In this document: one piece after another, positions 1 through 64,000 of the stretch | How the letters are laid out: the number at the start of each line of letters is the position of its first letter | Position numbering within the stretch: position 1 is the stretch's first letter | Source of the DNA: Thermodesulfobacteriota bacterium | GTDB taxonomy: Bacteria; Desulfobacterota; Syntrophorhabdia; Syntrophorhabdales; JANXAF01 | Assembly: GCA_025062045.1 (NCBI GenBank) | Contig: JANXAF010000003.1 | Span: 41,444 to 105,443, forward strand | Direction of reading: 5' to 3' | Length of the DNA: 64,000 nt | Notes under the pieces: generated by a model | What the model saw: the letters and a program-made list of their open reading frames with translations, nothing else | What the model was told of the DNA's origin: nothing | The model's database searches: none | Program-made: the position numbers and the translations under genes

Positions 1-599
1 ATCTCTATCTCGTCCGATTCTAGGAACTTCACATTCTTTTTTCCCTGAGTGAAAGCGATGACTTCAGATATAGGAAAACCACATTTATCAGTTTTGAAGT
101 GCATTGGAATAGTAATTTTCGGTTTTATAGACTCCATGACCTGCGTCGCCTCTTTGGCATCTATGGTGTAGTAACCGCCAACTGGAATGAGTAACACATC
201 AACCCTTCCTATCTCTTCAAGCTTTTTATCGTCGAGAGTGTGACCTAAATCTCCGACGTGTAAGATTCTAACATCGTCAGCATCAATTAAAAACATTAAA
301 TTTTTCCCTCTTTCCCGACCTGATGAGGGATCGTGAAAGGTGGGGATTGCCTTTATTCTTACACTTTTTATCTCTCTCTCCCCTTCATCTTTTACCAATT
401 CAAACTTACCTTTTATGTCCTTAACGTAGCCGTGATCATCATGGTCATGGCTTGTAAGAACGATGTCCGCCTCATCCTCTATCCGACCGTACGAAAGAGC
501 GCCTCCGTAAGCTCCTGACTGGTAAGGATCTATTATGATCTTCACCCCTTTTTCAGTGGTGATCTTAAAAGCGGCGTGTCCGTACCATTTCAGTCTCAT
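1..599 (-). CDS. MBL-fold metal-dependent hydrolase (UPF0173-like); C-terminus runs off the window
   Basis: My own minus-strand translation from the ATG at 599-597 reads MRLKWYGHAAFKITTEKGVKIIIDPY...LTSHDHDDHGY...ILHVGDLGH, with an HxHxDH-type metal motif. AGGAGG lies 5 nt upstream. It is absent from the ORF track because it is open at the window edge. Confidence 0.8.
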   Translation of the reverse strand, partial: MRLKWYGHAAFKITTEKGVKIIIDPYQSGAYGGALSYGRIEDEADIVLTSHDHDDHGYVKDIKGKFELVKDEGEREIKSVRIKAIPTFHDPSSGRERGKNLMFLIDADDVRILHVGDLGHTLDDKKLEEIGRVDVLLIPVGGYYTIDAKEATQVMESIKPKITIPMHFKTDKCGFPISEVIAFTQGKKNVKFLESDEIE

Positions 600-707
600 A
601 TCTTCCTCCTTTTTCCCAAATGATACAATTTACGATTCTTCTCTGTCAAGGTTCGGTAAAATCAAAAGGATTGAAAAAATTATTAGAAAACGTAAAATAG
701 AGCGAAA

Positions 708-1454
708 GTGATACACATCGAAAGAGTAGGTAAAGGACCGAAAATCGTTTTCATACACGGATCCGGATGGAATACAAAAGTATGGAAAAACCAAAAAGAG
801 TATCTTAAAGACCTCTTCGAGGTTATTCTCGTTGATCTTCCAGGACACGGAAATTCTAAGGGAGAAGCTCCAAGATCTGTGGAAGAATACTCGGAAGTTT
901 TAGATAAGGTACTTTTGGAAAACTTAATCGATAAATCATATATTTGTGGGCATTCTCTCGGAGGGGCGATAGCTATGTATTTGGCCCTAAAAAGGGATGA
1001 ACTAATCAAGGGATTGATTGTAATTGGAAGCGGGGCGAGGCTTAAAGTCCTTCCAGAAATCTTAAATGGTGTATTACCCGAAAAAGAAAAGACTATTCGT
1101 TTCGTTAACTCATTAGCCTTTTCTTCCAAGGCAGAGAAAGAACTAATAGAAAAAAGCGTCTCCCAGATGATGGAGTGTCCCAGTTACGTACTTTTTAACG
1201 ATTTTTCCGCGTGTCATAACTTTGATGTTATGGACAAGGTTAAATACATTAAAGTTCCCACCCTTATCGTCTGTGGAGTCGACGACATGCTTACGCCCGT
1301 TAAGTATTCTCAGTACCTCCATAAGGAGATAAAAAATTCAAAGCTTGTACTTATAGAAGGCGCGGGCCATATGGTCATGATGGAGAAACCGATGGAACTA
1401 AATGTGGCCATCGAGTCCTTTGTAAAAGATCTGGAAAAAGGTTTTAGGGGCTAG
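708..1454 (+). CDS. alpha/beta-fold serine hydrolase (esterase/lipase-like)
   Basis: 248 aa with a GTG start. Has the nucleophile elbow GHSLGG, an HGSG oxyanion region, and a C-terminal GAGH catalytic His context. Confidence 0.8.
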   Translation: MIHIERVGKGPKIVFIHGSGWNTKVWKNQKEYLKDLFEVILVDLPGHGNSKGEAPRSVEEYSEVLDKVLLENLIDKSYICGHSLGGAIAMYLALKRDELIKGLIVIGSGARLKVLPEILNGVLPEKEKTIRFVNSLAFSSKAEKELIEKSVSQMMECPSYVLFNDFSACHNFDVMDKVKYIKVPTLIVCGVDDMLTPVKYSQYLHKEIKNSKLVLIEGAGHMVMMEKPMELNVAIESFVKDLEKGFRG

Positions 1455-1457
1455 ATT

Positions 1458-2963
1458 ATGGATGTTATAGTTGAGACAAAAAGAGGGAGACTAAAAGGAC
1501 AAAAACTTGGTGATCTTTACGTCTTTAAAGGGGTGCCATACGCAGAACCTCCAATAGGGGATCTTCGCTGGATGCCACCAAAAATGAAAGAACCTTACGG
1601 AGACATATGGGATGCTATAGAATACGGTTCCATATGCCCTCAGCCGGAGTTGGAGCTTAAAGGACTAGCAAGTTTCAAAGAAAGACAAAGTGAAGACTGC
1701 CTATACCTCAACATTTATACACCTGGGCTTGACCCAAAAAAGAGACCGGTTATGTTTTTCATACATGGAGGCGCATTTACCGTCGGTTCTTCCTCTCACC
1801 CTTTATACAGAAAAGGAAAGATGGCATTGAGAAATGACATTGTGCTTGTAACGATAAACTACAGACTTGGTCCATTGGGATTTTTAAGACTTAAGGAGAT
1901 TGGAGATGGAAGAATTAATTCCACCGGTAATGAAGGTCTTATGGATCAGATGTGTGCACTTATGTGGGTAAAAGAGAATATTGAGGCCTTTGGAGGGGAT
2001 CCCGATAACATAACACTTTTTGGGGAGTCGGCGGGAGGAATATCCATTTTTTGTCTAATCTCCATGGCGAAAGACATTAACCTTTTCAGACGGATTATAG
2101 TTCAGAGCGCAAATCCCTGCGCAATCTTTGAGAGGGAAAGGGCAAATAGTTACGCGAGAAGTTTGCTCAAAATATTAAACATAGAAGAGAATAAAATCGA
2201 TTTGCTAAAGGATCTTCCTTTTCACAAACTTGTCAAAGCTTCCGAAATACTTAGGGAAAGGATAGGTGAGTTGACAGTCTTTTCCCCAAATGTGGATGGG
2301 GAGTCGATTAAAGAAAAGCCCCTAAGCGTCATAAAGGAAAAGATAAGAGAAATGCCAATCCTTATCGGAACTAACGCAAACGAGTGGAATTTCTTTTGCC
2401 TTACAGATCCAAGGCTCCTAAATATAGATATGGACGAGCTTTATAGGATTTTAGGGAAGTCTTATCAAAAAAAAGGGGTCAAACTGATAATCGACTATTA
2501 CCGTCAAAAGCTTGAAAGAGAAGGGTTAAAACCAGAACCTTGGCGGATCTATTCGCAGTTTATGACTGACAGTTTCTTTTTAATTCCAACCTTAAAAACG
2601 GTCGACATATGGGTCGAGAAGAAAGAACCGGTGTATCTATATTATTTTACTTGGCAATCGCCATATCTTAATGGGATATTGGGTTCATGCCATACGCTAG
2701 AGCTTGGATTTCTTTTTGGGAACTACGATGAGAGATTTTTTGGATCTGGCAGAGAGGCAAAGAGGCTTTCTCAGGTGATGCAAGACGCATGGACCTCCTT
2801 CTCAAAGGATGGAAAGCCTTTTATCCAAAATCTCGGAGCTTGGAGTGATTATGGGCATGAAAAGAAGGTTATGGTTTTAGGAAAGGAATGCTATCTAACT
2901 CAGGATCCGCACAAAGATACGAGAGATTTTTATACTACACTACTTGAGTACTCGATTAAGTGA
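1458..2963 (+). CDS. type-B carboxylesterase (para-nitrobenzyl-esterase-like)
   Basis: 501 aa. Has FIHGGAFTVGS (oxyanion hole), GESAGG (nucleophile elbow) and an N-terminal G.PYA.PP.G.LRW motif. Starts 3 nt after the previous gene. Confidence 0.85.
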   Translation: MDVIVETKRGRLKGQKLGDLYVFKGVPYAEPPIGDLRWMPPKMKEPYGDIWDAIEYGSICPQPELELKGLASFKERQSEDCLYLNIYTPGLDPKKRPVMFFIHGGAFTVGSSSHPLYRKGKMALRNDIVLVTINYRLGPLGFLRLKEIGDGRINSTGNEGLMDQMCALMWVKENIEAFGGDPDNITLFGESAGGISIFCLISMAKDINLFRRIIVQSANPCAIFERERANSYARSLLKILNIEENKIDLLKDLPFHKLVKASEILRERIGELTVFSPNVDGESIKEKPLSVIKEKIREMPILIGTNANEWNFFCLTDPRLLNIDMDELYRILGKSYQKKGVKLIIDYYRQKLEREGLKPEPWRIYSQFMTDSFFLIPTLKTVDIWVEKKEPVYLYYFTWQSPYLNGILGSCHTLELGFLFGNYDERFFGSGREAKRLSQVMQDAWTSFSKDGKPFIQNLGAWSDYGHEKKVMVLGKECYLTQDPHKDTRDFYTTLLEYSIK

Positions 2964-2984
2964 GACTGAAAAAGGGGTGAAGAT

Positions 2985-4946
2985 ATGGCCCATATACTTT
3001 GGGAACCCACAGAGGAGAGAAAAAAGAATGCCAATATCACTAAATTTATAGAGTACGTTAATAGAAAGTACGGAAAAAACTTTAAAACATACGATGAGCT
3101 TTATGGGTGGTCGATTGAAAGTGTTGCAGATTTTTGGGGATCGGTTTGGGAATTCTGCGGGGTAAAAGCTTCAAAAAAATACTCATCTGTAGTTATAGAT
3201 CCTCAAAGCTTTGATAAAGCCAAATGGTTCGTTGGAGCCGAGCTAAATTTTGCAGAAAATCTTTTGAGATGGAGAGATGATCAGATAGCATTCACGTACG
3301 TTAAAGAGGGCCTAACGGGTAAGCGAACCACAACCTATAAGGATCTTTACAAGGAAGTTGCAAAACTTGCTAACGCGTATAAGGAGGAAGGAATAGAAAG
3401 GAAAGATAGGATAGTAGCTTACATACCCAATGTCATTGAAGCCGCAGTCGGCATGCTCGCAGCCTCAACGGTCGGTGCCATTTGGGCTTCCTGTGGACCA
3501 GAGCTCGGGCCAGATGCGGTGATAGATAGATTCAAAGAGTTAGAGCCTAAAATTCTGATTACTGCTGATGCGTACATCTATAAGGGTCAGGCGTACGATC
3601 TCCTAAAAAATGTGGAAATTATAGCCAAAAACATACCCTCTTTAAAAAAGGTAGTGATTGTACGGTATCTAGAAAGATCTCCCAATATAGGTAGCATCTA
3701 TAACGCAATTTTATACGACGAATTCGTAGAAGGCAAAGCAGAAGAGACAGATTTTGAACAGCTTCCCTCTGATCATCCGCACATAATACTTTTCTCATCG
3801 GGTGTCACTGGAAAGCCAAAGTGCATAGTTCACAGCCTTTCTGGTTCTCTCATTGCCCATCTTAAGACCCACATTCTTCATTTTGACATAAAAAGGGACG
3901 ACAAAGTCCTTTTCCTTTCCAGTCCCACATGGATGGTCTGGAACCTAAAAATAAGCTCTCTTGCTACAGGCTGTAACATCGTTCTTTACGATGGAAATCC
4001 CTTCTACCCTGACTTTGACGTTATCTTTAGGCTCATTATGGAGGAAAAGATCACCTGTCTTGGATGTGGTGCGGCATTTATCCTTTCCCTTATGCGGAGT
4101 GGAGTGAGACCAAAAAGTAGGTACGATCTTTCTAGTTTAAAGACTATATTCCAGACCGCAGCTCCTTTGCCTCAAGAAGGATTCGAGTATGTTTATAGCT
4201 CGATTAAGGAGGATGTTTGTCTATTGTCCGGCCTTGGGGGAACTGATGTTCAATGTGGGATTATAGAAGGGAGTCCAATTCAGCCGGTCTACAAAGGGGA
4301 GATGCCCTCCGGAGCTTTAGGATTCGCTGTGAAAGTTTATGATGAAAAGGGAAGACCTGTTCTTGACGAACCAGGAGAGCTTGTTGTGGAAAAACCATTC
4401 CCGTCAACACCCCTCTATTTTTGGGGAGATGACACGAAAAAGAAATACAAAGAAACTTACTTTTCCCTTTTTCCCAATGTGTGGAGACATGGTGATTTTG
4501 CGGTTCAAAAAAGCGAAACCGGAACTTTTATAGGGCTTGGAAGGTCGGATTTTGTTCTTAAACCGAAGGGGGTTAGGATTGGGCCTGCCGAAATCTACAA
4601 TGTGGTTGAAAGGATAGAAGAAATAGAGGATAGTCTAGTTGTGGGGCAGTCTTTCAAGGGAGACCAAAGGATAATCCTTTTTGTAAAGCTAAAAAGAGGA
4701 TACGAATTGACGGACGAATTGAAAGCAAAAATAAAAAATGAACTTAAATTGCGAGCTTCCGCAAGACATGTGCCTGAAATGATACTTGAGGTTCCTGAGA
4801 TCCCCTACACTGTTAACATGAAAAAAGTAGAAAGCGTTGTCCATAACATAGTGAACGGAAGACCCATTACTAATAGACAGACCCTCATAAATCCGGATTG
4901 CCTAGAGTACTACGAAAAACTCTATTTGGAAAAGCTAAAAGAGTAA
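2985..4946 (+). CDS. acetoacetyl-CoA synthetase (acetoacetate-CoA ligase) family adenylate-forming enzyme
   Basis: 653 aa. The N-terminus ILWEPTEERKKNANITKF...YDELYGWSIESVADFWGSVWEF is typical of AACS. Has the AMP-binding motif SSGVTGKPKCIVHS. Confidence 0.75.
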   Translation: MAHILWEPTEERKKNANITKFIEYVNRKYGKNFKTYDELYGWSIESVADFWGSVWEFCGVKASKKYSSVVIDPQSFDKAKWFVGAELNFAENLLRWRDDQIAFTYVKEGLTGKRTTTYKDLYKEVAKLANAYKEEGIERKDRIVAYIPNVIEAAVGMLAASTVGAIWASCGPELGPDAVIDRFKELEPKILITADAYIYKGQAYDLLKNVEIIAKNIPSLKKVVIVRYLERSPNIGSIYNAILYDEFVEGKAEETDFEQLPSDHPHIILFSSGVTGKPKCIVHSLSGSLIAHLKTHILHFDIKRDDKVLFLSSPTWMVWNLKISSLATGCNIVLYDGNPFYPDFDVIFRLIMEEKITCLGCGAAFILSLMRSGVRPKSRYDLSSLKTIFQTAAPLPQEGFEYVYSSIKEDVCLLSGLGGTDVQCGIIEGSPIQPVYKGEMPSGALGFAVKVYDEKGRPVLDEPGELVVEKPFPSTPLYFWGDDTKKKYKETYFSLFPNVWRHGDFAVQKSETGTFIGLGRSDFVLKPKGVRIGPAEIYNVVERIEEIEDSLVVGQSFKGDQRIILFVKLKRGYELTDELKAKIKNELKLRASARHVPEMILEVPEIPYTVNMKKVESVVHNIVNGRPITNRQTLINPDCLEYYEKLYLEKLKE

Positions 4947-5019
4947 GGTTTTTTAAACAAATGGGCTATTACAGAAAGCTACTTTTTTATTACTCTAGCA
5001 ACTCTAAACCAGAAAAAAC

Positions 5020-6078
5020 TTAAATTTTAACTTTTAACAGCCATTCCCTTGTCCTTCCAGTGATTATGAGTTTTTTTTCTTTTAAATCAGCGCACGTCTT
5101 TGAACCGGTAAGAAACATGGCCACTTTTAGCTCAAGAAAAAAATTTTCTAGAAATTCGATAGTTTGCTCCACACCATTTACGGCAGATAGTAGAAGAGGT
5201 CTTGCCATCCCCACCAAATCGGCCCCAAGTGCTATGGCTTTTGCTGCATCAAGCCCTGTTCTTATGCCTCCACTGCCTATTATTGGAATGCCTAAATCTT
5301 TCACTTCAATTATGGAGATGGGCGTTGGGATTCCCCAGAAGGCGAAAGTTTGGCAGAGTCTTTGATACGTTTTATTGTTTCTAAGTTCGGCCCTCTTTTT
5401 TTCTATTAAAGCCATACTTGTGCCACCCTTACCCCCAACGTCTATCGCCGAAACACCTATACTTTTAAGTTTAGCAGCCGTTTCTTTAGAGATTCCCGAA
5501 CCCGTTTCCTTTACGATTACTGGGACAGGAAGAACACTGATAAGTCTTTCAATAGCAGAAAAGCAGCCTTTAGCGAAGGGCTCTCCTTCTATCATAACTG
5601 CTTCCTGTAGGAAGTTGAGATGGACGACAAGGGCATCCGCCTCCATCTTTTCCACGATCCTTTTTATTCTCGCTGGATTTTCAGTCGTTACCTGAACTGC
5701 ACCGATGTTGAGAAATAAAGGTACGTCAGGTGATATAAGCTTCGGGATTCTGTATGTTTTCTCGTACTCGTCTGACTCGAGAAGCGGTCTTAAACTTCCC
5801 GTTTCGAGTCCTATGGAGAAGTGTTTTGCCACGAGAGCTAAGACTCTGTTTATTTCTTCAGCTCCGCTCCAGCCTCCTGTGAGTGCCGAAATTATAAAAG
5901 GGTATTTAAAGTGCCATTTGAGGAACGATACTGAAGGATCAACCTCTCTCAAATCTAATTCAGGAAGGCATTCATGTAAGATCTCTATATCCTCCCAAAC
6001 AGAATGTCTAAATTCCACATCTTCTTTTAGAGCTATCTCTACGTGTTCTGACTTCCTTTCTGACGTATCTTTTGTCAC
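5020..6078 (-). CDS. fni: type-2 (FMN-dependent) isopentenyl-diphosphate delta-isomerase
   Basis: 352 aa. Has RKSEHVEIAL, ISALTGG, VIVKETGSGIS, IDVGGKGGTS and GSGGIRTGLDAAKAIALGA, the hallmark IDI-2 motifs. There is a 4-nt overlap with ubiX. Confidence 0.9.
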   Translation of the reverse strand: MTKDTSERKSEHVEIALKEDVEFRHSVWEDIEILHECLPELDLREVDPSVSFLKWHFKYPFIISALTGGWSGAEEINRVLALVAKHFSIGLETGSLRPLLESDEYEKTYRIPKLISPDVPLFLNIGAVQVTTENPARIKRIVEKMEADALVVHLNFLQEAVMIEGEPFAKGCFSAIERLISVLPVPVIVKETGSGISKETAAKLKSIGVSAIDVGGKGGTSMALIEKKRAELRNNKTYQRLCQTFAFWGIPTPISIIEVKDLGIPIIGSGGIRTGLDAAKAIALGADLVGMARPLLLSAVNGVEQTIEFLENFFLELKVAMFLTGSKTCADLKEKKLIITGRTREWLLKVKI

Positions 6079-6653
6079 CTTTTATGGTTCCCCCATCTTT
6101 CAAAGAGGCGGGCATCTATGCCGAACATATCTAGAACCTTACCAACGGTCTGGTCGATGATGTCCTCTATTGATTTAGGTTTATGGTAGAATGAGGGGAC
6201 AGGAGGCATAATAATTCCACCCATCCGAGTCACCCTGAGCATAAGTCTCAAGTGTCCTTCATGTAGAGGGGTTTCTCTCACAACAAGAACGAGCCTTCTT
6301 CTCTCTTTGAGGGTGACATCTGCGGCCCTGACTAAGAGATTGTGATTGAAGGAGTTAGCTATTGCCGAAAGTGTCTTAATGGTGCATGGTATCACTATCA
6401 TCCCATCCATTATGCATGAACCACTGGCAATCGGGGCTGTAAGATCATCTATATCGTAAACCCTTTGGGCCATGGCTTTTACGTCCTCAAGCTTGAATGG
6501 CGTCTCTATTTCGATGTTTTTTATTCCTGCATCAGTTATGATTAAGTGAACCTCTTGCCCCTTTTTATGGAGGATTTCTAGTGTCCTTATCCCGTATACA
6601 ACCCCGGTTGCACCGGTTATTCCTAGTATAATCTTCTTTTTTTCATGAGCCAT
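6075..6653 (-). CDS. ubiX: flavin prenyltransferase UbiX (prFMN synthase)
   Basis: 192 aa. Has GITGATGVVYGIRTLEIL, IVIPCTIKTLSAIANS and PPVPSFYHKP. Overlaps the upstream UbiD gene by 11 nt. Confidence 0.9.
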   Translation of the reverse strand: MAHEKKKIILGITGATGVVYGIRTLEILHKKGQEVHLIITDAGIKNIEIETPFKLEDVKAMAQRVYDIDDLTAPIASGSCIMDGMIVIPCTIKTLSAIANSFNHNLLVRAADVTLKERRRLVLVVRETPLHEGHLRLMLRVTRMGGIIMPPVPSFYHKPKSIEDIIDQTVGKVLDMFGIDARLFERWGNHKR

Positions 6654-7995
6654 ATTTTTTCACTATACTTTCTACGAGTTCCTTTTCCCCTTTCTTTACA
6701 ACAGCCCTTCCCTCCATTTCCTTCCCGTAAGTTGTAGCATTTATTCCAATTTTCGTTACGCCTCCCATTATTTTTGCCTCAGGATCTATTGGTTGACCCT
6801 GCATAGAAAAAAGCAGGATGAGATCATCTTTGGCAAAACATCTGGTAACAATTGCCCACTCAATCTCCTGCAAATCGTAAGGATCGACATCGCTATCTAC
6901 AATAACAGCTTTTTTTATCATGGGAAAAGAAAGGACGAAGTGTAAAAGGTTATTTATCCTCTTCCTCTCCGTAGGGCTTGTGGTTATGACTATCGATGAG
7001 CCAAAAGTCCTTTCGAGAAAAACGATCTCATGTACAAAGGGAAATAGTCTTTTTACGTTTCCTTCCATGTGGGCCTTACTCACAAATGTAAGGTACATAT
7101 CAGCTTCCAAGCTTGTGGGAAGTAACGCGTGATATATGGGGTCTTTCCTGTACGAAATCCTATTTATATGGACAGTAGGTGTCCTTTCAATCGTCATATA
7201 GTACCCACTTATCTCTCCTAGAGGGCCGTCTTTTTCTTCCTCCTCCAGGTGTATTACCCCTTCAAGTATAAACTCCGTTCCGTACGGCACATCTATATCA
7301 GAGTCGAAGGACCTAATAACTGCTATGCTTTCCCCTCGAAGGGAGCCTGCAACTTCAATTTTGTCCACGTTGTTAGGGATCTTAAGAGCCATAGCCATAA
7401 AAGTTAGAGGATCCACACCAATAGATACGGAAACGGGCATTTTTTTATTCTCGAGCTTGTATTTTTCCTTGATATCGGCAAGGGGAGGGTTGACAAGGGA
7501 GATACCGAACCTATTTTTTCCTCTATACTCCATCCTGTGGATCCCTCGCCCAACGACCTTCGTTTCAGGATCATAGGAGGATACAATAGCTGTAGTTATG
7601 TAAGGCGCCGAATCACTTTCATAGTGTTTCAGAATCGGTATTGTCGTAAGGACATCGTCATTTTCGGTCACATTGATAGATATGTAATCGCCTCTTTCTT
7701 GAACGAAGGTCTTTTTTAAAATCCCAGAACTTCTTTCTACAAAGGCAGAGTAAGGATCATTTTCTCCTGGAAAGAGAAGATTGAAAACCTTCTGCGAGGG
7801 TACAAGGTTAGCAACAACTCGACAATCGTAACCGTCCAAACTTTCAAAAAGTAGGGCTTTGCCAGTCCTCGATAGTCTTTGTATGATTTCTGGCAAAGCC
7901 TCCTTTTTGACCTTATCTCGGATCGAGATAAGAAGGTTTTCTCTTTTTAGCAGATCGAGATACTCACGAAGCGATCGAATAATTCCTTTTTCCAT
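6643..7995 (-). CDS. UbiD-family (prFMN-dependent) decarboxylase/carboxylase, third paralog in the operon
   Basis: 450 aa. Has the UbiD signature GRGIHRMEY and DGPLGEISGYY (compare E.GPFGE.TGYY). Its start overlaps the stop of the 81-aa gene (TGATG). Confidence 0.85.
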   Translation of the reverse strand: MEKGIIRSLREYLDLLKRENLLISIRDKVKKEALPEIIQRLSRTGKALLFESLDGYDCRVVANLVPSQKVFNLLFPGENDPYSAFVERSSGILKKTFVQERGDYISINVTENDDVLTTIPILKHYESDSAPYITTAIVSSYDPETKVVGRGIHRMEYRGKNRFGISLVNPPLADIKEKYKLENKKMPVSVSIGVDPLTFMAMALKIPNNVDKIEVAGSLRGESIAVIRSFDSDIDVPYGTEFILEGVIHLEEEEKDGPLGEISGYYMTIERTPTVHINRISYRKDPIYHALLPTSLEADMYLTFVSKAHMEGNVKRLFPFVHEIVFLERTFGSSIVITTSPTERKRINNLLHFVLSFPMIKKAVIVDSDVDPYDLQEIEWAIVTRCFAKDDLILLFSMQGQPIDPEAKIMGGVTKIGINATTYGKEMEGRAVVKKGEKELVESIVKKYGS

Positions 7996-8240
7996 CAGAA
8001 GGGTTTCACTTCTTCAAGTATCATTACCGAACACGGTTTGTCCACAAGCTGCCCTCTCCCAAGCCTTACCCACAAAGTGTTAGGGTATTTAGCTGGATCT
8101 TTGGATATCCGAAATTTAGCGTATATGCCTTTGTATTTGGTTTTTCCAGGGCTTAGATCTCTTAAAACGCCCGTTATTTCCTCGTCCTCTTTGAGTTCTT
8201 CAAAGTCCTTTGTTATGAAAGTGTCGTAGACTTTACCCAT
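7995..8240 (-). CDS. small (81 aa) protein; candidate small subunit of the UbiD/HAD carboxylase complex (PpcC-like by size and position only)
   Basis: GGAGGG SD 5-6 nt upstream of the ATG. Translationally coupled to the downstream UbiD gene. I recognise no motif in it. Confidence 0.6.
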   Translation of the reverse strand: MGKVYDTFITKDFEELKEDEEITGVLRDLSPGKTKYKGIYAKFRISKDPAKYPNTLWVRLGRGQLVDKPCSVMILEEVKPF

Positions 8241-8249
8241 ATTTCCCTC

Positions 8250-9695
8250 CTAATCTTTGAATCCATAGTCCTTCCAATTTTTTATAACCTTCTCTTGTAC
8301 ATCTTTGGGATAAACTTCTCTGAAGCTTACCTTTGTCGGAAGGAAAGCTTTTGGCCACTCCAAAGGAAAGGTGCAATCAAGCACAACCTTAGGAGACTTC
8401 TGAGAAAAGCGTTCTTCCGGACTAGCAAAGGGGTTAAGTGGGGTTCCGGCACCAAAAGGCATAAGTATTGTTCCCCTTACCGGATGCCACTTGGTGCATA
8501 TGGAATGGATGACTTCTTCTAAGCTGTATATGTCCGTAGTGTCGTCCACAACGACAACAATGTGAAACCAGGCGGCCGCTTTGCTTCCAAGAACGAGGGA
8601 TGCAACCTGTTGAGCTATTCCAGAATAAACAGGCTTTACGCCCACAACTAGAAGGTGATGGGTCGATTCTGGCCACATATAAACACCAGTTATGGGCAGT
8701 CCCTGGCTTTTGAGAAGAAGTTCCATGTCCATCGCGAGTGTGAAAGATCTAAGTAGCTGTCCTTCGTCTACCGGAACTCCCATGTTTGAAACGGTCATAA
8801 TCGCGTTTTTTCTCATTGTAATACATTTGACTCTGTAAACGCACCTTTTGTCCCTTGGGCTCGTTCTATACCCGGTATATTCGCCGAATGGCGCCTCTTC
8901 AAGTCTAGCGTTTGGTAAAACCTCGCCCTCTATCACTATCTCGGCAGTTGCAGGAACGTAAAGATCGTTAGTTTCACACTTGACGAGCTTTACTGGCTCG
9001 CCCATAAGCTGCCCTGTGAATTCCGCCTCAGGCAAAGGAGTAGGAGCTAAACTCGCCAAAGCAGACAAAGGATCGGGCCCAATAACTGTGGCAAAAGGCA
9101 TAGGCTTTCCTTTGGCTTCGTACTTTGTGTAGAAGATCTTCCCCATGTCGGAAAAAGGAAGGACAGGTCCAACCATCGTCTTTTCATCGAATATCATCTG
9201 CCTATACATACCCCAGTTTACAAATCCCGTCTCTTCATCTTTTGCCACAATAAAATGCCAAGTGCCTATGTATCGTCCCCCATCGCCGTCGTGAACCATA
9301 GGGGCAGGCAAATCAAATAGGCTTATATCATCTCCATCCAATATTATCTCTTTGCAAGGAGCATCCTTTTTGTCTACAATCTCGGGCTTATGACAAGGCC
9401 CGGATGTTCTCCTCCTCCACTCGTCCACAATTCCAGATATGGGTGTCTCGGGTGGAAGACCAAGGACTACAGCCAATCTTCTCCATGTCGCAATTGGAGC
9501 TCCGAAGGCAGAAAACCCAGGATAGTCTTTAATCTTGTGAAAATAAGGAGCCGGGCCCTTTTTTTCACAGGTCCTTCGGACTATCGCACCAAGTTCCAAA
9601 TCCCAGTCTACCTCCTCGTGGATGTCGACGAGATCACCCGACTTTCTAAGTGCCTCTACATATTCTCTGTTATCGATAAAATACTTGTAAGCCAT
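8250..9695 (-). CDS. UbiD-family carboxylase subunit (phenylphosphate carboxylase alpha/beta-like)
   Basis: 481 aa. Has NWGMYRQMIFDE and EAPFGEYTGYRT UbiD motifs. Sits in an operon with HAD phosphatase-like genes. Confidence 0.8.
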   Translation of the reverse strand: MAYKYFIDNREYVEALRKSGDLVDIHEEVDWDLELGAIVRRTCEKKGPAPYFHKIKDYPGFSAFGAPIATWRRLAVVLGLPPETPISGIVDEWRRRTSGPCHKPEIVDKKDAPCKEIILDGDDISLFDLPAPMVHDGDGGRYIGTWHFIVAKDEETGFVNWGMYRQMIFDEKTMVGPVLPFSDMGKIFYTKYEAKGKPMPFATVIGPDPLSALASLAPTPLPEAEFTGQLMGEPVKLVKCETNDLYVPATAEIVIEGEVLPNARLEEAPFGEYTGYRTSPRDKRCVYRVKCITMRKNAIMTVSNMGVPVDEGQLLRSFTLAMDMELLLKSQGLPITGVYMWPESTHHLLVVGVKPVYSGIAQQVASLVLGSKAAAWFHIVVVVDDTTDIYSLEEVIHSICTKWHPVRGTILMPFGAGTPLNPFASPEERFSQKSPKVVLDCTFPLEWPKAFLPTKVSFREVYPKDVQEKVIKNWKDYGFKD

Positions 9696-9716
9696 ACGTT
9701 CCCCCCTCTTCTGAAT

Positions 9717-10271
9717 TTACAAACTCAAACTGTTTAAAACCTCATCCCATTTTCCCTGTGCCCTAAGTATAAATTCCGCAACCTCCCTTACTACACCTTG
9801 GCCGCCCTTTGCCTCTGTAACCAGATCGGCTATCTCTTTTGCTTCCTTTGAAGCGTCTTGAGGAGCAACGGAGAATCCAGCCCTTCTCATCATTCCAAGG
9901 TCTATCATCTCGTCCCCTATATAACACATCTCTTCATCTCTGAAGCCGTATTTATTTTGCATCTCGGTTGTAAGAGCCATCTTCTGTGAACTTCCCCACA
10001 AAAATTCCTCTGGAACTCCGTAGATCTTTGAGACGGCCTGATCTGCACGGGATATCTTACTTGTGAGGAATGCGGTACGGATTCCCGCTTCATGAAGCAG
10101 CTTAAAACCGATTCTATCCCTTAGAGAGAATCGCTCAGATTTTATACCTTCGGGAGTGTAATATAGGGTGTTGTCGGTTAAGACTCCGTGAATGTCGATG
10201 ACCACGAAAGTGACTTTTTTTGCCTTCTCTATCGCTCCTTCTTTTACTTTTGCATTTTCTCTTAACTTCAT
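9717..10271 (-). CDS. HAD-superfamily KdsC-like phosphatase homolog (phenylphosphate carboxylase delta-like), paralog 2
   Basis: 184 aa. Collinear with KdsC: motif I is DIHGVLTD (KdsC has DVDGVLTD), plus FLTSK, GSSQK and GDEMID. Confidence 0.75.
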   Translation of the reverse strand: MKLRENAKVKEGAIEKAKKVTFVVIDIHGVLTDNTLYYTPEGIKSERFSLRDRIGFKLLHEAGIRTAFLTSKISRADQAVSKIYGVPEEFLWGSSQKMALTTEMQNKYGFRDEEMCYIGDEMIDLGMMRRAGFSVAPQDASKEAKEIADLVTEAKGGQGVVREVAEFILRAQGKWDEVLNSLSL

Positions 10272-10280
10272 AGCGACCCC

Positions 10281-10844
10281 CTATTTGTAACCCATCTTTG
10301 TCACTTTATCGACCCATTCATCCCATATCCCTTTTGCTCTTAAAATGAACTCGCATATTTCTCTCATAGCGCCCCTTCCGCCAGGAACAGATGTTACGTA
10401 GACTGCCAGCTCTTTTACCTCATCTGCCGCGTCACTAGTGGCCACAGGAAATCCAACTTTTTTCATAAAGGGTATGTCGAATAGCTCGTATCCCAAATAA
10501 CCTATCTCTTCGTCCAGAACACCGAATTCCTTCTTTAGTTCTTCCAACTTTGCCATTTTCTCCTTTGGGGTTACCTTGTAATAGTATTTTTCAAGTTTCA
10601 ACTCTTTTGCCCTGTGTAAGCCTTCGTTATCGATTGAAGTGCTATCGAGAAAGATAGGAATAATCCCATTTGCCGAAAGGGAAAGATCACCGAATCCGTC
10701 CATGTGCCAGAAATCGTATCTCCTTTGTCCTTCTTGGTCACAATAGACAGAATCGGTGGTTAGCACACCGTGGATATCGTGGACGAAGACTCTTACCCTT
10801 TTTGCCCTCTCTTCGGCTTCTTTTAGGTTTTTTTCGTGTCTCAT
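10281..10844 (-). CDS. HAD-superfamily KdsC-like homolog, paralog 1, with a degenerate metal-binding motif
   Basis: 187 aa. Motif I is HDIHGVLTTD. Motif IV reads GYELFD instead of GDxxxD. The C-terminal GGRGAMREICEFIL is KdsC-like. Confidence 0.7.
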   Translation of the reverse strand: MRHEKNLKEAEERAKRVRVFVHDIHGVLTTDSVYCDQEGQRRYDFWHMDGFGDLSLSANGIIPIFLDSTSIDNEGLHRAKELKLEKYYYKVTPKEKMAKLEELKKEFGVLDEEIGYLGYELFDIPFMKKVGFPVATSDAADEVKELAVYVTSVPGGRGAMREICEFILRAKGIWDEWVDKVTKMGYK

Positions 10845-10855
10845 GATGCCCCCCT

Positions 10856-12283
10856 TTAAATATCACTTAGACCGAGCTCATCCCAACGGGATTTTACATT
10901 CTTTAAAACCTCCTCATTAAGTCTCACTTCCACAGGCTTCTGGGTCCACTCGTAAGGAATCGTTGCATTTATAAGAATACGGGGAGTGATAAACTTGTTA
11001 TCTTCAGGCCCCAATGACGGATCAAGTGGAGTGGACCTCCCCCTCTGTATTATCTGTGTCCCCCGCAGCGGATTATAACGTACCCCCAATGCCCACCACA
11101 CCCTTGGAAGGTCATCGGCCTCAATATCATCATCAACTACTATCACACCCTTCACTCCATACATTCCTGTATTGGAAGCTATGACGGCATGGGCTACCTG
11201 CTCGGCATGACCTGGATACATCTGTCTTACAGAGACGATGACCCAGAATCTGCCCGCCGCCTCGGGAAGAGTGTAGACAGACTGGATCCCGGGTATCTTC
11301 ATGCTTTCAAGCTCAGTCCAAAGGGCGGCATTCCTGGCGAAGGCGTAAAGCATGTGTTGGTCACCAACCGGTCTACCGACTGTAGTTGCAACAAGTATGG
11401 GGTTTGTTCTAAAGTATATCCTCTTAATCTCTATTACAGGTTTGGGAAGGGGCTTGAAGAGTTCTTCAGTGTAATATCCCGTATACTCGCCAAATGGCCC
11501 TTCTTCCTTCATCACACTGGGATCTATCTCCCCTTCTATTGCTATCTCCGCATCTGCAGGAAATGGCAATCCTGTAAGTTCACCTTTAACTAGATTCAGC
11601 GGTTCTCCCCTCAGTGTGCTTACTGCGTCGTACGCGCTTTTGACACCGGGCAAAGTAGCGGCGCTTGCTATCATTAGCAACGGATCCCCCCCCATAACGA
11701 CACATACTGGCATCTTCTTTCTTGCCTTTGCGTATCTTTGAAGTATCCTGTCTGTCGTCTTTCCTTTAAGGATCTGGACGCCTAAGTGTCTTTCGTCATG
11801 GACACCCATCCTAAAGGTACCGAGATTTATTCTGCCAGTTTCTGGATCCTGACTAACCATATAGACGGCAGTTCCAAAATAGCGATGTCCATCCTTTTCG
11901 TAGTATTTGGGGACCGGAAAATCTAGAACACTGGCCTTATCCCCGTCTTTTACATTTTCAAATATCGGCCCCGTTGATACCTCTTTTGACTCAAGTTGTG
12001 CTTTTGGCTGGGTGAGCGTCTTCATCCATTCCCTCGTAAGCTCAACTAAAGAGGCAGTTCCAGGTTTTCCCATTATGTCCGAGAGTCTCCTTACTGTGGC
12101 ATACAATCCAGTTATTACCGGGCTCGAATAGCCCTTTACGTTTTCGAAAAGCAAGGATGGACCGTTTCTTTCTTCAACGAGTTTAGCCACGTGGGAGAGT
12201 TCGAGGTTCCAATCAACAGGAGCCTTTATCCTTCTTAATTGGCCTTCTTTTTCCCATTTCTGGATGAAGTATCTAAGGTCCAT
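10856..12283 (-). CDS. UbiD-family carboxylase subunit (phenylphosphate carboxylase alpha/beta-like), first gene of the operon
   Basis: 475 aa. Has NLGTFRMGVHDE and EGPFGEYTGYYT. A G-rich SD lies upstream. Confidence 0.8.
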   Translation of the reverse strand: MDLRYFIQKWEKEGQLRRIKAPVDWNLELSHVAKLVEERNGPSLLFENVKGYSSPVITGLYATVRRLSDIMGKPGTASLVELTREWMKTLTQPKAQLESKEVSTGPIFENVKDGDKASVLDFPVPKYYEKDGHRYFGTAVYMVSQDPETGRINLGTFRMGVHDERHLGVQILKGKTTDRILQRYAKARKKMPVCVVMGGDPLLMIASAATLPGVKSAYDAVSTLRGEPLNLVKGELTGLPFPADAEIAIEGEIDPSVMKEEGPFGEYTGYYTEELFKPLPKPVIEIKRIYFRTNPILVATTVGRPVGDQHMLYAFARNAALWTELESMKIPGIQSVYTLPEAAGRFWVIVSVRQMYPGHAEQVAHAVIASNTGMYGVKGVIVVDDDIEADDLPRVWWALGVRYNPLRGTQIIQRGRSTPLDPSLGPEDNKFITPRILINATIPYEWTQKPVEVRLNEEVLKNVKSRWDELGLSDI

Positions 12284-12309
12284 AGCTTAACCCCCCCTTT
12301 TTGTTATCA

Positions 12310-12347
12310 ATTATCAGTGGAATAACCGTGATTGTCAATTCAGTTAT
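12310..12347. promoter_or_regulatory. divergent promoter/operator region between the UbiD operon and the LysR gene
   Basis: On the minus strand: TTGACA (12338-12333), a 17-nt spacer, GATAAT (12315-12310), about 27 nt before the ATG at 12283. On the plus strand: TTGTCA (12332-12337) and TATATA near 12356. Dyads are TTAT-N7-ATAA (12311-12325, T-N11-A type) and ATAAC-N16-GTTAT (12322-12347). Confidence 0.4.
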
Positions 12348-12371
12348 CCTTATGATATATAACTAAAGGTT

Positions 12372-13277
12372 ATGCTCTCTTTCTCCCTCAACTCCCTTCT
12401 CGTCTTCTGCGCTGTCGCAAAATTTGGTAGCTTCTCTAAGGCAGCGGAAGCGCTTTTTATGACACAGCCGGGTGTTTCTAATCACGTAAAGCAGTTGGAA
12501 GCTCAGATAGGAAAAAAGCTCATAGTGAGAGGTAAAAACGGTATACATTTGACGGGTGAGGGAAAAACCGTTTTTAAGTATGCGGAAAGGATCGATAGCC
12601 TCGCAGAAGAACTGGAAAGGTACATAAGGAATGTAAAAAAAGAAGAGAGTGTGGTTTTAAGGATCGCCATAACTACTGTATATTCAAAAGTTTTGATACC
12701 CACGCTCCTAGGTAGCTTTATAAGGAACTACCCTAATGTCACCATAAAGTTGGATCTAGCCAATACCCAAGAGATGTTAGGAAAAGTTTTAAAAGGTGAA
12801 GTTGACTGTGCAATCTTGGCCAATGCTAAAAGATCCAAAAGGATAGAAGTGGTACCACTTGTGCGAGAGGAACTGGTTCTCATTACAGACAAGGCACATC
12901 CGCTCAGTGCGTATGAAACGGTCTCTTTAAAAGAGATCGCAAAATTTCCGCTCATTATGAGGGAGGAAGGATCTGCCACAAGAAAGGTCGTTCTTCAGGC
13001 CTTTGAATCTCTGCGGATCAAACCTTCCATAGTATTCGAGGTAAAAAGTACTGAGTTTATAAAGGAATGGGTGATGGAGGGAAGAGGGATTTCAATTCTC
13101 ATAAATAGAGCCATTTCTGAGGAAGAGAAGAAACACATGAACGTCATAAAGATTGAAGAGCCCCTGTACCTTGAGGTTTCAATAGTTTTTTTAAAATCGA
13201 ATAGGACAAACCACGCAATAGAAAGATTTGTAAACCATATAGAGGAGCTCAAATCGAAATCCCTTCTTTGTTCGTGA
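12372..13277 (+). CDS. LysR-type transcriptional regulator
   Basis: 301 aa. Has an N-terminal wHTH (FCAVAKFGSFSKAAEALFMTQPGVSNHVKQLE) and a C-terminal substrate-binding fold. Divergent from the UbiD operon. Confidence 0.9.
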   Translation: MLSFSLNSLLVFCAVAKFGSFSKAAEALFMTQPGVSNHVKQLEAQIGKKLIVRGKNGIHLTGEGKTVFKYAERIDSLAEELERYIRNVKKEESVVLRIAITTVYSKVLIPTLLGSFIRNYPNVTIKLDLANTQEMLGKVLKGEVDCAILANAKRSKRIEVVPLVREELVLITDKAHPLSAYETVSLKEIAKFPLIMREEGSATRKVVLQAFESLRIKPSIVFEVKSTEFIKEWVMEGRGISILINRAISEEEKKHMNVIKIEEPLYLEVSIVFLKSNRTNHAIERFVNHIEELKSKSLLCS

Positions 13278-13392
13278 AGGACGATAAGTTTTCATTATAA
13301 TCAATAAGATAATGTGATTTGACCTTTTTTCTCTTTTTTCACAAAGATAACAATAGCTACACTGTAGAGTAAGCCATAAGGGGGGGTAAATT

Positions 13393-13977
13393 ATGGGACA
13401 GAAAGATTGGGCTAATCCTGCGCCATGGGCTATCCAGTCCGTGGCTGTTCTTACGGCCTGTGCAGGTTTTGTTTTTGCTGGACTTGTGCCTGAATCTAGC
13501 GTACCACTTATAATTGGGATTCTACTTTCCTGCGTAATTCCACAGCTAATAGGAGGCATAATCCTATTCAGAAGAAATGAAATCCTTCTAGGTACCATCT
13601 GTGCTCTTTTCGGCACAGTGATAACGATGGGGGCTGCCTTTACCCTTTACGAGATCGTGTTTATGGCTCCGAAAGCGGGTGCTTTTACCCCGGAACTCTT
13701 GGGAGTGTTTTGGTTCGTGCTTTTTATAATAACTGAGGTTTTTGCCATCGGTTTCGGAAGGGCAAGCTGGTTTTTACTTCTTGGAATAGCTGAAGTGGGA
13801 GTGGCATTCCTCTTTTTGAGCATCAACGCATGGACGGGTTCCCAGATTGCTGGAATTATCGGAGGCTGGCTCCTTATTTTATTTTCTGCTTTTTGCATCT
13901 ATGCTTCTTCGGCTCTTCTTCTTGCCGAGCATTTTGAAAAACCTATCTTACCGATAGGAAGGCCTATATTCAAATAA
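13393..13977 (+). CDS. AceTr / GPR1-FUN34-YaaH (SatP-like) family carboxylate channel
   Basis: 194 aa with about 6 hydrophobic helices. Has the N-terminal family signature ANPAPW (E. coli SatP has ANPAPLG) and the C-terminal LPIG as in SatP. Strong GGGGGG SD. Confidence 0.7.
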   Translation: MGQKDWANPAPWAIQSVAVLTACAGFVFAGLVPESSVPLIIGILLSCVIPQLIGGIILFRRNEILLGTICALFGTVITMGAAFTLYEIVFMAPKAGAFTPELLGVFWFVLFIITEVFAIGFGRASWFLLLGIAEVGVAFLFLSINAWTGSQIAGIIGGWLLILFSAFCIYASSALLLAEHFEKPILPIGRPIFK

Positions 13978-13988
13978 AGGGGGGAACT

Positions 13989-15842
13989 ATGAGACATACC
14001 ACGAAATTTCCTGACCCACACGAATATTTAAAAGAGATACCAGAAGAACTCTCCGGCTGGGAGGAGATGTACCCGCCCCACTTCCTCTTCGGAAAAGAAA
14101 GAGAGGAGTGGGAAAAAAGACAATTCTGGTATTTGGACAAGATACATGCTCCGAACCCGATGCCACCACTCGATCACATATTCCAGCAAGCTTGGCAGAT
14201 CTCACTCTCCCAGCACACTACAAGAGTTTTCTGTATTCCTCCTGCCCAAGGCGTAGCCCACAGAATAGTTGGGTGCTACCAGTACATCTGTGCAGTTGAG
14301 CCGCCACCTGAGGAAATAGTTGCCGAAAAGGCGGTCTTTTTCAAAGAGAGGGCCCATTACCCTGTTGAGCACTATGATGAACTATGGGATGAGTGGCTGA
14401 AAAGGTTCAGAGCCCTGGGAGAAGAATTACGAAACATTAAGGTACCGGAGCTATTACCGAAGTATCTTTCCCGGGAAGAGGTTTATCCCAACGACTACAG
14501 AGGTTACACTCAGGCGTACGAACTTATAGAAGCCTTCGACAGAATGGTTGACCTTTTGTACAAGGGGTGGCAGTACCACTTCAATCTTTTAAACCTTTGT
14601 TACCTTTACTATCTTATGTTTTATGACCTCGCAAGGAAGCTATTTCCGGGAATAAGCGAAAGTGCGATAGGGAAAATGATAGCAGGAGTTGAGGCTTACA
14701 TGTTTAAACCAGAAGAAGAACTCTGCAGACTCGCAAGGAGAGCCCATGCCGAACCGAAAGTTGCGGAGATACTCAAAAAGGATAAGCCCGCAAAAGAGAA
14801 GATGGAGGAACTCAAGACATTTGAGGTTGGAAGAAGATGGCTCGACGAACTTGAGGACTCAAAGGATCCATGGTTCTATGTGAGCTGCGGAAGTGGGTGG
14901 TACCATTACGAGGGAAGCTGGATAAATAATCTTGATATACCTTTCGGATACTTAAAGAGTTATCTCGAAAGGTTGGATAGGGGAGAAAAGATTGAAAGGT
15001 CACTTAGCGAGATTGCGGAAGCGAGAGAAAAGATTGTGAGCGAGTATAAAAGGCTCATAAAGACTGATGAAGACAGAGAAAGCTTTGAGAGTGCCTACCG
15101 CGATTGTCTAACCTTGTACAGATTCGCCGAAGGCCACATATTCTGGGTTGAGAACTGGCTCCACACAATATGGTTCGAAAAGGCAAGAGAAGTCGGAAGG
15201 GTTCTCGTTAAAGCCGGTGCTCTCAAGCACGAAGATGACATATTCATGTTCAACAGGCTCGAAATCCCGACTCTCATAGAAGACGTATGCACCGCCTGGG
15301 CACTTGGAGAGGGGGTACCCACGCTTAAATGGGCTGAGAAGGCAGAGAAGAGAAGAAAGATACTGGAGGCTGCCGCAAAATGGACACCTTCTCCCGCTTT
15401 AGGAGTACCTCCGAAAGAAGTTGCGGAGCCCTTTACTGTTATGCTCTGGGGTATAACGACTGAAAAGGTCGAAGAGTGGTTAAAAGGTGTGTCAATAAAA
15501 CCGGAAGAGGTGGTGGAGATAAAAGGTTTCGCTTCCTCCAAAGGCCAGGTAGAAGGTCCGGCAAGGGTCGTAAAGACCATAGAGGAGATAGTCACGCTCC
15601 AGGAGGGAGAGATACTAGTTTGTCCGTCAACCAATCCATCTTGGGCTCCTGTCTTTACGAAGATAAAAGCGGCTGTTACGGACATTGGAGGGGTTACATG
15701 CCACGCGGCAATCGTGGCAAGAGAATACGGGCTTCCTTCAGTCACTGGGACTGGAATTGCAACCCAGGTGATAAAGACGGGAGACATAATAAGGGTGGAT
15801 GGAGATACAGGTGTTGTGACAATTATAAAAAGGGCCGCATAA
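13989..15842 (+). CDS. PEP-utilising-enzyme family protein with a C-terminal phospho-histidine swivel domain (phenylphosphate synthase alpha-like)
   Basis: 617 aa. The C-terminus VTDIGGVTCHAAIVAREYGLPSVTG is the mobile-domain His motif. The N-terminus PEELSGWEEMYPPHFLF is typical of PpsA-like proteins. Confidence 0.75.
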   Translation: MRHTTKFPDPHEYLKEIPEELSGWEEMYPPHFLFGKEREEWEKRQFWYLDKIHAPNPMPPLDHIFQQAWQISLSQHTTRVFCIPPAQGVAHRIVGCYQYICAVEPPPEEIVAEKAVFFKERAHYPVEHYDELWDEWLKRFRALGEELRNIKVPELLPKYLSREEVYPNDYRGYTQAYELIEAFDRMVDLLYKGWQYHFNLLNLCYLYYLMFYDLARKLFPGISESAIGKMIAGVEAYMFKPEEELCRLARRAHAEPKVAEILKKDKPAKEKMEELKTFEVGRRWLDELEDSKDPWFYVSCGSGWYHYEGSWINNLDIPFGYLKSYLERLDRGEKIERSLSEIAEAREKIVSEYKRLIKTDEDRESFESAYRDCLTLYRFAEGHIFWVENWLHTIWFEKAREVGRVLVKAGALKHEDDIFMFNRLEIPTLIEDVCTAWALGEGVPTLKWAEKAEKRRKILEAAAKWTPSPALGVPPKEVAEPFTVMLWGITTEKVEEWLKGVSIKPEEVVEIKGFASSKGQVEGPARVVKTIEEIVTLQEGEILVCPSTNPSWAPVFTKIKAAVTDIGGVTCHAAIVAREYGLPSVTGTGIATQVIKTGDIIRVDGDTGVVTIIKRAA

Positions 15843-15845
15843 ATT

Positions 15846-15866
15846 CGGGGGCCTTTTCGGCCCCTG
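15846..15866 (+). promoter_or_regulatory. GC-rich intercistronic stem-loop with no T-tract
   Basis: The sequence is cgggggcc-ttttc-ggcccctg: an 8-bp stem (one G-U) and a 5-nt loop between the two synthase-like genes. No U-run follows, so it is not a classic intrinsic terminator. Confidence 0.5.
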
Positions 15867-15888
15867 TCGTCGATTGGGGGGATCTATT

Positions 15889-16950
15889 ATGGGAAAATTC
15901 ACCAAAGGATTCCATGAGATAAGAAAGGACATGTTCCAAATTTGCGGTGGAAAGGCTTCGCATCTAGGGGAGCTAACAAGTATAGGACTTAATGTTCCGT
16001 ATGGTTTTTGCGTCACCGCGGACGCTTTTTTCCATCATCTTAGAAAAAACAACCTCGAAAAGAGAGTATTTGAGATCGCAAAAACGATAAACTACGACGA
16101 CATATCAGATCTTGATAGAAAAACGGAAGAGATCCGTTCGCTAATTGAAAACGCGGATATGCCAGATGAAATTGCGGATGAAATAGTGGAAGGGTACGAA
16201 AGTTTAGGAAAGGACGAACCTTATGTGGCTGTGCGTTCGTCGGTTGCCATAAAGGATAGTGACATATCCTCATTTCCGGGACTCATGGACACGTACCACT
16301 ACGTAAAAGGAACTCAAGCAATTATGGACTACGTAAAGAAATGTTGGGCTTCGGTTTTTACGTCCAGGGCAACGGCAGCGCGGTATAGAAAAGGGATAGA
16401 ACACGAAAGGGCAATAATCGCGCCTATTATCCAGAGGATGGTAAATGCAAAGTGCGCCGGTGTTATGTTTACATTGAACCCCGTAGATGGAGACGTATCC
16501 AAAATCGTGATAGAAGGTGCTTGGGGAATAGGGGAAGGGGTCGTATCCGGAAATGTGACACCCGACAGATTCGTGATAGACAAAATATTGCTCGAAATTA
16601 ACGAGCGGAAAGTCTCCTTAAAAACGGTGAAGTACGTTTACGACCCGGAACTAAAACGACCATCATACAAGGAAGTACCAGAGGAAGATAAAAGTAGATG
16701 CTGTTTAGAGGAAAAGGAGATAATGGAACTTGTAAGACTCGCAAAACTTATAGAAAACCACTACAAGACTCCCATGGATATAGAGTGGGCTGTGGATAAA
16801 GACTTTGAATTTCCGAAGAACGTTTTTATACTCCAGGCCCGGGCCGAGTCTGTCTGGAGTAAGAAAAAAGCAGAGCCTGTAATAGGTAAAAAGAGTAGTT
16901 ATGAACTCTTGATGGAAAGGGCCATGAAAACTATAAAGGTTGGACAATAA
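15889..16950 (+). CDS. PPDK_N / ATP-grasp nucleotide-binding protein (phenylphosphate synthase beta-like)
   Basis: Has GGKASHLGEL...GLNVPYGFCVT and AVRSSVAIKDSDISSFPGLMDTY (PEP synthase N-domain pattern). I prefer the ATG at 15889 (GGGGGGA SD 6 nt upstream) over the track's TTG at 15874. Confidence 0.75.
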   Translation: MGKFTKGFHEIRKDMFQICGGKASHLGELTSIGLNVPYGFCVTADAFFHHLRKNNLEKRVFEIAKTINYDDISDLDRKTEEIRSLIENADMPDEIADEIVEGYESLGKDEPYVAVRSSVAIKDSDISSFPGLMDTYHYVKGTQAIMDYVKKCWASVFTSRATAARYRKGIEHERAIIAPIIQRMVNAKCAGVMFTLNPVDGDVSKIVIEGAWGIGEGVVSGNVTPDRFVIDKILLEINERKVSLKTVKYVYDPELKRPSYKEVPEEDKSRCCLEEKEIMELVRLAKLIENHYKTPMDIEWAVDKDFEFPKNVFILQARAESVWSKKKAEPVIGKKSSYELLMERAMKTIKVGQ

Positions 16951-17039
16951 CGAAGATAAGTCAAGACTTTAACCTAGAATTTTCTTGACATTCGCGATCT
17001 TTTTCGGTCTAGTTCAATAACGAATGTAAAACGGAGGGT

Positions 17040-18374
17040 ATGGTCATGGCAGAAAGAGATAGTATCTATTGGAATCCGATTCTAGAGACTATGCCTAAAG
17101 AGAAACTAAGGGAATTGCAAATAAAGAAGTTCAAAAGGATCTTTGAGTGGGCTTACAACAATTCTCCTTTTTACAGAAGGCTCTACAAAGAGGCAGGCAT
17201 TGAACCAGAAGACATAAAGTCATACGAAGACATAAAAAAAGTCCCAAAGATAGACAAAGGGATGTTGAGGGATGTTCAAACGAGAGAGCCATTCCCATAT
17301 GGAGATATACTTGCCGTTCCTTTAAGAGAAGTTGTTGTTTTCAGGCAGACGAGCGGAACGACAGGAACCCCTGTTTACCAAGCCGACACTTGGCAGGACT
17401 GGGAATGGTGGTCGGAATGCTGGGCATACATACTTTACGCACAGGGCTACAGAGAAGAAGATCGAGTCTTTCTTCCCTTTGGTTACAACGTGTTCGTTGC
17501 TTTCTGGGCGGCCCATTATGCTGCAGAAAAGATAGGATGTGAAGTTGTCCCGGGTGGGGTACTCGACACGGAAGCAAGGATCTTAAAAATGCAGGAGCTT
17601 AAATGTACGGCCTTTGCCGCAACCCCCACATACGTACTGGGTATGGCAGATACAGCGAGGAAAATGGGTATAGATCCAAGATCTTTGGGAATAAAGAGAA
17701 TTACATGTGCGGGTGAGCCGGGTGCGAGCATTCCGGCAACTAAAAAGAGAATTGAAGAGGCTTGGGGAGCAAAAGTTTATGATCATGCGGGTGCAACAGA
17801 GATCGGTGCGTGGGGATACATGTGCACTGAGCAGACGGGATTACACGTAAATGAAGCCTTCTTCCTTGTGGAGATTGAGGATGTGGAGACGGGTGAGATA
17901 GTAGAGGAGCCGATGAAGAACGGAAAGATGATCGTGACGGCTTTCGACAGATACGCAAAGCCCTGTATCCGTTTTGATTCGAAGGATATCATAAGGTGGG
18001 CAAACTACGATTGTCCCTGTGGCAGAACTTTTAGACTAATAGATGGCGGAGTAATAGGAAGGGCAGACGACATAACAAAGGTAAAAGGTGTACTACTTGC
18101 CCCAACTGCCATCGAAGAGGTAGTCCGGAGTTTTAAGGAGCTGAGTAACGAGTATGAGGTTATAGTCTCTAAAAAGGGCGACATAGATGACATACTCTTA
18201 AAAATTGAAATATTGCCCGAATACGAAAGTAAAAGAGAGGATATTCTTTCAAGACTTAAAGACCAGCTAAGGCTAAAGACGAATCTCGGTTACAGAATTG
18301 AAGTACACCCATTCGGTTCCCTTCCTAGGTACGATGTAAAGGCAAAGAGATTCAAAGACTTAAGGAAGCAGTAA
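17040..18374 (+). CDS. PaaK / coenzyme-F390-synthetase family aryl-acid CoA ligase
   Basis: 444 aa. Has RQTSGTTGTP and ITCAGEPG, and the PaaK-type short architecture. The true start may be the ATG at 17046. Confidence 0.75.
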   Translation: MVMAERDSIYWNPILETMPKEKLRELQIKKFKRIFEWAYNNSPFYRRLYKEAGIEPEDIKSYEDIKKVPKIDKGMLRDVQTREPFPYGDILAVPLREVVVFRQTSGTTGTPVYQADTWQDWEWWSECWAYILYAQGYREEDRVFLPFGYNVFVAFWAAHYAAEKIGCEVVPGGVLDTEARILKMQELKCTAFAATPTYVLGMADTARKMGIDPRSLGIKRITCAGEPGASIPATKKRIEEAWGAKVYDHAGATEIGAWGYMCTEQTGLHVNEAFFLVEIEDVETGEIVEEPMKNGKMIVTAFDRYAKPCIRFDSKDIIRWANYDCPCGRTFRLIDGGVIGRADDITKVKGVLLAPTAIEEVVRSFKELSNEYEVIVSKKGDIDDILLKIEILPEYESKREDILSRLKDQLRLKTNLGYRIEVHPFGSLPRYDVKAKRFKDLRKQ

Positions 18375-18386
18375 GGGAGGACTGTT

Positions 18387-18569
18387 ATGGAGCATTACGA
18401 CATTTTCGCAATGGATAAAAAGATACAGGAGATAAAGGAAGCGGTCAAAGAACTCGAGAGGCTTGGGGAAGGAATAGAGGCTGTAAAAAGGAACTTAGTG
18501 CGACTTAAAGCGACTCTAAAGATGCTTGAACTAAATATCTCTGATGTAAAGCTTGTCTATCCTTCTTGA
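18387..18569 (+). CDS. 60-aa predicted helical/coiled-coil protein, unknown function
   Basis: Strong GGGAGG SD 7 nt upstream. Heptad-like K/E/L composition. 12 nt downstream of the ligase. Its 3' end overlaps the convergent Mo-enzyme gene by 13 nt. Confidence 0.5.
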   Translation: MEHYDIFAMDKKIQEIKEAVKELERLGEGIEAVKRNLVRLKATLKMLELNISDVKLVYPS

Positions 18570-20647
18570 GGATCAAGCCGTACTATCCTACAAGGTATCG
18601 CCCTAAGGTTGGGTGTCCCGAACTCCCTTCCAAACGGGGGGCTATCGTCTGTTAGGATATTTATATTGGACCTATCCCATCCGAATAAAGTCTCTTCCTT
18701 TTCCTCAGGAAAGTACCATCCGTAATCGCATAAAACTGTATTTTCGTGAATGTCCGGATTTATCTTTACCTTTTGGAGTATCCTTCCTTGCCGGGTTTCG
18801 ATGTATACGTAAGAACCCTCTTTTAAACCGAAAGATTCTGCAACGTCTGGATGGATCTCCACGCAGGGCTCAGGATACTTTTTTCTCAAAGCTTCTATAT
18901 TTTTTCCTCCAGAGTGTCTAAAATATGTGCGCTTAAGACTCGTAAGGATTAGAGGATATTGAGGATCTTTATCTTCACAAAGAACCTTTTCCAAATCGAC
19001 GGAAGGTAAAGGGGGAAAACCCCATTCTTCCAATCTTTTTGAATATATCTCCACCTTGCCAGAAGGCGTTGGGAAACCGTTTTGTATGTGATGGTTAGGT
19101 TTTGGCTCACCCTTTACGTATCCGATCTCGCATAAATCGTCAAACCTTATCCCTAAAGGAGAAAGGATGTAGTCGAGACACTCTTTTTCGGTTTTCCAGA
19201 AAAGATCTCCGAATCCGCAGGGAATGGAGAGTGCTCTTAAAATCTCATAATCCGATTTTGCTAGACCCACGTTTACCACTTTTTTCTGAGCCGAAAGGAC
19301 AGGGAGCGAATACGGTGGAAGGGAGAGGCTATCGAATTCAAAGAAAGTGGCCGAGGGAAGGAAATAGTGCGCTAAAGAGGCAGTTGGGGTCATAAAATGA
19401 TCAGAAACGACAAGAAGTTCAACCTTTCTTAGAGCTTCGTACACTTTTTTGGCATTCGGATAAGTAAGGAGAAAGTTTCCACCTTGAATGAATAAACCCT
19501 TTATTGGATAGGGGTCCTCTTTAAGGATGGCTTCAATTACAAGCTGAGGCAGCGCATAATAAAGATTGGGTAGCATGTAGCCTTTTCCACCGATCCTCCT
19601 TTTCCTCTCCTCCAAAGAGAGAAGGTTATGTAAGGTTAGTTCGGAAGAACCCCTTTCGATTATCGATGGAGCCTTGTAGTATATGTCCCCACCTGGAATA
19701 TTGAGATTTCCGGAAATAGCCCTCAAGATACATATCGCTCTTGCCGTCTGGAAGTTCTGAGTTGTGTGATCTATTCCGTTTCCCCATTGAATAACTGAAG
19801 GTTTAAGTCCTGCGTAGGCTTTTGCGATCTTTAAGATGAGATCCTTCGGTACGTCAGTTAATTTCTCCACCACTTCGGGTTTGAATGGATCCAACGTGTT
19901 TTTCAATTCTCCGAAGCCTATAGTATACTTCTCAACGAAATCTCTATCGTAAATTTCCTCTTTGACAATGACATAGATGAGGCCTAAGGCCAAAAGAAGA
20001 TCACTCCCAGGCCTTATCTTCACCCATAGATCCGCAATTTTTGCAATCTCAGTCTTTATGGGATCGATAACTATGAGAAAGGCTCCGCTTTTTTTTGCAT
20101 CTTTTATTCTCTCGTAAACATGATGAAGCGTCTCAGAGACGTTATTGGCCCATACTACAATGCACTTGGGTGGGTACTCGAGATCACATATCGCGTAAAA
20201 ACCGTAAGTCAATGTGGATGCCATCCTGCGCGGAATAAAGCAAACGTGTGCCATCGATGTGATATTTGGGCTTCCGAAAGCGTTGGCAAAACGGGAAAGG
20301 TAATCGTCGTGGAGACCCTTTGCAGACCCTCTCATGAAAACTATAGATTCCGGCCCGTATTGAGCCTTTATCTCCAATAACTTTTCAGCAATTTCTCCTA
20401 TTGCCTCATCCCAGGATATTTTTTTCCAAAGCTTCCCTTCTTTACGTAAGGGTATAGTGATCCTTTCTGGATGGTAAAGATAATCTATGGAGGTTAGCCC
20501 CTTTATGCAGAGCTTTCCTCGATTAAGAGGGTGATCAGGATCCCCCCTTACTTCGACGACCTTTGAATCCGAAACTTTAACGATGATTCCGCACCCTATC
20601 TGGCAAAGACCACAGGTGCTTTTAATCTCTCTTTGAGCGTATCTCAT
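18557..20647 (-). CDS. cytoplasmic molybdopterin (Mo/W-bisPGD, DMSO-reductase superfamily) enzyme with an N-terminal [4Fe-4S] site
   Basis: 696 aa. Has the N-terminal C-x2-C-x3-C...C motif (CGLCQIGCG...KLCIKG). No twin-arginine signal. A candidate metal-ligand Cys lies in SMAHVCFIP. FMTPTASLAHYFLP, TPSGKVEIYS and PNLRA are collinear with acetylene-hydratase-type members as I recall them. Confidence 0.8.
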   Translation of the reverse strand: MRYAQREIKSTCGLCQIGCGIIVKVSDSKVVEVRGDPDHPLNRGKLCIKGLTSIDYLYHPERITIPLRKEGKLWKKISWDEAIGEIAEKLLEIKAQYGPESIVFMRGSAKGLHDDYLSRFANAFGSPNITSMAHVCFIPRRMASTLTYGFYAICDLEYPPKCIVVWANNVSETLHHVYERIKDAKKSGAFLIVIDPIKTEIAKIADLWVKIRPGSDLLLALGLIYVIVKEEIYDRDFVEKYTIGFGELKNTLDPFKPEVVEKLTDVPKDLILKIAKAYAGLKPSVIQWGNGIDHTTQNFQTARAICILRAISGNLNIPGGDIYYKAPSIIERGSSELTLHNLLSLEERKRRIGGKGYMLPNLYYALPQLVIEAILKEDPYPIKGLFIQGGNFLLTYPNAKKVYEALRKVELLVVSDHFMTPTASLAHYFLPSATFFEFDSLSLPPYSLPVLSAQKKVVNVGLAKSDYEILRALSIPCGFGDLFWKTEKECLDYILSPLGIRFDDLCEIGYVKGEPKPNHHIQNGFPTPSGKVEIYSKRLEEWGFPPLPSVDLEKVLCEDKDPQYPLILTSLKRTYFRHSGGKNIEALRKKYPEPCVEIHPDVAESFGLKEGSYVYIETRQGRILQKVKINPDIHENTVLCDYGWYFPEEKEETLFGWDRSNINILTDDSPPFGREFGTPNLRAIPCRIVRLDPQEG

Positions 20648-21633
20648 AGTTTAAAAAGAGTTTTTGCATTTTCGGAGAAGATCTTTTGGCCTTCCTCAGT
20701 AGAGAGATTTAGAGATTTGAGACTCTCTATTGCCCTTTCCACACCTCCTATTGGATGAGGATAATCGGTCCCAAAGAGCACATGGTCGATCCCCATGTAT
20801 TCTATCGCACACCTCATCGCGGGCAAGTGGAAGGAGACGGTGTCGATGTAAACGTTCGTTTTGTAATATATAGAAGGTTTTTTCATTGCTGAAAATTTAA
20901 AATCCTTTCCGTAGGTTTCATATGCGTCATCCACTCTTCTCACCAGATAAGGAAATACCCCTCCAAGGTGAGGATGGATGACCTTTAGGTTTTGAAACCT
21001 GTCGAAAACACCGAATAGTATGAGTCCTGCAACTGCAATAGTCGTATCCATGATGAATCCAAAAAGGGGGATTGGCATCATGACCTTTTTTAGAACTGTT
21101 GTAGTAATAGGAGGTCCTGGATGAACAAGGATTGGAAGATCAAAATTCGATGCGGCCTCGTATATCGGATAAAATTCCTGGAAGTATATCGGTTTACCAG
21201 CGACATTTGAGAACATAATAACTCCTTTTGCGTCAAGATCCCTCTTTGCCCGTTCTAGTTCCTTTACTGATGCTAAAACGTCTTGAATGGGAAGAGTCGC
21301 CAAAAAATGAAGTCTCCCTTTGCTCTTTTGACATATGGAAGCAAAATAGTCATTGAGCTTTTTTGCCCAAAAAACACCATCCCTTTTAGGCAGTAACTCT
21401 ACACTCGGTGTCGTAAGACTCATCAGATTGACATCTATTCCTTTTTCATCCATATCCTTGATCCTTTCTTCCACATCCAAATGTCCCTTTTTTTCGATTG
21501 TTGCAAGCCTCGTTCCCTTAAAGTAGATGAGAATCTTCTCTTCCTTTTTTCTGATCGTTATCGTTTTAGAGTGGCTTTCCAGATAGTCAAGCCATTCTTT
21601 CGGGTATAAATGGTTATGGACATCTATTAACAA
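20644..21633 (-). CDS. amidohydrolase_2 (ACMSD/gamma-resorcylate-decarboxylase family) protein with the canonical HxH motif
   Basis: 329 aa. Has IDVHNHLYP, ILVHPG, IHPHLGG and LFGTDYPH. There is a 4-nt ATGA overlap with the Mo-enzyme gene. Confidence 0.8.
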   Translation of the reverse strand: MLIDVHNHLYPKEWLDYLESHSKTITIRKKEEKILIYFKGTRLATIEKKGHLDVEERIKDMDEKGIDVNLMSLTTPSVELLPKRDGVFWAKKLNDYFASICQKSKGRLHFLATLPIQDVLASVKELERAKRDLDAKGVIMFSNVAGKPIYFQEFYPIYEAASNFDLPILVHPGPPITTTVLKKVMMPIPLFGFIMDTTIAVAGLILFGVFDRFQNLKVIHPHLGGVFPYLVRRVDDAYETYGKDFKFSAMKKPSIYYKTNVYIDTVSFHLPAMRCAIEYMGIDHVLFGTDYPHPIGGVERAIESLKSLNLSTEEGQKIFSENAKTLFKL

Positions 21634-21642
21634 ATCACCCTC

Positions 21643-21846
21643 CTAGTAAAGCATCTCCACAGGGAAGAAAATCTTTATGGCACCCATCGGACACTCAAGT
21701 CTACAGGACCCACAGTGCCAGCATTCATCGGCATACTTGACAATTGGCATATTTTTTTCGGAATCGAAATGTATAACATCCAAAGGACATATCTTATCGC
21801 ACATCCCACATCCAGAACATCTATCCATATCTATATTCGGGGGCAT
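21643..21846 (-). CDS. 2x[4Fe-4S] mini-ferredoxin, AprB-N-terminal-domain-like (copy A)
   Basis: 67 aa. Has CSGCGMCDKICP and CWHCGSCRLECP. Overall pattern is MPP.I....C.GC...C....K......CW.C..C...CP.GAI. Confidence 0.85.
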   Translation of the reverse strand: MPPNIDMDRCSGCGMCDKICPLDVIHFDSEKNMPIVKYADECWHCGSCRLECPMGAIKIFFPVEMLY

Positions 21847-21861
21847 GTTGTCACCTAATCC

Positions 21862-23547
21862 TTAAGGAATTTTGTCATAGCTTAACTTTTTAAACTCTTT
21901 TACAACTTTCCCATCTTTCTGAAAGATCACTATTTCCCCCTCAAACTCTTCCTTTGTCTCCGGATAGTCAGAACGGAAATGGAAGATTCCGAACCTAGTT
22001 TCTTTCCTTTCCAACGAAGCATGGCACATGATCGTACCGATATCTATCAGTTGGTTTGTTTCATGAACTCTCATAAGCTCGTGAAAATCTTTTGCCTTGA
22101 GAGCTTGCGCCTCCTCTTTTAAGCTTTGAAGCTTATCTATTGCCAGATTTAAACTTTTTTCATTTCTTACGGGTCCTGCGTATTCCCACATCACTCTCCT
22201 TATTACATTTTCCACTGTTTTATGATCTAGATTTCCAGTGACCCATAGCGGTCTATAGATTGCTTCTTTTAGTCTCTGAATCTCTTTTTTATCGACTCTT
22301 ATTGGGTGAGAGTAGTTTTTGGCATATTCAGCCGCCACTTTGCCGGAAAGATATCCTCCGGTTGTGCACAAATGCACGCATCGCATCTGGTCAGTACAGT
22401 CACCACAGGCAAAGAGGCCTTCTATCGAACTTGATGTCCTCTCGTCTATCATTATTCCGCTTCCACAAACTTCAGAAGGACCTGCCTGCATACCTTCCGA
22501 ATACATAACCTCCAAAGGTTCTTTAGAGAGATCCACCCCCTTTTGTTCCAAAAAATCAGGAAGGGTATCTTTGTCGTAACCGAGTGTCCGTTTTAGATGG
22601 TTTAGATCAGCTTCCGAGAGGTGGGTACAGTCGATGTAAATCGGTCCGTTTCCCATTTGGATCTCTTTCATGACCGCATAAACAAGCATACTTCTTGGAG
22701 CTTTGTTCCCCATAGGATGGTATTTTGCCATAAATTCCTCGCCGTAAGCGTTGATCAACCTTCCACCCATTCCCATAAGAGCGTTCAATCCGGCCGCACT
22801 GAACCCTTTCGGCACGACCGTAATCCTCATGTACTCCATGTTTGCGAGCTTGGCACCGACTTTATAAGCCATAACTTGTGCTGCTCCAGTATTTTGTGGA
22901 CACTGCCAAGTATTAAAAGGGAGCCCTGTTGGGTTATGGAAGAGCCTTGTTGTGCATCCTGTGGCTAAAATAGTCGCCTTCGCTTTAACTATATAAAAAT
23001 CCCCCGTTCTTATATTAAAGCCAACTGCGCCTATAACTCGTTCCCCATCATAGAGGAGATCGGTCATCATACATCTCTCTAAGGCAAAGACCCCAAGTCT
23101 TCTTGCTTCTTTTGCTAAAGCCGGTTTGAGATTCTTACCGTTAAAGTTTATGAAATAGGGTCCTGGCTGTCCTAAGGACTGGGTCCTAAGATACTTACCG
23201 TCACTCTGTTTAAGGGTGCATCCTATCTTTTCCATCCTTTCTAGTGCCGCCTCAAGTTCCTTGCAGAAGACTGCATCCTGTACCTTCAAATCTACTGCTC
23301 CTCGGGCGATCTTCGCCACATAACTTAGGTACGCTTCTCTCGTATCCCACGGTCCTGTATTGAGATAGGCCATGAAATGGTCAACCCCTCCGGCGGTTGC
23401 CCCGCATCTTTCGAGTGTCCCTTTATCTGCCACTATAACTTTTACGTTTTTCTCTAGTGCGCCAAGCGCCGCATTATTACCGGCAAGCCCACCGCCTACT
23501 ATGAGAACGTCCGTTTCGAATTCGTATTCTCTTATGTTTCCGATCAT
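21862..23547 (-). CDS. AprA-like FAD flavoprotein of the succinate dehydrogenase/fumarate reductase/APS reductase superfamily (copy A)
   Basis: 561 aa. Has an N-terminal DVLIVGGGLAGNNAA dinucleotide fold. FYIVKAKATILATG, NAYGEEF, GPIYID and DFHELMRVHE...RKETRFGIFHFRSDYPE are collinear with A. fulgidus AprA as I recall it. Confidence 0.75.
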   Translation of the reverse strand: MIGNIREYEFETDVLIVGGGLAGNNAALGALEKNVKVIVADKGTLERCGATAGGVDHFMAYLNTGPWDTREAYLSYVAKIARGAVDLKVQDAVFCKELEAALERMEKIGCTLKQSDGKYLRTQSLGQPGPYFINFNGKNLKPALAKEARRLGVFALERCMMTDLLYDGERVIGAVGFNIRTGDFYIVKAKATILATGCTTRLFHNPTGLPFNTWQCPQNTGAAQVMAYKVGAKLANMEYMRITVVPKGFSAAGLNALMGMGGRLINAYGEEFMAKYHPMGNKAPRSMLVYAVMKEIQMGNGPIYIDCTHLSEADLNHLKRTLGYDKDTLPDFLEQKGVDLSKEPLEVMYSEGMQAGPSEVCGSGIMIDERTSSSIEGLFACGDCTDQMRCVHLCTTGGYLSGKVAAEYAKNYSHPIRVDKKEIQRLKEAIYRPLWVTGNLDHKTVENVIRRVMWEYAGPVRNEKSLNLAIDKLQSLKEEAQALKAKDFHELMRVHETNQLIDIGTIMCHASLERKETRFGIFHFRSDYPETKEEFEGEIVIFQKDGKVVKEFKKLSYDKIP

Positions 23548-23549
23548 GG

Positions 23550-24575
23550 CTAATTTAGTCTCAGTAATCTTTTTGCATTTCCCTCAAATATAGCAGTCTT
23601 GTCTTCCTCCGTAAGAATGTCGAGAGTCTCGATTATATGGATAGTTTCTCTTATGTAAGGAGAGTCCTCCTCGTGTATGTTTGGACGTGAGTCGAAGGGC
23701 ATGTCGGTTCCAAATAGTACATGATCGACCCCAAAAAAGAGGATTCCACACCTTGTGGATTCTTTTGCGCCGAAAAGAGCTGTGTCCGCATAGAACATTT
23801 TAAAGTAATCGATCGGTCTTTTCTTCATAGATTTTATGAGGGATTCGTAGTCTTCACCGGAAGTCCTAGAACCGAGCATGTCCCATGCTGGTCCAACCCT
23901 TCCAGCCTGGTAAGGTGCTATCCCGCCCAGGTGATGGGTTATTATCTTTATGGAGGGGTACTTCTCGAAGATTCTGGAGAAGACTAAGTGTGCCATGCAC
24001 ACACTCGTCTCATACGGCCATCCGAATATGAACCATATCTCGTAATGGCTTTTCGTTTCCGCCTTATAATCGGGAAAGTCAGAACCCCTCGTGGGGTGTA
24101 TCCATATGGGTCTTTCGATTTCTGCCATGTATTTGAATAGGGGTTCAAATTCTGGCCTATCCAATGGTTTCCCAAGGACATTGGTAAAGAGCTGAATCCC
24201 GAAAGCTCCAAGCTCATCTATTGCACGTTGAGCCTCTTTTAGTGAAGCGTCTATGTCATTCAATGGAAGGGAGGCGACAAACCCCAAAAACCTATCGGGG
24301 TATCTATCTACGATCTCTTTCATTGAGTCATTTGCGATCCTTGCAAGCTCGTATGTGACATTCGGTGGGCCGAATGTTTCGATTGGTGGAGCCGCAAGGG
24401 TCAAAACCTGAACGTAATTTTCAAACTTATCCATGATTCTAAATCTGTCTTCGAGCTCGTAGAGGGCATAAATATTTCGCACCCTTTTGTTCATATCTTT
24501 CGCATGGGGCGCGAGCTTTTGGACCTTATCCAGGTATTTTTTTGGCAAGATGTGGCAGAACATATCGATCTTCAT
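23550..24575 (-). CDS. amidohydrolase_2 (ACMSD-family) protein, atypical F-x-H N-terminal motif (copy A)
   Basis: 341 aa. Has KIDMFCHILP (ACMSD has KIDIHSHILP), PIWIHP, ITHHLGG and LFGTDMPFD. Confidence 0.8.
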   Translation of the reverse strand: MKIDMFCHILPKKYLDKVQKLAPHAKDMNKRVRNIYALYELEDRFRIMDKFENYVQVLTLAAPPIETFGPPNVTYELARIANDSMKEIVDRYPDRFLGFVASLPLNDIDASLKEAQRAIDELGAFGIQLFTNVLGKPLDRPEFEPLFKYMAEIERPIWIHPTRGSDFPDYKAETKSHYEIWFIFGWPYETSVCMAHLVFSRIFEKYPSIKIITHHLGGIAPYQAGRVGPAWDMLGSRTSGEDYESLIKSMKKRPIDYFKMFYADTALFGAKESTRCGILFFGVDHVLFGTDMPFDSRPNIHEEDSPYIRETIHIIETLDILTEEDKTAIFEGNAKRLLRLN

Positions 24576-26452
24576 CTCTTACTCCTCTTTATCCATTCGT
24601 AGATTATAAAGGGGGCCGATATTGAAAGGCCTACTATATCGTAAATTACTCCCGGCACCATAACTGTGAGACCACTTAGGAATAGAATCGCCCTGACCCA
24701 TAATTTTAGTTCGCTAAAAAGATAGCCCTCAACTCCGATAGCGAGAAGTACCACACCTATGACTCCAAAAATTATGGACTCGACTATTTCGATAGGTGAC
24801 CCGATGAGGATTAGACTCGGTTTAAATATGAATATGAAGGGCACAATGTAAGCAACGATACCTAGCTTCATCGCCTGGTATGCGGTTTTGAGCATATCAT
24901 CCTCTGCTATAGCCGCTGCCGCGTACGCTGCAAGGCAAACAGGTGGGGTGAGAAAAGAAAGAACTGCGAAATAAAAGACGAAAAAATGGGCAAGAATCGG
25001 TTGTATTCCAAGCTCAATAAGGGCGGGGGCAGCAAGCGTTACCATAAGGAGATAAGAACCGGTTGCGGGCATTCCCATACCGAGAATCACTGCTCCAAAT
25101 GCCGTAAGGAGAAGTAGAGGTACGATCTTCTTCCCGGCAAGTTCAACTAGAAGAGCTGAGAACGAAAATGCAAGTCCCGTAATGGAAAGAATCCCTATAA
25201 GAATTCCAGCTCCTGCACATGTTATACAGATCTCCAGGAAAAATCTTCCACATTCCGAGAATATGGGGAAGATACTTTTTGCTCTCACTCTTTTTAGCAC
25301 GAGCCACCCTAGAAGAAATGCGAATGCTGTAGTATAGATACCCGCGTATTCAGCCTCCATCTGCTTAAAAAAGAGAAGATATATGAGAAGTAGAAATGGG
25401 ATGGATATAAGCCAATTCTTTTTCAAAGTTTGGTATAGGGATGGGATTTTACTTTTCTCCATCCCTTTAAGTCCCAACTTTGCGGCCTCCAGATCTACTT
25501 GAACGAAAACGGCAAAATAGTAAAGTAAAGCGGGTATTATGGCGGCGATAGCGACCTTTGCGTATGGAATTCCTAGAAAGGTGGCCATGATAAATGCCGA
25601 CGCTCCCATAATGGGAGGCATAATCTGGCCGCCTGTTGAAGAGACGGCCTCTACAGCCCCTGCGTAGTAAGGCTTGTAGCCGGCTTTCTTCATAAGAGGT
25701 ATGGTGAATGTGCCTGTTGTTACAACGTTGGCAACCGCGCTTCCAGAAATCATGCCGAAAAGGGAAGATGCGAAAACAGCTACCTTCGCCTGACCTCCTC
25801 TAAATCTTCCTAAAATCGATGTTGCCACATCGTTAAAAAACTCACCCAAGCCGACCTTTGATATGGTCTGTCCGAATAGAATGAATACGAGAACGACTGT
25901 GGATGATACGATAACAGGAACCCCAATTATCCCTTGAGGATCAACGTAGAGGTAGTTGGCCAAATTCTTCCAAGAGACACTCTTTAGGCCTAGTGGAAGG
26001 TGGGAAAGAAAAAGGGCGACCAGTATGAAAAAGACGATAATTACTAAAAAAGGGTATCCCGTAACCCTTCTTATTGCCTCAAGGGTAAGTAGGATGGCAA
26101 GTATGCCTAAAAAGATCCTGTGGGGTTTTAAGAGCCCGACTTCTATCATTATTTCGTCGTAGAAGATGCCCAGATAAAAGAAGCAGAAAAGAGAAACAGA
26201 TGCAAAGACGAAATCGTAAAAAGGGACTTTATCTGAGGTTATCCTTCTTGAGGGACGGATGAATATAAAAGTTGAAAAGAGTGTAAGTCCGTAGATCAAA
26301 GCTACCCATTGGTGGATGTGGAATGACTTAGAGAAGTATGCAGGGAGGTTTAGAATAGCTGTTATCGCAAGGAGGGGGATAAGGAATAGGCCTAAGTTTC
26401 CGACTATCTTCGCTATCCCCCCCGGATCCCTAAAACGGGATACCCTTTCCAT
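24572..26452 (-). CDS. TRAP transporter fused permease (TAXI-associated DctQM-type)
   Basis: 626 aa and polytopic. Has GGQAKVAVFASSLFGMISGSAVANVVTTGTFTIPLMKKAGY. It is a clear paralog of 42451..44301. Confidence 0.85.
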   Translation of the reverse strand: MERVSRFRDPGGIAKIVGNLGLFLIPLLAITAILNLPAYFSKSFHIHQWVALIYGLTLFSTFIFIRPSRRITSDKVPFYDFVFASVSLFCFFYLGIFYDEIMIEVGLLKPHRIFLGILAILLTLEAIRRVTGYPFLVIIVFFILVALFLSHLPLGLKSVSWKNLANYLYVDPQGIIGVPVIVSSTVVLVFILFGQTISKVGLGEFFNDVATSILGRFRGGQAKVAVFASSLFGMISGSAVANVVTTGTFTIPLMKKAGYKPYYAGAVEAVSSTGGQIMPPIMGASAFIMATFLGIPYAKVAIAAIIPALLYYFAVFVQVDLEAAKLGLKGMEKSKIPSLYQTLKKNWLISIPFLLLIYLLFFKQMEAEYAGIYTTAFAFLLGWLVLKRVRAKSIFPIFSECGRFFLEICITCAGAGILIGILSITGLAFSFSALLVELAGKKIVPLLLLTAFGAVILGMGMPATGSYLLMVTLAAPALIELGIQPILAHFFVFYFAVLSFLTPPVCLAAYAAAAIAEDDMLKTAYQAMKLGIVAYIVPFIFIFKPSLILIGSPIEIVESIIFGVIGVVLLAIGVEGYLFSELKLWVRAILFLSGLTVMVPGVIYDIVGLSISAPFIIYEWIKRSKR

Positions 26453-26455
26453 CCT

Positions 26456-27469
26456 TTACCTTTTTAGCTGAGCGATAAGCCTGGACTGGATCTCTTCCAT
26501 CTCTTTTGTCCAGAGTCCTTTTTCTTTGAAGTATTTGACTACGCCAGGATGGTAAGGGATTACTATATCCTTAGAGACGAAAACGTCTTGATCCCAATCT
26601 TTTAAGAGTTTATGGACAAGCTCAAACTCTTTATAGTTCTCATAAAGAGCCTTGACTATTGTATAAGCGACACTGTCAGGGAGCTCAGCCGTTGTTGCGA
26701 GATAGATGTCATAGACCCATAGGTACTGTTCCCCGCTTATGCCGACCGTACCAGGTCCTTCCTTAACCTTTGCCATGTAACCTGGAAAATACTTTTTCAT
26801 CCTCTCAACGAGATGGGGTGAGGGATCGAGTGGCAAGTATCTGGCACCCTTTTTAGCGTTGAGTTCCTCGATCACGGGAGAACCGAGCGTTATTGTGCCT
26901 GAAGCATCGGCCCTACCCTCGATTACCGCTTTTACCCCATCGGGTGGGGAATGGACAGGGACCATTATCACGTCTTTTTCCTCGAGCCCTCCGTTGGCTA
27001 AAAGGGCTAGGGTCTGGAGTGTTATGGAAGTCCTAGGGTATTTCCCTGCCACCTTCTTCCCTTTAAGATCGGCTATCTTTCTTACAGGAGAGTCCTTAGG
27101 CACAACGATTCCGATCTTATTCGGGACAGTGGGCGTGAGGATTCTCAAATTCGGAAAGCCCTTTCCCTGAGAAAGTTTCTCCCATTCGTACTTGCCTAAA
27201 ACTGCCATCTCCGCGTCCCACATGTTCATGACTCCTAGTTGTATCTCACCCCTTGCCATATAAGGCATCCACGCCTCCGGCCCCGACATCGGTTTAACTA
27301 TCGCCTTAAGGTTAGTCTTTTCATTTATGACTTTTGCTGCGGCAACACCGATTGTGTGGAAGAACGCACCTATTGGATTCGTTCCAATGTTTATCTGATC
27401 GGTCGAAAAGGAAAGATTGGCGAAAAATAGTATGAAAGAGGCTAAAAAAAGAAGAGTTGTCACTTTCAT
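26456..27469 (-). CDS. TAXI-family TRAP solute-binding protein with signal peptide
   Basis: Has the N-terminal signal MKVTTLLFLASFILFFANLSFS and a periplasmic-binding fold. I prefer the ATG at 27469 (GGGGG SD) over the track's GTG at 27484. Confidence 0.75.
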   Translation of the reverse strand: MKVTTLLFLASFILFFANLSFSTDQINIGTNPIGAFFHTIGVAAAKVINEKTNLKAIVKPMSGPEAWMPYMARGEIQLGVMNMWDAEMAVLGKYEWEKLSQGKGFPNLRILTPTVPNKIGIVVPKDSPVRKIADLKGKKVAGKYPRTSITLQTLALLANGGLEEKDVIMVPVHSPPDGVKAVIEGRADASGTITLGSPVIEELNAKKGARYLPLDPSPHLVERMKKYFPGYMAKVKEGPGTVGISGEQYLWVYDIYLATTAELPDSVAYTIVKALYENYKEFELVHKLLKDWDQDVFVSKDIVIPYHPGVVKYFKEKGLWTKEMEEIQSRLIAQLKR

Positions 27470-27480
27470 GTTTACCCCCT

Positions 27481-28230
27481 TCACGTTCTTTTTTGTGAAA
27501 AATAGTCGCTTTTTGCAAGCGCTTTCTCCATAACATCACCCACGTATCTTAGGTGATCTTCCAGTAACCTTTTCACCTCCTCTTTTTTTCCGTTTTTTAA
27601 GGCAAGAACTATCTTTTCGTGATCTGCAACGTTCTTTTTAGGAAAAGAAAAGGGAAGTTTCACCTGACTTCTAAAATCCGAAACGACCGTCATTATGAGT
27701 TCTATTACTAGGATGAAGACCGAATTCTTGGAGATCCTTGCCAGGTGTCTGTGAAACTCGATATTTTCGTGGAAAGGCTGAATTTTGTTCTTTATCTTTT
27801 CCTTCGACACTCGAACGTTCTCTTCAAGCGTTCGAATGTCTTCGGCGGTAACATTTTCTAAAACATGCTTTATCATAATCTTTTCGATCTCAATCCGTGC
27901 AACCGTGAGATCGTGGATATCTATCTTTCTCATAAGAAATGCTTCAAGAAAGAGGTTAGAAAATGTGTTCATTATTGTGTCGGCAACAAATGCTCCCTTA
28001 CCTAAACCTTTCTCAACTTTTATATAGCCTGAAAGCTCAAGTAGTCTCATGGCCTCTCTTATCGTCTGTCTTCCAACGTTAAATTTCCTTGCAAGCTCAG
28101 ATTCTGACGGAAGCCTATCGCCAGGTTTAAGCTCACCGGCTAAAATGAGCCTCTTAATCTCGTCTGAGACGACTTCAAACGTTCTCTTTCTAATGATGGG
28201 GGTAACGTTGAGAAGATGTGATACAGTCAT
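27481..28230 (-). CDS. GntR-family (FadR/FCD-type) transcriptional regulator
   Basis: 249 aa. Has the wHTH LPSESELARKFNVGRQTIREAMRLLELSGYI and an all-helical C-terminal domain. It is the first gene of the operon. Confidence 0.85.
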   Translation of the reverse strand: MTVSHLLNVTPIIRKRTFEVVSDEIKRLILAGELKPGDRLPSESELARKFNVGRQTIREAMRLLELSGYIKVEKGLGKGAFVADTIMNTFSNLFLEAFLMRKIDIHDLTVARIEIEKIMIKHVLENVTAEDIRTLEENVRVSKEKIKNKIQPFHENIEFHRHLARISKNSVFILVIELIMTVVSDFRSQVKLPFSFPKKNVADHEKIVLALKNGKKEEVKRLLEDHLRYVGDVMEKALAKSDYFSQKRT

Positions 28231-28240
28231 AATGTCATAC

Positions 28241-28269
28241 TTTTTACACCTTTATTTGGGGGATGTCAA
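28241..28269 (-). promoter_or_regulatory. putative sigma70-type promoter of the GntR-led operon, possibly giving a near-leaderless mRNA
   Basis: On the minus strand: TTGACA (28269-28264), a 17-nt spacer, TAAAAA (28246-28241), then 10 nt with no SD before the ATG at 28230. Confidence 0.35.
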
Positions 28270-28377
28270 GAAAAGCGGATAACAAGTAAAAAATCCTTAG
28301 GATTGCGTATAGAACAAATTTTGTTAGACCAATAGGTGTGGACAAGGAAAAAAAAATCGATTAAACTTATACCAAAT

Positions 28378-28453
28378 CGGGGCGTGGCGCAGCCTGGTCT
28401 AGCGCACTTGCTTGGGGTGCAAGAGGTCGCAGGTTCAAATCCCGTCGCCCCGA
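28378..28453 (+). tRNA. tRNA-Pro (anticodon GGG)
   Basis: Hand-folded cloverleaf. Acceptor CGGGGCG/CGCCCCG plus discriminator A. D-arm GCGC-AGCCTGGTCTA-GCGC. Anticodon arm CTTGC-TTGGGGT-GCAAG. T-loop TTCAAAT, with the T-stem carrying one G-U and one A-C mismatch. No encoded CCA. Confidence 0.85.
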
Positions 28454-28483
28454 TTGTTCATTTTACGGGCTTGAGGGGAAATC

Positions 28484-29233
28484 TTGCTAATCCTCCTTAC
28501 AAACGACGACGGTATAAATTCAGAAGGTATAAAGTACCTCAAAGAAAATCTATCGACAAAACACGAAGTTTTCGTAGTAGCACCGGACAGAGAGAGAACC
28601 TGTTCTGCCCATTCGATTACTCTCCATAAACCTTTAAGGATCACCAAGCATGAGGATCGCGTTTTTTCGACGAACGGTACACCTGCTGATTGCGTCCTTT
28701 TAGGGGTAAAGTGTGTTATTAAAAGACTACCTGATCTTGTCATCTCAGGAATAAATGGAGGTCCTAACCTTGGTCAGGACATATTCTATTCTGGCACGGT
28801 CGCAGCAGCAAGAGAAGGTGCCTTTTTAGGGATTCAGTCCATCGCAGTCTCAATAAACACTTACTTTGGTTTCAGATTCGAAGATGCCACGAAAATTGTG
28901 GAAGACATTATCCGAAGGTTAATGAAAAATCCGCTTCCAAAGGGTATCTTTCTCAACATCAACATTCCCAATCTTCCCTACGGGGAGATTAAAGGGTTTA
29001 TGGTCACATCACCCGGTGTGAGAATATACGACGACAAAGTTATAGAAAGGGAGGACCCGAGGGGAAAAAAGTACTACTGGATAGGTGGTAGTATAAATAA
29101 CGTAAAACCTAAGCGAGGAACAGACTTCTATGCTGTCAAAGAAGGATACGTGTCCGTCACACCACTTGACGCCTATTATCCAGCAAGCAGATCGAAAGAT
29201 TTGGTCAAAAAAATTTTCCGGAGGTGTCTATGA
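28484..29233 (+). CDS. surE: 5'/3'-nucleotidase SurE
   Basis: 249 aa with a TTG start. Has the hallmark ILLTNDDGINSEGI. Confidence 0.9.
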   Translation: MLILLTNDDGINSEGIKYLKENLSTKHEVFVVAPDRERTCSAHSITLHKPLRITKHEDRVFSTNGTPADCVLLGVKCVIKRLPDLVISGINGGPNLGQDIFYSGTVAAAREGAFLGIQSIAVSINTYFGFRFEDATKIVEDIIRRLMKNPLPKGIFLNINIPNLPYGEIKGFMVTSPGVRIYDDKVIEREDPRGKKYYWIGGSINNVKPKRGTDFYAVKEGYVSVTPLDAYYPASRSKDLVKKIFRRCL

Positions 29234-30333
29234 AGGTCACTCTTTCGGTGATTAAGGCGGATATTGGAAGCATTGGAGGTCACCTAAGGCCGAGCAGTCA
29301 GGTTTTGACAAGGGTAAGGGAATATGTGGCGGAAAACGGTAAGGATCTCATATACGATTTTTTCGTATCGTATACGGGAGATGACATAGCGATTCTTTTC
29401 TCACACGGTTTGGGCGTGGGAAATGAAAAGATCCATAAACTCGCATGGGATGCGTTTGTTGCTGGAACAGAGGTCGCAAAAAGTCAAGGTTTGTACGGGG
29501 CGGGACAGGATCTTTTAAAAGATTCTTTTTCTGGAAATGTCAGGGGAATGGGTCCTGCCGTGTGCGAAATGGAGTTTGAAGAAAGACCGAACGAACCCTT
29601 CGTTCTTTTTGCCGCGGATAAAACGGATCCCGGTGCGTACAATCTTCCCCTTTATTTAGCATTTGCGGACCCAATGTACAACTCGGGTCTCATCCTTTCT
29701 CCGAATATGGAGAAGGGGTTTAAATTCACCATAATGGATGTGAGCTATACGGAAGGGGACAGAATTATAGAACTTTATGCTCCCGAGGATCTCTACGACA
29801 TAGCAGCTCTTTTGAGGGACAACGAGCGGTTTGTTATCGAATCTATCCATTCCAGAGAGACTGGTGAAATAGGGGCGTGCGTGAGTACGACAAGACTCCA
29901 CAATATAGCGGGAAAGTACATAGGAAAGGACGACCCAGTTATGCTTGTTAGAGTTCAGGGGCCTTTTCCGGCAACGGGTGAGCTTTTGGCACCTTTTAGC
30001 ATCGGACACTACGTTGCCGGATTCATGAGGGGAAGTCATACGGGCCCTCTCATGCCGGTAAAGATGAACTCCAGCGTTTCATATTTCGACGGACCCCCTT
30101 GTGTCTGTGCCATAGGATTTTGCGTTCACAACGGAAAATTGACGGAGCCGGCAGATTGTTTCGACCATCCTTACTGGGACTGGGTTAGACAAAACGTATC
30201 TAGAAAGGCAACGGAGATGAGAATGCAAGGGTTCTCGGGTTGTGCTATGCTGCCATACTCTGAGCTTGAATATGGAGGAATTGTCAAAAAGATGGAAAAA
30301 CTGGAACGGAAATTCAAAGTCAGGGGGCGGTAA
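29230..30333 (+). CDS. fbp: fructose-1,6-bisphosphate aldolase/phosphatase (class V FBPase)
   Basis: Has MKVTLSVIKADIGSIGGH, and its length of about 367 aa is typical. The ATG at 29230 is preceded by GGAGG and overlaps the surE stop (ATGA). Confidence 0.9.
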   Translation: MKVTLSVIKADIGSIGGHLRPSSQVLTRVREYVAENGKDLIYDFFVSYTGDDIAILFSHGLGVGNEKIHKLAWDAFVAGTEVAKSQGLYGAGQDLLKDSFSGNVRGMGPAVCEMEFEERPNEPFVLFAADKTDPGAYNLPLYLAFADPMYNSGLILSPNMEKGFKFTIMDVSYTEGDRIIELYAPEDLYDIAALLRDNERFVIESIHSRETGEIGACVSTTRLHNIAGKYIGKDDPVMLVRVQGPFPATGELLAPFSIGHYVAGFMRGSHTGPLMPVKMNSSVSYFDGPPCVCAIGFCVHNGKLTEPADCFDHPYWDWVRQNVSRKATEMRMQGFSGCAMLPYSELEYGGIVKKMEKLERKFKVRGR

Positions 30334-30335
30334 GT

Positions 30336-31646
30336 TTGAAGTTCTTCATCGAAACTATGGGATGCCAAATGAATGAGCACGATTCTGAAAAGATGGCATC
30401 CCTCCTAAAGGGAAGAGGATTTGAAGAAGTGAGTGATCCTCTGCATGCAGATGTCGTAATTGTAAATAGTTGCTGTGTGAGAAAGAAGGCGGAAGAGAAG
30501 TTTTTAAGCTACCTCGGCAGGCTAAGAAGGTTAAAAGGGAAAAAAAACCTGATTATAGGAGCAACCGGTTGTATTGTTCAACTAGAAAAGGAAGCATTAG
30601 TCGAAAGAATGGGATATGTGGATTTCTTCCTCGGCCCTTCTTCTATCCACAAAATAGTAGATGCCGTAGAGACGGCAAAGAGAGGCATAAGATATTGGGA
30701 CTTCACTGAGGACGGAACCGAAACGCTCTGTCTGAAACCTGCAACGGAGCAAAAAAAGATAAAAGCTTACGTTACGATCATGAAGGGCTGCAATAACTTC
30801 TGTAGCTACTGTATTGTCCCATACACCAGGGGAAGGGAAGAGAGTAGAAGAAGCGAAGAAATACTTGACGAAATAAGAATGCTCGCCGAAAGTGGTGTAA
30901 AAGAGATAACCTTACTCGGTCAAAATGTAAATTCCTACAACAGAGGCTCAAACGACATCCCATTTCCGGAATTACTGAAGAGAATTAATGAAATACAGGG
31001 AATTGAACGAATAAGATTCGTGACTTCTCATCCCAAAGATCTCTCCGACGATCTTATAAACTGTTTTGGAACGTTAAGTAAGCTCTGTGAACATATTCAC
31101 CTTCCCTTCCAGTCTGGTTCAAATAAGATACTTGCCCTCATGAATAGGAATTACACGAAGGAAGAGTACCTTGAGAAAGTCGAAAAACTGAGGAAGGTTT
31201 GTCCGGGAATTGCTATAACTGCTGATTGCATCGTTGGATTTCCTGGAGAAGAGGATGAAGATTTTGAAGAGACCATGGATCTTGTAAGGAGGGTTAGATT
31301 TCACAATATCTTCTCGTTCGCCTACTCCCCAAGAAAGTATACTTCGGCACTTCTTCTACCCAATCCTGTGCCGAGAGAAAAAGCATTGGAAAGACTCTAC
31401 ATACTCCAAAAAGAACAAAAAAGGATAACACTCGAACGGAACATGGAGCTCGAGGGAAAAAAGGTGGAGGTACTGATAGAAGGGGTGAGCAAAAAGTCAA
31501 GCTCAGAACTTACGGGGCGCACAAGGACAAATGTAATTGTAAATTTCGAGGGACCTATGGGGCTTATAGGAAGGACGGTTGAAGTTCTTGTGACAAAAGG
31601 TTATGCTAATTCGGTAAAGGGGGTTCTTATAGGGCACCAAAAGTAA
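30336..31646 (+). CDS. miaB: tRNA-i6A37 methylthiotransferase MiaB
   Basis: 436 aa with a TTG start. Has an N-terminal UPF0004 domain (ETMGCQMNEHDSE), the radical-SAM motif CNNFCSYCIVP, and a C-terminal TRAM domain. Confidence 0.9.
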   Translation: MKFFIETMGCQMNEHDSEKMASLLKGRGFEEVSDPLHADVVIVNSCCVRKKAEEKFLSYLGRLRRLKGKKNLIIGATGCIVQLEKEALVERMGYVDFFLGPSSIHKIVDAVETAKRGIRYWDFTEDGTETLCLKPATEQKKIKAYVTIMKGCNNFCSYCIVPYTRGREESRRSEEILDEIRMLAESGVKEITLLGQNVNSYNRGSNDIPFPELLKRINEIQGIERIRFVTSHPKDLSDDLINCFGTLSKLCEHIHLPFQSGSNKILALMNRNYTKEEYLEKVEKLRKVCPGIAITADCIVGFPGEEDEDFEETMDLVRRVRFHNIFSFAYSPRKYTSALLLPNPVPREKALERLYILQKEQKRITLERNMELEGKKVEVLIEGVSKKSSSELTGRTRTNVIVNFEGPMGLIGRTVEVLVTKGYANSVKGVLIGHQK

Positions 31647-31662
31647 AAAATAGGAGGAAAAC

Positions 31663-32160
31663 ATGTTACGAGAAATGAGGGTTGCCGGCATAACGGTTGA
31701 TCCATTCACCAACACGCCCATTGTCATTCTAAAGGACATGGAAGATAGGGATGTTCTTCCGATCTGGATAGGATTGTTGGAGGCAAGCAGTATAGCCACG
31801 GCCTTGGAACATTTGCCAACACCAAGGCCTATGACTCATGATCTCATGAAAAACATTCTTGAGAGTTTAGGGGTAAGGGTGGTGAAGATAGAGATTAACG
31901 ATCTTAGGGACAACACTTACTACGCTTTAATCCACTTGGACATAAATGGCAGAAGGCTTGTTATAGATTCCAGACCTTCTGATGCGATAGCCCTTGCCCT
32001 TCGGGTTGAAGCACCGATTTATGTTGATGAGGAAGTACTTAGAAAATCCCAAAGGGCAGATGTCGAAAAGAAGGGAGACAAGGTCGTTACCGATTCAAAA
32101 GAATGGGAGGACATCTTAGAAAGCCTTTCTCCAGATGATTTCGGCAAATACAAAATGTAA
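31663..32160 (+). CDS. bifunctional nuclease (BFN/DUF151) family protein
   Basis: 165 aa. Has PIVILKD...LPIWIG..EA..I, RPMTHDL and IDSRPSDAIALAL. Confidence 0.8.
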   Translation: MLREMRVAGITVDPFTNTPIVILKDMEDRDVLPIWIGLLEASSIATALEHLPTPRPMTHDLMKNILESLGVRVVKIEINDLRDNTYYALIHLDINGRRLVIDSRPSDAIALALRVEAPIYVDEEVLRKSQRADVEKKGDKVVTDSKEWEDILESLSPDDFGKYKM

Positions 32161-32162
32161 CC

Positions 32163-32819
32163 ATGATAGACCTTCACACCCACTCTTTGCTGAGCGACGG
32201 GGAACTTGTGCCGTCCGAGCTTGCGCGAAGGGCATACGTAAAAGGGTACAAAGTAATTGGGATATCCGATCACGCTGACTTAACGAATTTCGAAAGAATA
32301 ACTCAGTCCATCCTAAAGATAACGGAAGGCCAATACTGGGGAATTAAGATAGTTCCGGGAATAGAGCTCACCCACGTTCCTGCATCCATGTTGAAAAACG
32401 TAATAGAAAGGGTGAGAAAAGAAGGGATATGTTATGTAACTGTGCACGGAGAAACGATCACCGAACCGGTTGAGGAAGGTACAAATAGAGCCGCTATAGA
32501 GGCAGGATGTGACATTCTAGCCCATCCAGGCCTAATAAATGAAGAGGATGTGAAACTTGCTGCAAAAATGGGAGTTTTTTTGGAGATAAGCGCAAGGAAA
32601 GGACATTCTTTGGGAAACGGGAGAGTGGCAATGCTTTCAAAAAAGTACGGGGCCAAGCTCATATTTGGAAGTGATGCCCATAGCCCGAGTGACCTTGTGG
32701 ACGAAACTTTAGCGAAAAAGATCGTCGTTGGTGCGGGGTTGGATGAGGACGACTTTTACGAAATGCAAAAAGTTGCATGGGAGTTTGTAAAAGAAATTGA
32801 AAGAAGGAAAGGAAGATGA
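32163..32819 (+). CDS. PHP-domain phosphoesterase (possible histidinol-phosphatase)
   Basis: 218 aa. Has the N-terminal IDLHTHSLLSDG and later SDHAD, VHGE and GSDAHS metal-ligand motifs. There is a 4-nt overlap with hisC. Confidence 0.7.
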   Translation: MIDLHTHSLLSDGELVPSELARRAYVKGYKVIGISDHADLTNFERITQSILKITEGQYWGIKIVPGIELTHVPASMLKNVIERVRKEGICYVTVHGETITEPVEEGTNRAAIEAGCDILAHPGLINEEDVKLAAKMGVFLEISARKGHSLGNGRVAMLSKKYGAKLIFGSDAHSPSDLVDETLAKKIVVGAGLDEDDFYEMQKVAWEFVKEIERRKGR

Positions 32820-33883
32820 AATTCAGCGTTGATGAAAGGCTAAAAAACCTTCCTTCTTACCCTAAGGCTTCCGCATACGGGTATAATGGTTCCTTCGTCC
32901 AACTTTCCGCAAACGAAAGTCCCTATCCACCTTCTCCGCACGTAATCTCCGCCCTCATAGACTCTCTTATGTATCTTAACAGGTATCCACCCAGCGAAAA
33001 CGAGTTAAAAGAGGCGATAGCGAAAAGATTCAACGTGGCTTCTGAGAATGTGATAATCGGGTGTGGATCGAATGAGATCATAGAGCTTGTATTGAAGGTG
33101 TCAAAAAAAGAGAGTAAAAACAAAGTCATCATACCCCATCCAACTTTCGCTTTTTACGCAATAGCGGCAAATATATACGGCTACGAGGTAATTAGGGTCC
33201 CCCTTAGAGATTTTCGCATTTCCCTCGATGAAATAAAAAAAAACTTGGATGAGAAAGTAAGGGTCATATTCCTTTCGAATCCCAATAATCCTACAGGGAC
33301 CATAATGAAAAGGGATGAGTTTGAGTCGTTCATAGCGGAGATACCCCCGGAGATTCTTCTAGTGATAGACGAAGCATACTACGAGTTCGTAGAATCGAAG
33401 GAGTATCCGACTTCGTCCAAATACATCGAACGGGTGCCGGTTATAACTCTGCGAACTTTTTCCAAAGCGTATGGACTTGCAGGATTAAGAGTTGGCTATG
33501 GTATTGGCGATGCGGAGTTTATAGAGATTCTCCATAAGGCAAGGCAGCCATTCAGCATAAGTAGTTTAGCACTTGTAGCGGCTAAAGCTGCTTTGGAGGA
33601 TGCCTCATATACTAAGAAGATCGTAAAATCTATTTTAAAACAAAAGGAGATACTTTACGATGGTCTTCGCGAGATTGGAATCGAGTTTGTTCCCAGTGAG
33701 GCGAATTTTGTTCTAGTAAAATTCGGGAAGGGGGCGGAGAATATTTGCAGAATGCTTTTAGAGCAAGGTATTATAGTCCGATGGATGGGGCCTATGGGGC
33801 TTCCGGAATACGTCCGAGTTACAGTAGGAAAGAAAGAAGAGACCGAGTTGTTCTTAGGTACACTCAGGAGGCTTGTAAGCTGA
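32816..33883 (+). CDS. hisC: histidinol-phosphate aminotransferase
   Basis: 355 aa. Has LSANESPYPPSP, NPNNPTG, and the PLP-lysine context TFSKAYGLAGLRVGY. Confidence 0.9.
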   Translation: MKFSVDERLKNLPSYPKASAYGYNGSFVQLSANESPYPPSPHVISALIDSLMYLNRYPPSENELKEAIAKRFNVASENVIIGCGSNEIIELVLKVSKKESKNKVIIPHPTFAFYAIAANIYGYEVIRVPLRDFRISLDEIKKNLDEKVRVIFLSNPNNPTGTIMKRDEFESFIAEIPPEILLVIDEAYYEFVESKEYPTSSKYIERVPVITLRTFSKAYGLAGLRVGYGIGDAEFIEILHKARQPFSISSLALVAAKAALEDASYTKKIVKSILKQKEILYDGLREIGIEFVPSEANFVLVKFGKGAENICRMLLEQGIIVRWMGPMGLPEYVRVTVGKKEETELFLGTLRRLVS

Positions 33884-33884
33884 G

Positions 33885-34547
33885 ATGAAAAAACTGATAA
33901 TCACCATAGATGGCCCGTCGGGAGCTGGGAAAAGCACTGTGGCTAAAATCCTAGCGGAAAAACTGAACTACAAATACATCGACACAGGTGCGATGTTCAG
34001 AGGGGTTGCATATGCGTATAAGCAGAAAGGGAAAGTGGCTAAAATAGAGGATATTTTGAGGGATCTAGGGCTCAATTTCGAGTTCGAAAAAGAAACGAAA
34101 GTTTTTTTTGAAGGGGTGGAACTCAGAGATGAACTTCGGGAACCCGAAATTTCGATGCTCGCATCTAAGCTTTCAAAGAATCCTGCTGTTAGAGAGTACC
34201 TAAAAGAATTGCAAAGAGAGGCTGGGAAAAACGGAGGAATAGTAATAGAAGGGAGAGATACGGGAAGTGTGGTCTTTCCAGATGCGGATCTTAAATTTTT
34301 TCTCGACGCTAATTTGGAGGAGAGGGCTAGACGGAGGTTCTTGGAATTAAAGAGAAAAAAAGATGATGTAGACTTTGAAACTGTAAAGCTAGAGATAGAA
34401 ATAAGGGATAAAGAGGATAGCCAGAGGAAAATAGCTCCCCTTGTTATTCCGCCAGGTGCCTTCTATTTGGATACTACGTATATGACGGTAGAGCAAGTAG
34501 TTGACGAACTTTTAAGAAGGATCCGGATTGATTATGGAGATAGTTAG
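33885..34547 (+). CDS. cmk: cytidylate kinase
   Basis: 220 aa. Has the P-loop IDGPSGAGKST and YIDTGAMFR. Confidence 0.9.
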   Translation: MKKLIITIDGPSGAGKSTVAKILAEKLNYKYIDTGAMFRGVAYAYKQKGKVAKIEDILRDLGLNFEFEKETKVFFEGVELRDELREPEISMLASKLSKNPAVREYLKELQREAGKNGGIVIEGRDTGSVVFPDADLKFFLDANLEERARRRFLELKRKKDDVDFETVKLEIEIRDKEDSQRKIAPLVIPPGAFYLDTTYMTVEQVVDELLRRIRIDYGDS

Positions 34548-35373
34548 GGCAAACAATTCGGGTTTCTGTTTCGGAGTGCGAAGAGCAGTTGACATGGTAT
34601 CCCGATTACTGGAAAAAAAAGAAGGCCCAATCTACACAATCGGTCCCATAATTCACAATCCTGATATGGTTCGGCTTTTAGAGGAGAAAGGGGTTATTCC
34701 TGTAGAAGACGTAAAAGAAGTGGTTCGAGGGACCGTGGTCTTTAGAACTCACGGGATACTTAAAGAGGAGGAAGATTACATAAGGAGCAAAAGAATAAAA
34801 GCTATAGATGCTACCTGCCCTTTTGTGAAGAGAGTAAGAAAGGAAGCTTGCAAGTTGAAAAAGAGCGGATACAAGGTTGTAATAGTCGGAGACAGAGAGC
34901 ACCAAGAAGTCAAAAGTATATTGAGTTACGTAGGGAATGATGGTATTGTAATTGAGCATCCGCAAGAGATAAAGGGCAAAAAGATAGGAATTGTAAGCCA
35001 GACTACACAGAGCCGCGAAGTCCTAAAGAAAGTCGTAGATAGGCTTCTTGAGACTGCGGAAGAGATAAAGGTGGTAAATACAATATGCGAAGCCGTGGAA
35101 AGAAGGCTGAAAGAGGCAATAAGTATAGCCGAAATAGCCGATGTTATGATAGTCGTAGGGGGGAAGGAGAGTTCTAACACAAAAAAACTATTCAAAGCTG
35201 TAAAAAACGTAAGGCCTCGTTCGTACCATGTGGAGAACGAGGAAGATTTAGACCCCCTGTGGTTTAAAGGTGTCCGGGTTGTGGGCCTTACTGGCGGAAC
35301 ATCAACGCCCGATTTTATTATGGACAGGGTCTATTACCGCATAAAAAACGTGTGTGGGGGAAAGGATGGCTGA
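34534..35373 (+). CDS. ispH: 4-hydroxy-3-methylbut-2-enyl diphosphate reductase
   Basis: Has MEIVRANNSGFCFGVRRAV, ATCPFV and NTICEAV, which carry the three cluster cysteines. The ATG at 34534 is preferred over the track's TTG at 34528. Confidence 0.9.
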   Translation: MEIVRANNSGFCFGVRRAVDMVSRLLEKKEGPIYTIGPIIHNPDMVRLLEEKGVIPVEDVKEVVRGTVVFRTHGILKEEEDYIRSKRIKAIDATCPFVKRVRKEACKLKKSGYKVVIVGDREHQEVKSILSYVGNDGIVIEHPQEIKGKKIGIVSQTTQSREVLKKVVDRLLETAEEIKVVNTICEAVERRLKEAISIAEIADVMIVVGGKESSNTKKLFKAVKNVRPRSYHVENEEDLDPLWFKGVRVVGLTGGTSTPDFIMDRVYYRIKNVCGGKDG

Positions 35374-36982
35374 GATAGTAGAAATCGGAAGAGAAGAAAA
35401 GGTAGACACGGAGATCAACGCACTTTATGAATCTTCAATGAAAAACCTTCAGGAAGGGAATATCCTTAAGGGAAAAGTCATAGCCATAAGTGAAGACTCG
35501 GTGATAGTCGATGTGGGACTGAAATCTGAGGGAAAGGTCCCCCTTAGTGAGTTTCTGGATCGGGAAGGGAAACCCAAAGTCTCTATAGGTGACACTTTTG
35601 AGGTAATGATTGTGGGGAAAGAGAAAGAGTTTGGACTTCTGCTTTTATCTAAACAGAAGGCCGACAACGTGAGGCTATGGGAAAGGATAAGACGATCTTT
35701 GGAAGGGGGAGAGTTCGTAGACGGAGAGATTATCTCCCAGGTAAAAGGCGGTTTTCTCGTTGATATAGGGATTAAAGCCTTCCTCCCTCTTAACCATGCG
35801 GATAAAAGGCCTGTGAAAAACCCGGAGTCATTTGTTGGAAGGAGATCTAAGTTCAAGGTACTAAAAGTTAATAACAAAAAAGGTGGTGTTGTTGTCTCGA
35901 GGAAGTTATACCTAATAGAGGAAGCGGAGAGGAAAAGAAGAGAGTTCTGGAAAAACGCTAAAGTGGGAGAAGCCATGTATGGGCTTGTAAGGAAAATAAG
36001 TGATGAGGGAGCGCTCGTTGATTTAGATGGGGTATCCGGTTTCCTCCCCGCTGAGGAGATAAGCTGGGGAAGAGTTTTACATCCCAGGGACTATCTCCGC
36101 CCCGGTGACGAAATTCGGGTGAAAATCATAGAGCTCGATAGGGAAAACGAAAATGTAAAGCTAAGTATGAGGAGGCTAAAACCAGATCCCTGGGAGAAGA
36201 TAGATGAAAAGTACAAAAAAGGTTCCAAGGTCCAGGGAAAAGTGGTCGGCTTAACGGATTACGGTGCCTTCGTGGAGCTTGAAAAAGGTGTTGAAGGTCT
36301 TTTACATGTAAGTGAGATAAGCTGGGACAAAAATTTAAAAAATCCAAAAGAGGTCCTTTCGAAGGGTAAGATTGTAGATGTTATGGTGCTTGATGTTGAC
36401 AAGGAGAAAAGAAGGATATCTCTGAGTATGAAGCAACTTTACGATCCGTGGGAGGTGGTACAGACTCTATACCCGCCCGGAACAGTGGTCACGGGAAAAA
36501 TAAAAAACTATACGGACTTTGGCATATTTGTTGGACTTGAGGAAGGAATAGATGGGTTAGTACACATATCTGAGGTATCATGGTCAAGAAGAAAATTACC
36601 GCTATCCGAGATGTTTAAAAAGGGTGAAACCGTTAAGGCCCTCGTTCTTAACGTTGATAAAGAGCAGAAGAAGTTTTCGTTGAGCATAAAAAGGCTAAAA
36701 ACCACCGATCCGTGGATGGGCATTTCCGAAAGATTGAAATCTGGAGATGTGGTGGAGGGATATGTTACGAGCATCGTCGATTTTGGAATCTTTGTAGAAA
36801 TTGAGGAGGGTGTTGAAGGACTTGTGCATGTATCACAGATGGACGGAGTCAAAGGCAAAAAGCCAGCGGACATTTTTAAAATCGACGAAAAGCTGAAGGT
36901 GAGAATTCTAAACGTGGATGAGAAAGCGAAAAAGATAGCTTTGAGCTTAAAAGGTGTTGAAATTGAAAAAGGGGAGGAGTAA
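35366..36982 (+). CDS. rpsA: 30S ribosomal protein S1
   Basis: About 538 aa. Has six recognisable S1 repeats (G..V.G.V......GAFV.l..g..GLlH.SE). The cmk-ispH-rpsA order is conserved. The ATG at 35366 follows a GGGGGA SD. Confidence 0.9.
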   Translation: MAEIVEIGREEKVDTEINALYESSMKNLQEGNILKGKVIAISEDSVIVDVGLKSEGKVPLSEFLDREGKPKVSIGDTFEVMIVGKEKEFGLLLLSKQKADNVRLWERIRRSLEGGEFVDGEIISQVKGGFLVDIGIKAFLPLNHADKRPVKNPESFVGRRSKFKVLKVNNKKGGVVVSRKLYLIEEAERKRREFWKNAKVGEAMYGLVRKISDEGALVDLDGVSGFLPAEEISWGRVLHPRDYLRPGDEIRVKIIELDRENENVKLSMRRLKPDPWEKIDEKYKKGSKVQGKVVGLTDYGAFVELEKGVEGLLHVSEISWDKNLKNPKEVLSKGKIVDVMVLDVDKEKRRISLSMKQLYDPWEVVQTLYPPGTVVTGKIKNYTDFGIFVGLEEGIDGLVHISEVSWSRRKLPLSEMFKKGETVKALVLNVDKEQKKFSLSIKRLKTTDPWMGISERLKSGDVVEGYVTSIVDFGIFVEIEEGVEGLVHVSQMDGVKGKKPADIFKIDEKLKVRILNVDEKAKKIALSLKGVEIEKGEE

Positions 36983-37155
36983 TGCCAATAAGCAAGGATC
37001 TACTCGAAATCCTTTGCTGTCCCAAGTGTAAAGGAGATGTGGTTCTTACAGAAAAGGAAGATGGTCTTGTTTGCCAAAGTTGTAAGCTCATTTATCCAAT
37101 AATCGATGATATTCCAATAATGCTTATCGATGAAGCGAAAAAGTTTGATACCTAA
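36982..37155 (+). CDS. Trm112/UPF0434-family small zinc-ribbon protein
   Basis: 57 aa, below the ORF-track cutoff and translated by hand: MPISKDLLEILCCPKCKGDVVLTEKEDGLVCQSCKLIYPIIDDIPIMLIDEAKKFDT. Its start overlaps the rpsA stop (TAATG). Confidence 0.8.
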   Translation: MPISKDLLEILCCPKCKGDVVLTEKEDGLVCQSCKLIYPIIDDIPIMLIDEAKKFDT

Positions 37156-37185
37156 GTTTTTTATGAAACCTGCCAGGACCTAGTT

Positions 37186-37989
37186 TCATTTCCTATTTCG
37201 GTAAACTAAGGATTCCACAAAAGACCCGAGATCCTGTAAGATCTCCTCCTTCTTGAGGTTTTTTTTGAGATAGGGGAAAAGATCGAAACCGATCATGCGA
37301 CCACATGCCCTGAGAAGTAAGACTTTCTCCTTTTTTTCGAGGTACAACTCTCCTTTTTTTTCAAAAGCCCTAACGTGTCTGTGGAGCCTGAGTATCATTT
37401 TAACTAAATCGTTTGGTCTTCTACTCATTCTTAGTTTTGCTCTGTCAAAGTCGAGAACGCAAAGTTTTTTCGAATCTATAGCAAGTATATTCAGTAGATG
37501 AAAATCAGGGTGGAACAGGCGTAGATTATAAAGCTCGGCAAGAAGCCGCGCAAGGGAATAAATGTACCTTGCCCTTCTTAGACCTCTCGTCTCTTTCAAA
37601 ACTTCCAAAAAGGGTTTGGAATTCTCAATCCGTTCCGTAATAAGGTAAAGCTTTTTAAAGAGAAGTCCCCTTTTGACAATTGCGCAGTAAGGAGTGGGGC
37701 AGATAAAACCCCTCTCTTTAAGGTAAAAGAGGACTGACAGCTCTCGGATTGCCCTTTTTTCCGAAAAGTAATTGTCTCTGGTTATGAGCCTTAGTAAGCC
37801 TCCGTGGACATATTTCCGTAACGCAAGAACCTTCCCGTCGCATTTTATAAATAGCACTTTTCCCCTTTTAAAAAGAGAAGCCTTTGAATAATTCTCCACC
37901 AGTCTTACAAGTTCGTATTGCGAAAGTACACTCCCTTTGAAGACTATCTTATAGCTCCCAATTGATATAGACTTTAATTCGCCGTTCAC
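37186..37989 (-). CDS. lipopolysaccharide-kinase (Kdo/WaaP/InaA) family protein kinase-like protein
   Basis: 267 aa. Has the catalytic-loop-like FHPDFHLLNIL and the metal-binding LDFDRA. Confidence 0.65.
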   Translation of the reverse strand: MNGELKSISIGSYKIVFKGSVLSQYELVRLVENYSKASLFKRGKVLFIKCDGKVLALRKYVHGGLLRLITRDNYFSEKRAIRELSVLFYLKERGFICPTPYCAIVKRGLLFKKLYLITERIENSKPFLEVLKETRGLRRARYIYSLARLLAELYNLRLFHPDFHLLNILAIDSKKLCVLDFDRAKLRMSRRPNDLVKMILRLHRHVRAFEKKGELYLEKKEKVLLLRACGRMIGFDLFPYLKKNLKKEEILQDLGSFVESLVYRNRK

Positions 37990-38702
37990 AGGAGGTACTG
38001 AGTTCTTACGCGTTTTAAACTCCTAAATATGTTCTTCTTAACGTCCGGGTTTATCGCTTCGAGTTCTTTTATGATCTCTTTCACCTTTCTTCTTTTGGAT
38101 GTGTCTTTTTGCGGACATAAAGATTCGATAACTGGCAGGCCTAAAGCCTCGGACAATTTTTTTAAGTACTTTTCCTCCACATAAGCAAGCGGCCTAATGA
38201 TGGCTAAAGTACCGCCGAACATCTCTTGGTACGGTCGCATCGTCGATATCTCCCCATTAAAAAAGAGGTTTAAAAGCATGGTTTCGGCTATATCGTCCAT
38301 ATGGTGTCCGAGGGCTATCTTTGTGCACTTTTCTTTTTTGGCCGTATCGAAAAGGGCCTTTCTTCTATTCCAGCTACACCAAAAACAGTCGAAATTTTTA
38401 TTTGTTTTCCACCAAGCTTCTGGGGGTGAAGCTATAACATAATCGATCGATTCCTTCTTAAAATATTTTACGAGACAATCCTTGTCTATCCACTCAAAGC
38501 CCATATCCACAAAACAAGCCAAGATCTCATACTTTTTAGGAACGAACCTTATCCTTTCCTTGAGTATCTTTAACATGCAGAGACTGTCCTTCCCGCCTGA
38601 GACCGCAACTAACACTCTATCTTTTTCGTCTATCATTTTATAATCCCAAATCGCCTTCCCTACCTTTTTGGATGTAAAGAAAAAGAGCCCGTCCACGTTC
38701 AT
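37986..38702 (-). CDS. PP-loop ATPase, TtcA-like tRNA thiolation enzyme
   Basis: 238 aa. Has the PP-loop VAVSGGKDS, GHHMDD, and Cys pairs (CFWCSW, LCPQKD). Confidence 0.75.
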   Translation of the reverse strand: MNVDGLFFFTSKKVGKAIWDYKMIDEKDRVLVAVSGGKDSLCMLKILKERIRFVPKKYEILACFVDMGFEWIDKDCLVKYFKKESIDYVIASPPEAWWKTNKNFDCFWCSWNRRKALFDTAKKEKCTKIALGHHMDDIAETMLLNLFFNGEISTMRPYQEMFGGTLAIIRPLAYVEEKYLKKLSEALGLPVIESLCPQKDTSKRRKVKEIIKELEAINPDVKKNIFRSLKRVRTQYLL

Positions 38703-39238
38703 ATGGCTTTAAGTAGATGATCGACGTCACTTTTAGCAAGCATTATGGCATCCTTTTTTTCGTCGCAACCTTTTGCTTCTATGTGACCTATGTGGTCAAT
38801 TCCCAAAAGATTAAAGGTCTTCCTAAACATGATGAGGGCCGAATCCATCATATCCTTATCATCTCCGCCACTGGTCATTAGAGTTATCGCTTTTTTACCT
38901 TTTATCCTGGAATTATAATTCCTGTCCATAAACGCCATCATTCTATCGATTACGAGTTTTAACTGGGCAGAAACCGAAAACCAGTAAACCGGTGAAGCAA
39001 AGACTATAATGTCAGAATCGTATACATACTTTCTAACATCCTTCATATCGTCTTTAATTTTGCAGTTGCCTTCATCTAGACACATAAGACAACCCTGACA
39101 TGGCCTTATGTTTAAATCGTTAAGGTAAAGAATCCTTACGGAGTGTCCTTTCTTTTCTAAACCCTCTATGAGGTGATTTAGAAGCCTTTTGGTATTTCCG
39201 TCCCTTCTTGGACTTCCGAAGAGAACTGTCACGTTCAT
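38699..39238 (-). CDS. iron-sulfur flavoprotein (Isf) / NADPH-dependent FMN reductase family
   Basis: Has MNVTVLFGSPRRDGNT (flavodoxin-like) and a compact C-x2-C-x2-C-x5-C motif (CQGCLMCLDEGNC). GGGAGG SD sits before the ATG at 39238. The track's 58-aa N-terminal extension is rejected. Confidence 0.8.
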   Translation of the reverse strand: MNVTVLFGSPRRDGNTKRLLNHLIEGLEKKGHSVRILYLNDLNIRPCQGCLMCLDEGNCKIKDDMKDVRKYVYDSDIIVFASPVYWFSVSAQLKLVIDRMMAFMDRNYNSRIKGKKAITLMTSGGDDKDMMDSALIMFRKTFNLLGIDHIGHIEAKGCDEKKDAIMLAKSDVDHLLKAI

Positions 39239-39338
39239 AAAGAACCTCCCTTTATCATTTTGGCTAAAAATAATAAACGAAAGAATGCGCCATGTAAAAT
39301 GGGTTTGAACCGTAAAACTTACACAGCTAAAATGGAAA

Positions 39339-39800
39339 GTGGTGCAAAATAGGTCTCTAGATCTATTAAAACTTACAGCGATCGTATTTTTTCTCTTTTT
39401 GGAGACAGAGATCATTCTTGTTAGAGTTTCGCCGGGAAAGACAATATACTACACTTCCGTGAAAGACGGAGACACTTTAGAACTTTCACACGTAAATTCT
39501 ATCTACGAAAGAGAGGTTAAAGAGGTGCTTAGAGTTGAAAGAGGTTATATAGAACTTTCAGAGGTTATTACAGACTCTTACGGAGTAAAAGAATACTACC
39601 TGCTTGACAACTTTGAAACTAAAAGGGGATGGAAAGTCATCCGCTTAAGGAACACAGAAGAGAGAAATTTTAGCTTGAAAATCAAAGATAGGTCTGTCGG
39701 AATTGAAAAATACGCGGACATGTCTATTGAGATAGAGATACGCGGAGCATTTTTTGCATACGGACTTTTTCTCATTCTGTGTTATATTTGGGTACATTAA
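39339..39800 (+). CDS. membrane-anchored hypothetical protein, DUF1850-like (TAXI-TRAP accessory?)
   Basis: 153 aa with a GTG start. Has an N-terminal TM helix. The central LELSHVNSIYEREVKEVLRVERGYIEL resembles the HSV...E.F.V core of DUF1850 as I remember it. The start is uncertain. Confidence 0.4.
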   Translation: MVQNRSLDLLKLTAIVFFLFLETEIILVRVSPGKTIYYTSVKDGDTLELSHVNSIYEREVKEVLRVERGYIELSEVITDSYGVKEYYLLDNFETKRGWKVIRLRNTEERNFSLKIKDRSVGIEKYADMSIEIEIRGAFFAYGLFLILCYIWVH

Positions 39801-39852
39801 CTTGTGTCTTACTTGTCACATAATATTAAAAACTTCCTAATGGGGGTGCCAT

Positions 39853-41406
39853 ATGCATCTTGGCCAGCTATTAGAAAGGTCCGCAACACTTTATCCTTCA
39901 AAAAAGGCTATGATTTGCCACTCGGGAAGATTCACCTACAGAGAGGTTAGAGAAAGGGTATTAAGACTCTGCAACCTTTTAAGAAAAAATGGAATAGGGC
40001 CAAAAAGAAGCGTTGCCATCATCTCGTACAACTGCCACAGATTCTTTGAAGCGTACTTTTCGTGCGCCATCGTCGGCGCATTTCTCGTTCCCATAAACTT
40101 TAGACTAAGTCCTCAAGAGGTGCACTTCATCCTAAAAGATGCTGAAGTCTCTCTACTCATTAGCCATTTCGATTTTGAACATTTACTTTCCGACTGGATA
40201 CGTAATGAGGGGAAAAACGTACCGGTTTTTTGGATAGATCCGCCAAGCGATGACTATCAATCGTACGAACGGGCCATTTCAGGTGAATCTTCAATTTATG
40301 ACGAAAAATGGGGACCGGGAGACGATCTTACTGCTCAAATATATTACACCAGCGGCACAACCGGGAGGCCAAAAGGGGTGATGCTCTCCCATAAAAACTG
40401 TTACATTCACGCCCTTTCTGCTATTGCTGAACTTAAGCTTACGGATGAAGATGTGTGGTTACATGTCGCTCCCATGTTCCACCTGGCCGATGCATGGGCC
40501 ACATGGGCAGTAACCTGGGTTGGAGGAACCCATGTGATGGTAAAGAGGTTCGATCCGAAAGAAGTGTTAGAGACGATCGAAAAAGAAAAGGTCACGATAA
40601 CTAACATGATTCCAACGATGTTGAACCTTCTCGTAAAGCATCCGGATTTTCGAAAGTTTGACTACTCGAGCTTAAGAGTCATGTTAAGCGGAGGAGCTCC
40701 GATAGCACCTGAGCTTGTGCGAATGATAATGGAAGGTTTCGGATGTGACTACATTCAGACTTACGGTATGACCGAGACAAGTCCCTACCTTACTGTATCG
40801 ATACTTAAAGACCATCTCAAAAAACTTCCTCCGGAAGAACAGTTCACATTCAAAGCAAAGACGGGAAGACCGTTTTTGTGTATCGATCTTAAAGTTGTAA
40901 GAGATGATGGAAAAGAGGTGGAGCCAGACGGAAAGGAAGTCGGAGAAATAATAGTAAAAGGTGACAGCGTTATGAGTGGATACTGGAAATTACCAGAGGA
41001 GACACAGAAAACACTAAAAGACGGATGGCTTTATACAGGGGATCTGGCCACAATAGACAAAGAAGGTTACGTAAACATAGTCGATAGAAAAAAGGATATG
41101 ATAATAACTGGAGGTGAAAATGTCTATTCCACCGAGGTGGAGGCGGTTCTTTACGAAAATCCAAAAGTGTTAGAGGCCGCTGTCTTCGGTTTGCCAGACG
41201 AGGTGTGGGGAGAGATAGTCTGCGCTGCAGTTGTACTTAAGCCAGAAACTTACGCGAATGAACAGGAATTGATAGATTTTTGTAAGGAGCGGCTTGCAAG
41301 ATACAAAGCGCCTAAAAAGATTTTCTTTTTGGATGAGTTGCCCAAAACTGGGTCGGGAAAAATTGCCAAAAGGATTTTGAGGGAGCAGTTCAAGAGTGAA
41401 AAGTAG
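39853..41406 (+). CDS. AMP-dependent acyl-/aryl-CoA ligase (FadD/MenE-like clade)
   Basis: 517 aa. Has YTSGTTGRPKGVMLSH, YGMTET, TGDLATIDKEGY and PKTGSGKI. Confidence 0.85.
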   Translation: MHLGQLLERSATLYPSKKAMICHSGRFTYREVRERVLRLCNLLRKNGIGPKRSVAIISYNCHRFFEAYFSCAIVGAFLVPINFRLSPQEVHFILKDAEVSLLISHFDFEHLLSDWIRNEGKNVPVFWIDPPSDDYQSYERAISGESSIYDEKWGPGDDLTAQIYYTSGTTGRPKGVMLSHKNCYIHALSAIAELKLTDEDVWLHVAPMFHLADAWATWAVTWVGGTHVMVKRFDPKEVLETIEKEKVTITNMIPTMLNLLVKHPDFRKFDYSSLRVMLSGGAPIAPELVRMIMEGFGCDYIQTYGMTETSPYLTVSILKDHLKKLPPEEQFTFKAKTGRPFLCIDLKVVRDDGKEVEPDGKEVGEIIVKGDSVMSGYWKLPEETQKTLKDGWLYTGDLATIDKEGYVNIVDRKKDMIITGGENVYSTEVEAVLYENPKVLEAAVFGLPDEVWGEIVCAAVVLKPETYANEQELIDFCKERLARYKAPKKIFFLDELPKTGSGKIAKRILREQFKSEK

Positions 41407-41425
41407 AATCAAGTTCAAAAATTCC

Positions 41426-41454
41426 TTGACAAAGGGGCTATGCACATATATTGT
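41426..41454 (+). promoter_or_regulatory. putative sigma70-type promoter for the second TAXI-TRAP transporter genes
   Basis: TTGACA (41426-41431), a 17-nt spacer, TATTGT (41449-41454). GGAGGGG SD sits before the ATG at 41485. Confidence 0.4.
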
Positions 41455-41484
41455 ATACAGAAACAAAAATGAAGGAGGGGTCCC

Positions 41485-42432
41485 ATGAAAAAAATTGTGT
41501 TTGTGGCCACAATTTTAACTTTTATGCTTTCGGCGTCTCTTGGTTTAGCACAGACGAAGATCACAATCGCGACTGGCGGGACAGGAGGCGTATACTATCC
41601 TTACGGGGGCACAATGGCTGAGATTATATCGAAGTACGTTCCGGGCGTTACGGCGACTGCGGAGGTAACGGGCGCTTCAGTTGAGAATGTGAGGCTTGTC
41701 GGTTTAAAAAAGGCGGAGCTTGGCCTTGCAATGAACGACACAGTATACCAGGCGTATAAGGGAGAGGGAAAGTTTGCGGATGGAAAGATAGACTCTTTAA
41801 GAACTGTCTTTCAGATGTATCCTAATCTCTATCACATTGTGACACTAAAGAAATATCCAATTTACAGAATTTCGGATTTGAAAGGCAAAAAAGTCTCTGT
41901 TGGCGCACCCGGAAGTGGAACAGAACTCAAGACGAGCCAGGTTCTTCCCGCCTTAGGGGTTCATTACAAAGACATGAAGGTTTTTAGGCTCTCTTTTGCT
42001 GAGAACACAACACAGCTTAGGGACGGAACGATTGAAGTTGGTATATGGTCTGTTGCTCCACCGACTTCTTCTATCATAGATCTTGCAACAACCCACGAGA
42101 TCAGATTCATTCCGTTCTCGAAAGAAGAGATAGAGATAATAGAAAAATCCTACCCCTATTATGTTGCTACAGTCATTCCAAAAAATACTTACAAAGGTCA
42201 AACAGAAGACGTGCCCACGATTGCGGTTTGGAATTCAGTTGTCTGCCACAAAGATCTGCCAGAGGATCTTGTTTACAGGATCACGAAGGCAATCTTTGAA
42301 AATAAAAAGATGTTGGTGGACACCCACAAAATTGCTGAATTTACTAGTCCGGAAATTTCGGCTACAAAGAGCCCGATCCCCATACACCCTGGGGCCTTAA
42401 GATACTACAAGGAGATTAAGGTTATAAAGTAA
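41485..42432 (+). CDS. TAXI-family TRAP solute-binding protein
   Basis: 315 aa with a signal peptide. Has the hallmark TIATGGTGGVYYPYGG. Confidence 0.9.
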   Translation: MKKIVFVATILTFMLSASLGLAQTKITIATGGTGGVYYPYGGTMAEIISKYVPGVTATAEVTGASVENVRLVGLKKAELGLAMNDTVYQAYKGEGKFADGKIDSLRTVFQMYPNLYHIVTLKKYPIYRISDLKGKKVSVGAPGSGTELKTSQVLPALGVHYKDMKVFRLSFAENTTQLRDGTIEVGIWSVAPPTSSIIDLATTHEIRFIPFSKEEIEIIEKSYPYYVATVIPKNTYKGQTEDVPTIAVWNSVVCHKDLPEDLVYRITKAIFENKKMLVDTHKIAEFTSPEISATKSPIPIHPGALRYYKEIKVIK

Positions 42433-42450
42433 CCTAAAAAGAGAGGGGCC

Positions 42451-44301
42451 ATGACAAAACTCGCAAAAATAGTGGGGGTTCTTTTTGCCGTTGCAATGTC
42501 ACTTTTTCACCTTTACACCGGAGGATTTGGAAGTTTAGATCCGTGGACACAAAGGGTCGTGCATTTAAGTTTGGGTCTTGTTGTGGCCTTCCTCACCTAT
42601 CCTGCCCTGAAAGGAAAAGAGATAGGGTTACTCGATGTTGTTCTTTCGGGCCTCAGTATTCTTTCGGGACTCTACATACTCGTCAACATGGACGCTATCA
42701 TCGATCGGGCAGGAATGCCAAGCAAATGGGATGTCTTCTTTGGGTTACTAACAATCGGTCTTGTTCTTGAAATGACAAGAAGGGTCATAGGGCTTCCCCT
42801 CGTGATTGTAGCCCTCGTTTTTCTCTTCTATGCCTATTTTGGTCCATACCTTCCGTCAACAATAGCCCACAAGGGATACGACTTAGAGAGGATAGCGGCC
42901 CATATGTATACCACCTTAGAGGGGATATACGGCATACCGATTGGTGTTTCAGCAACGTTCGTAATACTTTTCGTTATTTTTGGCGCATTTCTAGAGGCTA
43001 CAAAGACGGGAGATTTTTTTATTAATCTCGCCAATAGTATAGCAGGCAAGGCCGTAGGTGGACCGGCAAAGGTTGCGGTGATATCTAGTGGTTTTTTTGG
43101 CACAATTTCTGGAAGTGCTGTGGCAAATGTCGTAGGAACTGGAACGTACACGATTCCTCTTATGAAAAAAACAGGCTATCGTCCCCATTTTGCTGGAGCC
43201 GTTGAAGCTGTTGCATCAAGCGGCGGACAACTGATGCCTCCCGTTATGGGAGCTGCGGCATTCGTTATATCAGAGATGACAGGAATAAGCTATCTCAACA
43301 TATGTATCGCCGCACTAATTCCGGCAATACTTTACTACACAGGACTTTTTACAGCGGTTCATCTTGAGGCGAAAAGATCGGGTCTTAGGGGACTTACAGA
43401 CGAAGAAGTTCCAAAACTTGGCCACACCTTGAAGAGTCAGGGATACCTTGCAATATCTGCGTTTGTTCTCGTTTATTTTCTCGCCGTAAGACTTACATCT
43501 CCTTCTTATGCTGCCTTTTGGGCAATTATATCGGCAATTATACTGAGTTTTGTAAAAAAAGAGACAAGACTCGGGGTTCGGGGATTTGTTAGAGCATTAG
43601 AGGCCGGGGCCAAAGGGGCGTTAAGTGTTGTTGCAGCGTGTGCCGCCGCAGGGATTGTCGTTGGAGTTGTCACGCTTACGGGATTGGGTCTTAAATTTTC
43701 AGGGATGGTTCTTTCTTTGGCTCATGGAAACATTTATTTAACTCTCATCTTCACAATGATCGCCTCTTTGATACTCGGTATGGGTCTTCCAACAACAGCG
43801 GCGTACATAATATGTGCTATCCTTGCCGTACCGGCCCTCAAAAATCTTGGAGTGAACGTGCTTGCAGCCCACCTTTTTGTCTTTTACTTTGCCATCATAT
43901 CAGCGATAACTCCACCCGTCGCACTTGCAGCCTATGCGGGAGCAGGGATTGCAAAAAGTGACCCCATGAAGACAGGCTGGACTGCATGTAGGATCGGGCT
44001 TGCCGCATTCATAATTCCTTACATATTCGTCTTTAATCCGGCTCTTCTAATGCAGGGTAAGTTTTTAGAAATACTGTGGATCAGCCTTACCGCATTTGTT
44101 GGGACGTCTTTACTTGCATCGTCAACCATAGGCTGGCTTTTGACGAATCTCTCTATCTGGGAAAGAGCATTAGTATTTTTTAGCTCAATATGCCTAATTG
44201 AGCCTAGGCTCACGACTGACCTCCTATCCCTTCTCTTTTTCTTGCCGGTACTCCTAAACCAGCTGAGACTTTCAAGAAGAAAAAAATTTACCGCTAATTA
44301 G
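42451..44301 (+). CDS. TRAP transporter fused permease (TAXI-associated)
   Basis: 616 aa and polytopic. Has GGPAKVAVISSGFFGTISGSAVANVVGTGTYTIPLMKKTGY. Confidence 0.9.
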   Translation: MTKLAKIVGVLFAVAMSLFHLYTGGFGSLDPWTQRVVHLSLGLVVAFLTYPALKGKEIGLLDVVLSGLSILSGLYILVNMDAIIDRAGMPSKWDVFFGLLTIGLVLEMTRRVIGLPLVIVALVFLFYAYFGPYLPSTIAHKGYDLERIAAHMYTTLEGIYGIPIGVSATFVILFVIFGAFLEATKTGDFFINLANSIAGKAVGGPAKVAVISSGFFGTISGSAVANVVGTGTYTIPLMKKTGYRPHFAGAVEAVASSGGQLMPPVMGAAAFVISEMTGISYLNICIAALIPAILYYTGLFTAVHLEAKRSGLRGLTDEEVPKLGHTLKSQGYLAISAFVLVYFLAVRLTSPSYAAFWAIISAIILSFVKKETRLGVRGFVRALEAGAKGALSVVAACAAAGIVVGVVTLTGLGLKFSGMVLSLAHGNIYLTLIFTMIASLILGMGLPTTAAYIICAILAVPALKNLGVNVLAAHLFVFYFAIISAITPPVALAAYAGAGIAKSDPMKTGWTACRIGLAAFIIPYIFVFNPALLMQGKFLEILWISLTAFVGTSLLASSTIGWLLTNLSIWERALVFFSSICLIEPRLTTDLLSLLFFLPVLLNQLRLSRRKKFTAN

Positions 44302-45556
44302 TTCTGTGAGCCTTAAGGTAGTATCTATGGTCTTGGAGTTTTTTTCCGAAAACAGCATTCCGAAAAGCTCAGAGAGTTTAAATTTTCCCGATAGATAAGC
44401 TTTTATGCCTTCCCATATCAGACACGGGCTAAAATAGGAAATTTTGTAAAGGTTACAGAATTCCTTATAGAAATCTTCGAGATCGAGTTTAGTTGGCAAA
44501 ACAGAGTGGGCTATGTCGAAAAGATCAAAATCGAAGGAAGTTATTTCACTTTTGAGATCTTCGTAAAGCTTTGTTCCGTGAAGGAGGGTGAAGACAGAAA
44601 AAGTAGGTGTCTTTATGCCCCTAGAGACAAGATAGGTAGAGATCTTTCTAAAATCTTCCTTGCCGTATGCCGGATCTATTATGAAAGAAGCCCAGACCTG
44701 AATCTTTAGATCTCTTAAACGCTCAATGACCATGTCGTTAAAACGTACCTTCGTCTTTTTATTACGGGCGTATAATTCTTCGTCGTCTCTTTTTTCGAAC
44801 CCAATAAATACGCCCCTAAGCCATATTTTTTTCCAAAGCTTCACAAGATCAGCGTAAGTTGCGATGGTGTCGCTTCTAGCTTGGAACGTGTAACGTTTTT
44901 TTATCCCAAATTCTCTTAATTAAAAGAGCTATTCTTTCTGCCCTTTTTGGACTCCGAAGAAAATTTTTGTCCACAAGTAGGACGCAGGGTTCATCGAGTC
45001 GATTGAGTTCTTCAACGACCCTCTCGGCAGTCTTCATCCTCACTTGTCTTTCGTAAAACTGCCATACATAAAAAAAGAGCACCGATGAAAACAACCCCTC
45101 GATGTTTTAAAAAGAGCCAAAGATTTTTGAAACCCAAGATGATAATTTTGTCTCTTCACAAATCCCTTCTCGGGATTGGAAGGGAGTCCAGGTCGTCTTT
45201 TTTAGCCTTCCCCTCTGAAAAAGAATCTTTCGTTTTCCCTTATTGCAAGTCCCTTAACCTCCTTGAGATCAGCCCCTTCCGAATACCATCAATTTAGAAA
45301 ATGTCCTCTCACCCTCCCCAATCACAACTACGTCGCATGTACTGTCCGAAAGAGTGGTAAGATTAAGCGAAGCGTGCTCTCCCCCTACGGCTATCATTGT
45401 TTTGGGTAATATCTCTTTTATCCTTTTTTTAAGCTTTACGAGAGGATTGTGATCTACGGTGTAAGAAAGGTTTATATCCCGCGTACGTCCGGACGGAAGT
45501 ATGAAAGAAAGGAGTGGAGTCTTTTTTCGAACCTCAAATCCAATATCTGTATTTCA
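44272..45556 (-). pseudogene. decayed B12-binding radical-SAM gene (multiple frameshifts and stops)
   Basis: Hand translation in shifting frames gives these fragments: B12-domain IKEILPKTMIAVGGEHAS...DVVVIGEGERTF, then ADLKEVKGLAIRENERFFF, then LFKTSRGCFHRCSFF (a broken CxxxCxxC), then RMKTAERVVEELNRL...LLVDKNF, then RGVFIGFEKRDDE...IQVWASFIIDP. There are at least four frame breaks, mostly at A/T homopolymer runs, for example 45070-45076 and about 44886-44892. Confidence 0.75.
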
Positions 45557-45767
45557 TCCTCTTTATTGTCGCCAGCTATACATTCTAAACCCTAAGGCTC
45601 CGCAACAACCATCCGGGTAAAGCCGAGGGCGCCACTTTTTGGGTGAAGAAGAATCTTCACGTGTGAGTCGATTATACAACGTTGAAGGTTAAATGCACGA
45701 TACAGAATTTGACATTTTTCAATTTTTTCTCAAGCCGTTTTCAAAGTAAAAAGTTTTTTTAGTTCTT

Positions 45768-46766
45768 TTAGTTTAACTTAAGGATCCTTTGGGCGTTTTT
45801 GTAAAAGACCTTTTCCTTTACAGAGTGTGAGTCTATCATACTCTCCAAAGCCTCAATGGTGGAACGGATTGATATATCGCCATTTTCCACATCGTACGGC
45901 ATGTCAGTTCCAAAAAGGAGATGATCTTCGCCAAAGAACTCAAGGGCGCATCTTAAAGCCAGAGGATTTCCATTCAGTGCAGTATCCGCATAGAACATCC
46001 TATAGTATTCGATCGGATGTTTTTTTAAACCAGGAAAAAACTTGAGTCCGAGCCGTTCCAGTCCATTGTCGTAATGGACAACTATGCGATTCGAAAGATA
46101 AGGTATCATACCACCGGCATGATGAGTTATAAATTTGATGTTTGGTAGACGCTCAAATATGCCAGAAAATACAAGCCTCGTCATGGCTTTTGCAGTTTCA
46201 AAAGGCCATCCAAATATCGAAAATATCTGGTGGTAAGAGAATTGCTCTACGGCGTAATCGGGCTCACTAGAGCTTCTCATGGGATGTATCCAGATGGGAA
46301 GATCATAATCTGCCATAAGTTTGTAAAGCGGAAAGAGCTCTTCAGAACTTAGTGGTTTTCCAAGAACCCTAGTGTAGATCTGAATACCTTTAAATTTAAG
46401 CTTTTCTATAGCCCTCTTTGTCTCCTCAATAGCGATACTTATGTTGTTAAGTGGGATATTTGCGATGGCTCCCACAAATCTGTCAGGATAATTCTCTACT
46501 AGTTCTGCCATTTCATCGTTACATATACGTGCGAGACGCAAAGCCTCATCGGGGTCGCTAACTACCTCTTCGATGGGAGGCATCGTCGTCGAGATAACCT
46601 GTTTGTATCCTTCGTACTTTTCCATTTTTTTTATCCTTCCATAAAAGTCGGTAAGGATAGGACGTTTATCTTGCACCGCCTTTTCGGTAGGAAACCTATC
46701 GGCGTATTTGTAAAGAGCTTCCTTGTACTTAGGAAGCATGACGTGATTAAAGATATCTATCTTCAT
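45768..46766 (-). CDS. amidohydrolase_2 (ACMSD-family) protein, atypical F-x-H motif (copy B)
   Basis: 332 aa. Has KIDIFNHVMLP, PIWIHP, ITHHAGG and LFGTDMPYD. Roughly half the residues are identical to 23550..24575 over a hand-aligned core of about 130 aa. Confidence 0.8.
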   Translation of the reverse strand: MKIDIFNHVMLPKYKEALYKYADRFPTEKAVQDKRPILTDFYGRIKKMEKYEGYKQVISTTMPPIEEVVSDPDEALRLARICNDEMAELVENYPDRFVGAIANIPLNNISIAIEETKRAIEKLKFKGIQIYTRVLGKPLSSEELFPLYKLMADYDLPIWIHPMRSSSEPDYAVEQFSYHQIFSIFGWPFETAKAMTRLVFSGIFERLPNIKFITHHAGGMIPYLSNRIVVHYDNGLERLGLKFFPGLKKHPIEYYRMFYADTALNGNPLALRCALEFFGEDHLLFGTDMPYDVENGDISIRSTIEALESMIDSHSVKEKVFYKNAQRILKLN

Positions 46767-46783
46767 ACTTCCCTCCTAAAACC

Positions 46784-48274
46784 TTATTTTCGCTTCTTCT
46801 TGAAAGCGGAGATCACAAGGATCAAAACGACAAGAATTATGGTGAGAGAAATTGGTCGCCTAAAAAGGGTCAGGTAATCGCCCTGAAACGCAATCAGCAT
46901 CTGGCGCATGTTGAGGTCCAATAATTTCGAGAGAACCATCGACAAGACCAATGGAGCAGGTTCAAACTCAAGCTTCCTCAAAAAATAGCCGATGAGCCCA
47001 AAGACGCAAACGACGTAAACGTCGAACACACTGTTATTTATACTATACGCCCCTATAACACACAAAAGAAGAATGAGCGGGTAAAGAATCCTGGGTGATA
47101 TCTTAAGTATTTGAACCCAAAGCGGGATAAGGGGAAGGTTGAGTATGAGTAACATCACATTTCCGATGTACATGCTACTTATTACTCCCCAGAAGATGTC
47201 CGGTTTCTCTTTAAGTAAAAGCGGACCGGGAACTATTCCGTGTACGAGGAAAGCTCCAAAAAGGACCGCAAGCATAACGTTGGGAGGAATACCTAGCACT
47301 AGAAGAGGGACAAAAGAAGTTGAAGCAGCTGCGTTGTTTGCAGATTCAGGCGCAGCAACCCCTTCTACTGCTCCAGACCCAAACTTCTCAGGACTTTTTG
47401 AGAACCTCTTCTCGACGCCATATGCCAGAAATGAAGCCACAACTGGTCCGCCACCAGGTAGTAAACCGAGCATAAAACCGACCAATGAGCCCCTAAGAAT
47501 AGCCCATTTGGCCTCCAACCAGTCCCGGTAAGTGAGGAAGAGGTTTCTGATCTTTGTTCTTACGAGCTCGGGTTCTACAATTCTTTCCATGTTTACGAGA
47601 ACTTCTCCTATTCCGAAAAGACCCATTGCCACCTGTGCTATGCCTAAGCCCTCGAAAAGATAAGGAATGCCAAAGGTGAAACGCTGTGCGGATGTGATAG
47701 GATCGAGTCCCACACACCCAAGAATGAGTCCAAAAACACACATTATGAAAGCTTTTATCCTAGAGCCGTGGGAGACGTAAACGACGAAAGTGAGTCCAAG
47801 CAAAACCAAAGCAAAATACTCACAAGGACCGAATCTTAAGGCTAAACCCACAAGGGGTTTTGCGATAAGCGTAAGCCCTATTATTCCAAAAGTTCCGGCT
47901 ATGAATGAACCGATTGCGGCTATGGCTAAAGCAGATGCAGCGCGGCCAGCCCTTGCCATTTGGTAGCCATCGAGACAGGTGATTACACTTGCCGCCTCGC
48001 CAGGGACGTTAAGAAGAATTGATGTTGTGGATCCGCCGTACATGGCCCCGTAGTATATCCCGGCAAGCATAATTATCGATCCGGCAGGCGGTAACTTGAA
48101 TGTCAAAGGAAGGAGTATGGAAATGGCTGCAACAGGCCCAAGACCAGGCAAAACCCCAATTAGGGTTCCTAGTGTAGCTCCCGCCAAACACAAAATCAGA
48201 TTTTCGGGGGTCAGTGCGATTGAAAAACCATAAATCAAACTAGAAAGTGTATCGCTTACCACTTCAACCCCCAA
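46784..48274 (-). CDS. tctA: tripartite tricarboxylate transporter large permease TctA
   Basis: Polytopic. Has GTLIGVLPGLGP and GLLPGGGP, which are TctA signatures. The track ORF extends to 48391 but that part overlaps tctB. A TTG at 48274 or a GTG at 48262 is a more plausible start. Confidence 0.8.
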   Translation of the reverse strand: MGVEVVSDTLSSLIYGFSIALTPENLILCLAGATLGTLIGVLPGLGPVAAISILLPLTFKLPPAGSIIMLAGIYYGAMYGGSTTSILLNVPGEAASVITCLDGYQMARAGRAASALAIAAIGSFIAGTFGIIGLTLIAKPLVGLALRFGPCEYFALVLLGLTFVVYVSHGSRIKAFIMCVFGLILGCVGLDPITSAQRFTFGIPYLFEGLGIAQVAMGLFGIGEVLVNMERIVEPELVRTKIRNLFLTYRDWLEAKWAILRGSLVGFMLGLLPGGGPVVASFLAYGVEKRFSKSPEKFGSGAVEGVAAPESANNAAASTSFVPLLVLGIPPNVMLAVLFGAFLVHGIVPGPLLLKEKPDIFWGVISSMYIGNVMLLILNLPLIPLWVQILKISPRILYPLILLLCVIGAYSINNSVFDVYVVCVFGLIGYFLRKLEFEPAPLVLSMVLSKLLDLNMRQMLIAFQGDYLTLFRRPISLTIILVVLILVISAFKKKRK

Positions 48275-48686
48275 AAAGGCTTCCTCGGGGTAGTGGCACC
48301 TGAAGAAGGATCTTAAAAACGATATATGATAGAAATGATGCCGAAAGAGAATAGATGACCGATCTTGGTAATTTAAAACCGCAGAGTGCAAAGATAAAGA
48401 TCATAAAAAGTATAGTCGCTACGAGAAACCCTAAAAGTTCAAGGACCAAGGCATACGTAAAGAGGAGAGTGAAGACTAATACAGGCCTTTTCCAGTAAAT
48501 TGGGACCTCATCCGCTTTACTCTTCATGTACAAGACTACCGAAAGAATAATGAGTATCGACGATGAAAAAAAGGGCAGAAAGCCAGGTCCGGGCGAAGAA
48601 AAACCGATCTTCAGCTTGAACGAAACATAAAGCACGTAGATACCGACCAGTAGGAAAAGAAGCGAAGCTATCTGCCCTTTCTTCAT
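48264..48686 (-). CDS. tctB: tripartite tricarboxylate transporter small permease TctB
   Basis: 140 aa with four hydrophobic helices. Lies between tctC and tctA. Confidence 0.7.
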   Translation of the reverse strand: MKKGQIASLLFLLVGIYVLYVSFKLKIGFSSPGPGFLPFFSSSILIILSVVLYMKSKADEVPIYWKRPVLVFTLLFTYALVLELLGFLVATILFMIFIFALCGFKLPRSVIYSLSASFLSYIVFKILLQVPLPRGSLFGG

Positions 48687-48690
48687 CCCC

Positions 48691-49662
48691 TTAGTACGGT
48701 CTGGTTGCCGATTCCTTAATAAGCCCGGTTTCTTTCAGAGTCTTTTCCAGTTTGAACCACATGGTCCTTAAATATTCCGTGTACTCCTTCGATCCCATAA
48801 ATATCGGTATCATGTCCAAACTATCGAGAACGCGCTTGAACTCAGGTGAATCTTTTGCCTTGCTAAAGGCATCCTCCAATTTTCTGACCACCTCATCAGG
48901 CATCTTTGCAGGGCCCAGAATAGAAAATACCGTTTCGTTAACAAAGTCGTATCCCAGTTCCTTTAAAGTAGGGACTTCAGGATGCTTAGGATTTCTTGTT
49001 GCCTGATGGTAAGCAAGTACTCTGATCTCACCCGATCTCACATATGGAGCATGCTCCGGTCCGGAAGAGCAGATATCCACGTGACCTCCAAGGAGAGCAA
49101 CAAGAGCATCTTTTGACCCGGGATAGGGGACATGGATTATGTCGAGTTTATCTTTGAATTTCACGTATTCCATCGCATGGTGCATGGCAGTGCCAACTCC
49201 GGCTGAGCTGTACTTTAGCTTGCCCGGATTCTTTTTTGCGTACTCCACGAGCTCTGCATGAGTCTTCCAGGGAGCGTCTTTTCTCACACATGTTGCATTC
49301 TGTGGAGACGCAAACGCAACAATTGGAGTAAAGCTCGCTAAAGGTTTGAAACTCACTTGCTGAAAGTGTGGTGCCCTTATTATGCCTGTACTAGTTGCAG
49401 CACAAAGGAGGTATCCGTCAGGTTTTGCGGTCGAAATCAGGGTAGGTGCTACTGTTCCGCCACCTCCAGGCTTATACTCGATAATGAAACTGGTCCCCAA
49501 AAATTTTTCAGCAGCCGAGCACAGGGCCCTCGTTGTAAGATCCATCGATCCACCAGCTGTGAATGCCACATATACAGTTATAGGTCTTTCCGGATATCCG
49601 GCGGCAAAAACCTTTCCACAAATAAAGGCTAAGAGCAAAATAAAGAGAATTTTTTTAAACAT
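48691..49662 (-). CDS. tctC: tripartite tricarboxylate transporter substrate-binding protein TctC (Bug family)
   Basis: 323 aa with a signal peptide. Has YPERPITVYVAFTAGGSMDLTTR and KPGGGGTV. Confidence 0.85.
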   Translation of the reverse strand: MFKKILFILLLAFICGKVFAAGYPERPITVYVAFTAGGSMDLTTRALCSAAEKFLGTSFIIEYKPGGGGTVAPTLISTAKPDGYLLCAATSTGIIRAPHFQQVSFKPLASFTPIVAFASPQNATCVRKDAPWKTHAELVEYAKKNPGKLKYSSAGVGTAMHHAMEYVKFKDKLDIIHVPYPGSKDALVALLGGHVDICSSGPEHAPYVRSGEIRVLAYHQATRNPKHPEVPTLKELGYDFVNETVFSILGPAKMPDEVVRKLEDAFSKAKDSPEFKRVLDSLDMIPIFMGSKEYTEYLRTMWFKLEKTLKETGLIKESATRPY

Positions 49663-49885
49663 GGTTCCCTCCCCTTTTATAGGATAACATCAAAGGCAGT
49701 GGTATCCTAAGCTTTATAGCCCCGTTCGGACATTCCTCTACACACAATCGACAGTGAAAGCAGAATTCCGGGTAGGCAACATGAGGGACACTGTCTTTTT
49801 CGCTGCCAAAATACACATCTTCCGAGCACACATCAACACATTTTCCGCAGGCCGAACAGAGCTCAGGTTCTATCACTGGAGGCAT
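49655..49885 (-). CDS. 2x[4Fe-4S] mini-ferredoxin, AprB-N-terminal-domain-like (copy B)
   Basis: 76 aa. Has CSACGKCVDVCS and CFHCRLCVEECP. It is a clear homolog of 21643..21846 (MPP.I....CS.CG.C...C...V....SEK......Y.E.C.HC..C..ECP.GAIK). Confidence 0.85.
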   Translation of the reverse strand: MPPVIEPELCSACGKCVDVCSEDVYFGSEKDSVPHVAYPEFCFHCRLCVEECPNGAIKLRIPLPLMLSYKRGGNHV

Positions 49886-49888
49886 AAA

Positions 49889-51550
49889 TCAGATTCTTTT
49901 CCAAGTGTATACTAATTTTCCATCCTCTTTGCGGAAGAAAAGCCCTTTCTCGTTTAAGCTAGGATCTAGGAAAGGATAATCCATCCTCTTATGAAAGCCT
50001 CTACTTTCCTTTCTCTCGATCGCACCTAAAAATACAATTTCCGCAAGATCAAGAAGGTTAAATACCTCTAGTACTCTTGCAACTTCCCATTGATTTCTGG
50101 CAGTGGCGGTCTTGTAAAATTTTTCTTTTAGCCTTTTCAAATTCTCGTATCCAGCACAGAGAAGGTTTTCATACCTCAAAGTTCCCGCATAGTCCCACAT
50201 TATCTGTTGAAGACATATATTGGCCTCAAACCAAGTAGCCCCAACTTTTCTGTTTCTAATTTCTGCCAAAAATTCCTGAAGACGCGCTGTAAGCTCCTTG
50301 AGTATCATAGATTCCTTTTTTTCCACCTTATTTACCAGGCTTGCCGCATTTTGTCCGGCAATCCAGCCAAGTGTTGCCGCAGGCCCCACTCCGACCATTA
50401 CCTCATCACCGGCTGCAAAGACTTGTGGCTTTGAAGTCCTACATTCTGTATCTATCCATATTTTCCCTTCAGGAATTAGATGATACGTCATGAATTCTAC
50501 CTTGTCCTTTTTGAGGTCAATCCCTTCTTCTTTTACGTGATCGAGAAGAGAAGCCATCCCTTCGTGTAAGAAAAATTCAATCATGTATTCGTAGTCTTCA
50601 TCGGTTATGCCCTCCATATCCATATAGACAGGGCCTCTTCCTTTTCGAACTAATATTTCAGGCAAATCTGGCCTTGCCTCGAGTACCATATCACCGTACA
50701 ACCTTTCTGGCCTCTTAACGTATGGGCCGCAGGGTTTACCGTTCCCGTCCTTTAGCACTCCAACCCAAGTTGCCTGCCCAAACCTGGCAAAGTACTTAGG
50801 TCCCATGTGCCTTTTTGGCAATTCGGGACTCACTATATCTATGCCCGCCCTGAGCGCCATTGCCCTGCCATCCCCTGTCAATGTTAGGCAATTAGGGGTG
50901 CTGGAGAGCCAACCAGGTACTGGAGGAGGGTATAGCCTATCTGTCGTTCCCGTTGCAAGAACAACAGCCCTGGAAACATACACATGAATCTTTTCTTCCC
51001 TCGTATGAATCGCCAAAACCGCACACGGAGAGTCTTCTTCTATGATCAAATCCTTTGCCATCACTCTGTTATGAATCTTCACTCCCCTTTCCTGAGCCTT
51101 TCTGTAAAGAACCTTTTTTTGATTTTTGCCCCTGTATTTTAGATGGGTAAAAACCTCCCCGGGAAAAGAATGGCCCGCAAATTCCCATTTCTTTCCATTC
51201 CTCATCGGTATTCCCCAGTCGTCCCACACCTTTACGATTTCAAATGAATGTTCAAGAAATTTTTTTATCACCGCAGGAGGTGTACCAGATTGCATGATCG
51301 CAAGCTTCGGGCCTTTAAGACACTCTTTTAAAAAGGAGTCAAGATCCGCTCCGTGTACTTCAGGGATGTAACACCAGAAATGATCGTTTCCAGATCTTCC
51401 ACGACCGCTGAATTCGGCATTGCCTTTTTCAATTACAATCACATCCGCGCCTTTGTCTTTTGCTGAAATGGCAGCCATAAGTCCAGCTATTCCACCACCA
51501 ACACACAATACATCAGTAGTATACATTTCTATGGGGTAGGAAAAAACCAT
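49889..51550 (-). CDS. AprA/SdhA-superfamily FAD flavoprotein (copy B)
   Basis: 553 aa. Has DVLCVGGGIAGLMAA, VVLATGTT, FAAGDE and a C-terminal ERKESRGFHKRMDYP (SDH/FRD/NadB/AprA signature). The start may be M1 (leaderless) or M9. Confidence 0.75.
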   Translation of the reverse strand: MVFSYPIEMYTTDVLCVGGGIAGLMAAISAKDKGADVIVIEKGNAEFSGRGRSGNDHFWCYIPEVHGADLDSFLKECLKGPKLAIMQSGTPPAVIKKFLEHSFEIVKVWDDWGIPMRNGKKWEFAGHSFPGEVFTHLKYRGKNQKKVLYRKAQERGVKIHNRVMAKDLIIEEDSPCAVLAIHTREEKIHVYVSRAVVLATGTTDRLYPPPVPGWLSSTPNCLTLTGDGRAMALRAGIDIVSPELPKRHMGPKYFARFGQATWVGVLKDGNGKPCGPYVKRPERLYGDMVLEARPDLPEILVRKGRGPVYMDMEGITDEDYEYMIEFFLHEGMASLLDHVKEEGIDLKKDKVEFMTYHLIPEGKIWIDTECRTSKPQVFAAGDEVMVGVGPAATLGWIAGQNAASLVNKVEKKESMILKELTARLQEFLAEIRNRKVGATWFEANICLQQIMWDYAGTLRYENLLCAGYENLKRLKEKFYKTATARNQWEVARVLEVFNLLDLAEIVFLGAIERKESRGFHKRMDYPFLDPSLNEKGLFFRKEDGKLVYTWKRI

Positions 51551-51558
51551 AACAATAG

Positions 51559-51588
51559 ACTATAAATGGTTAAGAGTCAGGATGTCAA
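51559..51588 (-). promoter_or_regulatory. putative sigma70-type promoter of the flavoprotein-led operon, possibly leaderless
   Basis: On the minus strand: TTGACA (51588-51583), an 18-nt spacer, TATAGT (51564-51559), then only 8 nt with no SD before the ATG at 51550. Confidence 0.4.
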
Positions 51589-51615
51589 GGATAATCGAGT
51601 AGAATAGTTGAAATG

Positions 51616-51688
<73 letters not shown>

Positions 51689-51834
51689 ACAGTCTTTATT
51701 TTAATAGAAGCTTTTTGCTCGTGTCAAGGGTCATCCAATTATGCTTTCCTTGTTTTTCCTCACTGGAAATCGATATTGAAGAGGGACCAGGGAAAGTTTT
51801 ATACTGATGGAAAAACAAAAGGGGGTTTCGATAC

Positions 51835-53487
51835 ATGAAATATCTTCGAGGTTTTACTCCGTATCCAAAAGAAGAAAGACTAAGGTATAAAAAACTGGGT
51901 ATATGGAGGGGGATCACATTTGGAGATTTGATTGACAGGGCGGCAGATATTTATCCGAGAAGAGAAGCCCTTGTCGATAAAGACATGAGGTTTACCTATT
52001 CTGAGGTTAGAGAGCGAGTGAATCGGCTCGCAGTTGGATTTATCGAGTTAGGCATAAAAAAGGCTGAAAGGGTTTTGCTTCAGTTACCGAACTGGGCCGA
52101 GTTCGTTTTCGCGTATTTCGCTCTTCAAAAGATAGGAGCAATCCCTGTGCTCCTCATAGACAGGTACAGGCAGTACGAAATTTCCCACCTCTTTAAACTT
52201 ACGGGGGCTAAGACATGGATAGTACCTGAGGCTTATGGAAAGACCGATTACATACCCATAATAAGGGATGTTCTTGCCACAACGAAGGGCATAAAAAACG
52301 TTATACTCGTAAGAAGCAAGAATCAGAATGGGTTTACGAGCCTAGAAAGACTTTTAGATACGAAAATAGACGAATCTTCACTTAGGTTACTGGAGAAGAG
52401 AAGACCTGATCCTATGCAGGTAGCCCATATGGGTCCAACAGGAGGGACAACAGGTCTACCAAAGGTCGTCCCGAGAACGCACAATGACTACTTGTGCAGG
52501 GTTGAGTACTCTGCTTACGCCCTTGAGATGACATTAAATGATATAACTCTAATCTGCGCTCCCATTGGCCACGATATGGCCTTCAGCATGGGTCTTTGCA
52601 CGACTCTTTTTTCGTTCGGAAAGGTTGTGATGTTGGACTCAACAAGAGCCCAAGACATACTCCCTACGATTGAAAAAGAAAAAGTAACATACACTTGCTG
52701 GACACCTACATTTGTCGCCAGAATCCTAGAGTTCGAAGGCCTAAAGGATTACGATCTGAGCTCGCTTAAAAAAATGTACTGCGGCGGTGGAGCAAGCTCG
52801 CCTAAGCTTGTGAGAGAGGCGATAGAGAAATTGAGATGTATTTACGTTAACGCATATGGCGGTACGGAAGGGATGAAAGCTCAGACGAGATTAGATGATC
52901 CACTGGATATTGTAGAGAGAACGGTGGGAAAGAAGGTCTGCCCATACGACATCTATAAAATTGTGGATGAGAAAGGAAACGAGCTTCCTTTTGGCAAACA
53001 GGGCGAGCTTGTCATAAAAGGTCCATGCGTCTTTACAGGTTATTACAACGCTCCTGAGGAAAATGAGAAAGTATTTACTAAAGATGGGTTTTTCAGAACC
53101 GGAGATTTGGCAATGATGGACGAGGAAGGAAACATAACAATAACAGGAAGGATAAAGGAGATGATAAATAGGGGTGGAGAGAGTATAAGTGCTACGGAGA
53201 TAGAAAATCTCATATTAAGCCATCCGAAGGTTGCCCTTGTGGCGGTCATAGGAATGCCTGATGTGACGATGGGAGAGAGGGTCTGTGCCTACATAAAACC
53301 AAAGGAGGGGGAGACGATAACCTTTGATGAAATAATAGCCCATCTTAAAGAGAAGAAAGCTTCAGTTCTTCAGTTTCCCGAGCGAATAGAATTTGTGGAT
53401 TCCATGCCCCTTACAGCGGCTAATAAGATAGATAAGAGGGCTTTGAGGGAAGACATAAAGAGAAAGATTGGCTGGAAGGACGAATGA
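51835..53487 (+). CDS. EntE/DhbE-clade aryl-acid adenylating enzyme (aryl-CoA/AMP ligase)
   Basis: 550 aa. Collinear with E. coli EntE as I recall it: RYKKLGIWRG.TFGDLI, TGGTTGLPKVVPRTHNDY, TRLDD, INRGGESISATEIENLILSHP and FPERIEFVDSMPLTAANKIDKRAL. Confidence 0.8.
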   Translation: MKYLRGFTPYPKEERLRYKKLGIWRGITFGDLIDRAADIYPRREALVDKDMRFTYSEVRERVNRLAVGFIELGIKKAERVLLQLPNWAEFVFAYFALQKIGAIPVLLIDRYRQYEISHLFKLTGAKTWIVPEAYGKTDYIPIIRDVLATTKGIKNVILVRSKNQNGFTSLERLLDTKIDESSLRLLEKRRPDPMQVAHMGPTGGTTGLPKVVPRTHNDYLCRVEYSAYALEMTLNDITLICAPIGHDMAFSMGLCTTLFSFGKVVMLDSTRAQDILPTIEKEKVTYTCWTPTFVARILEFEGLKDYDLSSLKKMYCGGGASSPKLVREAIEKLRCIYVNAYGGTEGMKAQTRLDDPLDIVERTVGKKVCPYDIYKIVDEKGNELPFGKQGELVIKGPCVFTGYYNAPEENEKVFTKDGFFRTGDLAMMDEEGNITITGRIKEMINRGGESISATEIENLILSHPKVALVAVIGMPDVTMGERVCAYIKPKEGETITFDEIIAHLKEKKASVLQFPERIEFVDSMPLTAANKIDKRALREDIKRKIGWKDE

Positions 53488-53518
53488 TCCTTATTTTGAT
53501 TGAAATTGGCCAGATATT

Positions 53519-54034
53519 ATGTTAAAAGAATCAGGTGTCAAAGTGGGTTTAACCCACTTTTTTAGTATGGGAGAAATGGAAAATCCTATCGTTGAGAGGA
53601 TTAAAGATCTGGTAAAACCTATCCTTGAAGAGGAAGGGATCGATCTCGTAGAGATAGAATTCAGGCCCAAAGGAAAGAGGTGGCTTCTAAGACTTTACAT
53701 AGACAAAGAAGGCGGAATCAATATCGGTGACTGTGAAAAAGTAAGTAGAGAGCTTAGTACCCTTTTGGATGTGGAGGACTTAATAGACCATCCGTATACT
53801 CTGGAAGTCTCTTCTCCAGGTCTTACAAGGCAGCTAAAAAGGGCGGAAGAATTTAAAAAGTACAAGGGAAGGCTCTGTAGAATAATCACAAAAAGAGCCC
53901 TTGATGGAAGGACCGATTTTTTGGGCGAGATTGGTGAAGTACAAAAAGAGGGTGTGGAGTTGAAAGGGAAGGACAGATCCGTAATCATACCGTTTGAGGC
54001 AATAAAAAAGGCCAATTTAGAATTTCAGATTTAG
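53519..54034 (+). CDS. rimP: ribosome maturation factor RimP
   Basis: Has LVEIEFRPKGKRWLLRLYIDKEGGI and LEVSSPGL.R.L. Sits before nusA. The true start is probably an internal ATG near 53567-53576. Confidence 0.85.
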   Translation: MLKESGVKVGLTHFFSMGEMENPIVERIKDLVKPILEEEGIDLVEIEFRPKGKRWLLRLYIDKEGGINIGDCEKVSRELSTLLDVEDLIDHPYTLEVSSPGLTRQLKRAEEFKKYKGRLCRIITKRALDGRTDFLGEIGEVQKEGVELKGKDRSVIIPFEAIKKANLEFQI

Positions 54035-54040
54035 AGAATC

Positions 54041-55303
54041 ATGGCTGGCTATTTTGGACTGAATTACGTGATAGAGCAGGTAGGGAAAGAGAAGGGCATC
54101 CCAAAGGAAACGATCATAAAAGTGTTGGAAGAAGCTCTGCTCCAGACTTGTAAAAAGAAGTTTGGGCAACATCTGGACCTTGAAGCGAGATATAACGAGG
54201 AGTTAGACGAAATTGAAATATTCCAATTCAAGACCGTTGTGGAAAATCCAAAAAATACCGACACTGAGATTTCTATCGAAGAGGCAAAGAAACATGATCC
54301 CGAATGTATGGTGGGGGATAGCATAGGGATAAAGCTTGATACTTCCGCCCTAGGTAGAATAGCGGCTCAGACGGCAAAGCAGATCTTGCTTCAAAAGATA
54401 AGGAATGTGGAGAGCGAGGTTGCCTATAACGAATACATAAATAGGAAAGGGACAATTGTATCTGGAATAGTACAAAGAGTCGAAAAGAACCACTACGTTG
54501 TCAACTTGGGAAAGGCAGAAGCGATTCTTCCTTTTAGAGAGACTATCCCAGGAGAAGTTTTCAAACAGAGAGACAGAATAAAGGGGTACATACTCGATGT
54601 GGAAAAGGGACAGAGGGGCTGTACGATACTTCTTTCTAGAACGCATCCCGGTTTCCTTATAAAGTTATTTGAGATGGAAGTCCCTGAAATTCAGGAAGGG
54701 ATAGTAAAGATAAAAGGTGCAGCAAGAGAACCTGGTGAGAGAGCGAAAATTGCTGTGCACAGTGAGGATCCTGATGTGGACCCCATAGGAGCCTGTGTGG
54801 GTATGAAGGGATCTAGAGTCCAGGCAGTCGTTCAGGAGCTAAAAGGCGAAAAGATCGATATAGTTCCATGGAGTCCCGATCCGGCAAAGTACGTGTACAA
54901 CGCACTGGCCCCGGCGAAGGTTTCTAAAGTTTACATAAATGAGGACGAAAAGTCGATGGAGATCGTGGTAAGCGATGATCAGCTATCGTTGGCGATAGGA
55001 AAGAAGGGGCAGAATGTTAGACTTGCATCGAAACTTACCGGATGGAGGATTGATATAGTTAGCGAATCTGAGGTGGAGAGGTCATCGAAGGTTGTGATAA
55101 CTGAGCTTATGGAAAAACTGAACATAAACGAGATACTCGCACGGATACTTTACGACGAATATTTAAGAGAGCCAGAAGATATTGCCAAGCTGACCCCTGA
55201 AGAGATGAATAAAATCACGAGCATAGCTATAGATGATTGTAAAAACATAATTGAGAAAGCCAAGAACTACGTCTCTAAAACTTCCCATGACAGGGTGGAG
55301 TAA
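54041..55303 (+). CDS. nusA: transcription termination/antitermination factor NusA
   Basis: 420 aa. Has S1 and two KH domains (GACVGMKGSRVQAVVQEL, AIGKKGQNVRLASKLTGWRIDI). Confidence 0.95.
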   Translation: MAGYFGLNYVIEQVGKEKGIPKETIIKVLEEALLQTCKKKFGQHLDLEARYNEELDEIEIFQFKTVVENPKNTDTEISIEEAKKHDPECMVGDSIGIKLDTSALGRIAAQTAKQILLQKIRNVESEVAYNEYINRKGTIVSGIVQRVEKNHYVVNLGKAEAILPFRETIPGEVFKQRDRIKGYILDVEKGQRGCTILLSRTHPGFLIKLFEMEVPEIQEGIVKIKGAAREPGERAKIAVHSEDPDVDPIGACVGMKGSRVQAVVQELKGEKIDIVPWSPDPAKYVYNALAPAKVSKVYINEDEKSMEIVVSDDQLSLAIGKKGQNVRLASKLTGWRIDIVSESEVERSSKVVITELMEKLNINEILARILYDEYLREPEDIAKLTPEEMNKITSIAIDDCKNIIEKAKNYVSKTSHDRVE

Positions 55304-57988
55304 ATGACGAAGATAAAGCTCACAACGCTCAAGGATAAATCCTCCGACGACGAACTTCTGCTCAGACTTAAAACGATGGGTGTTAAGATAAAGGATAAGG
55401 CTGAAGAAGAGCAGAAGGATGAGCAAAGAACGGAGGAAAGAAAGGAAGAACCGGCCTTTATCGAAAAAAGACTAACATCAACGATAATAAGGAGACGAAT
55501 AGCTACACCACAGAGGGAGGAAGAAAAACCTCTCCAAGCTGAAAAGGAAACTGTTCCGCCGAAAGAGGAAACTCAGACGAAAATCGCAGAAAGAGTGAGA
55601 CTAATAGAGGAACAGAGAACTGAAATCGAAGAAGTAAAAAGACCGGAGCCTTCCGCGGCAGAAGAGATTCCGAAAAAGGAAGAAGAAAAAATTCCTGAAA
55701 CGAGACAGAAGGTAAGGATAGAGCCTATCTCTGAACCAAAACCGGAAATAAAGGTAAAAGAGAAGGAAGAGGAACTGAGGTTAGAAATTGTAAAGCCGGA
55801 GGCACCTCCACAAAGAGTTCCAACTGTGGAAGTCCAGATCGAGGGAAAATCCATAGCTGAGTTTTCCTTTGATAGACCAAAGGGAGACTTTGAACTTATA
55901 GGAGAGGAGAAAGAGAAAGAAATCACAAGGGTTTTGGAAGAAGCTTATGGGAAAGACTTGGACGTTGACTTCACTTACGTGGAGGAAGAGGAGGACGAGA
56001 GAAAGAGGAGAAAAGTTGAAAAGCTTCTTCGGAGATTTGAGGAACTGGAGATAGAAGAAGAAAGGCTAAAAAAGAAAATTTTGCCCAAAAGGAAAGTGCT
56101 TGTTCAAGAGGAGATCCAGCCGAGAAAGAAACAGAAAGTCTTTGAATTTCCTGTGCAGAAGGGCAAAAAGGAAAAGAGAGTTGAGAAGGAGGAAGAAAAA
56201 AAACCAGAACCCGTAAAGCAGGTAAAAAAGACGGTAAAAATCGGAGACGAGATACAGGTCGGAGAACTTGCGAAGAGGATGGGGATAAAAGTCCAGGAAC
56301 TTATAGGTAAGCTTCTATCTTTAGGGGTTATTGCCACTATCAACCAAAAGATCGATTTTGACACCGCTTATCTCGTGGCGCAGGAATTTGGGTGTGAGCT
56401 CGAAAAGGAGCTCTCGATAGAAGAAGAGTTTTTCGCAAAAGAAGAGGAGATGCAGGATAGACCTGAGGACCTAAAGCCTAGACCTCCTGTTGTCACGATC
56501 ATGGGTCACGTTGATCACGGAAAAACTCTTTTGTTAGACACCATAAGGCACACAAATGTGGCTGAGAAGGAGGCGGGAGGAATAACTCAGCATATAGGCG
56601 CGTACATGGTGAATGTGGACGGTAAAGACATAATCTTCCTGGACACTCCTGGACACGAGGCTTTCACGGCAATGAGGGCTAGAGGGGCACAGGTGACAGA
56701 CATAGTCGTGCTTGTGGTTGCGGCAGATGATGGTGTTATGCCGCAGACGATTGAAGCCATAAACCACGCAAAAGCCGCATCTTGCCCTATAGTCGTGGCC
56801 ATAAACAAAATAGATAAACCTAATGCAAACCCAGAAAAGGTCATGAAAGACTTGGCTGAGCTTGGGCTTGTACCTGAGGAATGGGGAGGAAACACTCTCT
56901 ACGCAAAAATATCGGCAAAGAAAAAGATAGGGATAAAAGAGCTCCTAGAATTGATAATCCTTCAAGCTGAGATGCTTGAACTCAAGGCTAATCCGAATAA
57001 GCCGGCAAGAGGCGTGATCATAGAATCTAAAATGGATAAAGGGCATGGACCCGTAGGTACAGTCATAATCCAGGAAGGGACTTTAAAGGTCCATGATCCT
57101 TTCATAGCAGGAACAGTTTTTGGAAGGGTCCGAGCCATGTTTGACGATAAGGGGCAGAGACTGGACGTAGCCACCCCTTCAATGCCGGTACTTGTTACTG
57201 GGTTTTCGGAAGTTCCACAGGCCGGCGACAAGTTCATCGTGACAAGTGAGGAAAAGTACGCAAAGGAGTTGTCTAAGTTTAGATTGGAAAAATTAAAAGA
57301 AAAAGAGTTTTCCTCAGTAAAGAGAGCTAGCCTTGAGGACCTCTACGTAAAAGCCTCTGAGTCGGAAAAGGTAACACTAAATGTGATAATAAAGAGCGAC
57401 ACAAGAGGCACGGCAGATGCAATATGTGAGGCCCTGAAAAGAGTTGGGAATGAGAAGGTCGAAGTTAACATACTCCATAGCGGGGTGGGAGCAATCACGG
57501 AAACCGATGTTAATTTGGCCATGGCATCGGGTGCAATAATACTTGGGTTTAACACAAAGCCTGTACATAAAGCAAAGGAGCTTGCCGAAAGGGAAAACAT
57601 AGAGGTCAGAACTTATTCGGTTATATATGACCTAATAGATGACGTCAAAAAGGCTTTGGAAGGGAGACTCAAGCCAAAGATCGTGGATGTGTATATTGGA
57701 AAAGCGGAAGTGAGGAAGATCTTCCATATCTCAAAAGTCGGTACGGTCGCAGGCTGTTTTGTTTCAGAAGGGAAGGTTTTGAGGAGTGCAAATGTGAAAC
57801 TCATAAGGAATGGGGAGGAGATTTTTAGCGGAAAAGTGAAGTCTTTAAAAAGGTTTAAAGACGACGTAAAAGAAGTGGCTCAGGGATACGAATGCGGTAT
57901 AGCGCTTGATGGAACAGACGATATCCAAGAGGGGGACATCCTTCAGTTTTACGTACAAGAAAAAGAAGCACAGAGAATTGAGGGGTAA
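55304..57988 (+). CDS. infB: translation initiation factor IF-2
   Basis: 894 aa. Has an E/K-rich N-terminal region and the G-domain motifs [13 protein letters not shown] and NKID. Starts directly after the nusA stop. Confidence 0.95.
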
Positions 57989-57993
57989 AAGAG

Positions 57994-58293
57994 ATGTTCG
58001 TCGGAATATCCAGCGTAGAGATATTCCTTCCGGATAACCATTCCTTGAAAGACAAGAGGCAGGCGATAAAAAAGATAGTCGAAAAGGCCCGCTCCAGATT
58101 TAACATTTCCATAATTGAGGTAAACAAATCGAACTTATGGCAAAAGGCTTGCGTTGGCTTCTCAGTTGTGGGAGAGAACGTAGATCAGATAAACAGGATC
58201 ATCGAGGATGTACACAGTTTCATAGAGAGTCTGTATATAGGAAAAGTAATAGATACGAGAACCGAGATAATTAAGATGGGAAATGAAATATAG
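57994..58293 (+). CDS. DUF503 (YlxP-like) protein
   Basis: 99 aa. Has SLKDKRQ...I..K....FN.S..E motifs and the conserved position between infB and rbfA. Confidence 0.8.
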   Translation: MFVGISSVEIFLPDNHSLKDKRQAIKKIVEKARSRFNISIIEVNKSNLWQKACVGFSVVGENVDQINRIIEDVHSFIESLYIGKVIDTRTEIIKMGNEI

Positions 58294-58633
58294 AAAGTTC
58301 AGGATCCAAGATCTTTTGCGCGAAGAGATTTCGGTCATAATCCAAAGGGAACTTCGAGATCCTGGTTTGGGGTTGGTGACTATAATCGATGTGGAAATGT
58401 CTGAAGATTTGAGACAGGCTAAGGTCTACTACAGTGTTTACGGGTCCGAAAGTGACTGGCAGAAGACGAAAGAGGCCCTGGACAGATCGAAGGGATACAT
58501 AAAGTTTTTGCTTGGAAAAAGGATAAGGATAAAGTATATGCCTGATCTGGCCTTCTTACCTGACAGATCCTACGAGAGAGTGTTAAGGATCGGTGCCATA
58601 TTGAGTAAAAATAAAGATGCCGCAAAAGATTAA
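58283..58633 (+). CDS. rbfA: ribosome-binding factor A
   Basis: 116 aa. Has LREEISVIIQRELRDP....VTI..VE.S.DL..AKVY. Confidence 0.9.
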   Translation: MKYRKFRIQDLLREEISVIIQRELRDPGLGLVTIIDVEMSEDLRQAKVYYSVYGSESDWQKTKEALDRSKGYIKFLLGKRIRIKYMPDLAFLPDRSYERVLRIGAILSKNKDAAKD

Positions 58634-59567
58634 AAAGATTTTAAAAAAAAACGAGAGTTTTCTCCTTTGCACTCACGTTGATCCAGACGGTGACGCTTTA
58701 GGTTCACTCTTTGCCACGTATTTTTGGTTAAGGCAGATGGGAAAATCGGTGCGGGTCTACCTTGAAGATCGGATACCTTACAGATATGCCTTCCTTCCTC
58801 GCCCAGAGAGTTTGGAAGTTCAAATAAGGGACTTAAATTTTGATGCTGTGTTTGTGTTAGACTGCGGGGATATAAGTAGACTGGGAAAAAGCTATGAATT
58901 AATATCCAGACACACTCTTATAATCAACATTGATCACCACGAAACGAACCGCCGTTTCGGAAAGATAAACTATGTCCGCCCTAATGCATCTTCAACAGCC
59001 GAGATAATTTTCAATATATTCAGCTCATTAGGTACAAAAATAACTTGGGAGATAGCCATAAACATCTACACGGCCATCTTCACAGATACGGGTTCTTTCA
59101 GATTTCCAAACACTAACGCCAAAGCGTTTCAGATATGTGGAAAACTGGTGAGATATGGCATCTCTCCAGCATATGTTGCCGAGATGGTTTACGAAAATCA
59201 CCCCAAAGAACGGTTTCTGCTTCTTTCAGAAGTACTAAGAACCCTGGAAGTGTCAGAGGGCGGAAAAGTGGGTATAGCTCTTATAACTTCTGACATGTAC
59301 CGTAGGGCCAATGCCTCCTATGAACATTCGGATGGGTTCGTGGAGTACATAAAGGAGTTGAGAGATGTCAAGCTTGCCATAGTCATAAGAGAACTTGAGA
59401 ACGGGAAATGTAAGGTGAGTATGAGATCAAAAGACGACTTAGACGTTGCCCGTATATGCCAAACGTTTGGGGGAGGCGGACATAAAAATGCGGCAGGATG
59501 TGTTTTGGAGGGTAGACCTGATAAGGTAAAAGAGATTATAAAGGAGACTGTGCTTAAAAAAGTATGA
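58617..59567 (+). CDS. nrnA: DHH/DHHA1 phosphoesterase (NrnA-like oligoribonuclease/pAp phosphatase)
   Basis: 316 aa. Has HVDPDGDALGS, DHH (NIDHHETN) and GGGGHKNAAG. Confidence 0.85.
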   Translation: MPQKIKKILKKNESFLLCTHVDPDGDALGSLFATYFWLRQMGKSVRVYLEDRIPYRYAFLPRPESLEVQIRDLNFDAVFVLDCGDISRLGKSYELISRHTLIINIDHHETNRRFGKINYVRPNASSTAEIIFNIFSSLGTKITWEIAINIYTAIFTDTGSFRFPNTNAKAFQICGKLVRYGISPAYVAEMVYENHPKERFLLLSEVLRTLEVSEGGKVGIALITSDMYRRANASYEHSDGFVEYIKELRDVKLAIVIRELENGKCKVSMRSKDDLDVARICQTFGGGGHKNAAGCVLEGRPDKVKEIIKETVLKKV

Positions 59568-60457
59568 ACGGGTTTTTGATAATCGACAAGTCTAGTGGGA
59601 TGACATCCTTTGATGTTATAAGGAGGCTTAAAAGGATCGCCAAGTTTAAAAAAATAGGGTACGTGGGCACCCTTGACAAGAACGCAACCGGGATTCTTCC
59701 TGTTGCTATAAACGAGGGTGTGAAACTTATTCCTTACATCGAAGACATGGAGAAACGTTATATAGCCCGAATCCTTTTGGGGGTTGTAACAAATACTTAC
59801 GATGTCCAGGGGAAGGTGCTAAGTAGAACCGAGCCTCCCAAATTCGATCAAAAGTTTATAGAAGAGACTCTTCAAAAATTTCGGGGAAGGATAAGACAGA
59901 GGATCCCTCCATTTTCGTCAAAAAAAGTTGGTAGAAAACCGCTTTACAAACTGGCTAGAAAGGGTATCCAGGTAGAACCGATGTTTAAAGATGTTGAGAT
60001 ATATGATATAAAATTAACAAGTTACGAACACCCTTATATTGACATCGAACTTTCCTGTTCAAAGGGGACCTATGTGAGAAGCTTGGCAAACGATTTAGGA
60101 GAGATGTTAGGTTGTGGTGCTACTTTATATTCCCTTAAAAGGACAAGACACGGCGAATTTGGGGAGGAACTGGCGGTAAAGGTGGAAGACATAAAAACGG
60201 TAGAGGACATAGAAAAGAACCTAATACCGTGTGAAAAGGCTTTAAGTGCCAGTAAAGAAGTGATCATAGAGAAGCCGCTTGAAAGGTTTTTAAGACATGG
60301 CATGCCCATTCCTATTTTTGGCAACGCTAAAGATTTTAAGGAGGGCGAACTGACTAAAATACTAAACAAGGAAGGAAAAATGATGGCCATCGGAATTGCC
60401 GATCCTTCCTCGAAGATTATAAAGGTAAAAAGGCTCATGAACGTGTGGGAGGTATGA
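59564..60457 (+). CDS. truB: tRNA pseudouridine-55 synthase
   Basis: 297 aa. Has [16 protein letters not shown] and [12 protein letters not shown] (catalytic Asp), plus a C-terminal PUA-like region. Confidence 0.92.
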
Positions 60458-60458
60458 T

Positions 60459-60728
60459 ATGCCCTTAGACAAAGAGAGAAAGAGAGAGATTATCGAAAGT
60501 TTCAGGCTCCATGAGACCGACACTGGTTCTCCCGAAGTACAGATTGCTCTATTGACTGAAAGGATAAGATTACTTACTGAACATTTCAAAAGGTTCCCGA
60601 AAGATCACAATTCTAGAAGGGGGCTCCTCATGCTTATCGGTCAAAGGAGGAGCTTGCTAAATTATCTGAAAAACAAAAATTTGGAAAGGTACAGAAAGTT
60701 AATTGAAAAATTAGGTTTGAGGAAATAG
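60459..60728 (+). CDS. rpsO: 30S ribosomal protein S15
   Basis: 89 aa. Has [19 protein letters not shown]...H.KDHHSRRGLL. Confidence 0.95.
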
Positions 60729-60739
60729 GGTTAGGTTTT

Positions 60740-62818
60740 ATGCAAAAGCGCACCATTACTATTGAATTTGCTAACCGGCCACTGAGTATAACTGTCGGAG
60801 AGATGGCAAAGCAGGCCGACGGCAGTGTGCTTGTTCAATACGCCGACACGGCCGTTTTGGTTACGGCGGTTGCTGAAAGAAAGGAGACGGACCTAGATTT
60901 TCTTCCCCTTACAGTCAATTACCAAGAGATGTCATACGCGGCTGGACGTTTTCCCGGGGGTTTTTTTAAAAGAGAGGGAAGACCATCGGACAGAGAAATC
61001 CTCATATCAAGACTCATCGATAGACCCTTAAGACCCCTTTTTCCCAAAGGCTTTAACAGAGAAGTCCAGATTATTGCAACGGTCCTTAGTGCCGACCAGG
61101 AGAATGACCCGGCCATCCTTGGGATAATTGGAGCTTCTTGTGCGCTTACTTTATCCGAAATACCCTTCGAAGGCCCAATTGCTGGTGTAAAGATAGGAAG
61201 GAAAAACGGATCATTCATCATTAATCCCACAACCTCCGAGATGGAAGAGAGCGACATGGAAATAGTTGTAGCGGGTACGAAGGATGCGATCATAATGGTT
61301 GAGGGAGGGGCTAAATTTGTAAAAGGCGAAGACCTGATTGACGCGGTCCATTTTGGACACAAAAGCATGCTCCCATTGATAGAATGTCAGGAAAGGCTAA
61401 AAGAAGAACTAGGAATAAAAAAGTGGATCTTTGTCGAACCAGAGATAAGAAAAGAACTAAAAGAAGAGGTTAAAGAAAAAATCAAAGATGACATAAACGA
61501 GGCATTAGCTATACCCGAAAAGAAAAAAAGGAGGGAGAGACTAAAGGAGATAAAGGAGAGTCTTTCAAAACTCTATCCGGATGTGAGTGTTAAAGATCTC
61601 GGAAAGATATTTGACGACGTACTAAGGGAACTTATGCGAGAAAAGCTGCTCACTACCGGTTTGCGGATTGATGGACGGAAGCCCAATGAGATAAGGGCAG
61701 TGGAAGCAAAGGTTGGAATCTTTCCGAGGACTCATGGTTCAGCTCTCTTCACAAGAGGAGAAACCCAGGCATTAGCTATAACAACCTTCGGTACTTCCGA
61801 AGACGAGCAAAAAGTTGAATCTCTACTCGAAGGCGAAGTCTTCAAAGCATTCATGGTCCATTACAATTTTCCGCCATTTTCCGTTGGAGAGGTAGCTCCC
61901 CTTAGGGCACCCACAAGGAGGGAAATTGGACATGGCTATCTAGCGGAGAGAGCTCTCTCCCCTATACTTCCGCCAAAGGACGAATTTCCCTACACCATAA
62001 GAATAGTTTCAGAGATTCTGGAATCTAATGGATCTTCCTCCATGGCTACGGTCTGTAGTGGGTGTCTTTCTTTGATGGATGCAGGCGTTCCGATAAAGGA
62101 ACCCGTTGCAGGTATAGCGATGGGTCTCGTAAAAGAGGGAGACAGAGAGATCATTCTCTGGGACATACTGGGGGATGAAGACCATTTGGGCGATATGGAC
62201 TTTAAAATTGCGGGATCCAAAAGGGGTGTAACAGCTATCCAGATGGATCTCAAGATAAAGGGCATAACAAAAGACACAATGCTCAGGGTCGTAAAAGAGG
62301 CTCAGGAAGGCATAGAAAAAATACTATCCATCATGACTCAGGTCATGCCAAAACCCAGAGAGAAACTGTCTCCTTACGCTCCAAGGATTCTCACGGTCAA
62401 GATAAACCCTGAAAAGATAAGGGACATAATTGGCCCCGGTGGAAAAGTGATAAAGAGCATAATAGACCAAACAGGTGTAAAGATTGACATAGAAGATTCA
62501 GGGATGATAAAAGTGGCCTCCCACAATGAGGCTTCAGCACTTAGGGCAATTGAGTTGATAAAAGAAGCAGCAAGGGAGGTTGAGCTCGGAGCTATCTACC
62601 AGGGCAAGGTTAAAAGGATAGTTGATTCTGGGGTAATCGTTGAGATATGGCCGGGCTCGGACGGTTTCGTCCACATAAGCCAGCTTGCAGACGGATACAT
62701 AAGGAGGATTCAGGACATAGTGAAAGAAGGGGACACGATCCCTGTGAAGGTCATAGAGATAGATCAGTTTGGAAGGATCAAACTTTCGAGGAAAGCTGCC
62801 CTCAGGGAAAGAAAATGA
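60740..62818 (+). CDS. pnp: polyribonucleotide nucleotidyltransferase (PNPase)
   Basis: 692 aa. Has two RNase PH domains, KH (IRDIIGPGGKVIKSI) and S1 (GKVKRIVDSGVIVEI). Confidence 0.95.
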   Translation: MQKRTITIEFANRPLSITVGEMAKQADGSVLVQYADTAVLVTAVAERKETDLDFLPLTVNYQEMSYAAGRFPGGFFKREGRPSDREILISRLIDRPLRPLFPKGFNREVQIIATVLSADQENDPAILGIIGASCALTLSEIPFEGPIAGVKIGRKNGSFIINPTTSEMEESDMEIVVAGTKDAIIMVEGGAKFVKGEDLIDAVHFGHKSMLPLIECQERLKEELGIKKWIFVEPEIRKELKEEVKEKIKDDINEALAIPEKKKRRERLKEIKESLSKLYPDVSVKDLGKIFDDVLRELMREKLLTTGLRIDGRKPNEIRAVEAKVGIFPRTHGSALFTRGETQALAITTFGTSEDEQKVESLLEGEVFKAFMVHYNFPPFSVGEVAPLRAPTRREIGHGYLAERALSPILPPKDEFPYTIRIVSEILESNGSSSMATVCSGCLSLMDAGVPIKEPVAGIAMGLVKEGDREIILWDILGDEDHLGDMDFKIAGSKRGVTAIQMDLKIKGITKDTMLRVVKEAQEGIEKILSIMTQVMPKPREKLSPYAPRILTVKINPEKIRDIIGPGGKVIKSIIDQTGVKIDIEDSGMIKVASHNEASALRAIELIKEAAREVELGAIYQGKVKRIVDSGVIVEIWPGSDGFVHISQLADGYIRRIQDIVKEGDTIPVKVIEIDQFGRIKLSRKAALRERK

Positions 62819-62824
62819 AAAGAG

Positions 62825-64000
62825 ATGTTCAGAAAGACAGTTCTCAATAATGGTCTTACTGTAATAACCGAGTCAGTTCCACATTTTTCAACCGTTTCAA
62901 TTGGAATGTGGTGGAAGACAGGGGGAAGATATGAGAATCCCCAAAATAATGGGATCTCTCACTTTATCGAACATATGCTTTTCAAAGGAACAGAAAAGAG
63001 GTCTGCTTACGAGATAGCTAGAGAAATTGATGCGGTTGGTGGGACGATCAATGCTTTTACGGGGAAAGAGTATTCATGTCTTTATGCCAAAGTTTTAAGA
63101 AAGGACGTGGATCTTTGCCTCGATATTCTATCCGATATGTACAGGCACTCTCTTTTTTCGGATGAGGACATAGAGAAAGAGAAGTATGTCGTCACACAGG
63201 AGATAAGAATGATCGAGGATAACCCGGAAGAGTACATATTCGACTTTTTCTACGCAAATTATTTTAAGAATCACGGTCTAGGTCTTCCAATCTTGGGAAA
63301 TAAAGAAAATGTGGAATCCTTTAGGCGTGATATTTTGATGGAGCATTTCAAAATGAATTATTCTCCCGAAAAAATGGTCATTACTGCCTCGGGAAGGATA
63401 GAACACGAGGAATTTTTAAAAAAAATTGAGACCCTGTTTGGATCAATAGAAAATGAAGAGGCTTCCATTCAAATTGATGACCCTGTACCTAAGTCTCAAA
63501 CAACGATTGACGTCTTTCGCAAGGACTTAGAGAGCCTATACATCCTTGTAGGAACAGAAGGTGTAAGTCAGATAGATGAAAAGAGGTACATATTATATTT
63601 GCTTAATGCCATATTCGGAGGAAGCATGAGTTCTCGCCTGTTCCAAGAGATCAGGGAGAAAAGAGGCCTTGTTTACTCCATATACTCATACGTTAACTGT
63701 TACTTCGACACCGGAACTTTTGGCGTGTCAACATCGACTTCACCCGGTGATGCGCATGAGGTAATAAAGCTCATAAAGAAAGAGATTTTGACCCTAAAGG
63801 AGAAAGGGATCTCCGAAAGCGAGCTCAGATTCGCCAAAGAGCATATAAAGGGAAACCTACACATAAGTCTGGAGAACACCGAGGCTAGGATGGGTAGAAT
63901 CGCAAAAAACGAGATTTACTTCGGTAGATACATACCTGTTAGAGAGACTCTAAGGGCTATAGATAAAGTCACCGTCCGGGACGTTAACGAGCTGGCAAGA
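62825..64000 (+). CDS. M16-family (pitrilysin-like) zinc peptidase, 3' end off the window
   Basis: Hand-translated: MFRKTVLNNGLTVITE...GISHFIEHMLFKGT, with the inverted zinc motif HxxEH. In frame to the window end (392 codons). Confidence 0.85.
   Translation, partial: MFRKTVLNNGLTVITESVPHFSTVSIGMWWKTGGRYENPQNNGISHFIEHMLFKGTEKRSAYEIAREIDAVGGTINAFTGKEYSCLYAKVLRKDVDLCLDILSDMYRHSLFSDEDIEKEKYVVTQEIRMIEDNPEEYIFDFFYANYFKNHGLGLPILGNKENVESFRRDILMEHFKMNYSPEKMVITASGRIEHEEFLKKIETLFGSIENEEASIQIDDPVPKSQTTIDVFRKDLESLYILVGTEGVSQIDEKRYILYLLNAIFGGSMSSRLFQEIREKRGLVYSIYSYVNCYFDTGTFGVSTSTSPGDAHEVIKLIKKEILTLKEKGISESELRFAKEHIKGNLHISLENTEARMGRIAKNEIYFGRYIPVRETLRAIDKVTVRDVNELAR

What the first reader, a model, noticed from the sequence alone, without database searches (positions are those of the whole stretch)
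45768..51550. A second, paralogous copy of the flavoprotein / mini-ferredoxin / F-x-H amidohydrolase cassette, wired to a TctCBA (TTT) importer instead of TAXI-TRAP
The same three protein types recur about 22 kb away in a second tight minus-strand operon. The amidohydrolases are roughly half identical over a core of about 130 residues that I aligned by hand. The two ferredoxins are clearly homologous along their full length. The flavoproteins share architecture but are much more divergent. Only the uptake system has been swapped (TTT versus TAXI-TRAP), and copy B lacks the Mo enzyme and the HxH amidohydrolase. A three-gene core kept through duplication while the transporter is exchanged is the signature of a functional module that has diversified in substrate range. 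This is the strongest evidence in the window that the trio works together.
Basis: seen in the sequence. Interest (0 to 1): 0.85.

Follow-up and report, generated by a model that had tools for sequence, protein, structure and literature searches.

The report
Second flavoprotein–ferredoxin–decarboxylase uptake operon
The window really does carry two versions of an uncharacterised anaerobic gene cassette: an acid importer, a flavoprotein–ferredoxin pair that resembles sulfate-reduction enzymes but lacks their catalytic residues, and a decarboxylase-like enzyme. The two copies are ancient relatives rather than a recent duplicate, and only the flavoprotein–ferredoxin pair is always kept together.

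Summary
45768-51550 (minus strand) is a tight six-gene operon: FlavB, FdxB, TctC, TctB, TctA, AmhB. It repeats three protein types of the operon at 18557-28230. Identities are AmhA/AmhB 45% (E 1e-98), FdxA/FdxB 46%, FlavA/FlavB 28% (E 4e-51).

- Flav–Fdx is an AprAB/PAPS-reductase-like FAD plus 2x[4Fe-4S] pair. The ferredoxin gene is adjacent in 75 of 77 related loci.
- It is not an APS or fumarate reductase. The catalytic Asn74, Arg265 and His398 are replaced, and a family-specific Asp-His-Phe motif sits at the flavin.
- The copies are deep lineages. Each has relatives in other MAGs at up to 69-86% identity, and FlavA scores closer to PAPS reductase than to FlavB.
- Carboxylate importers (TTT, TAXI-TRAP, MFS) accompany the pair in most loci.
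- The FxH amidohydrolase follows A-type pairs (9 of 9 loci) but only some B-type pairs (7 of 21). Relatives of AmhB often occur without any flavoprotein.
- In a related genome an A-type cassette fills the chromosomal slot that operon B fills here.

The context is a phenylphosphate synthase/carboxylase island, aryl-CoA ligases and an acetylene-hydratase-like Mo enzyme. This suggests anaerobic catabolism of phenolic or aromatic carboxylates. The substrate and chemistry are inferred, not shown.

The parts
49889..51550 (-). FlavB: cytoplasmic FAD flavoprotein of the AprA / fumarate-reductase superfamily (553 aa; NCBI calls a start 8 codons downstream, giving 545 aa)
   Evidence: Pfam FAD_binding_2 plus Succ_DH_flav_C. 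Best solved relative is PAPS reductase alpha 8a8o_A, E 1e-36. Below every NCBIfam cut-off. D56-H57-F58 family motif present, AprA catalytic residues absent.
49655..49885 (-). FdxB: 76-aa 2x[4Fe-4S] ferredoxin, presumed beta subunit of FlavB
   Evidence: Fer4 families. 3 nt after the FlavB stop codon. A homologous ferredoxin gene is adjacent in 31 of 31 B-type loci. Matches PAPSR beta 8a8o_C and AprB from residue 1.
48691..49662 (-). TctC periplasmic solute-binding protein, with an N-terminal hydrophobic stretch read as a signal peptide
   Evidence: Pfam TctC, 220 bits. Nearest solved relatives are BugE, BugD and terephthalate-binding TphC, all with similar scores.
48264..48686 (-). TctB small membrane subunit
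   Evidence: Pfam TctB, 69.6 bits.
46784..48262 (-). TctA large membrane subunit (492 aa from the GTG at 48262; the mechanical ORF runs to 48391)
   Evidence: Pfam TctA, 543 bits, with the domain starting at ORF residue 65. Start inferred from the sequence: TGA-A-GTG preceded by GGGGG. The ortholog in L123 is 495 aa.
45768..46766 (-). AmhB: FxH-type Amidohydro_2, resembling ACMSD/LigW non-oxidative decarboxylases
   Evidence: Pfam Amidohydro_2, 134.8 bits. PDB matches: 3ij6 E 3e-44, LigW and ACMSD about 1e-31. F6 is conserved in 36 of 40 AmhB-type sequences. H8, H161, H216 and D288 are invariant.
51559..51588 (-). Promoter-like site (TTGACA-18-TATAGT) just upstream of FlavB
   Evidence: Consensus match only. 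The number of such sites in the region does not exceed the shuffled expectation.
51615..51688 (-). tRNA-Phe (GAA) between operon B and the divergent CoA ligase
   Evidence: ARAGORN.
51835..53487 (+). Aryl/acyl-CoA ligase, divergent from operon B; possible pathway partner
   Evidence: NCBIfam best match is 2,3-dihydroxybenzoate-AMP ligase, 421 bits, below its cut-off. An 83%-identical ortholog lies divergently next to an A-type cassette in L041.
21862..23547 (-). FlavA: paralogous-lineage flavoprotein of operon A
   Evidence: Pfam. 8a8o_A E 2.7e-66, AprA E 1e-47. 28% identical to FlavB. DHF motif present.
21643..21846 (-). FdxA: 67-aa 2x[4Fe-4S] ferredoxin
   Evidence: A ferredoxin gene is adjacent in 44 of 46 A-type loci.
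23550..24575 (-). AmhA: FxH-type Amidohydro_2
   Evidence: All 21 members of the AmhA clade sampled are Flav-linked.
24572..27484 (-). TAXI-TRAP importer of operon A (binding protein 26456-27484, fused permease 24572-26452)
   Evidence: Pfam NMT1_3 and DctM.
27481..28230 (-). GntR/FCD regulator heading operon A
   Evidence: Pfam GntR plus FCD.
20644..21633 (-). HxH-type Amidohydro_2 of operon A (no counterpart in B)
   Evidence: Best PDB match is ACMSD, E 3.5e-37.
18557..20647 (-). Cytoplasmic bis-MGD Mo/W enzyme of operon A (no counterpart in B)
   Evidence: Pfam. Best PDB match is acetylene hydratase 2e7z_A, E 7.6e-96.

Best explanation
Operon B is a six-gene uptake-and-conversion operon for an organic carboxylate, most likely an aromatic or phenolic acid. 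It is the B-type representative of a widespread cassette family in anaerobes, and the window also carries an A-type representative.

**Proposed steps**
1. TctC captures the acid in the periplasm and TctBA imports it. This rests on family membership.
2. FlavB and FdxB form an AprAB/PAPS-reductase-like heterodimer. Two [4Fe-4S] clusters pass electrons one at a time to or from a non-covalently bound FAD. The FAD performs a two-electron step on the imported acid or its product. The architecture is inferred from homology and invariant gene adjacency. The chemistry differs from APS or fumarate reduction because those catalytic residues are missing. A family-specific Asp-His-Phe motif lies four to two alignment columns before the flavin-contacting Asn74 of AprA and may act as the acid/base.
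3. AmhB, an FxH variant of the ACMSD/LigW metal-dependent decarboxylases, removes or adds a carboxyl group, or hydrolyses or hydrates, at an sp2 carbon. This is inferred from homology.
4. The neighbouring aryl-CoA ligase may then feed the product into CoA-dependent aromatic catabolism. This is speculative.

The invariant functional unit is Flav–Fdx, usually with a carboxylate importer. The amidohydrolase is a pathway accessory, tightly bound in the A lineage and loosely in the B lineage. The two window copies are old, separately evolving lineages, probably with different substrates, and they behave as exchangeable cassettes next to tRNA genes.
For: - Domain content and operon packing.
- Closest solved relatives of both flavoproteins are PAPS reductase alpha and AprA. 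The ferredoxins match the PAPSR beta and AprB N-terminal domains.
- A ferredoxin gene is adjacent to the flavoprotein gene in 31 of 31 and 44 of 46 related loci, and as uncalled ORFs in L123 and L125.
- A TTT or TAXI-TRAP importer lies within 6 kb in 13 of 21 B-type and 8 of 9 A-type loci. MFS transporters and GntR regulators appear in others.
- Amidohydrolase subtype matches flavoprotein subtype with no cross-pairing.
- The DHF motif is conserved in 54 of 58 FlavA-labelled and 32 of 32 FlavB-labelled sequences. Two of the four A-labelled exceptions are PAPSR-like and two are outliers. The motif is absent from FrdA, SdhA, AprA and PAPSR.
- The amidohydrolase retains H8, H161, H216 and D288. 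Its best PDB relatives are decarboxylases.
- Aromatic context in the window: a cluster resembling phenylphosphate synthase and carboxylase, a UbiX-type flavoprotein and three aryl/acyl-CoA ligases.
- The Mo enzyme of operon A is closest to acetylene hydratase. That is the clade holding catechol dehydroxylases, with homologs in anaerobic aromatic degraders (PMC7028382).
- Flav-free AmhB relatives sit beside a URO-D-family protein, a B12-binding protein and MFS transporter genes. I read this as consistent with methoxy-aromatic metabolism.
- L041 has an A-type cassette in the same CoA ligase-rimP-nusA slot.
Against: - No member of either flavoprotein lineage or of the FxH amidohydrolases has been characterised, and six literature searches found nothing on the cassette. 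Substrate, reaction and direction are guesses.
- 14 of 21 B-type loci have no amidohydrolase within 6 kb. 6 of 8 AmhB-anchored loci have no flavoprotein. The link between AmhB and FlavB–FdxB in operon B could be loose.
- TctC and TAXI binding proteins give no ligand resolution.
- The aromatic inference rests on neighbourhood and homology only. Aliphatic di- or tricarboxylates are equally compatible with TTT and TAXI importers.
- The locus samples come from pattern-based retrieval and many contigs are truncated.
- The trees are neighbour-joining without support values.
Confidence: 0.55

Rival explanations
1. Flav–Fdx is a true APS/PAPS-reductase-type enzyme working through a flavin-N5 sulfite adduct. 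The cassette would then metabolise a sulfonated or sulfated carboxylate imported by TTT or TRAP, releasing or consuming sulfite.
For: - Best solved relatives are PAPS reductase and AprA.
- JGI annotates A-type proteins as adenylylsulfate reductase subunit A.
- From my own knowledge, TTT and TRAP systems are known to import sulfonates such as sulfolactate and isethionate.
- The Apr-type Trp234 is retained in 53 of 55 A-type sequences.
Against: - The invariant Apr active-site residues are replaced in both lineages (residue roles from PMC2211403). Asn74 becomes Met or Trp, Arg265 becomes Val/Leu or Gly, His398 becomes Ser/Thr or a gap, and the adenine clamp Arg317 is lost.
- Scores are far below the aprA model cut-offs: 180 and 60 bits against 641.75.
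- The Pfam-scanned genes of the window include no sat, qmo, dsr, sulfite-reductase or sulfur-trafficking family. The known assimilatory AprAB-like group does have such neighbours (PMC8477390).
Confidence: 0.07
2. Flav–Fdx is a soluble fumarate-reductase or succinate-dehydrogenase-type enzyme, or a TcuA-like tricarballylate dehydrogenase. It would act on an aliphatic di- or tricarboxylate brought in by TTT or TAXI, with the amidohydrolase acting as a LigJ-like hydratase.
For: - The family belongs to the fumarate-reductase superfamily.
- TTT and TAXI importers classically carry C4-C6 di- and tricarboxylates.
- The A-type keeps the Arg equivalent to FrdA R287 (54 of 55). The B-type keeps the His equivalent to FrdA H232 (28 of 32).
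- LigJ hydratases appear among weaker PDB matches, E about 1e-9.
Against: - Neither lineage has the full His-Arg-His-Arg set.
- The HGANRLG segment carrying R390 is deleted, as in AprA, and the covalent-FAD His is absent.
- TcuA matches only the N-terminal FAD-binding region: 63 bits against a cut-off of 369.
- The amidohydrolases are far closer to decarboxylases (E 1e-31 to 1e-44) than to LigJ.
Confidence: 0.15
3. The resemblance of the two operons is partly coincidental. Flav–Fdx with an importer is one unit. AmhB with TctCBA is an independent uptake-and-decarboxylation unit that happens to be fused into the same transcript here. The trio has no joint function in copy B.
For: - AmhB relatives frequently sit directly beside TctC or TctBAC or MFS genes with no flavoprotein (L124, L126, L004).
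- 14 of 21 B-type flavoprotein loci lack any amidohydrolase.
- Flav-linked and Flav-free AmhB relatives are interspersed in the tree.
Against: - The same six-gene order recurs in L123, whose AmhB ortholog is 80% identical. L015, L018 and L019 have similar arrangements.
- An amidohydrolase within 6 kb in 33% of B-type loci is well above my rough estimate of about 5% for a gene family of about 15 copies per genome. That estimate is mine and was not computed.
- The strict A-with-A and B-with-B subtype pairing is hard to explain without functional coupling.
Confidence: 0.2

Closest known systems
AprAB-like PAPS reductase of Methanothermococcus thermolithotrophicus (PDB 8a8o; PMC10322725) and dissimilatory APS reductase AprAB (PDB 1jnr, 2fja)
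   Same: - An FAD alpha subunit of the fumarate-reductase family is paired with a small 2x[4Fe-4S] beta subunit encoded next to it.
- These are the best solved relatives of both FlavA (E 2.7e-66) and FlavB (E 1e-36).
- The R390-bearing segment of Frd/Sdh is deleted in all of them.
- The ferredoxin lacks the long AprB tail, as reported for assimilatory AprB-like proteins (PMC8477390).
- The A-type keeps Trp234.
   Different: - Asn74, Arg265, His398 and Arg317 are all replaced.
- An Asp-His-Phe motif is present instead.
- The neighbours are carboxylate importers, Amidohydro_2 genes, GntR regulators and a Mo enzyme rather than sat, cysC, qmo or sulfite-reductase genes.
- Scores fall below the model cut-offs.
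Fumarate reductase / succinate dehydrogenase flavoproteins (E. coli FrdA, SdhA), thiol:fumarate reductase TfrA, L-aspartate oxidase
   Same: Same superfamily and domain order (FAD_binding_2 plus Succ_DH_flav_C). One catalytic residue is retained per lineage: the R287 equivalent in A-type and the H232 equivalent in B-type.
   Different: No covalent-FAD His, no complete substrate-binding tetrad, no SdhB/FrdB-type three-cluster subunit and no membrane anchor.
ACMSD / LigW / gamma-resorcylate / 2,3-dihydroxybenzoate / isoorotate decarboxylases (Amidohydro_2, PF04909) and the uncharacterised 3ij6 protein
   Same: TIM-barrel amidohydrolase-2 fold family. The conserved positions I take to be the His, His and Asp metal or catalytic residues are retained. 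3ij6, the best PDB match, also has an aromatic residue (Tyr) in place of the first His.
   Different: The first His of the HxH motif is a conserved Phe, so metal coordination must differ. No substrate is known for this subfamily.
Tripartite tricarboxylate transporters (TctCBA) and TAXI-TRAP transporters
   Same: Clear family members by Pfam. They are binding-protein-dependent secondary importers of organic anions.
   Different: The ligand is unknown. The binding proteins are about equally distant from glutamate-, aspartate-, nicotinate- and terephthalate-binding relatives.

Membership tests
APS/PAPS reductase (AprAB, PAPSR) | FAD alpha subunit plus adjacent 2x[4Fe-4S] beta subunit | tested here: met
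   Ferredoxin gene adjacent in 75 of 77 loci.
APS/PAPS reductase (AprAB, PAPSR) | Invariant active-site residues Asn-A74, Arg-A265 and His-A398 (PMC2211403) | tested here: not met
   MAFFT alignment with 1jnr_A and 8a8o_A. A-type has Met, Val/Leu and Ser/Thr. B-type has Trp, Gly and a gap.
APS/PAPS reductase (AprAB, PAPSR) | Trp-A234 at the flavin and adenine clamp Arg-A317 | tested here: inconclusive
   Trp234 is kept in 53 of 55 A-type sequences. In B-type a conserved Trp lies six columns away, so the alignment is uncertain there. Arg317 is replaced in both lineages.
APS/PAPS reductase (AprAB, PAPSR) | Curated model score (TIGR02061 aprA cut-off 641.75; PRK06854 cut-off 557) | tested here: not met
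   FlavA scores 180 and 285 bits. FlavB scores 60 and 142 bits.
APS/PAPS reductase (AprAB, PAPSR) | Neighbourhood of sulfate-activation or sulfur-handling genes | tested here: not met
   The Pfam-scanned genes of the window (about 44 ORFs, not every ORF) gave none. In related loci the neighbours I identified were transporters, amidohydrolases, Mo enzymes and regulators; many other neighbours were not annotated.
Fumarate reductase / succinate dehydrogenase flavoprotein | Catalytic His232, Arg287, His355 and Arg390 (E. coli FrdA numbering) and covalent-FAD His44 | tested here: not met
   A-type keeps only the Arg287 equivalent and B-type only the His232 equivalent. The Arg390 segment is deleted and His44 is Gly. 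All NCBIfam Sdh/Frd models score below cut-off.
Tricarballylate dehydrogenase TcuA | Full-length match above the NF006130 cut-off (369 bits) | tested here: not met
   63 bits, covering N-terminal residues 10-202 only.
Amidohydro_2 (PF04909; ACMSD/LigW-type) | Pfam gathering score | tested here: met
   AmhB 134.8 bits and AmhA 115.3 bits against a cut-off of 26.4.
Amidohydro_2 (PF04909; ACMSD/LigW-type) | Four metal ligands: HxH on strand 1, a His, and an Asp | tested here: inconclusive
   The first His is Phe (F in 26 of 28 AmhA-type and 36 of 40 AmhB-type). H8, H161, H216 and D288 are invariant. From my own knowledge, LigW and gamma-resorcylate decarboxylase also deviate at the first position (Glu), so activity is still plausible.
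Amidohydro_2 (PF04909; ACMSD/LigW-type) | Demonstrated decarboxylase activity on a defined substrate | not testable with these tools
   Requires an enzyme assay.
Tripartite tricarboxylate transporter (TTT) | TctC, TctB and TctA encoded together, each above the Pfam cut-off | tested here: met
   220, 69.6 and 542.6 bits.

The most novel reading that the evidence does not exclude
The Asp-His-Phe-motif Flav–Fdx heterodimers are a new class of ferredoxin-coupled flavoenzymes. They would carry out a step of anaerobic aromatic catabolism on free acids, without ATP or CoA activation. Candidate reactions are dearomatising reduction or reductive dehydroxylation of phenolic acids. The FxH amidohydrolase would then decarboxylate or hydrolytically open the reduced product. 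The A and B lineages would be substrate-specialised versions that genomes swap as cassettes at tRNA-flanked sites.
Probability: 0.12. Interest if true: 0.85.

Novelty: new variant of a known kind. Interest (0 to 1): 0.55.

Why it matters
1. **Annotation trap.** A-type flavoproteins are automatically labelled adenylylsulfate reductase subunit A in JGI metagenomes, yet they lack the Apr catalytic residues and sit in organic-acid operons. Counting them as aprA would overstate sulfate-reducing or sulfur-oxidising potential in sediment and aquifer surveys.
2. **An unexplored enzyme family.** The family is abundant: 1,379 hits at E<=1e-10 among the 8,000 scored candidates for FlavB and 951 at E<=1e-30 for FlavA. 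These counts may include more distant superfamily members. Every related locus retrieved came from a MAG or metagenome contig, assigned to Desulfobacterota, Chloroflexota, KSB1 and Bathyarchaeia among others. If the flavoproteins act on phenolic or aromatic acids, they would fill a gap in anaerobic degradation of lignin-derived carbon.
3. **A defined test.** The invariant Flav–Fdx pair, the DHF motif and the two cassette lineages give a clear experimental entry point.

Tried and rejected
- **Exact-sequence look-up of FlavB** found nothing, because the public annotation starts 8 codons later.
- **APS/PAPS reductase identity** was rejected on catalytic residues and model scores.
- **Fumarate reductase, TfrA, NadB and TcuA identity** was rejected in the same way.
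- **Recent in-genome duplication** was rejected. Each component has much closer relatives in other genomes than its window paralog.
- **An obligate three-protein complex** was rejected for the B lineage from neighbourhood statistics and the interspersed tree.
- **Ligand inference from the TctC and TAXI binding proteins** gave no discrimination among solved relatives.
- **Six literature searches** found no description of the cassette. They covered resorcinol reductase, AprA-like proteins, combinations of amidohydrolase, TTT, fumarate reductase and ferredoxin, hydroxyhydroquinone, Desulfobacula with acetylene hydratase, and carboxyvanillate decarboxylase in sulfate reducers. The 2026 benzene-degradation flavoprotein paper (PMC13416013) concerns a glycolate-oxidase/VAO-type protein and is unrelated.
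- **Promoter and terminator scans** were not enriched over shuffles.
- **GC content** does not mark either cassette as foreign.
- **Structure prediction and fold search** were not run, because sequence searches against solved structures already fixed the fold family.

Full report

Yes. ORF listing and Pfam scans show that 45768-51550 holds six tightly packed minus-strand genes:
- FlavB, 49889-51550, with FAD_binding_2 and Succ_DH_flav_C domains.
- FdxB, 49655-49885, with two 4Fe-4S motifs.
- TctC, 48691-49662.
- TctB, 48264-48686.
- TctA, 46784-48262. I set the start at a GTG one base after the TctB stop codon, behind a GGGGG run.
- AmhB, 45768-46766, an Amidohydro_2 protein that begins MKIDIFNH.

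Operon A at 18557-28230 holds a GntR regulator, a TAXI binding protein, a fused TRAP permease, AmhA (MKIDMFCH), FlavA, FdxA, an HxH amidohydrolase and a molybdopterin enzyme.

BLASTP gives these pairwise values:
- AmhA/AmhB: 45% identity over the full length, E 1e-98.
- FlavA/FlavB: 28%, E 4e-51.
- FdxA/FdxB: 46%, E 2e-17.
- AmhB/HxH amidohydrolase: 31%.

tblastn of every component against the window finds no further copies, so copy B does lack the Mo enzyme and the HxH amidohydrolase.

**2. What the flavoprotein–ferredoxin pair is**

The best solved relative of both flavoproteins is the alpha subunit of the AprAB-like PAPS reductase of Methanothermococcus thermolithotrophicus (8a8o_A). The E-values are 2.7e-66 for FlavA and 1e-36 for FlavB. 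AprA of Archaeoglobus comes next. That enzyme is an alpha2-beta2 complex of an FAD subunit and a small two-cluster ferredoxin subunit (PMC10322725). FdxA and FdxB match its beta subunit and the N-terminal ferredoxin domain of AprB from residue 1, among many generic ferredoxin hits.

I fetched 35 loci encoding FlavB relatives from species-representative genomes and 80 loci encoding FlavA relatives from metagenomes. A homologous small ferredoxin gene lies within 400 nt of the flavoprotein gene in 31 of 31 and 44 of 46 loci that have DNA on that side. In two further loci the gene caller missed it, but the ORF is there. The two-gene pair is therefore an obligate unit. An AprAB-like heterodimer is the natural inference.

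**3. What it is not**

I aligned 88 full-length family members with 1jnr_A, 8a8o_A and E. coli FrdA and SdhA. The AprA and PAPSR sequences were transcribed from the output and their lengths checked. The invariant APS-reductase residues Asn-A74, Arg-A265 and His-A398 contact the sulfate and the flavin N5 (PMC2211403). All three are replaced.

| Position | Frd/Sdh | Apr/PAPSR | A-type | B-type |
|---|---|---|---|---|
| Asn-A74 | Ala/Val | Asn | mostly Met | mostly Trp |
| Arg-A265 | gap | Arg | Val/Leu | Gly |
| His-A398 | gap/Ile | His | Ser/Thr | gap |
| Arg-A317 (adenine clamp) | Val | Arg | Leu/Val | Val/Ala |
| Trp-A234 | gap | Trp | Trp in 53 of 55 | Pro; a Trp lies six columns away |
| FrdA His44 (covalent FAD) | His | Gly | Gly | Gly |
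| FrdA His232 | His | Pro/Ala | Thr | His in 28 of 32 |
| FrdA Arg287 | Arg | Thr | Arg in 54 of 55 | Thr/Ile/Val |
| FrdA Arg390 segment | present | deleted | deleted | deleted |

All curated NCBIfam models for AprA, Sdh/Frd, TfrA, NadB and TcuA score well below their cut-offs.

Both lineages share an Asp-His-Phe motif (residues 56-58 in both window proteins). It lies four to two alignment columns before the position of Asn-A74. It is conserved in 54 of 58 FlavA-labelled and 32 of 32 FlavB-labelled sequences and is absent from FrdA, SdhA, AprA and PAPSR. The four A-labelled exceptions are two PAPSR-like sequences carrying Asn-Ala-Leu and two outliers. This motif is the best current marker of the family. 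It suggests shared chemistry that differs from both APS and fumarate reduction.

**4. How related are the two copies?**

They are deep lineages, not a recent duplicate.
- FlavB has relatives at up to 69% identity in other MAGs.
- FlavA has relatives at up to 78%.
- AmhB has relatives at up to 80%.
- AmhA has relatives at about 60% in many loci and 86% in L041.

By bit score and BLOSUM distance FlavA is nearer to PAPSR and AprA (0.73-0.75) than to FlavB (0.85). In a neighbour-joining tree the A clade groups with Apr/PAPSR and the B clade branches outside, with short internal branches. This tree has no support values.

AmhA and AmhB clades are sisters within an FxH subfamily. The Phe is conserved in 26 of 28 and 36 of 40 sequences, while H8, H161, H216 and D288 are invariant.

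**5. Does the trio travel together?**

Only in part. The first table uses loci with at least 4 kb on both sides and counts genes within 6 kb.

| Lineage | Loci | Any Amidohydro_2 | TTT or TAXI-TRAP |
|---|---|---|---|
| A-type | 9 | 9 (6 FxH, 5 HxH) | 8 |
| B-type | 21 | 7 (4 FxH, 3 HxH) | 13 |

A looser flank requirement (at least 1.3 kb on both sides) with a tighter 3 kb window gives lower bounds.

| Lineage | Loci | Any Amidohydro_2 | Transporter |
|---|---|---|---|
| A-type | 23 | 14 | 20 |
| B-type | 25 | 5 | 13 |

B-type loci without these genes often carry an MFS transporter, a GntR regulator or an alpha/beta hydrolase instead.

Subtype pairing is strict. AmhA-type occurs only beside FlavA-type and AmhB-type only beside FlavB-type.

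Anchoring on the amidohydrolase gives a different picture. Only 2 of 8 neighbourhoods of close AmhB relatives (63-80% identity) contain a Flav–Fdx pair. Several of the others place the amidohydrolase directly beside TctC, TctBAC or MFS genes, or beside further Amidohydro_2 paralogs. In the tree, Flav-linked and Flav-free AmhB relatives are interspersed, whereas all 21 sampled members of the AmhA clade are Flav-linked.

The conserved core is therefore Flav–Fdx, usually with an importer. The amidohydrolase is an accessory, tightly coupled in lineage A and loosely in lineage B.

**6. Cassette behaviour**

L041 comes from a related organism, with 70-86% protein identity. Its gene order is nusA, rimP, CoA ligase, then GntR, TAXI, DctM, AmhA, FlavA, FdxA, HxH amidohydrolase, Mo enzyme, then tRNA-Thr. 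The window has the same nusA, rimP and CoA ligase genes (83% identity for the ligase). They are followed instead by tRNA-Phe and operon B. Operon A lies 22 kb away next to tRNA-Pro.

An A-type cassette in one genome thus fills the slot that a B-type cassette fills in the other, and all three cassette ends abut a tRNA gene. It is a single comparison. GC content gives no sign of recent foreign origin.

**7. Likely role**

The window is rich in anaerobic aromatic catabolism genes:
- three UbiD-like genes;
- a UbiX-type flavoprotein;
- a HAD-like gene;
- a PEP-utiliser/PPDK_N pair typical of phenylphosphate synthase and carboxylase;
- a PaaK-like ligase and two other aryl/acyl-CoA ligases;
- a third TAXI-TRAP system.

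The Mo enzyme of operon A is closest to acetylene hydratase (E 7.6e-96). That is the bis-MGD clade containing catechol dehydroxylases, with homologs reported in Desulfobacula, Geobacter and other aromatic degraders (PMC7028382). The amidohydrolases are closest to decarboxylases of phenolic and related acids: LigW, ACMSD, gamma-resorcylate, 2,3-dihydroxybenzoate and isoorotate decarboxylases. Flav-free AmhB relatives sit beside a URO-D-family protein, a B12-binding protein and MFS transporters. I read that as consistent with methoxy-aromatic metabolism.

My best reading is import of an aromatic or phenolic carboxylate, a ferredoxin-coupled flavin redox step, a decarboxylation or hydrolysis by the FxH amidohydrolase, and then CoA activation. 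The order of steps, the direction of electron flow and the substrate are inferred, not shown. Aliphatic di- or tricarboxylates remain possible.

**8. Comparison with the literature and novelty**

An assimilatory AprAB-like group is known. It has sulfur-assimilation neighbours, and one member is the characterised PAPS reductase (PMC8477390; PMC10322725). The present family differs in active site and in neighbourhood. Six full-text searches found no description of it.

JGI pipelines label A-type proteins adenylylsulfate reductase subunit A and B-type proteins succinate dehydrogenase/fumarate reductase flavoprotein. Both labels conflict with the residue analysis.

I rate this a new variant of a known kind: an AprAB/fumarate-reductase-superfamily heterodimer with a new signature motif and a new catabolic context. 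Interest is moderate at 0.55. The finding is a solid, widespread and uncharacterised module with a practical annotation consequence. Its function remains hypothetical, and the strong claim of a conserved co-duplicated trio does not hold.

**Limitations**
- Locus retrieval used short peptide patterns from the queries, so it is biased towards closer relatives.
- Many metagenome contigs are truncated.
- The MAFFT alignment is uncertain in loop regions, notably around Trp234 and His355 in the B-type.
- The trees are neighbour-joining without bootstrap support.
- No structure prediction was run.

Noticed in passing
window 6075-18374: A gene island typical of anaerobic phenol activation. It holds three UbiD-like genes (6643-7995, 8250-9695, 10856-12283), a UbiX-type flavoprotein (6075-6653) and a HAD-like gene (9717-10271). 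It also holds a LysR regulator (12372-13277), a PEP-utiliser/PPDK_N pair resembling phenylphosphate synthase (13989-15842, 15874-16950) and a PaaK-like CoA ligase (17040-18374). It lies directly beside operon A.
   Followed up: partly
window 18557-20647: The Mo/W bis-MGD enzyme of operon A is closest to acetylene hydratase (2e7z_A, E 7.6e-96). By my reading, the residue after the second cluster cysteine is Gln (TCGLCQIGC) where acetylene hydratase has its catalytic Asp13 (from memory, not checked). It belongs to the clade that includes catechol dehydroxylases (PMC7028382). In related loci it tends to co-occur with the HxH-type amidohydrolase.
   Followed up: partly
window 28377-28454 and 51615-51688; L041 14994-15065: Each cassette abuts a tRNA gene: tRNA-Pro beside operon A, tRNA-Phe beside operon B and tRNA-Thr beside the A-type cassette in L041. 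No integrase was seen and GC content is not deviant.
   Followed up: partly
L041 1-15065 versus window 51835-55303: In a related genome the nusA-rimP-CoA ligase block is followed by an A-type cassette instead of tRNA-Phe plus operon B. This looks like cassette replacement at a conserved chromosomal slot.
   Followed up: yes
window 39853-44301: A third uptake unit: a CoA ligase (39853-41406, 34% identical to the ligase at 51835) followed by a TAXI binding protein (41485-42432) and a fused TRAP permease (42451-44301, 39% identical to the operon A permease) on the plus strand. It has no flavoprotein or amidohydrolase.
   Followed up: no
P0245 to P0357; P0125 onwards: Public metagenome annotation names A-type flavoproteins adenylylsulfate reductase subunit A and B-type flavoproteins succinate dehydrogenase/fumarate reductase flavoprotein. 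The residue analysis contradicts both names.
   Followed up: yes
L026 13-8658: A Desulfatiglandales contig carries two tandem Flav–Fdx pairs flanked by four divergent Amidohydro_2 genes, an extreme version of the cassette.
   Followed up: no
L123 11596-18177: Beside an operon-B ortholog lies a larger flavoprotein (656 aa, motif Asp-His-Trp) with a 100-aa ferredoxin, a TAXI-TRAP system and a B12-binding radical SAM gene. This suggests further lineages of the same theme.
   Followed up: no
L008, L009, L010, L021, L034, L038 (gene immediately upstream of the flavoprotein): In several B-type loci (two labelled Syntrophorhabdales or Syntrophobacterales, the rest unclassified Deltaproteobacteria MAGs), five of the six without an amidohydrolase, an alpha/beta-hydrolase gene (213-305 aa) sits directly upstream of the flavoprotein gene. 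It may be an alternative accessory enzyme.
   Followed up: no
window 708-4946: An alpha/beta hydrolase, a carboxylesterase (501 aa) and an acetyl-CoA-synthetase-like gene sit at the left end of the window. They may be involved in ester cleavage upstream of aromatic acid use.
   Followed up: no
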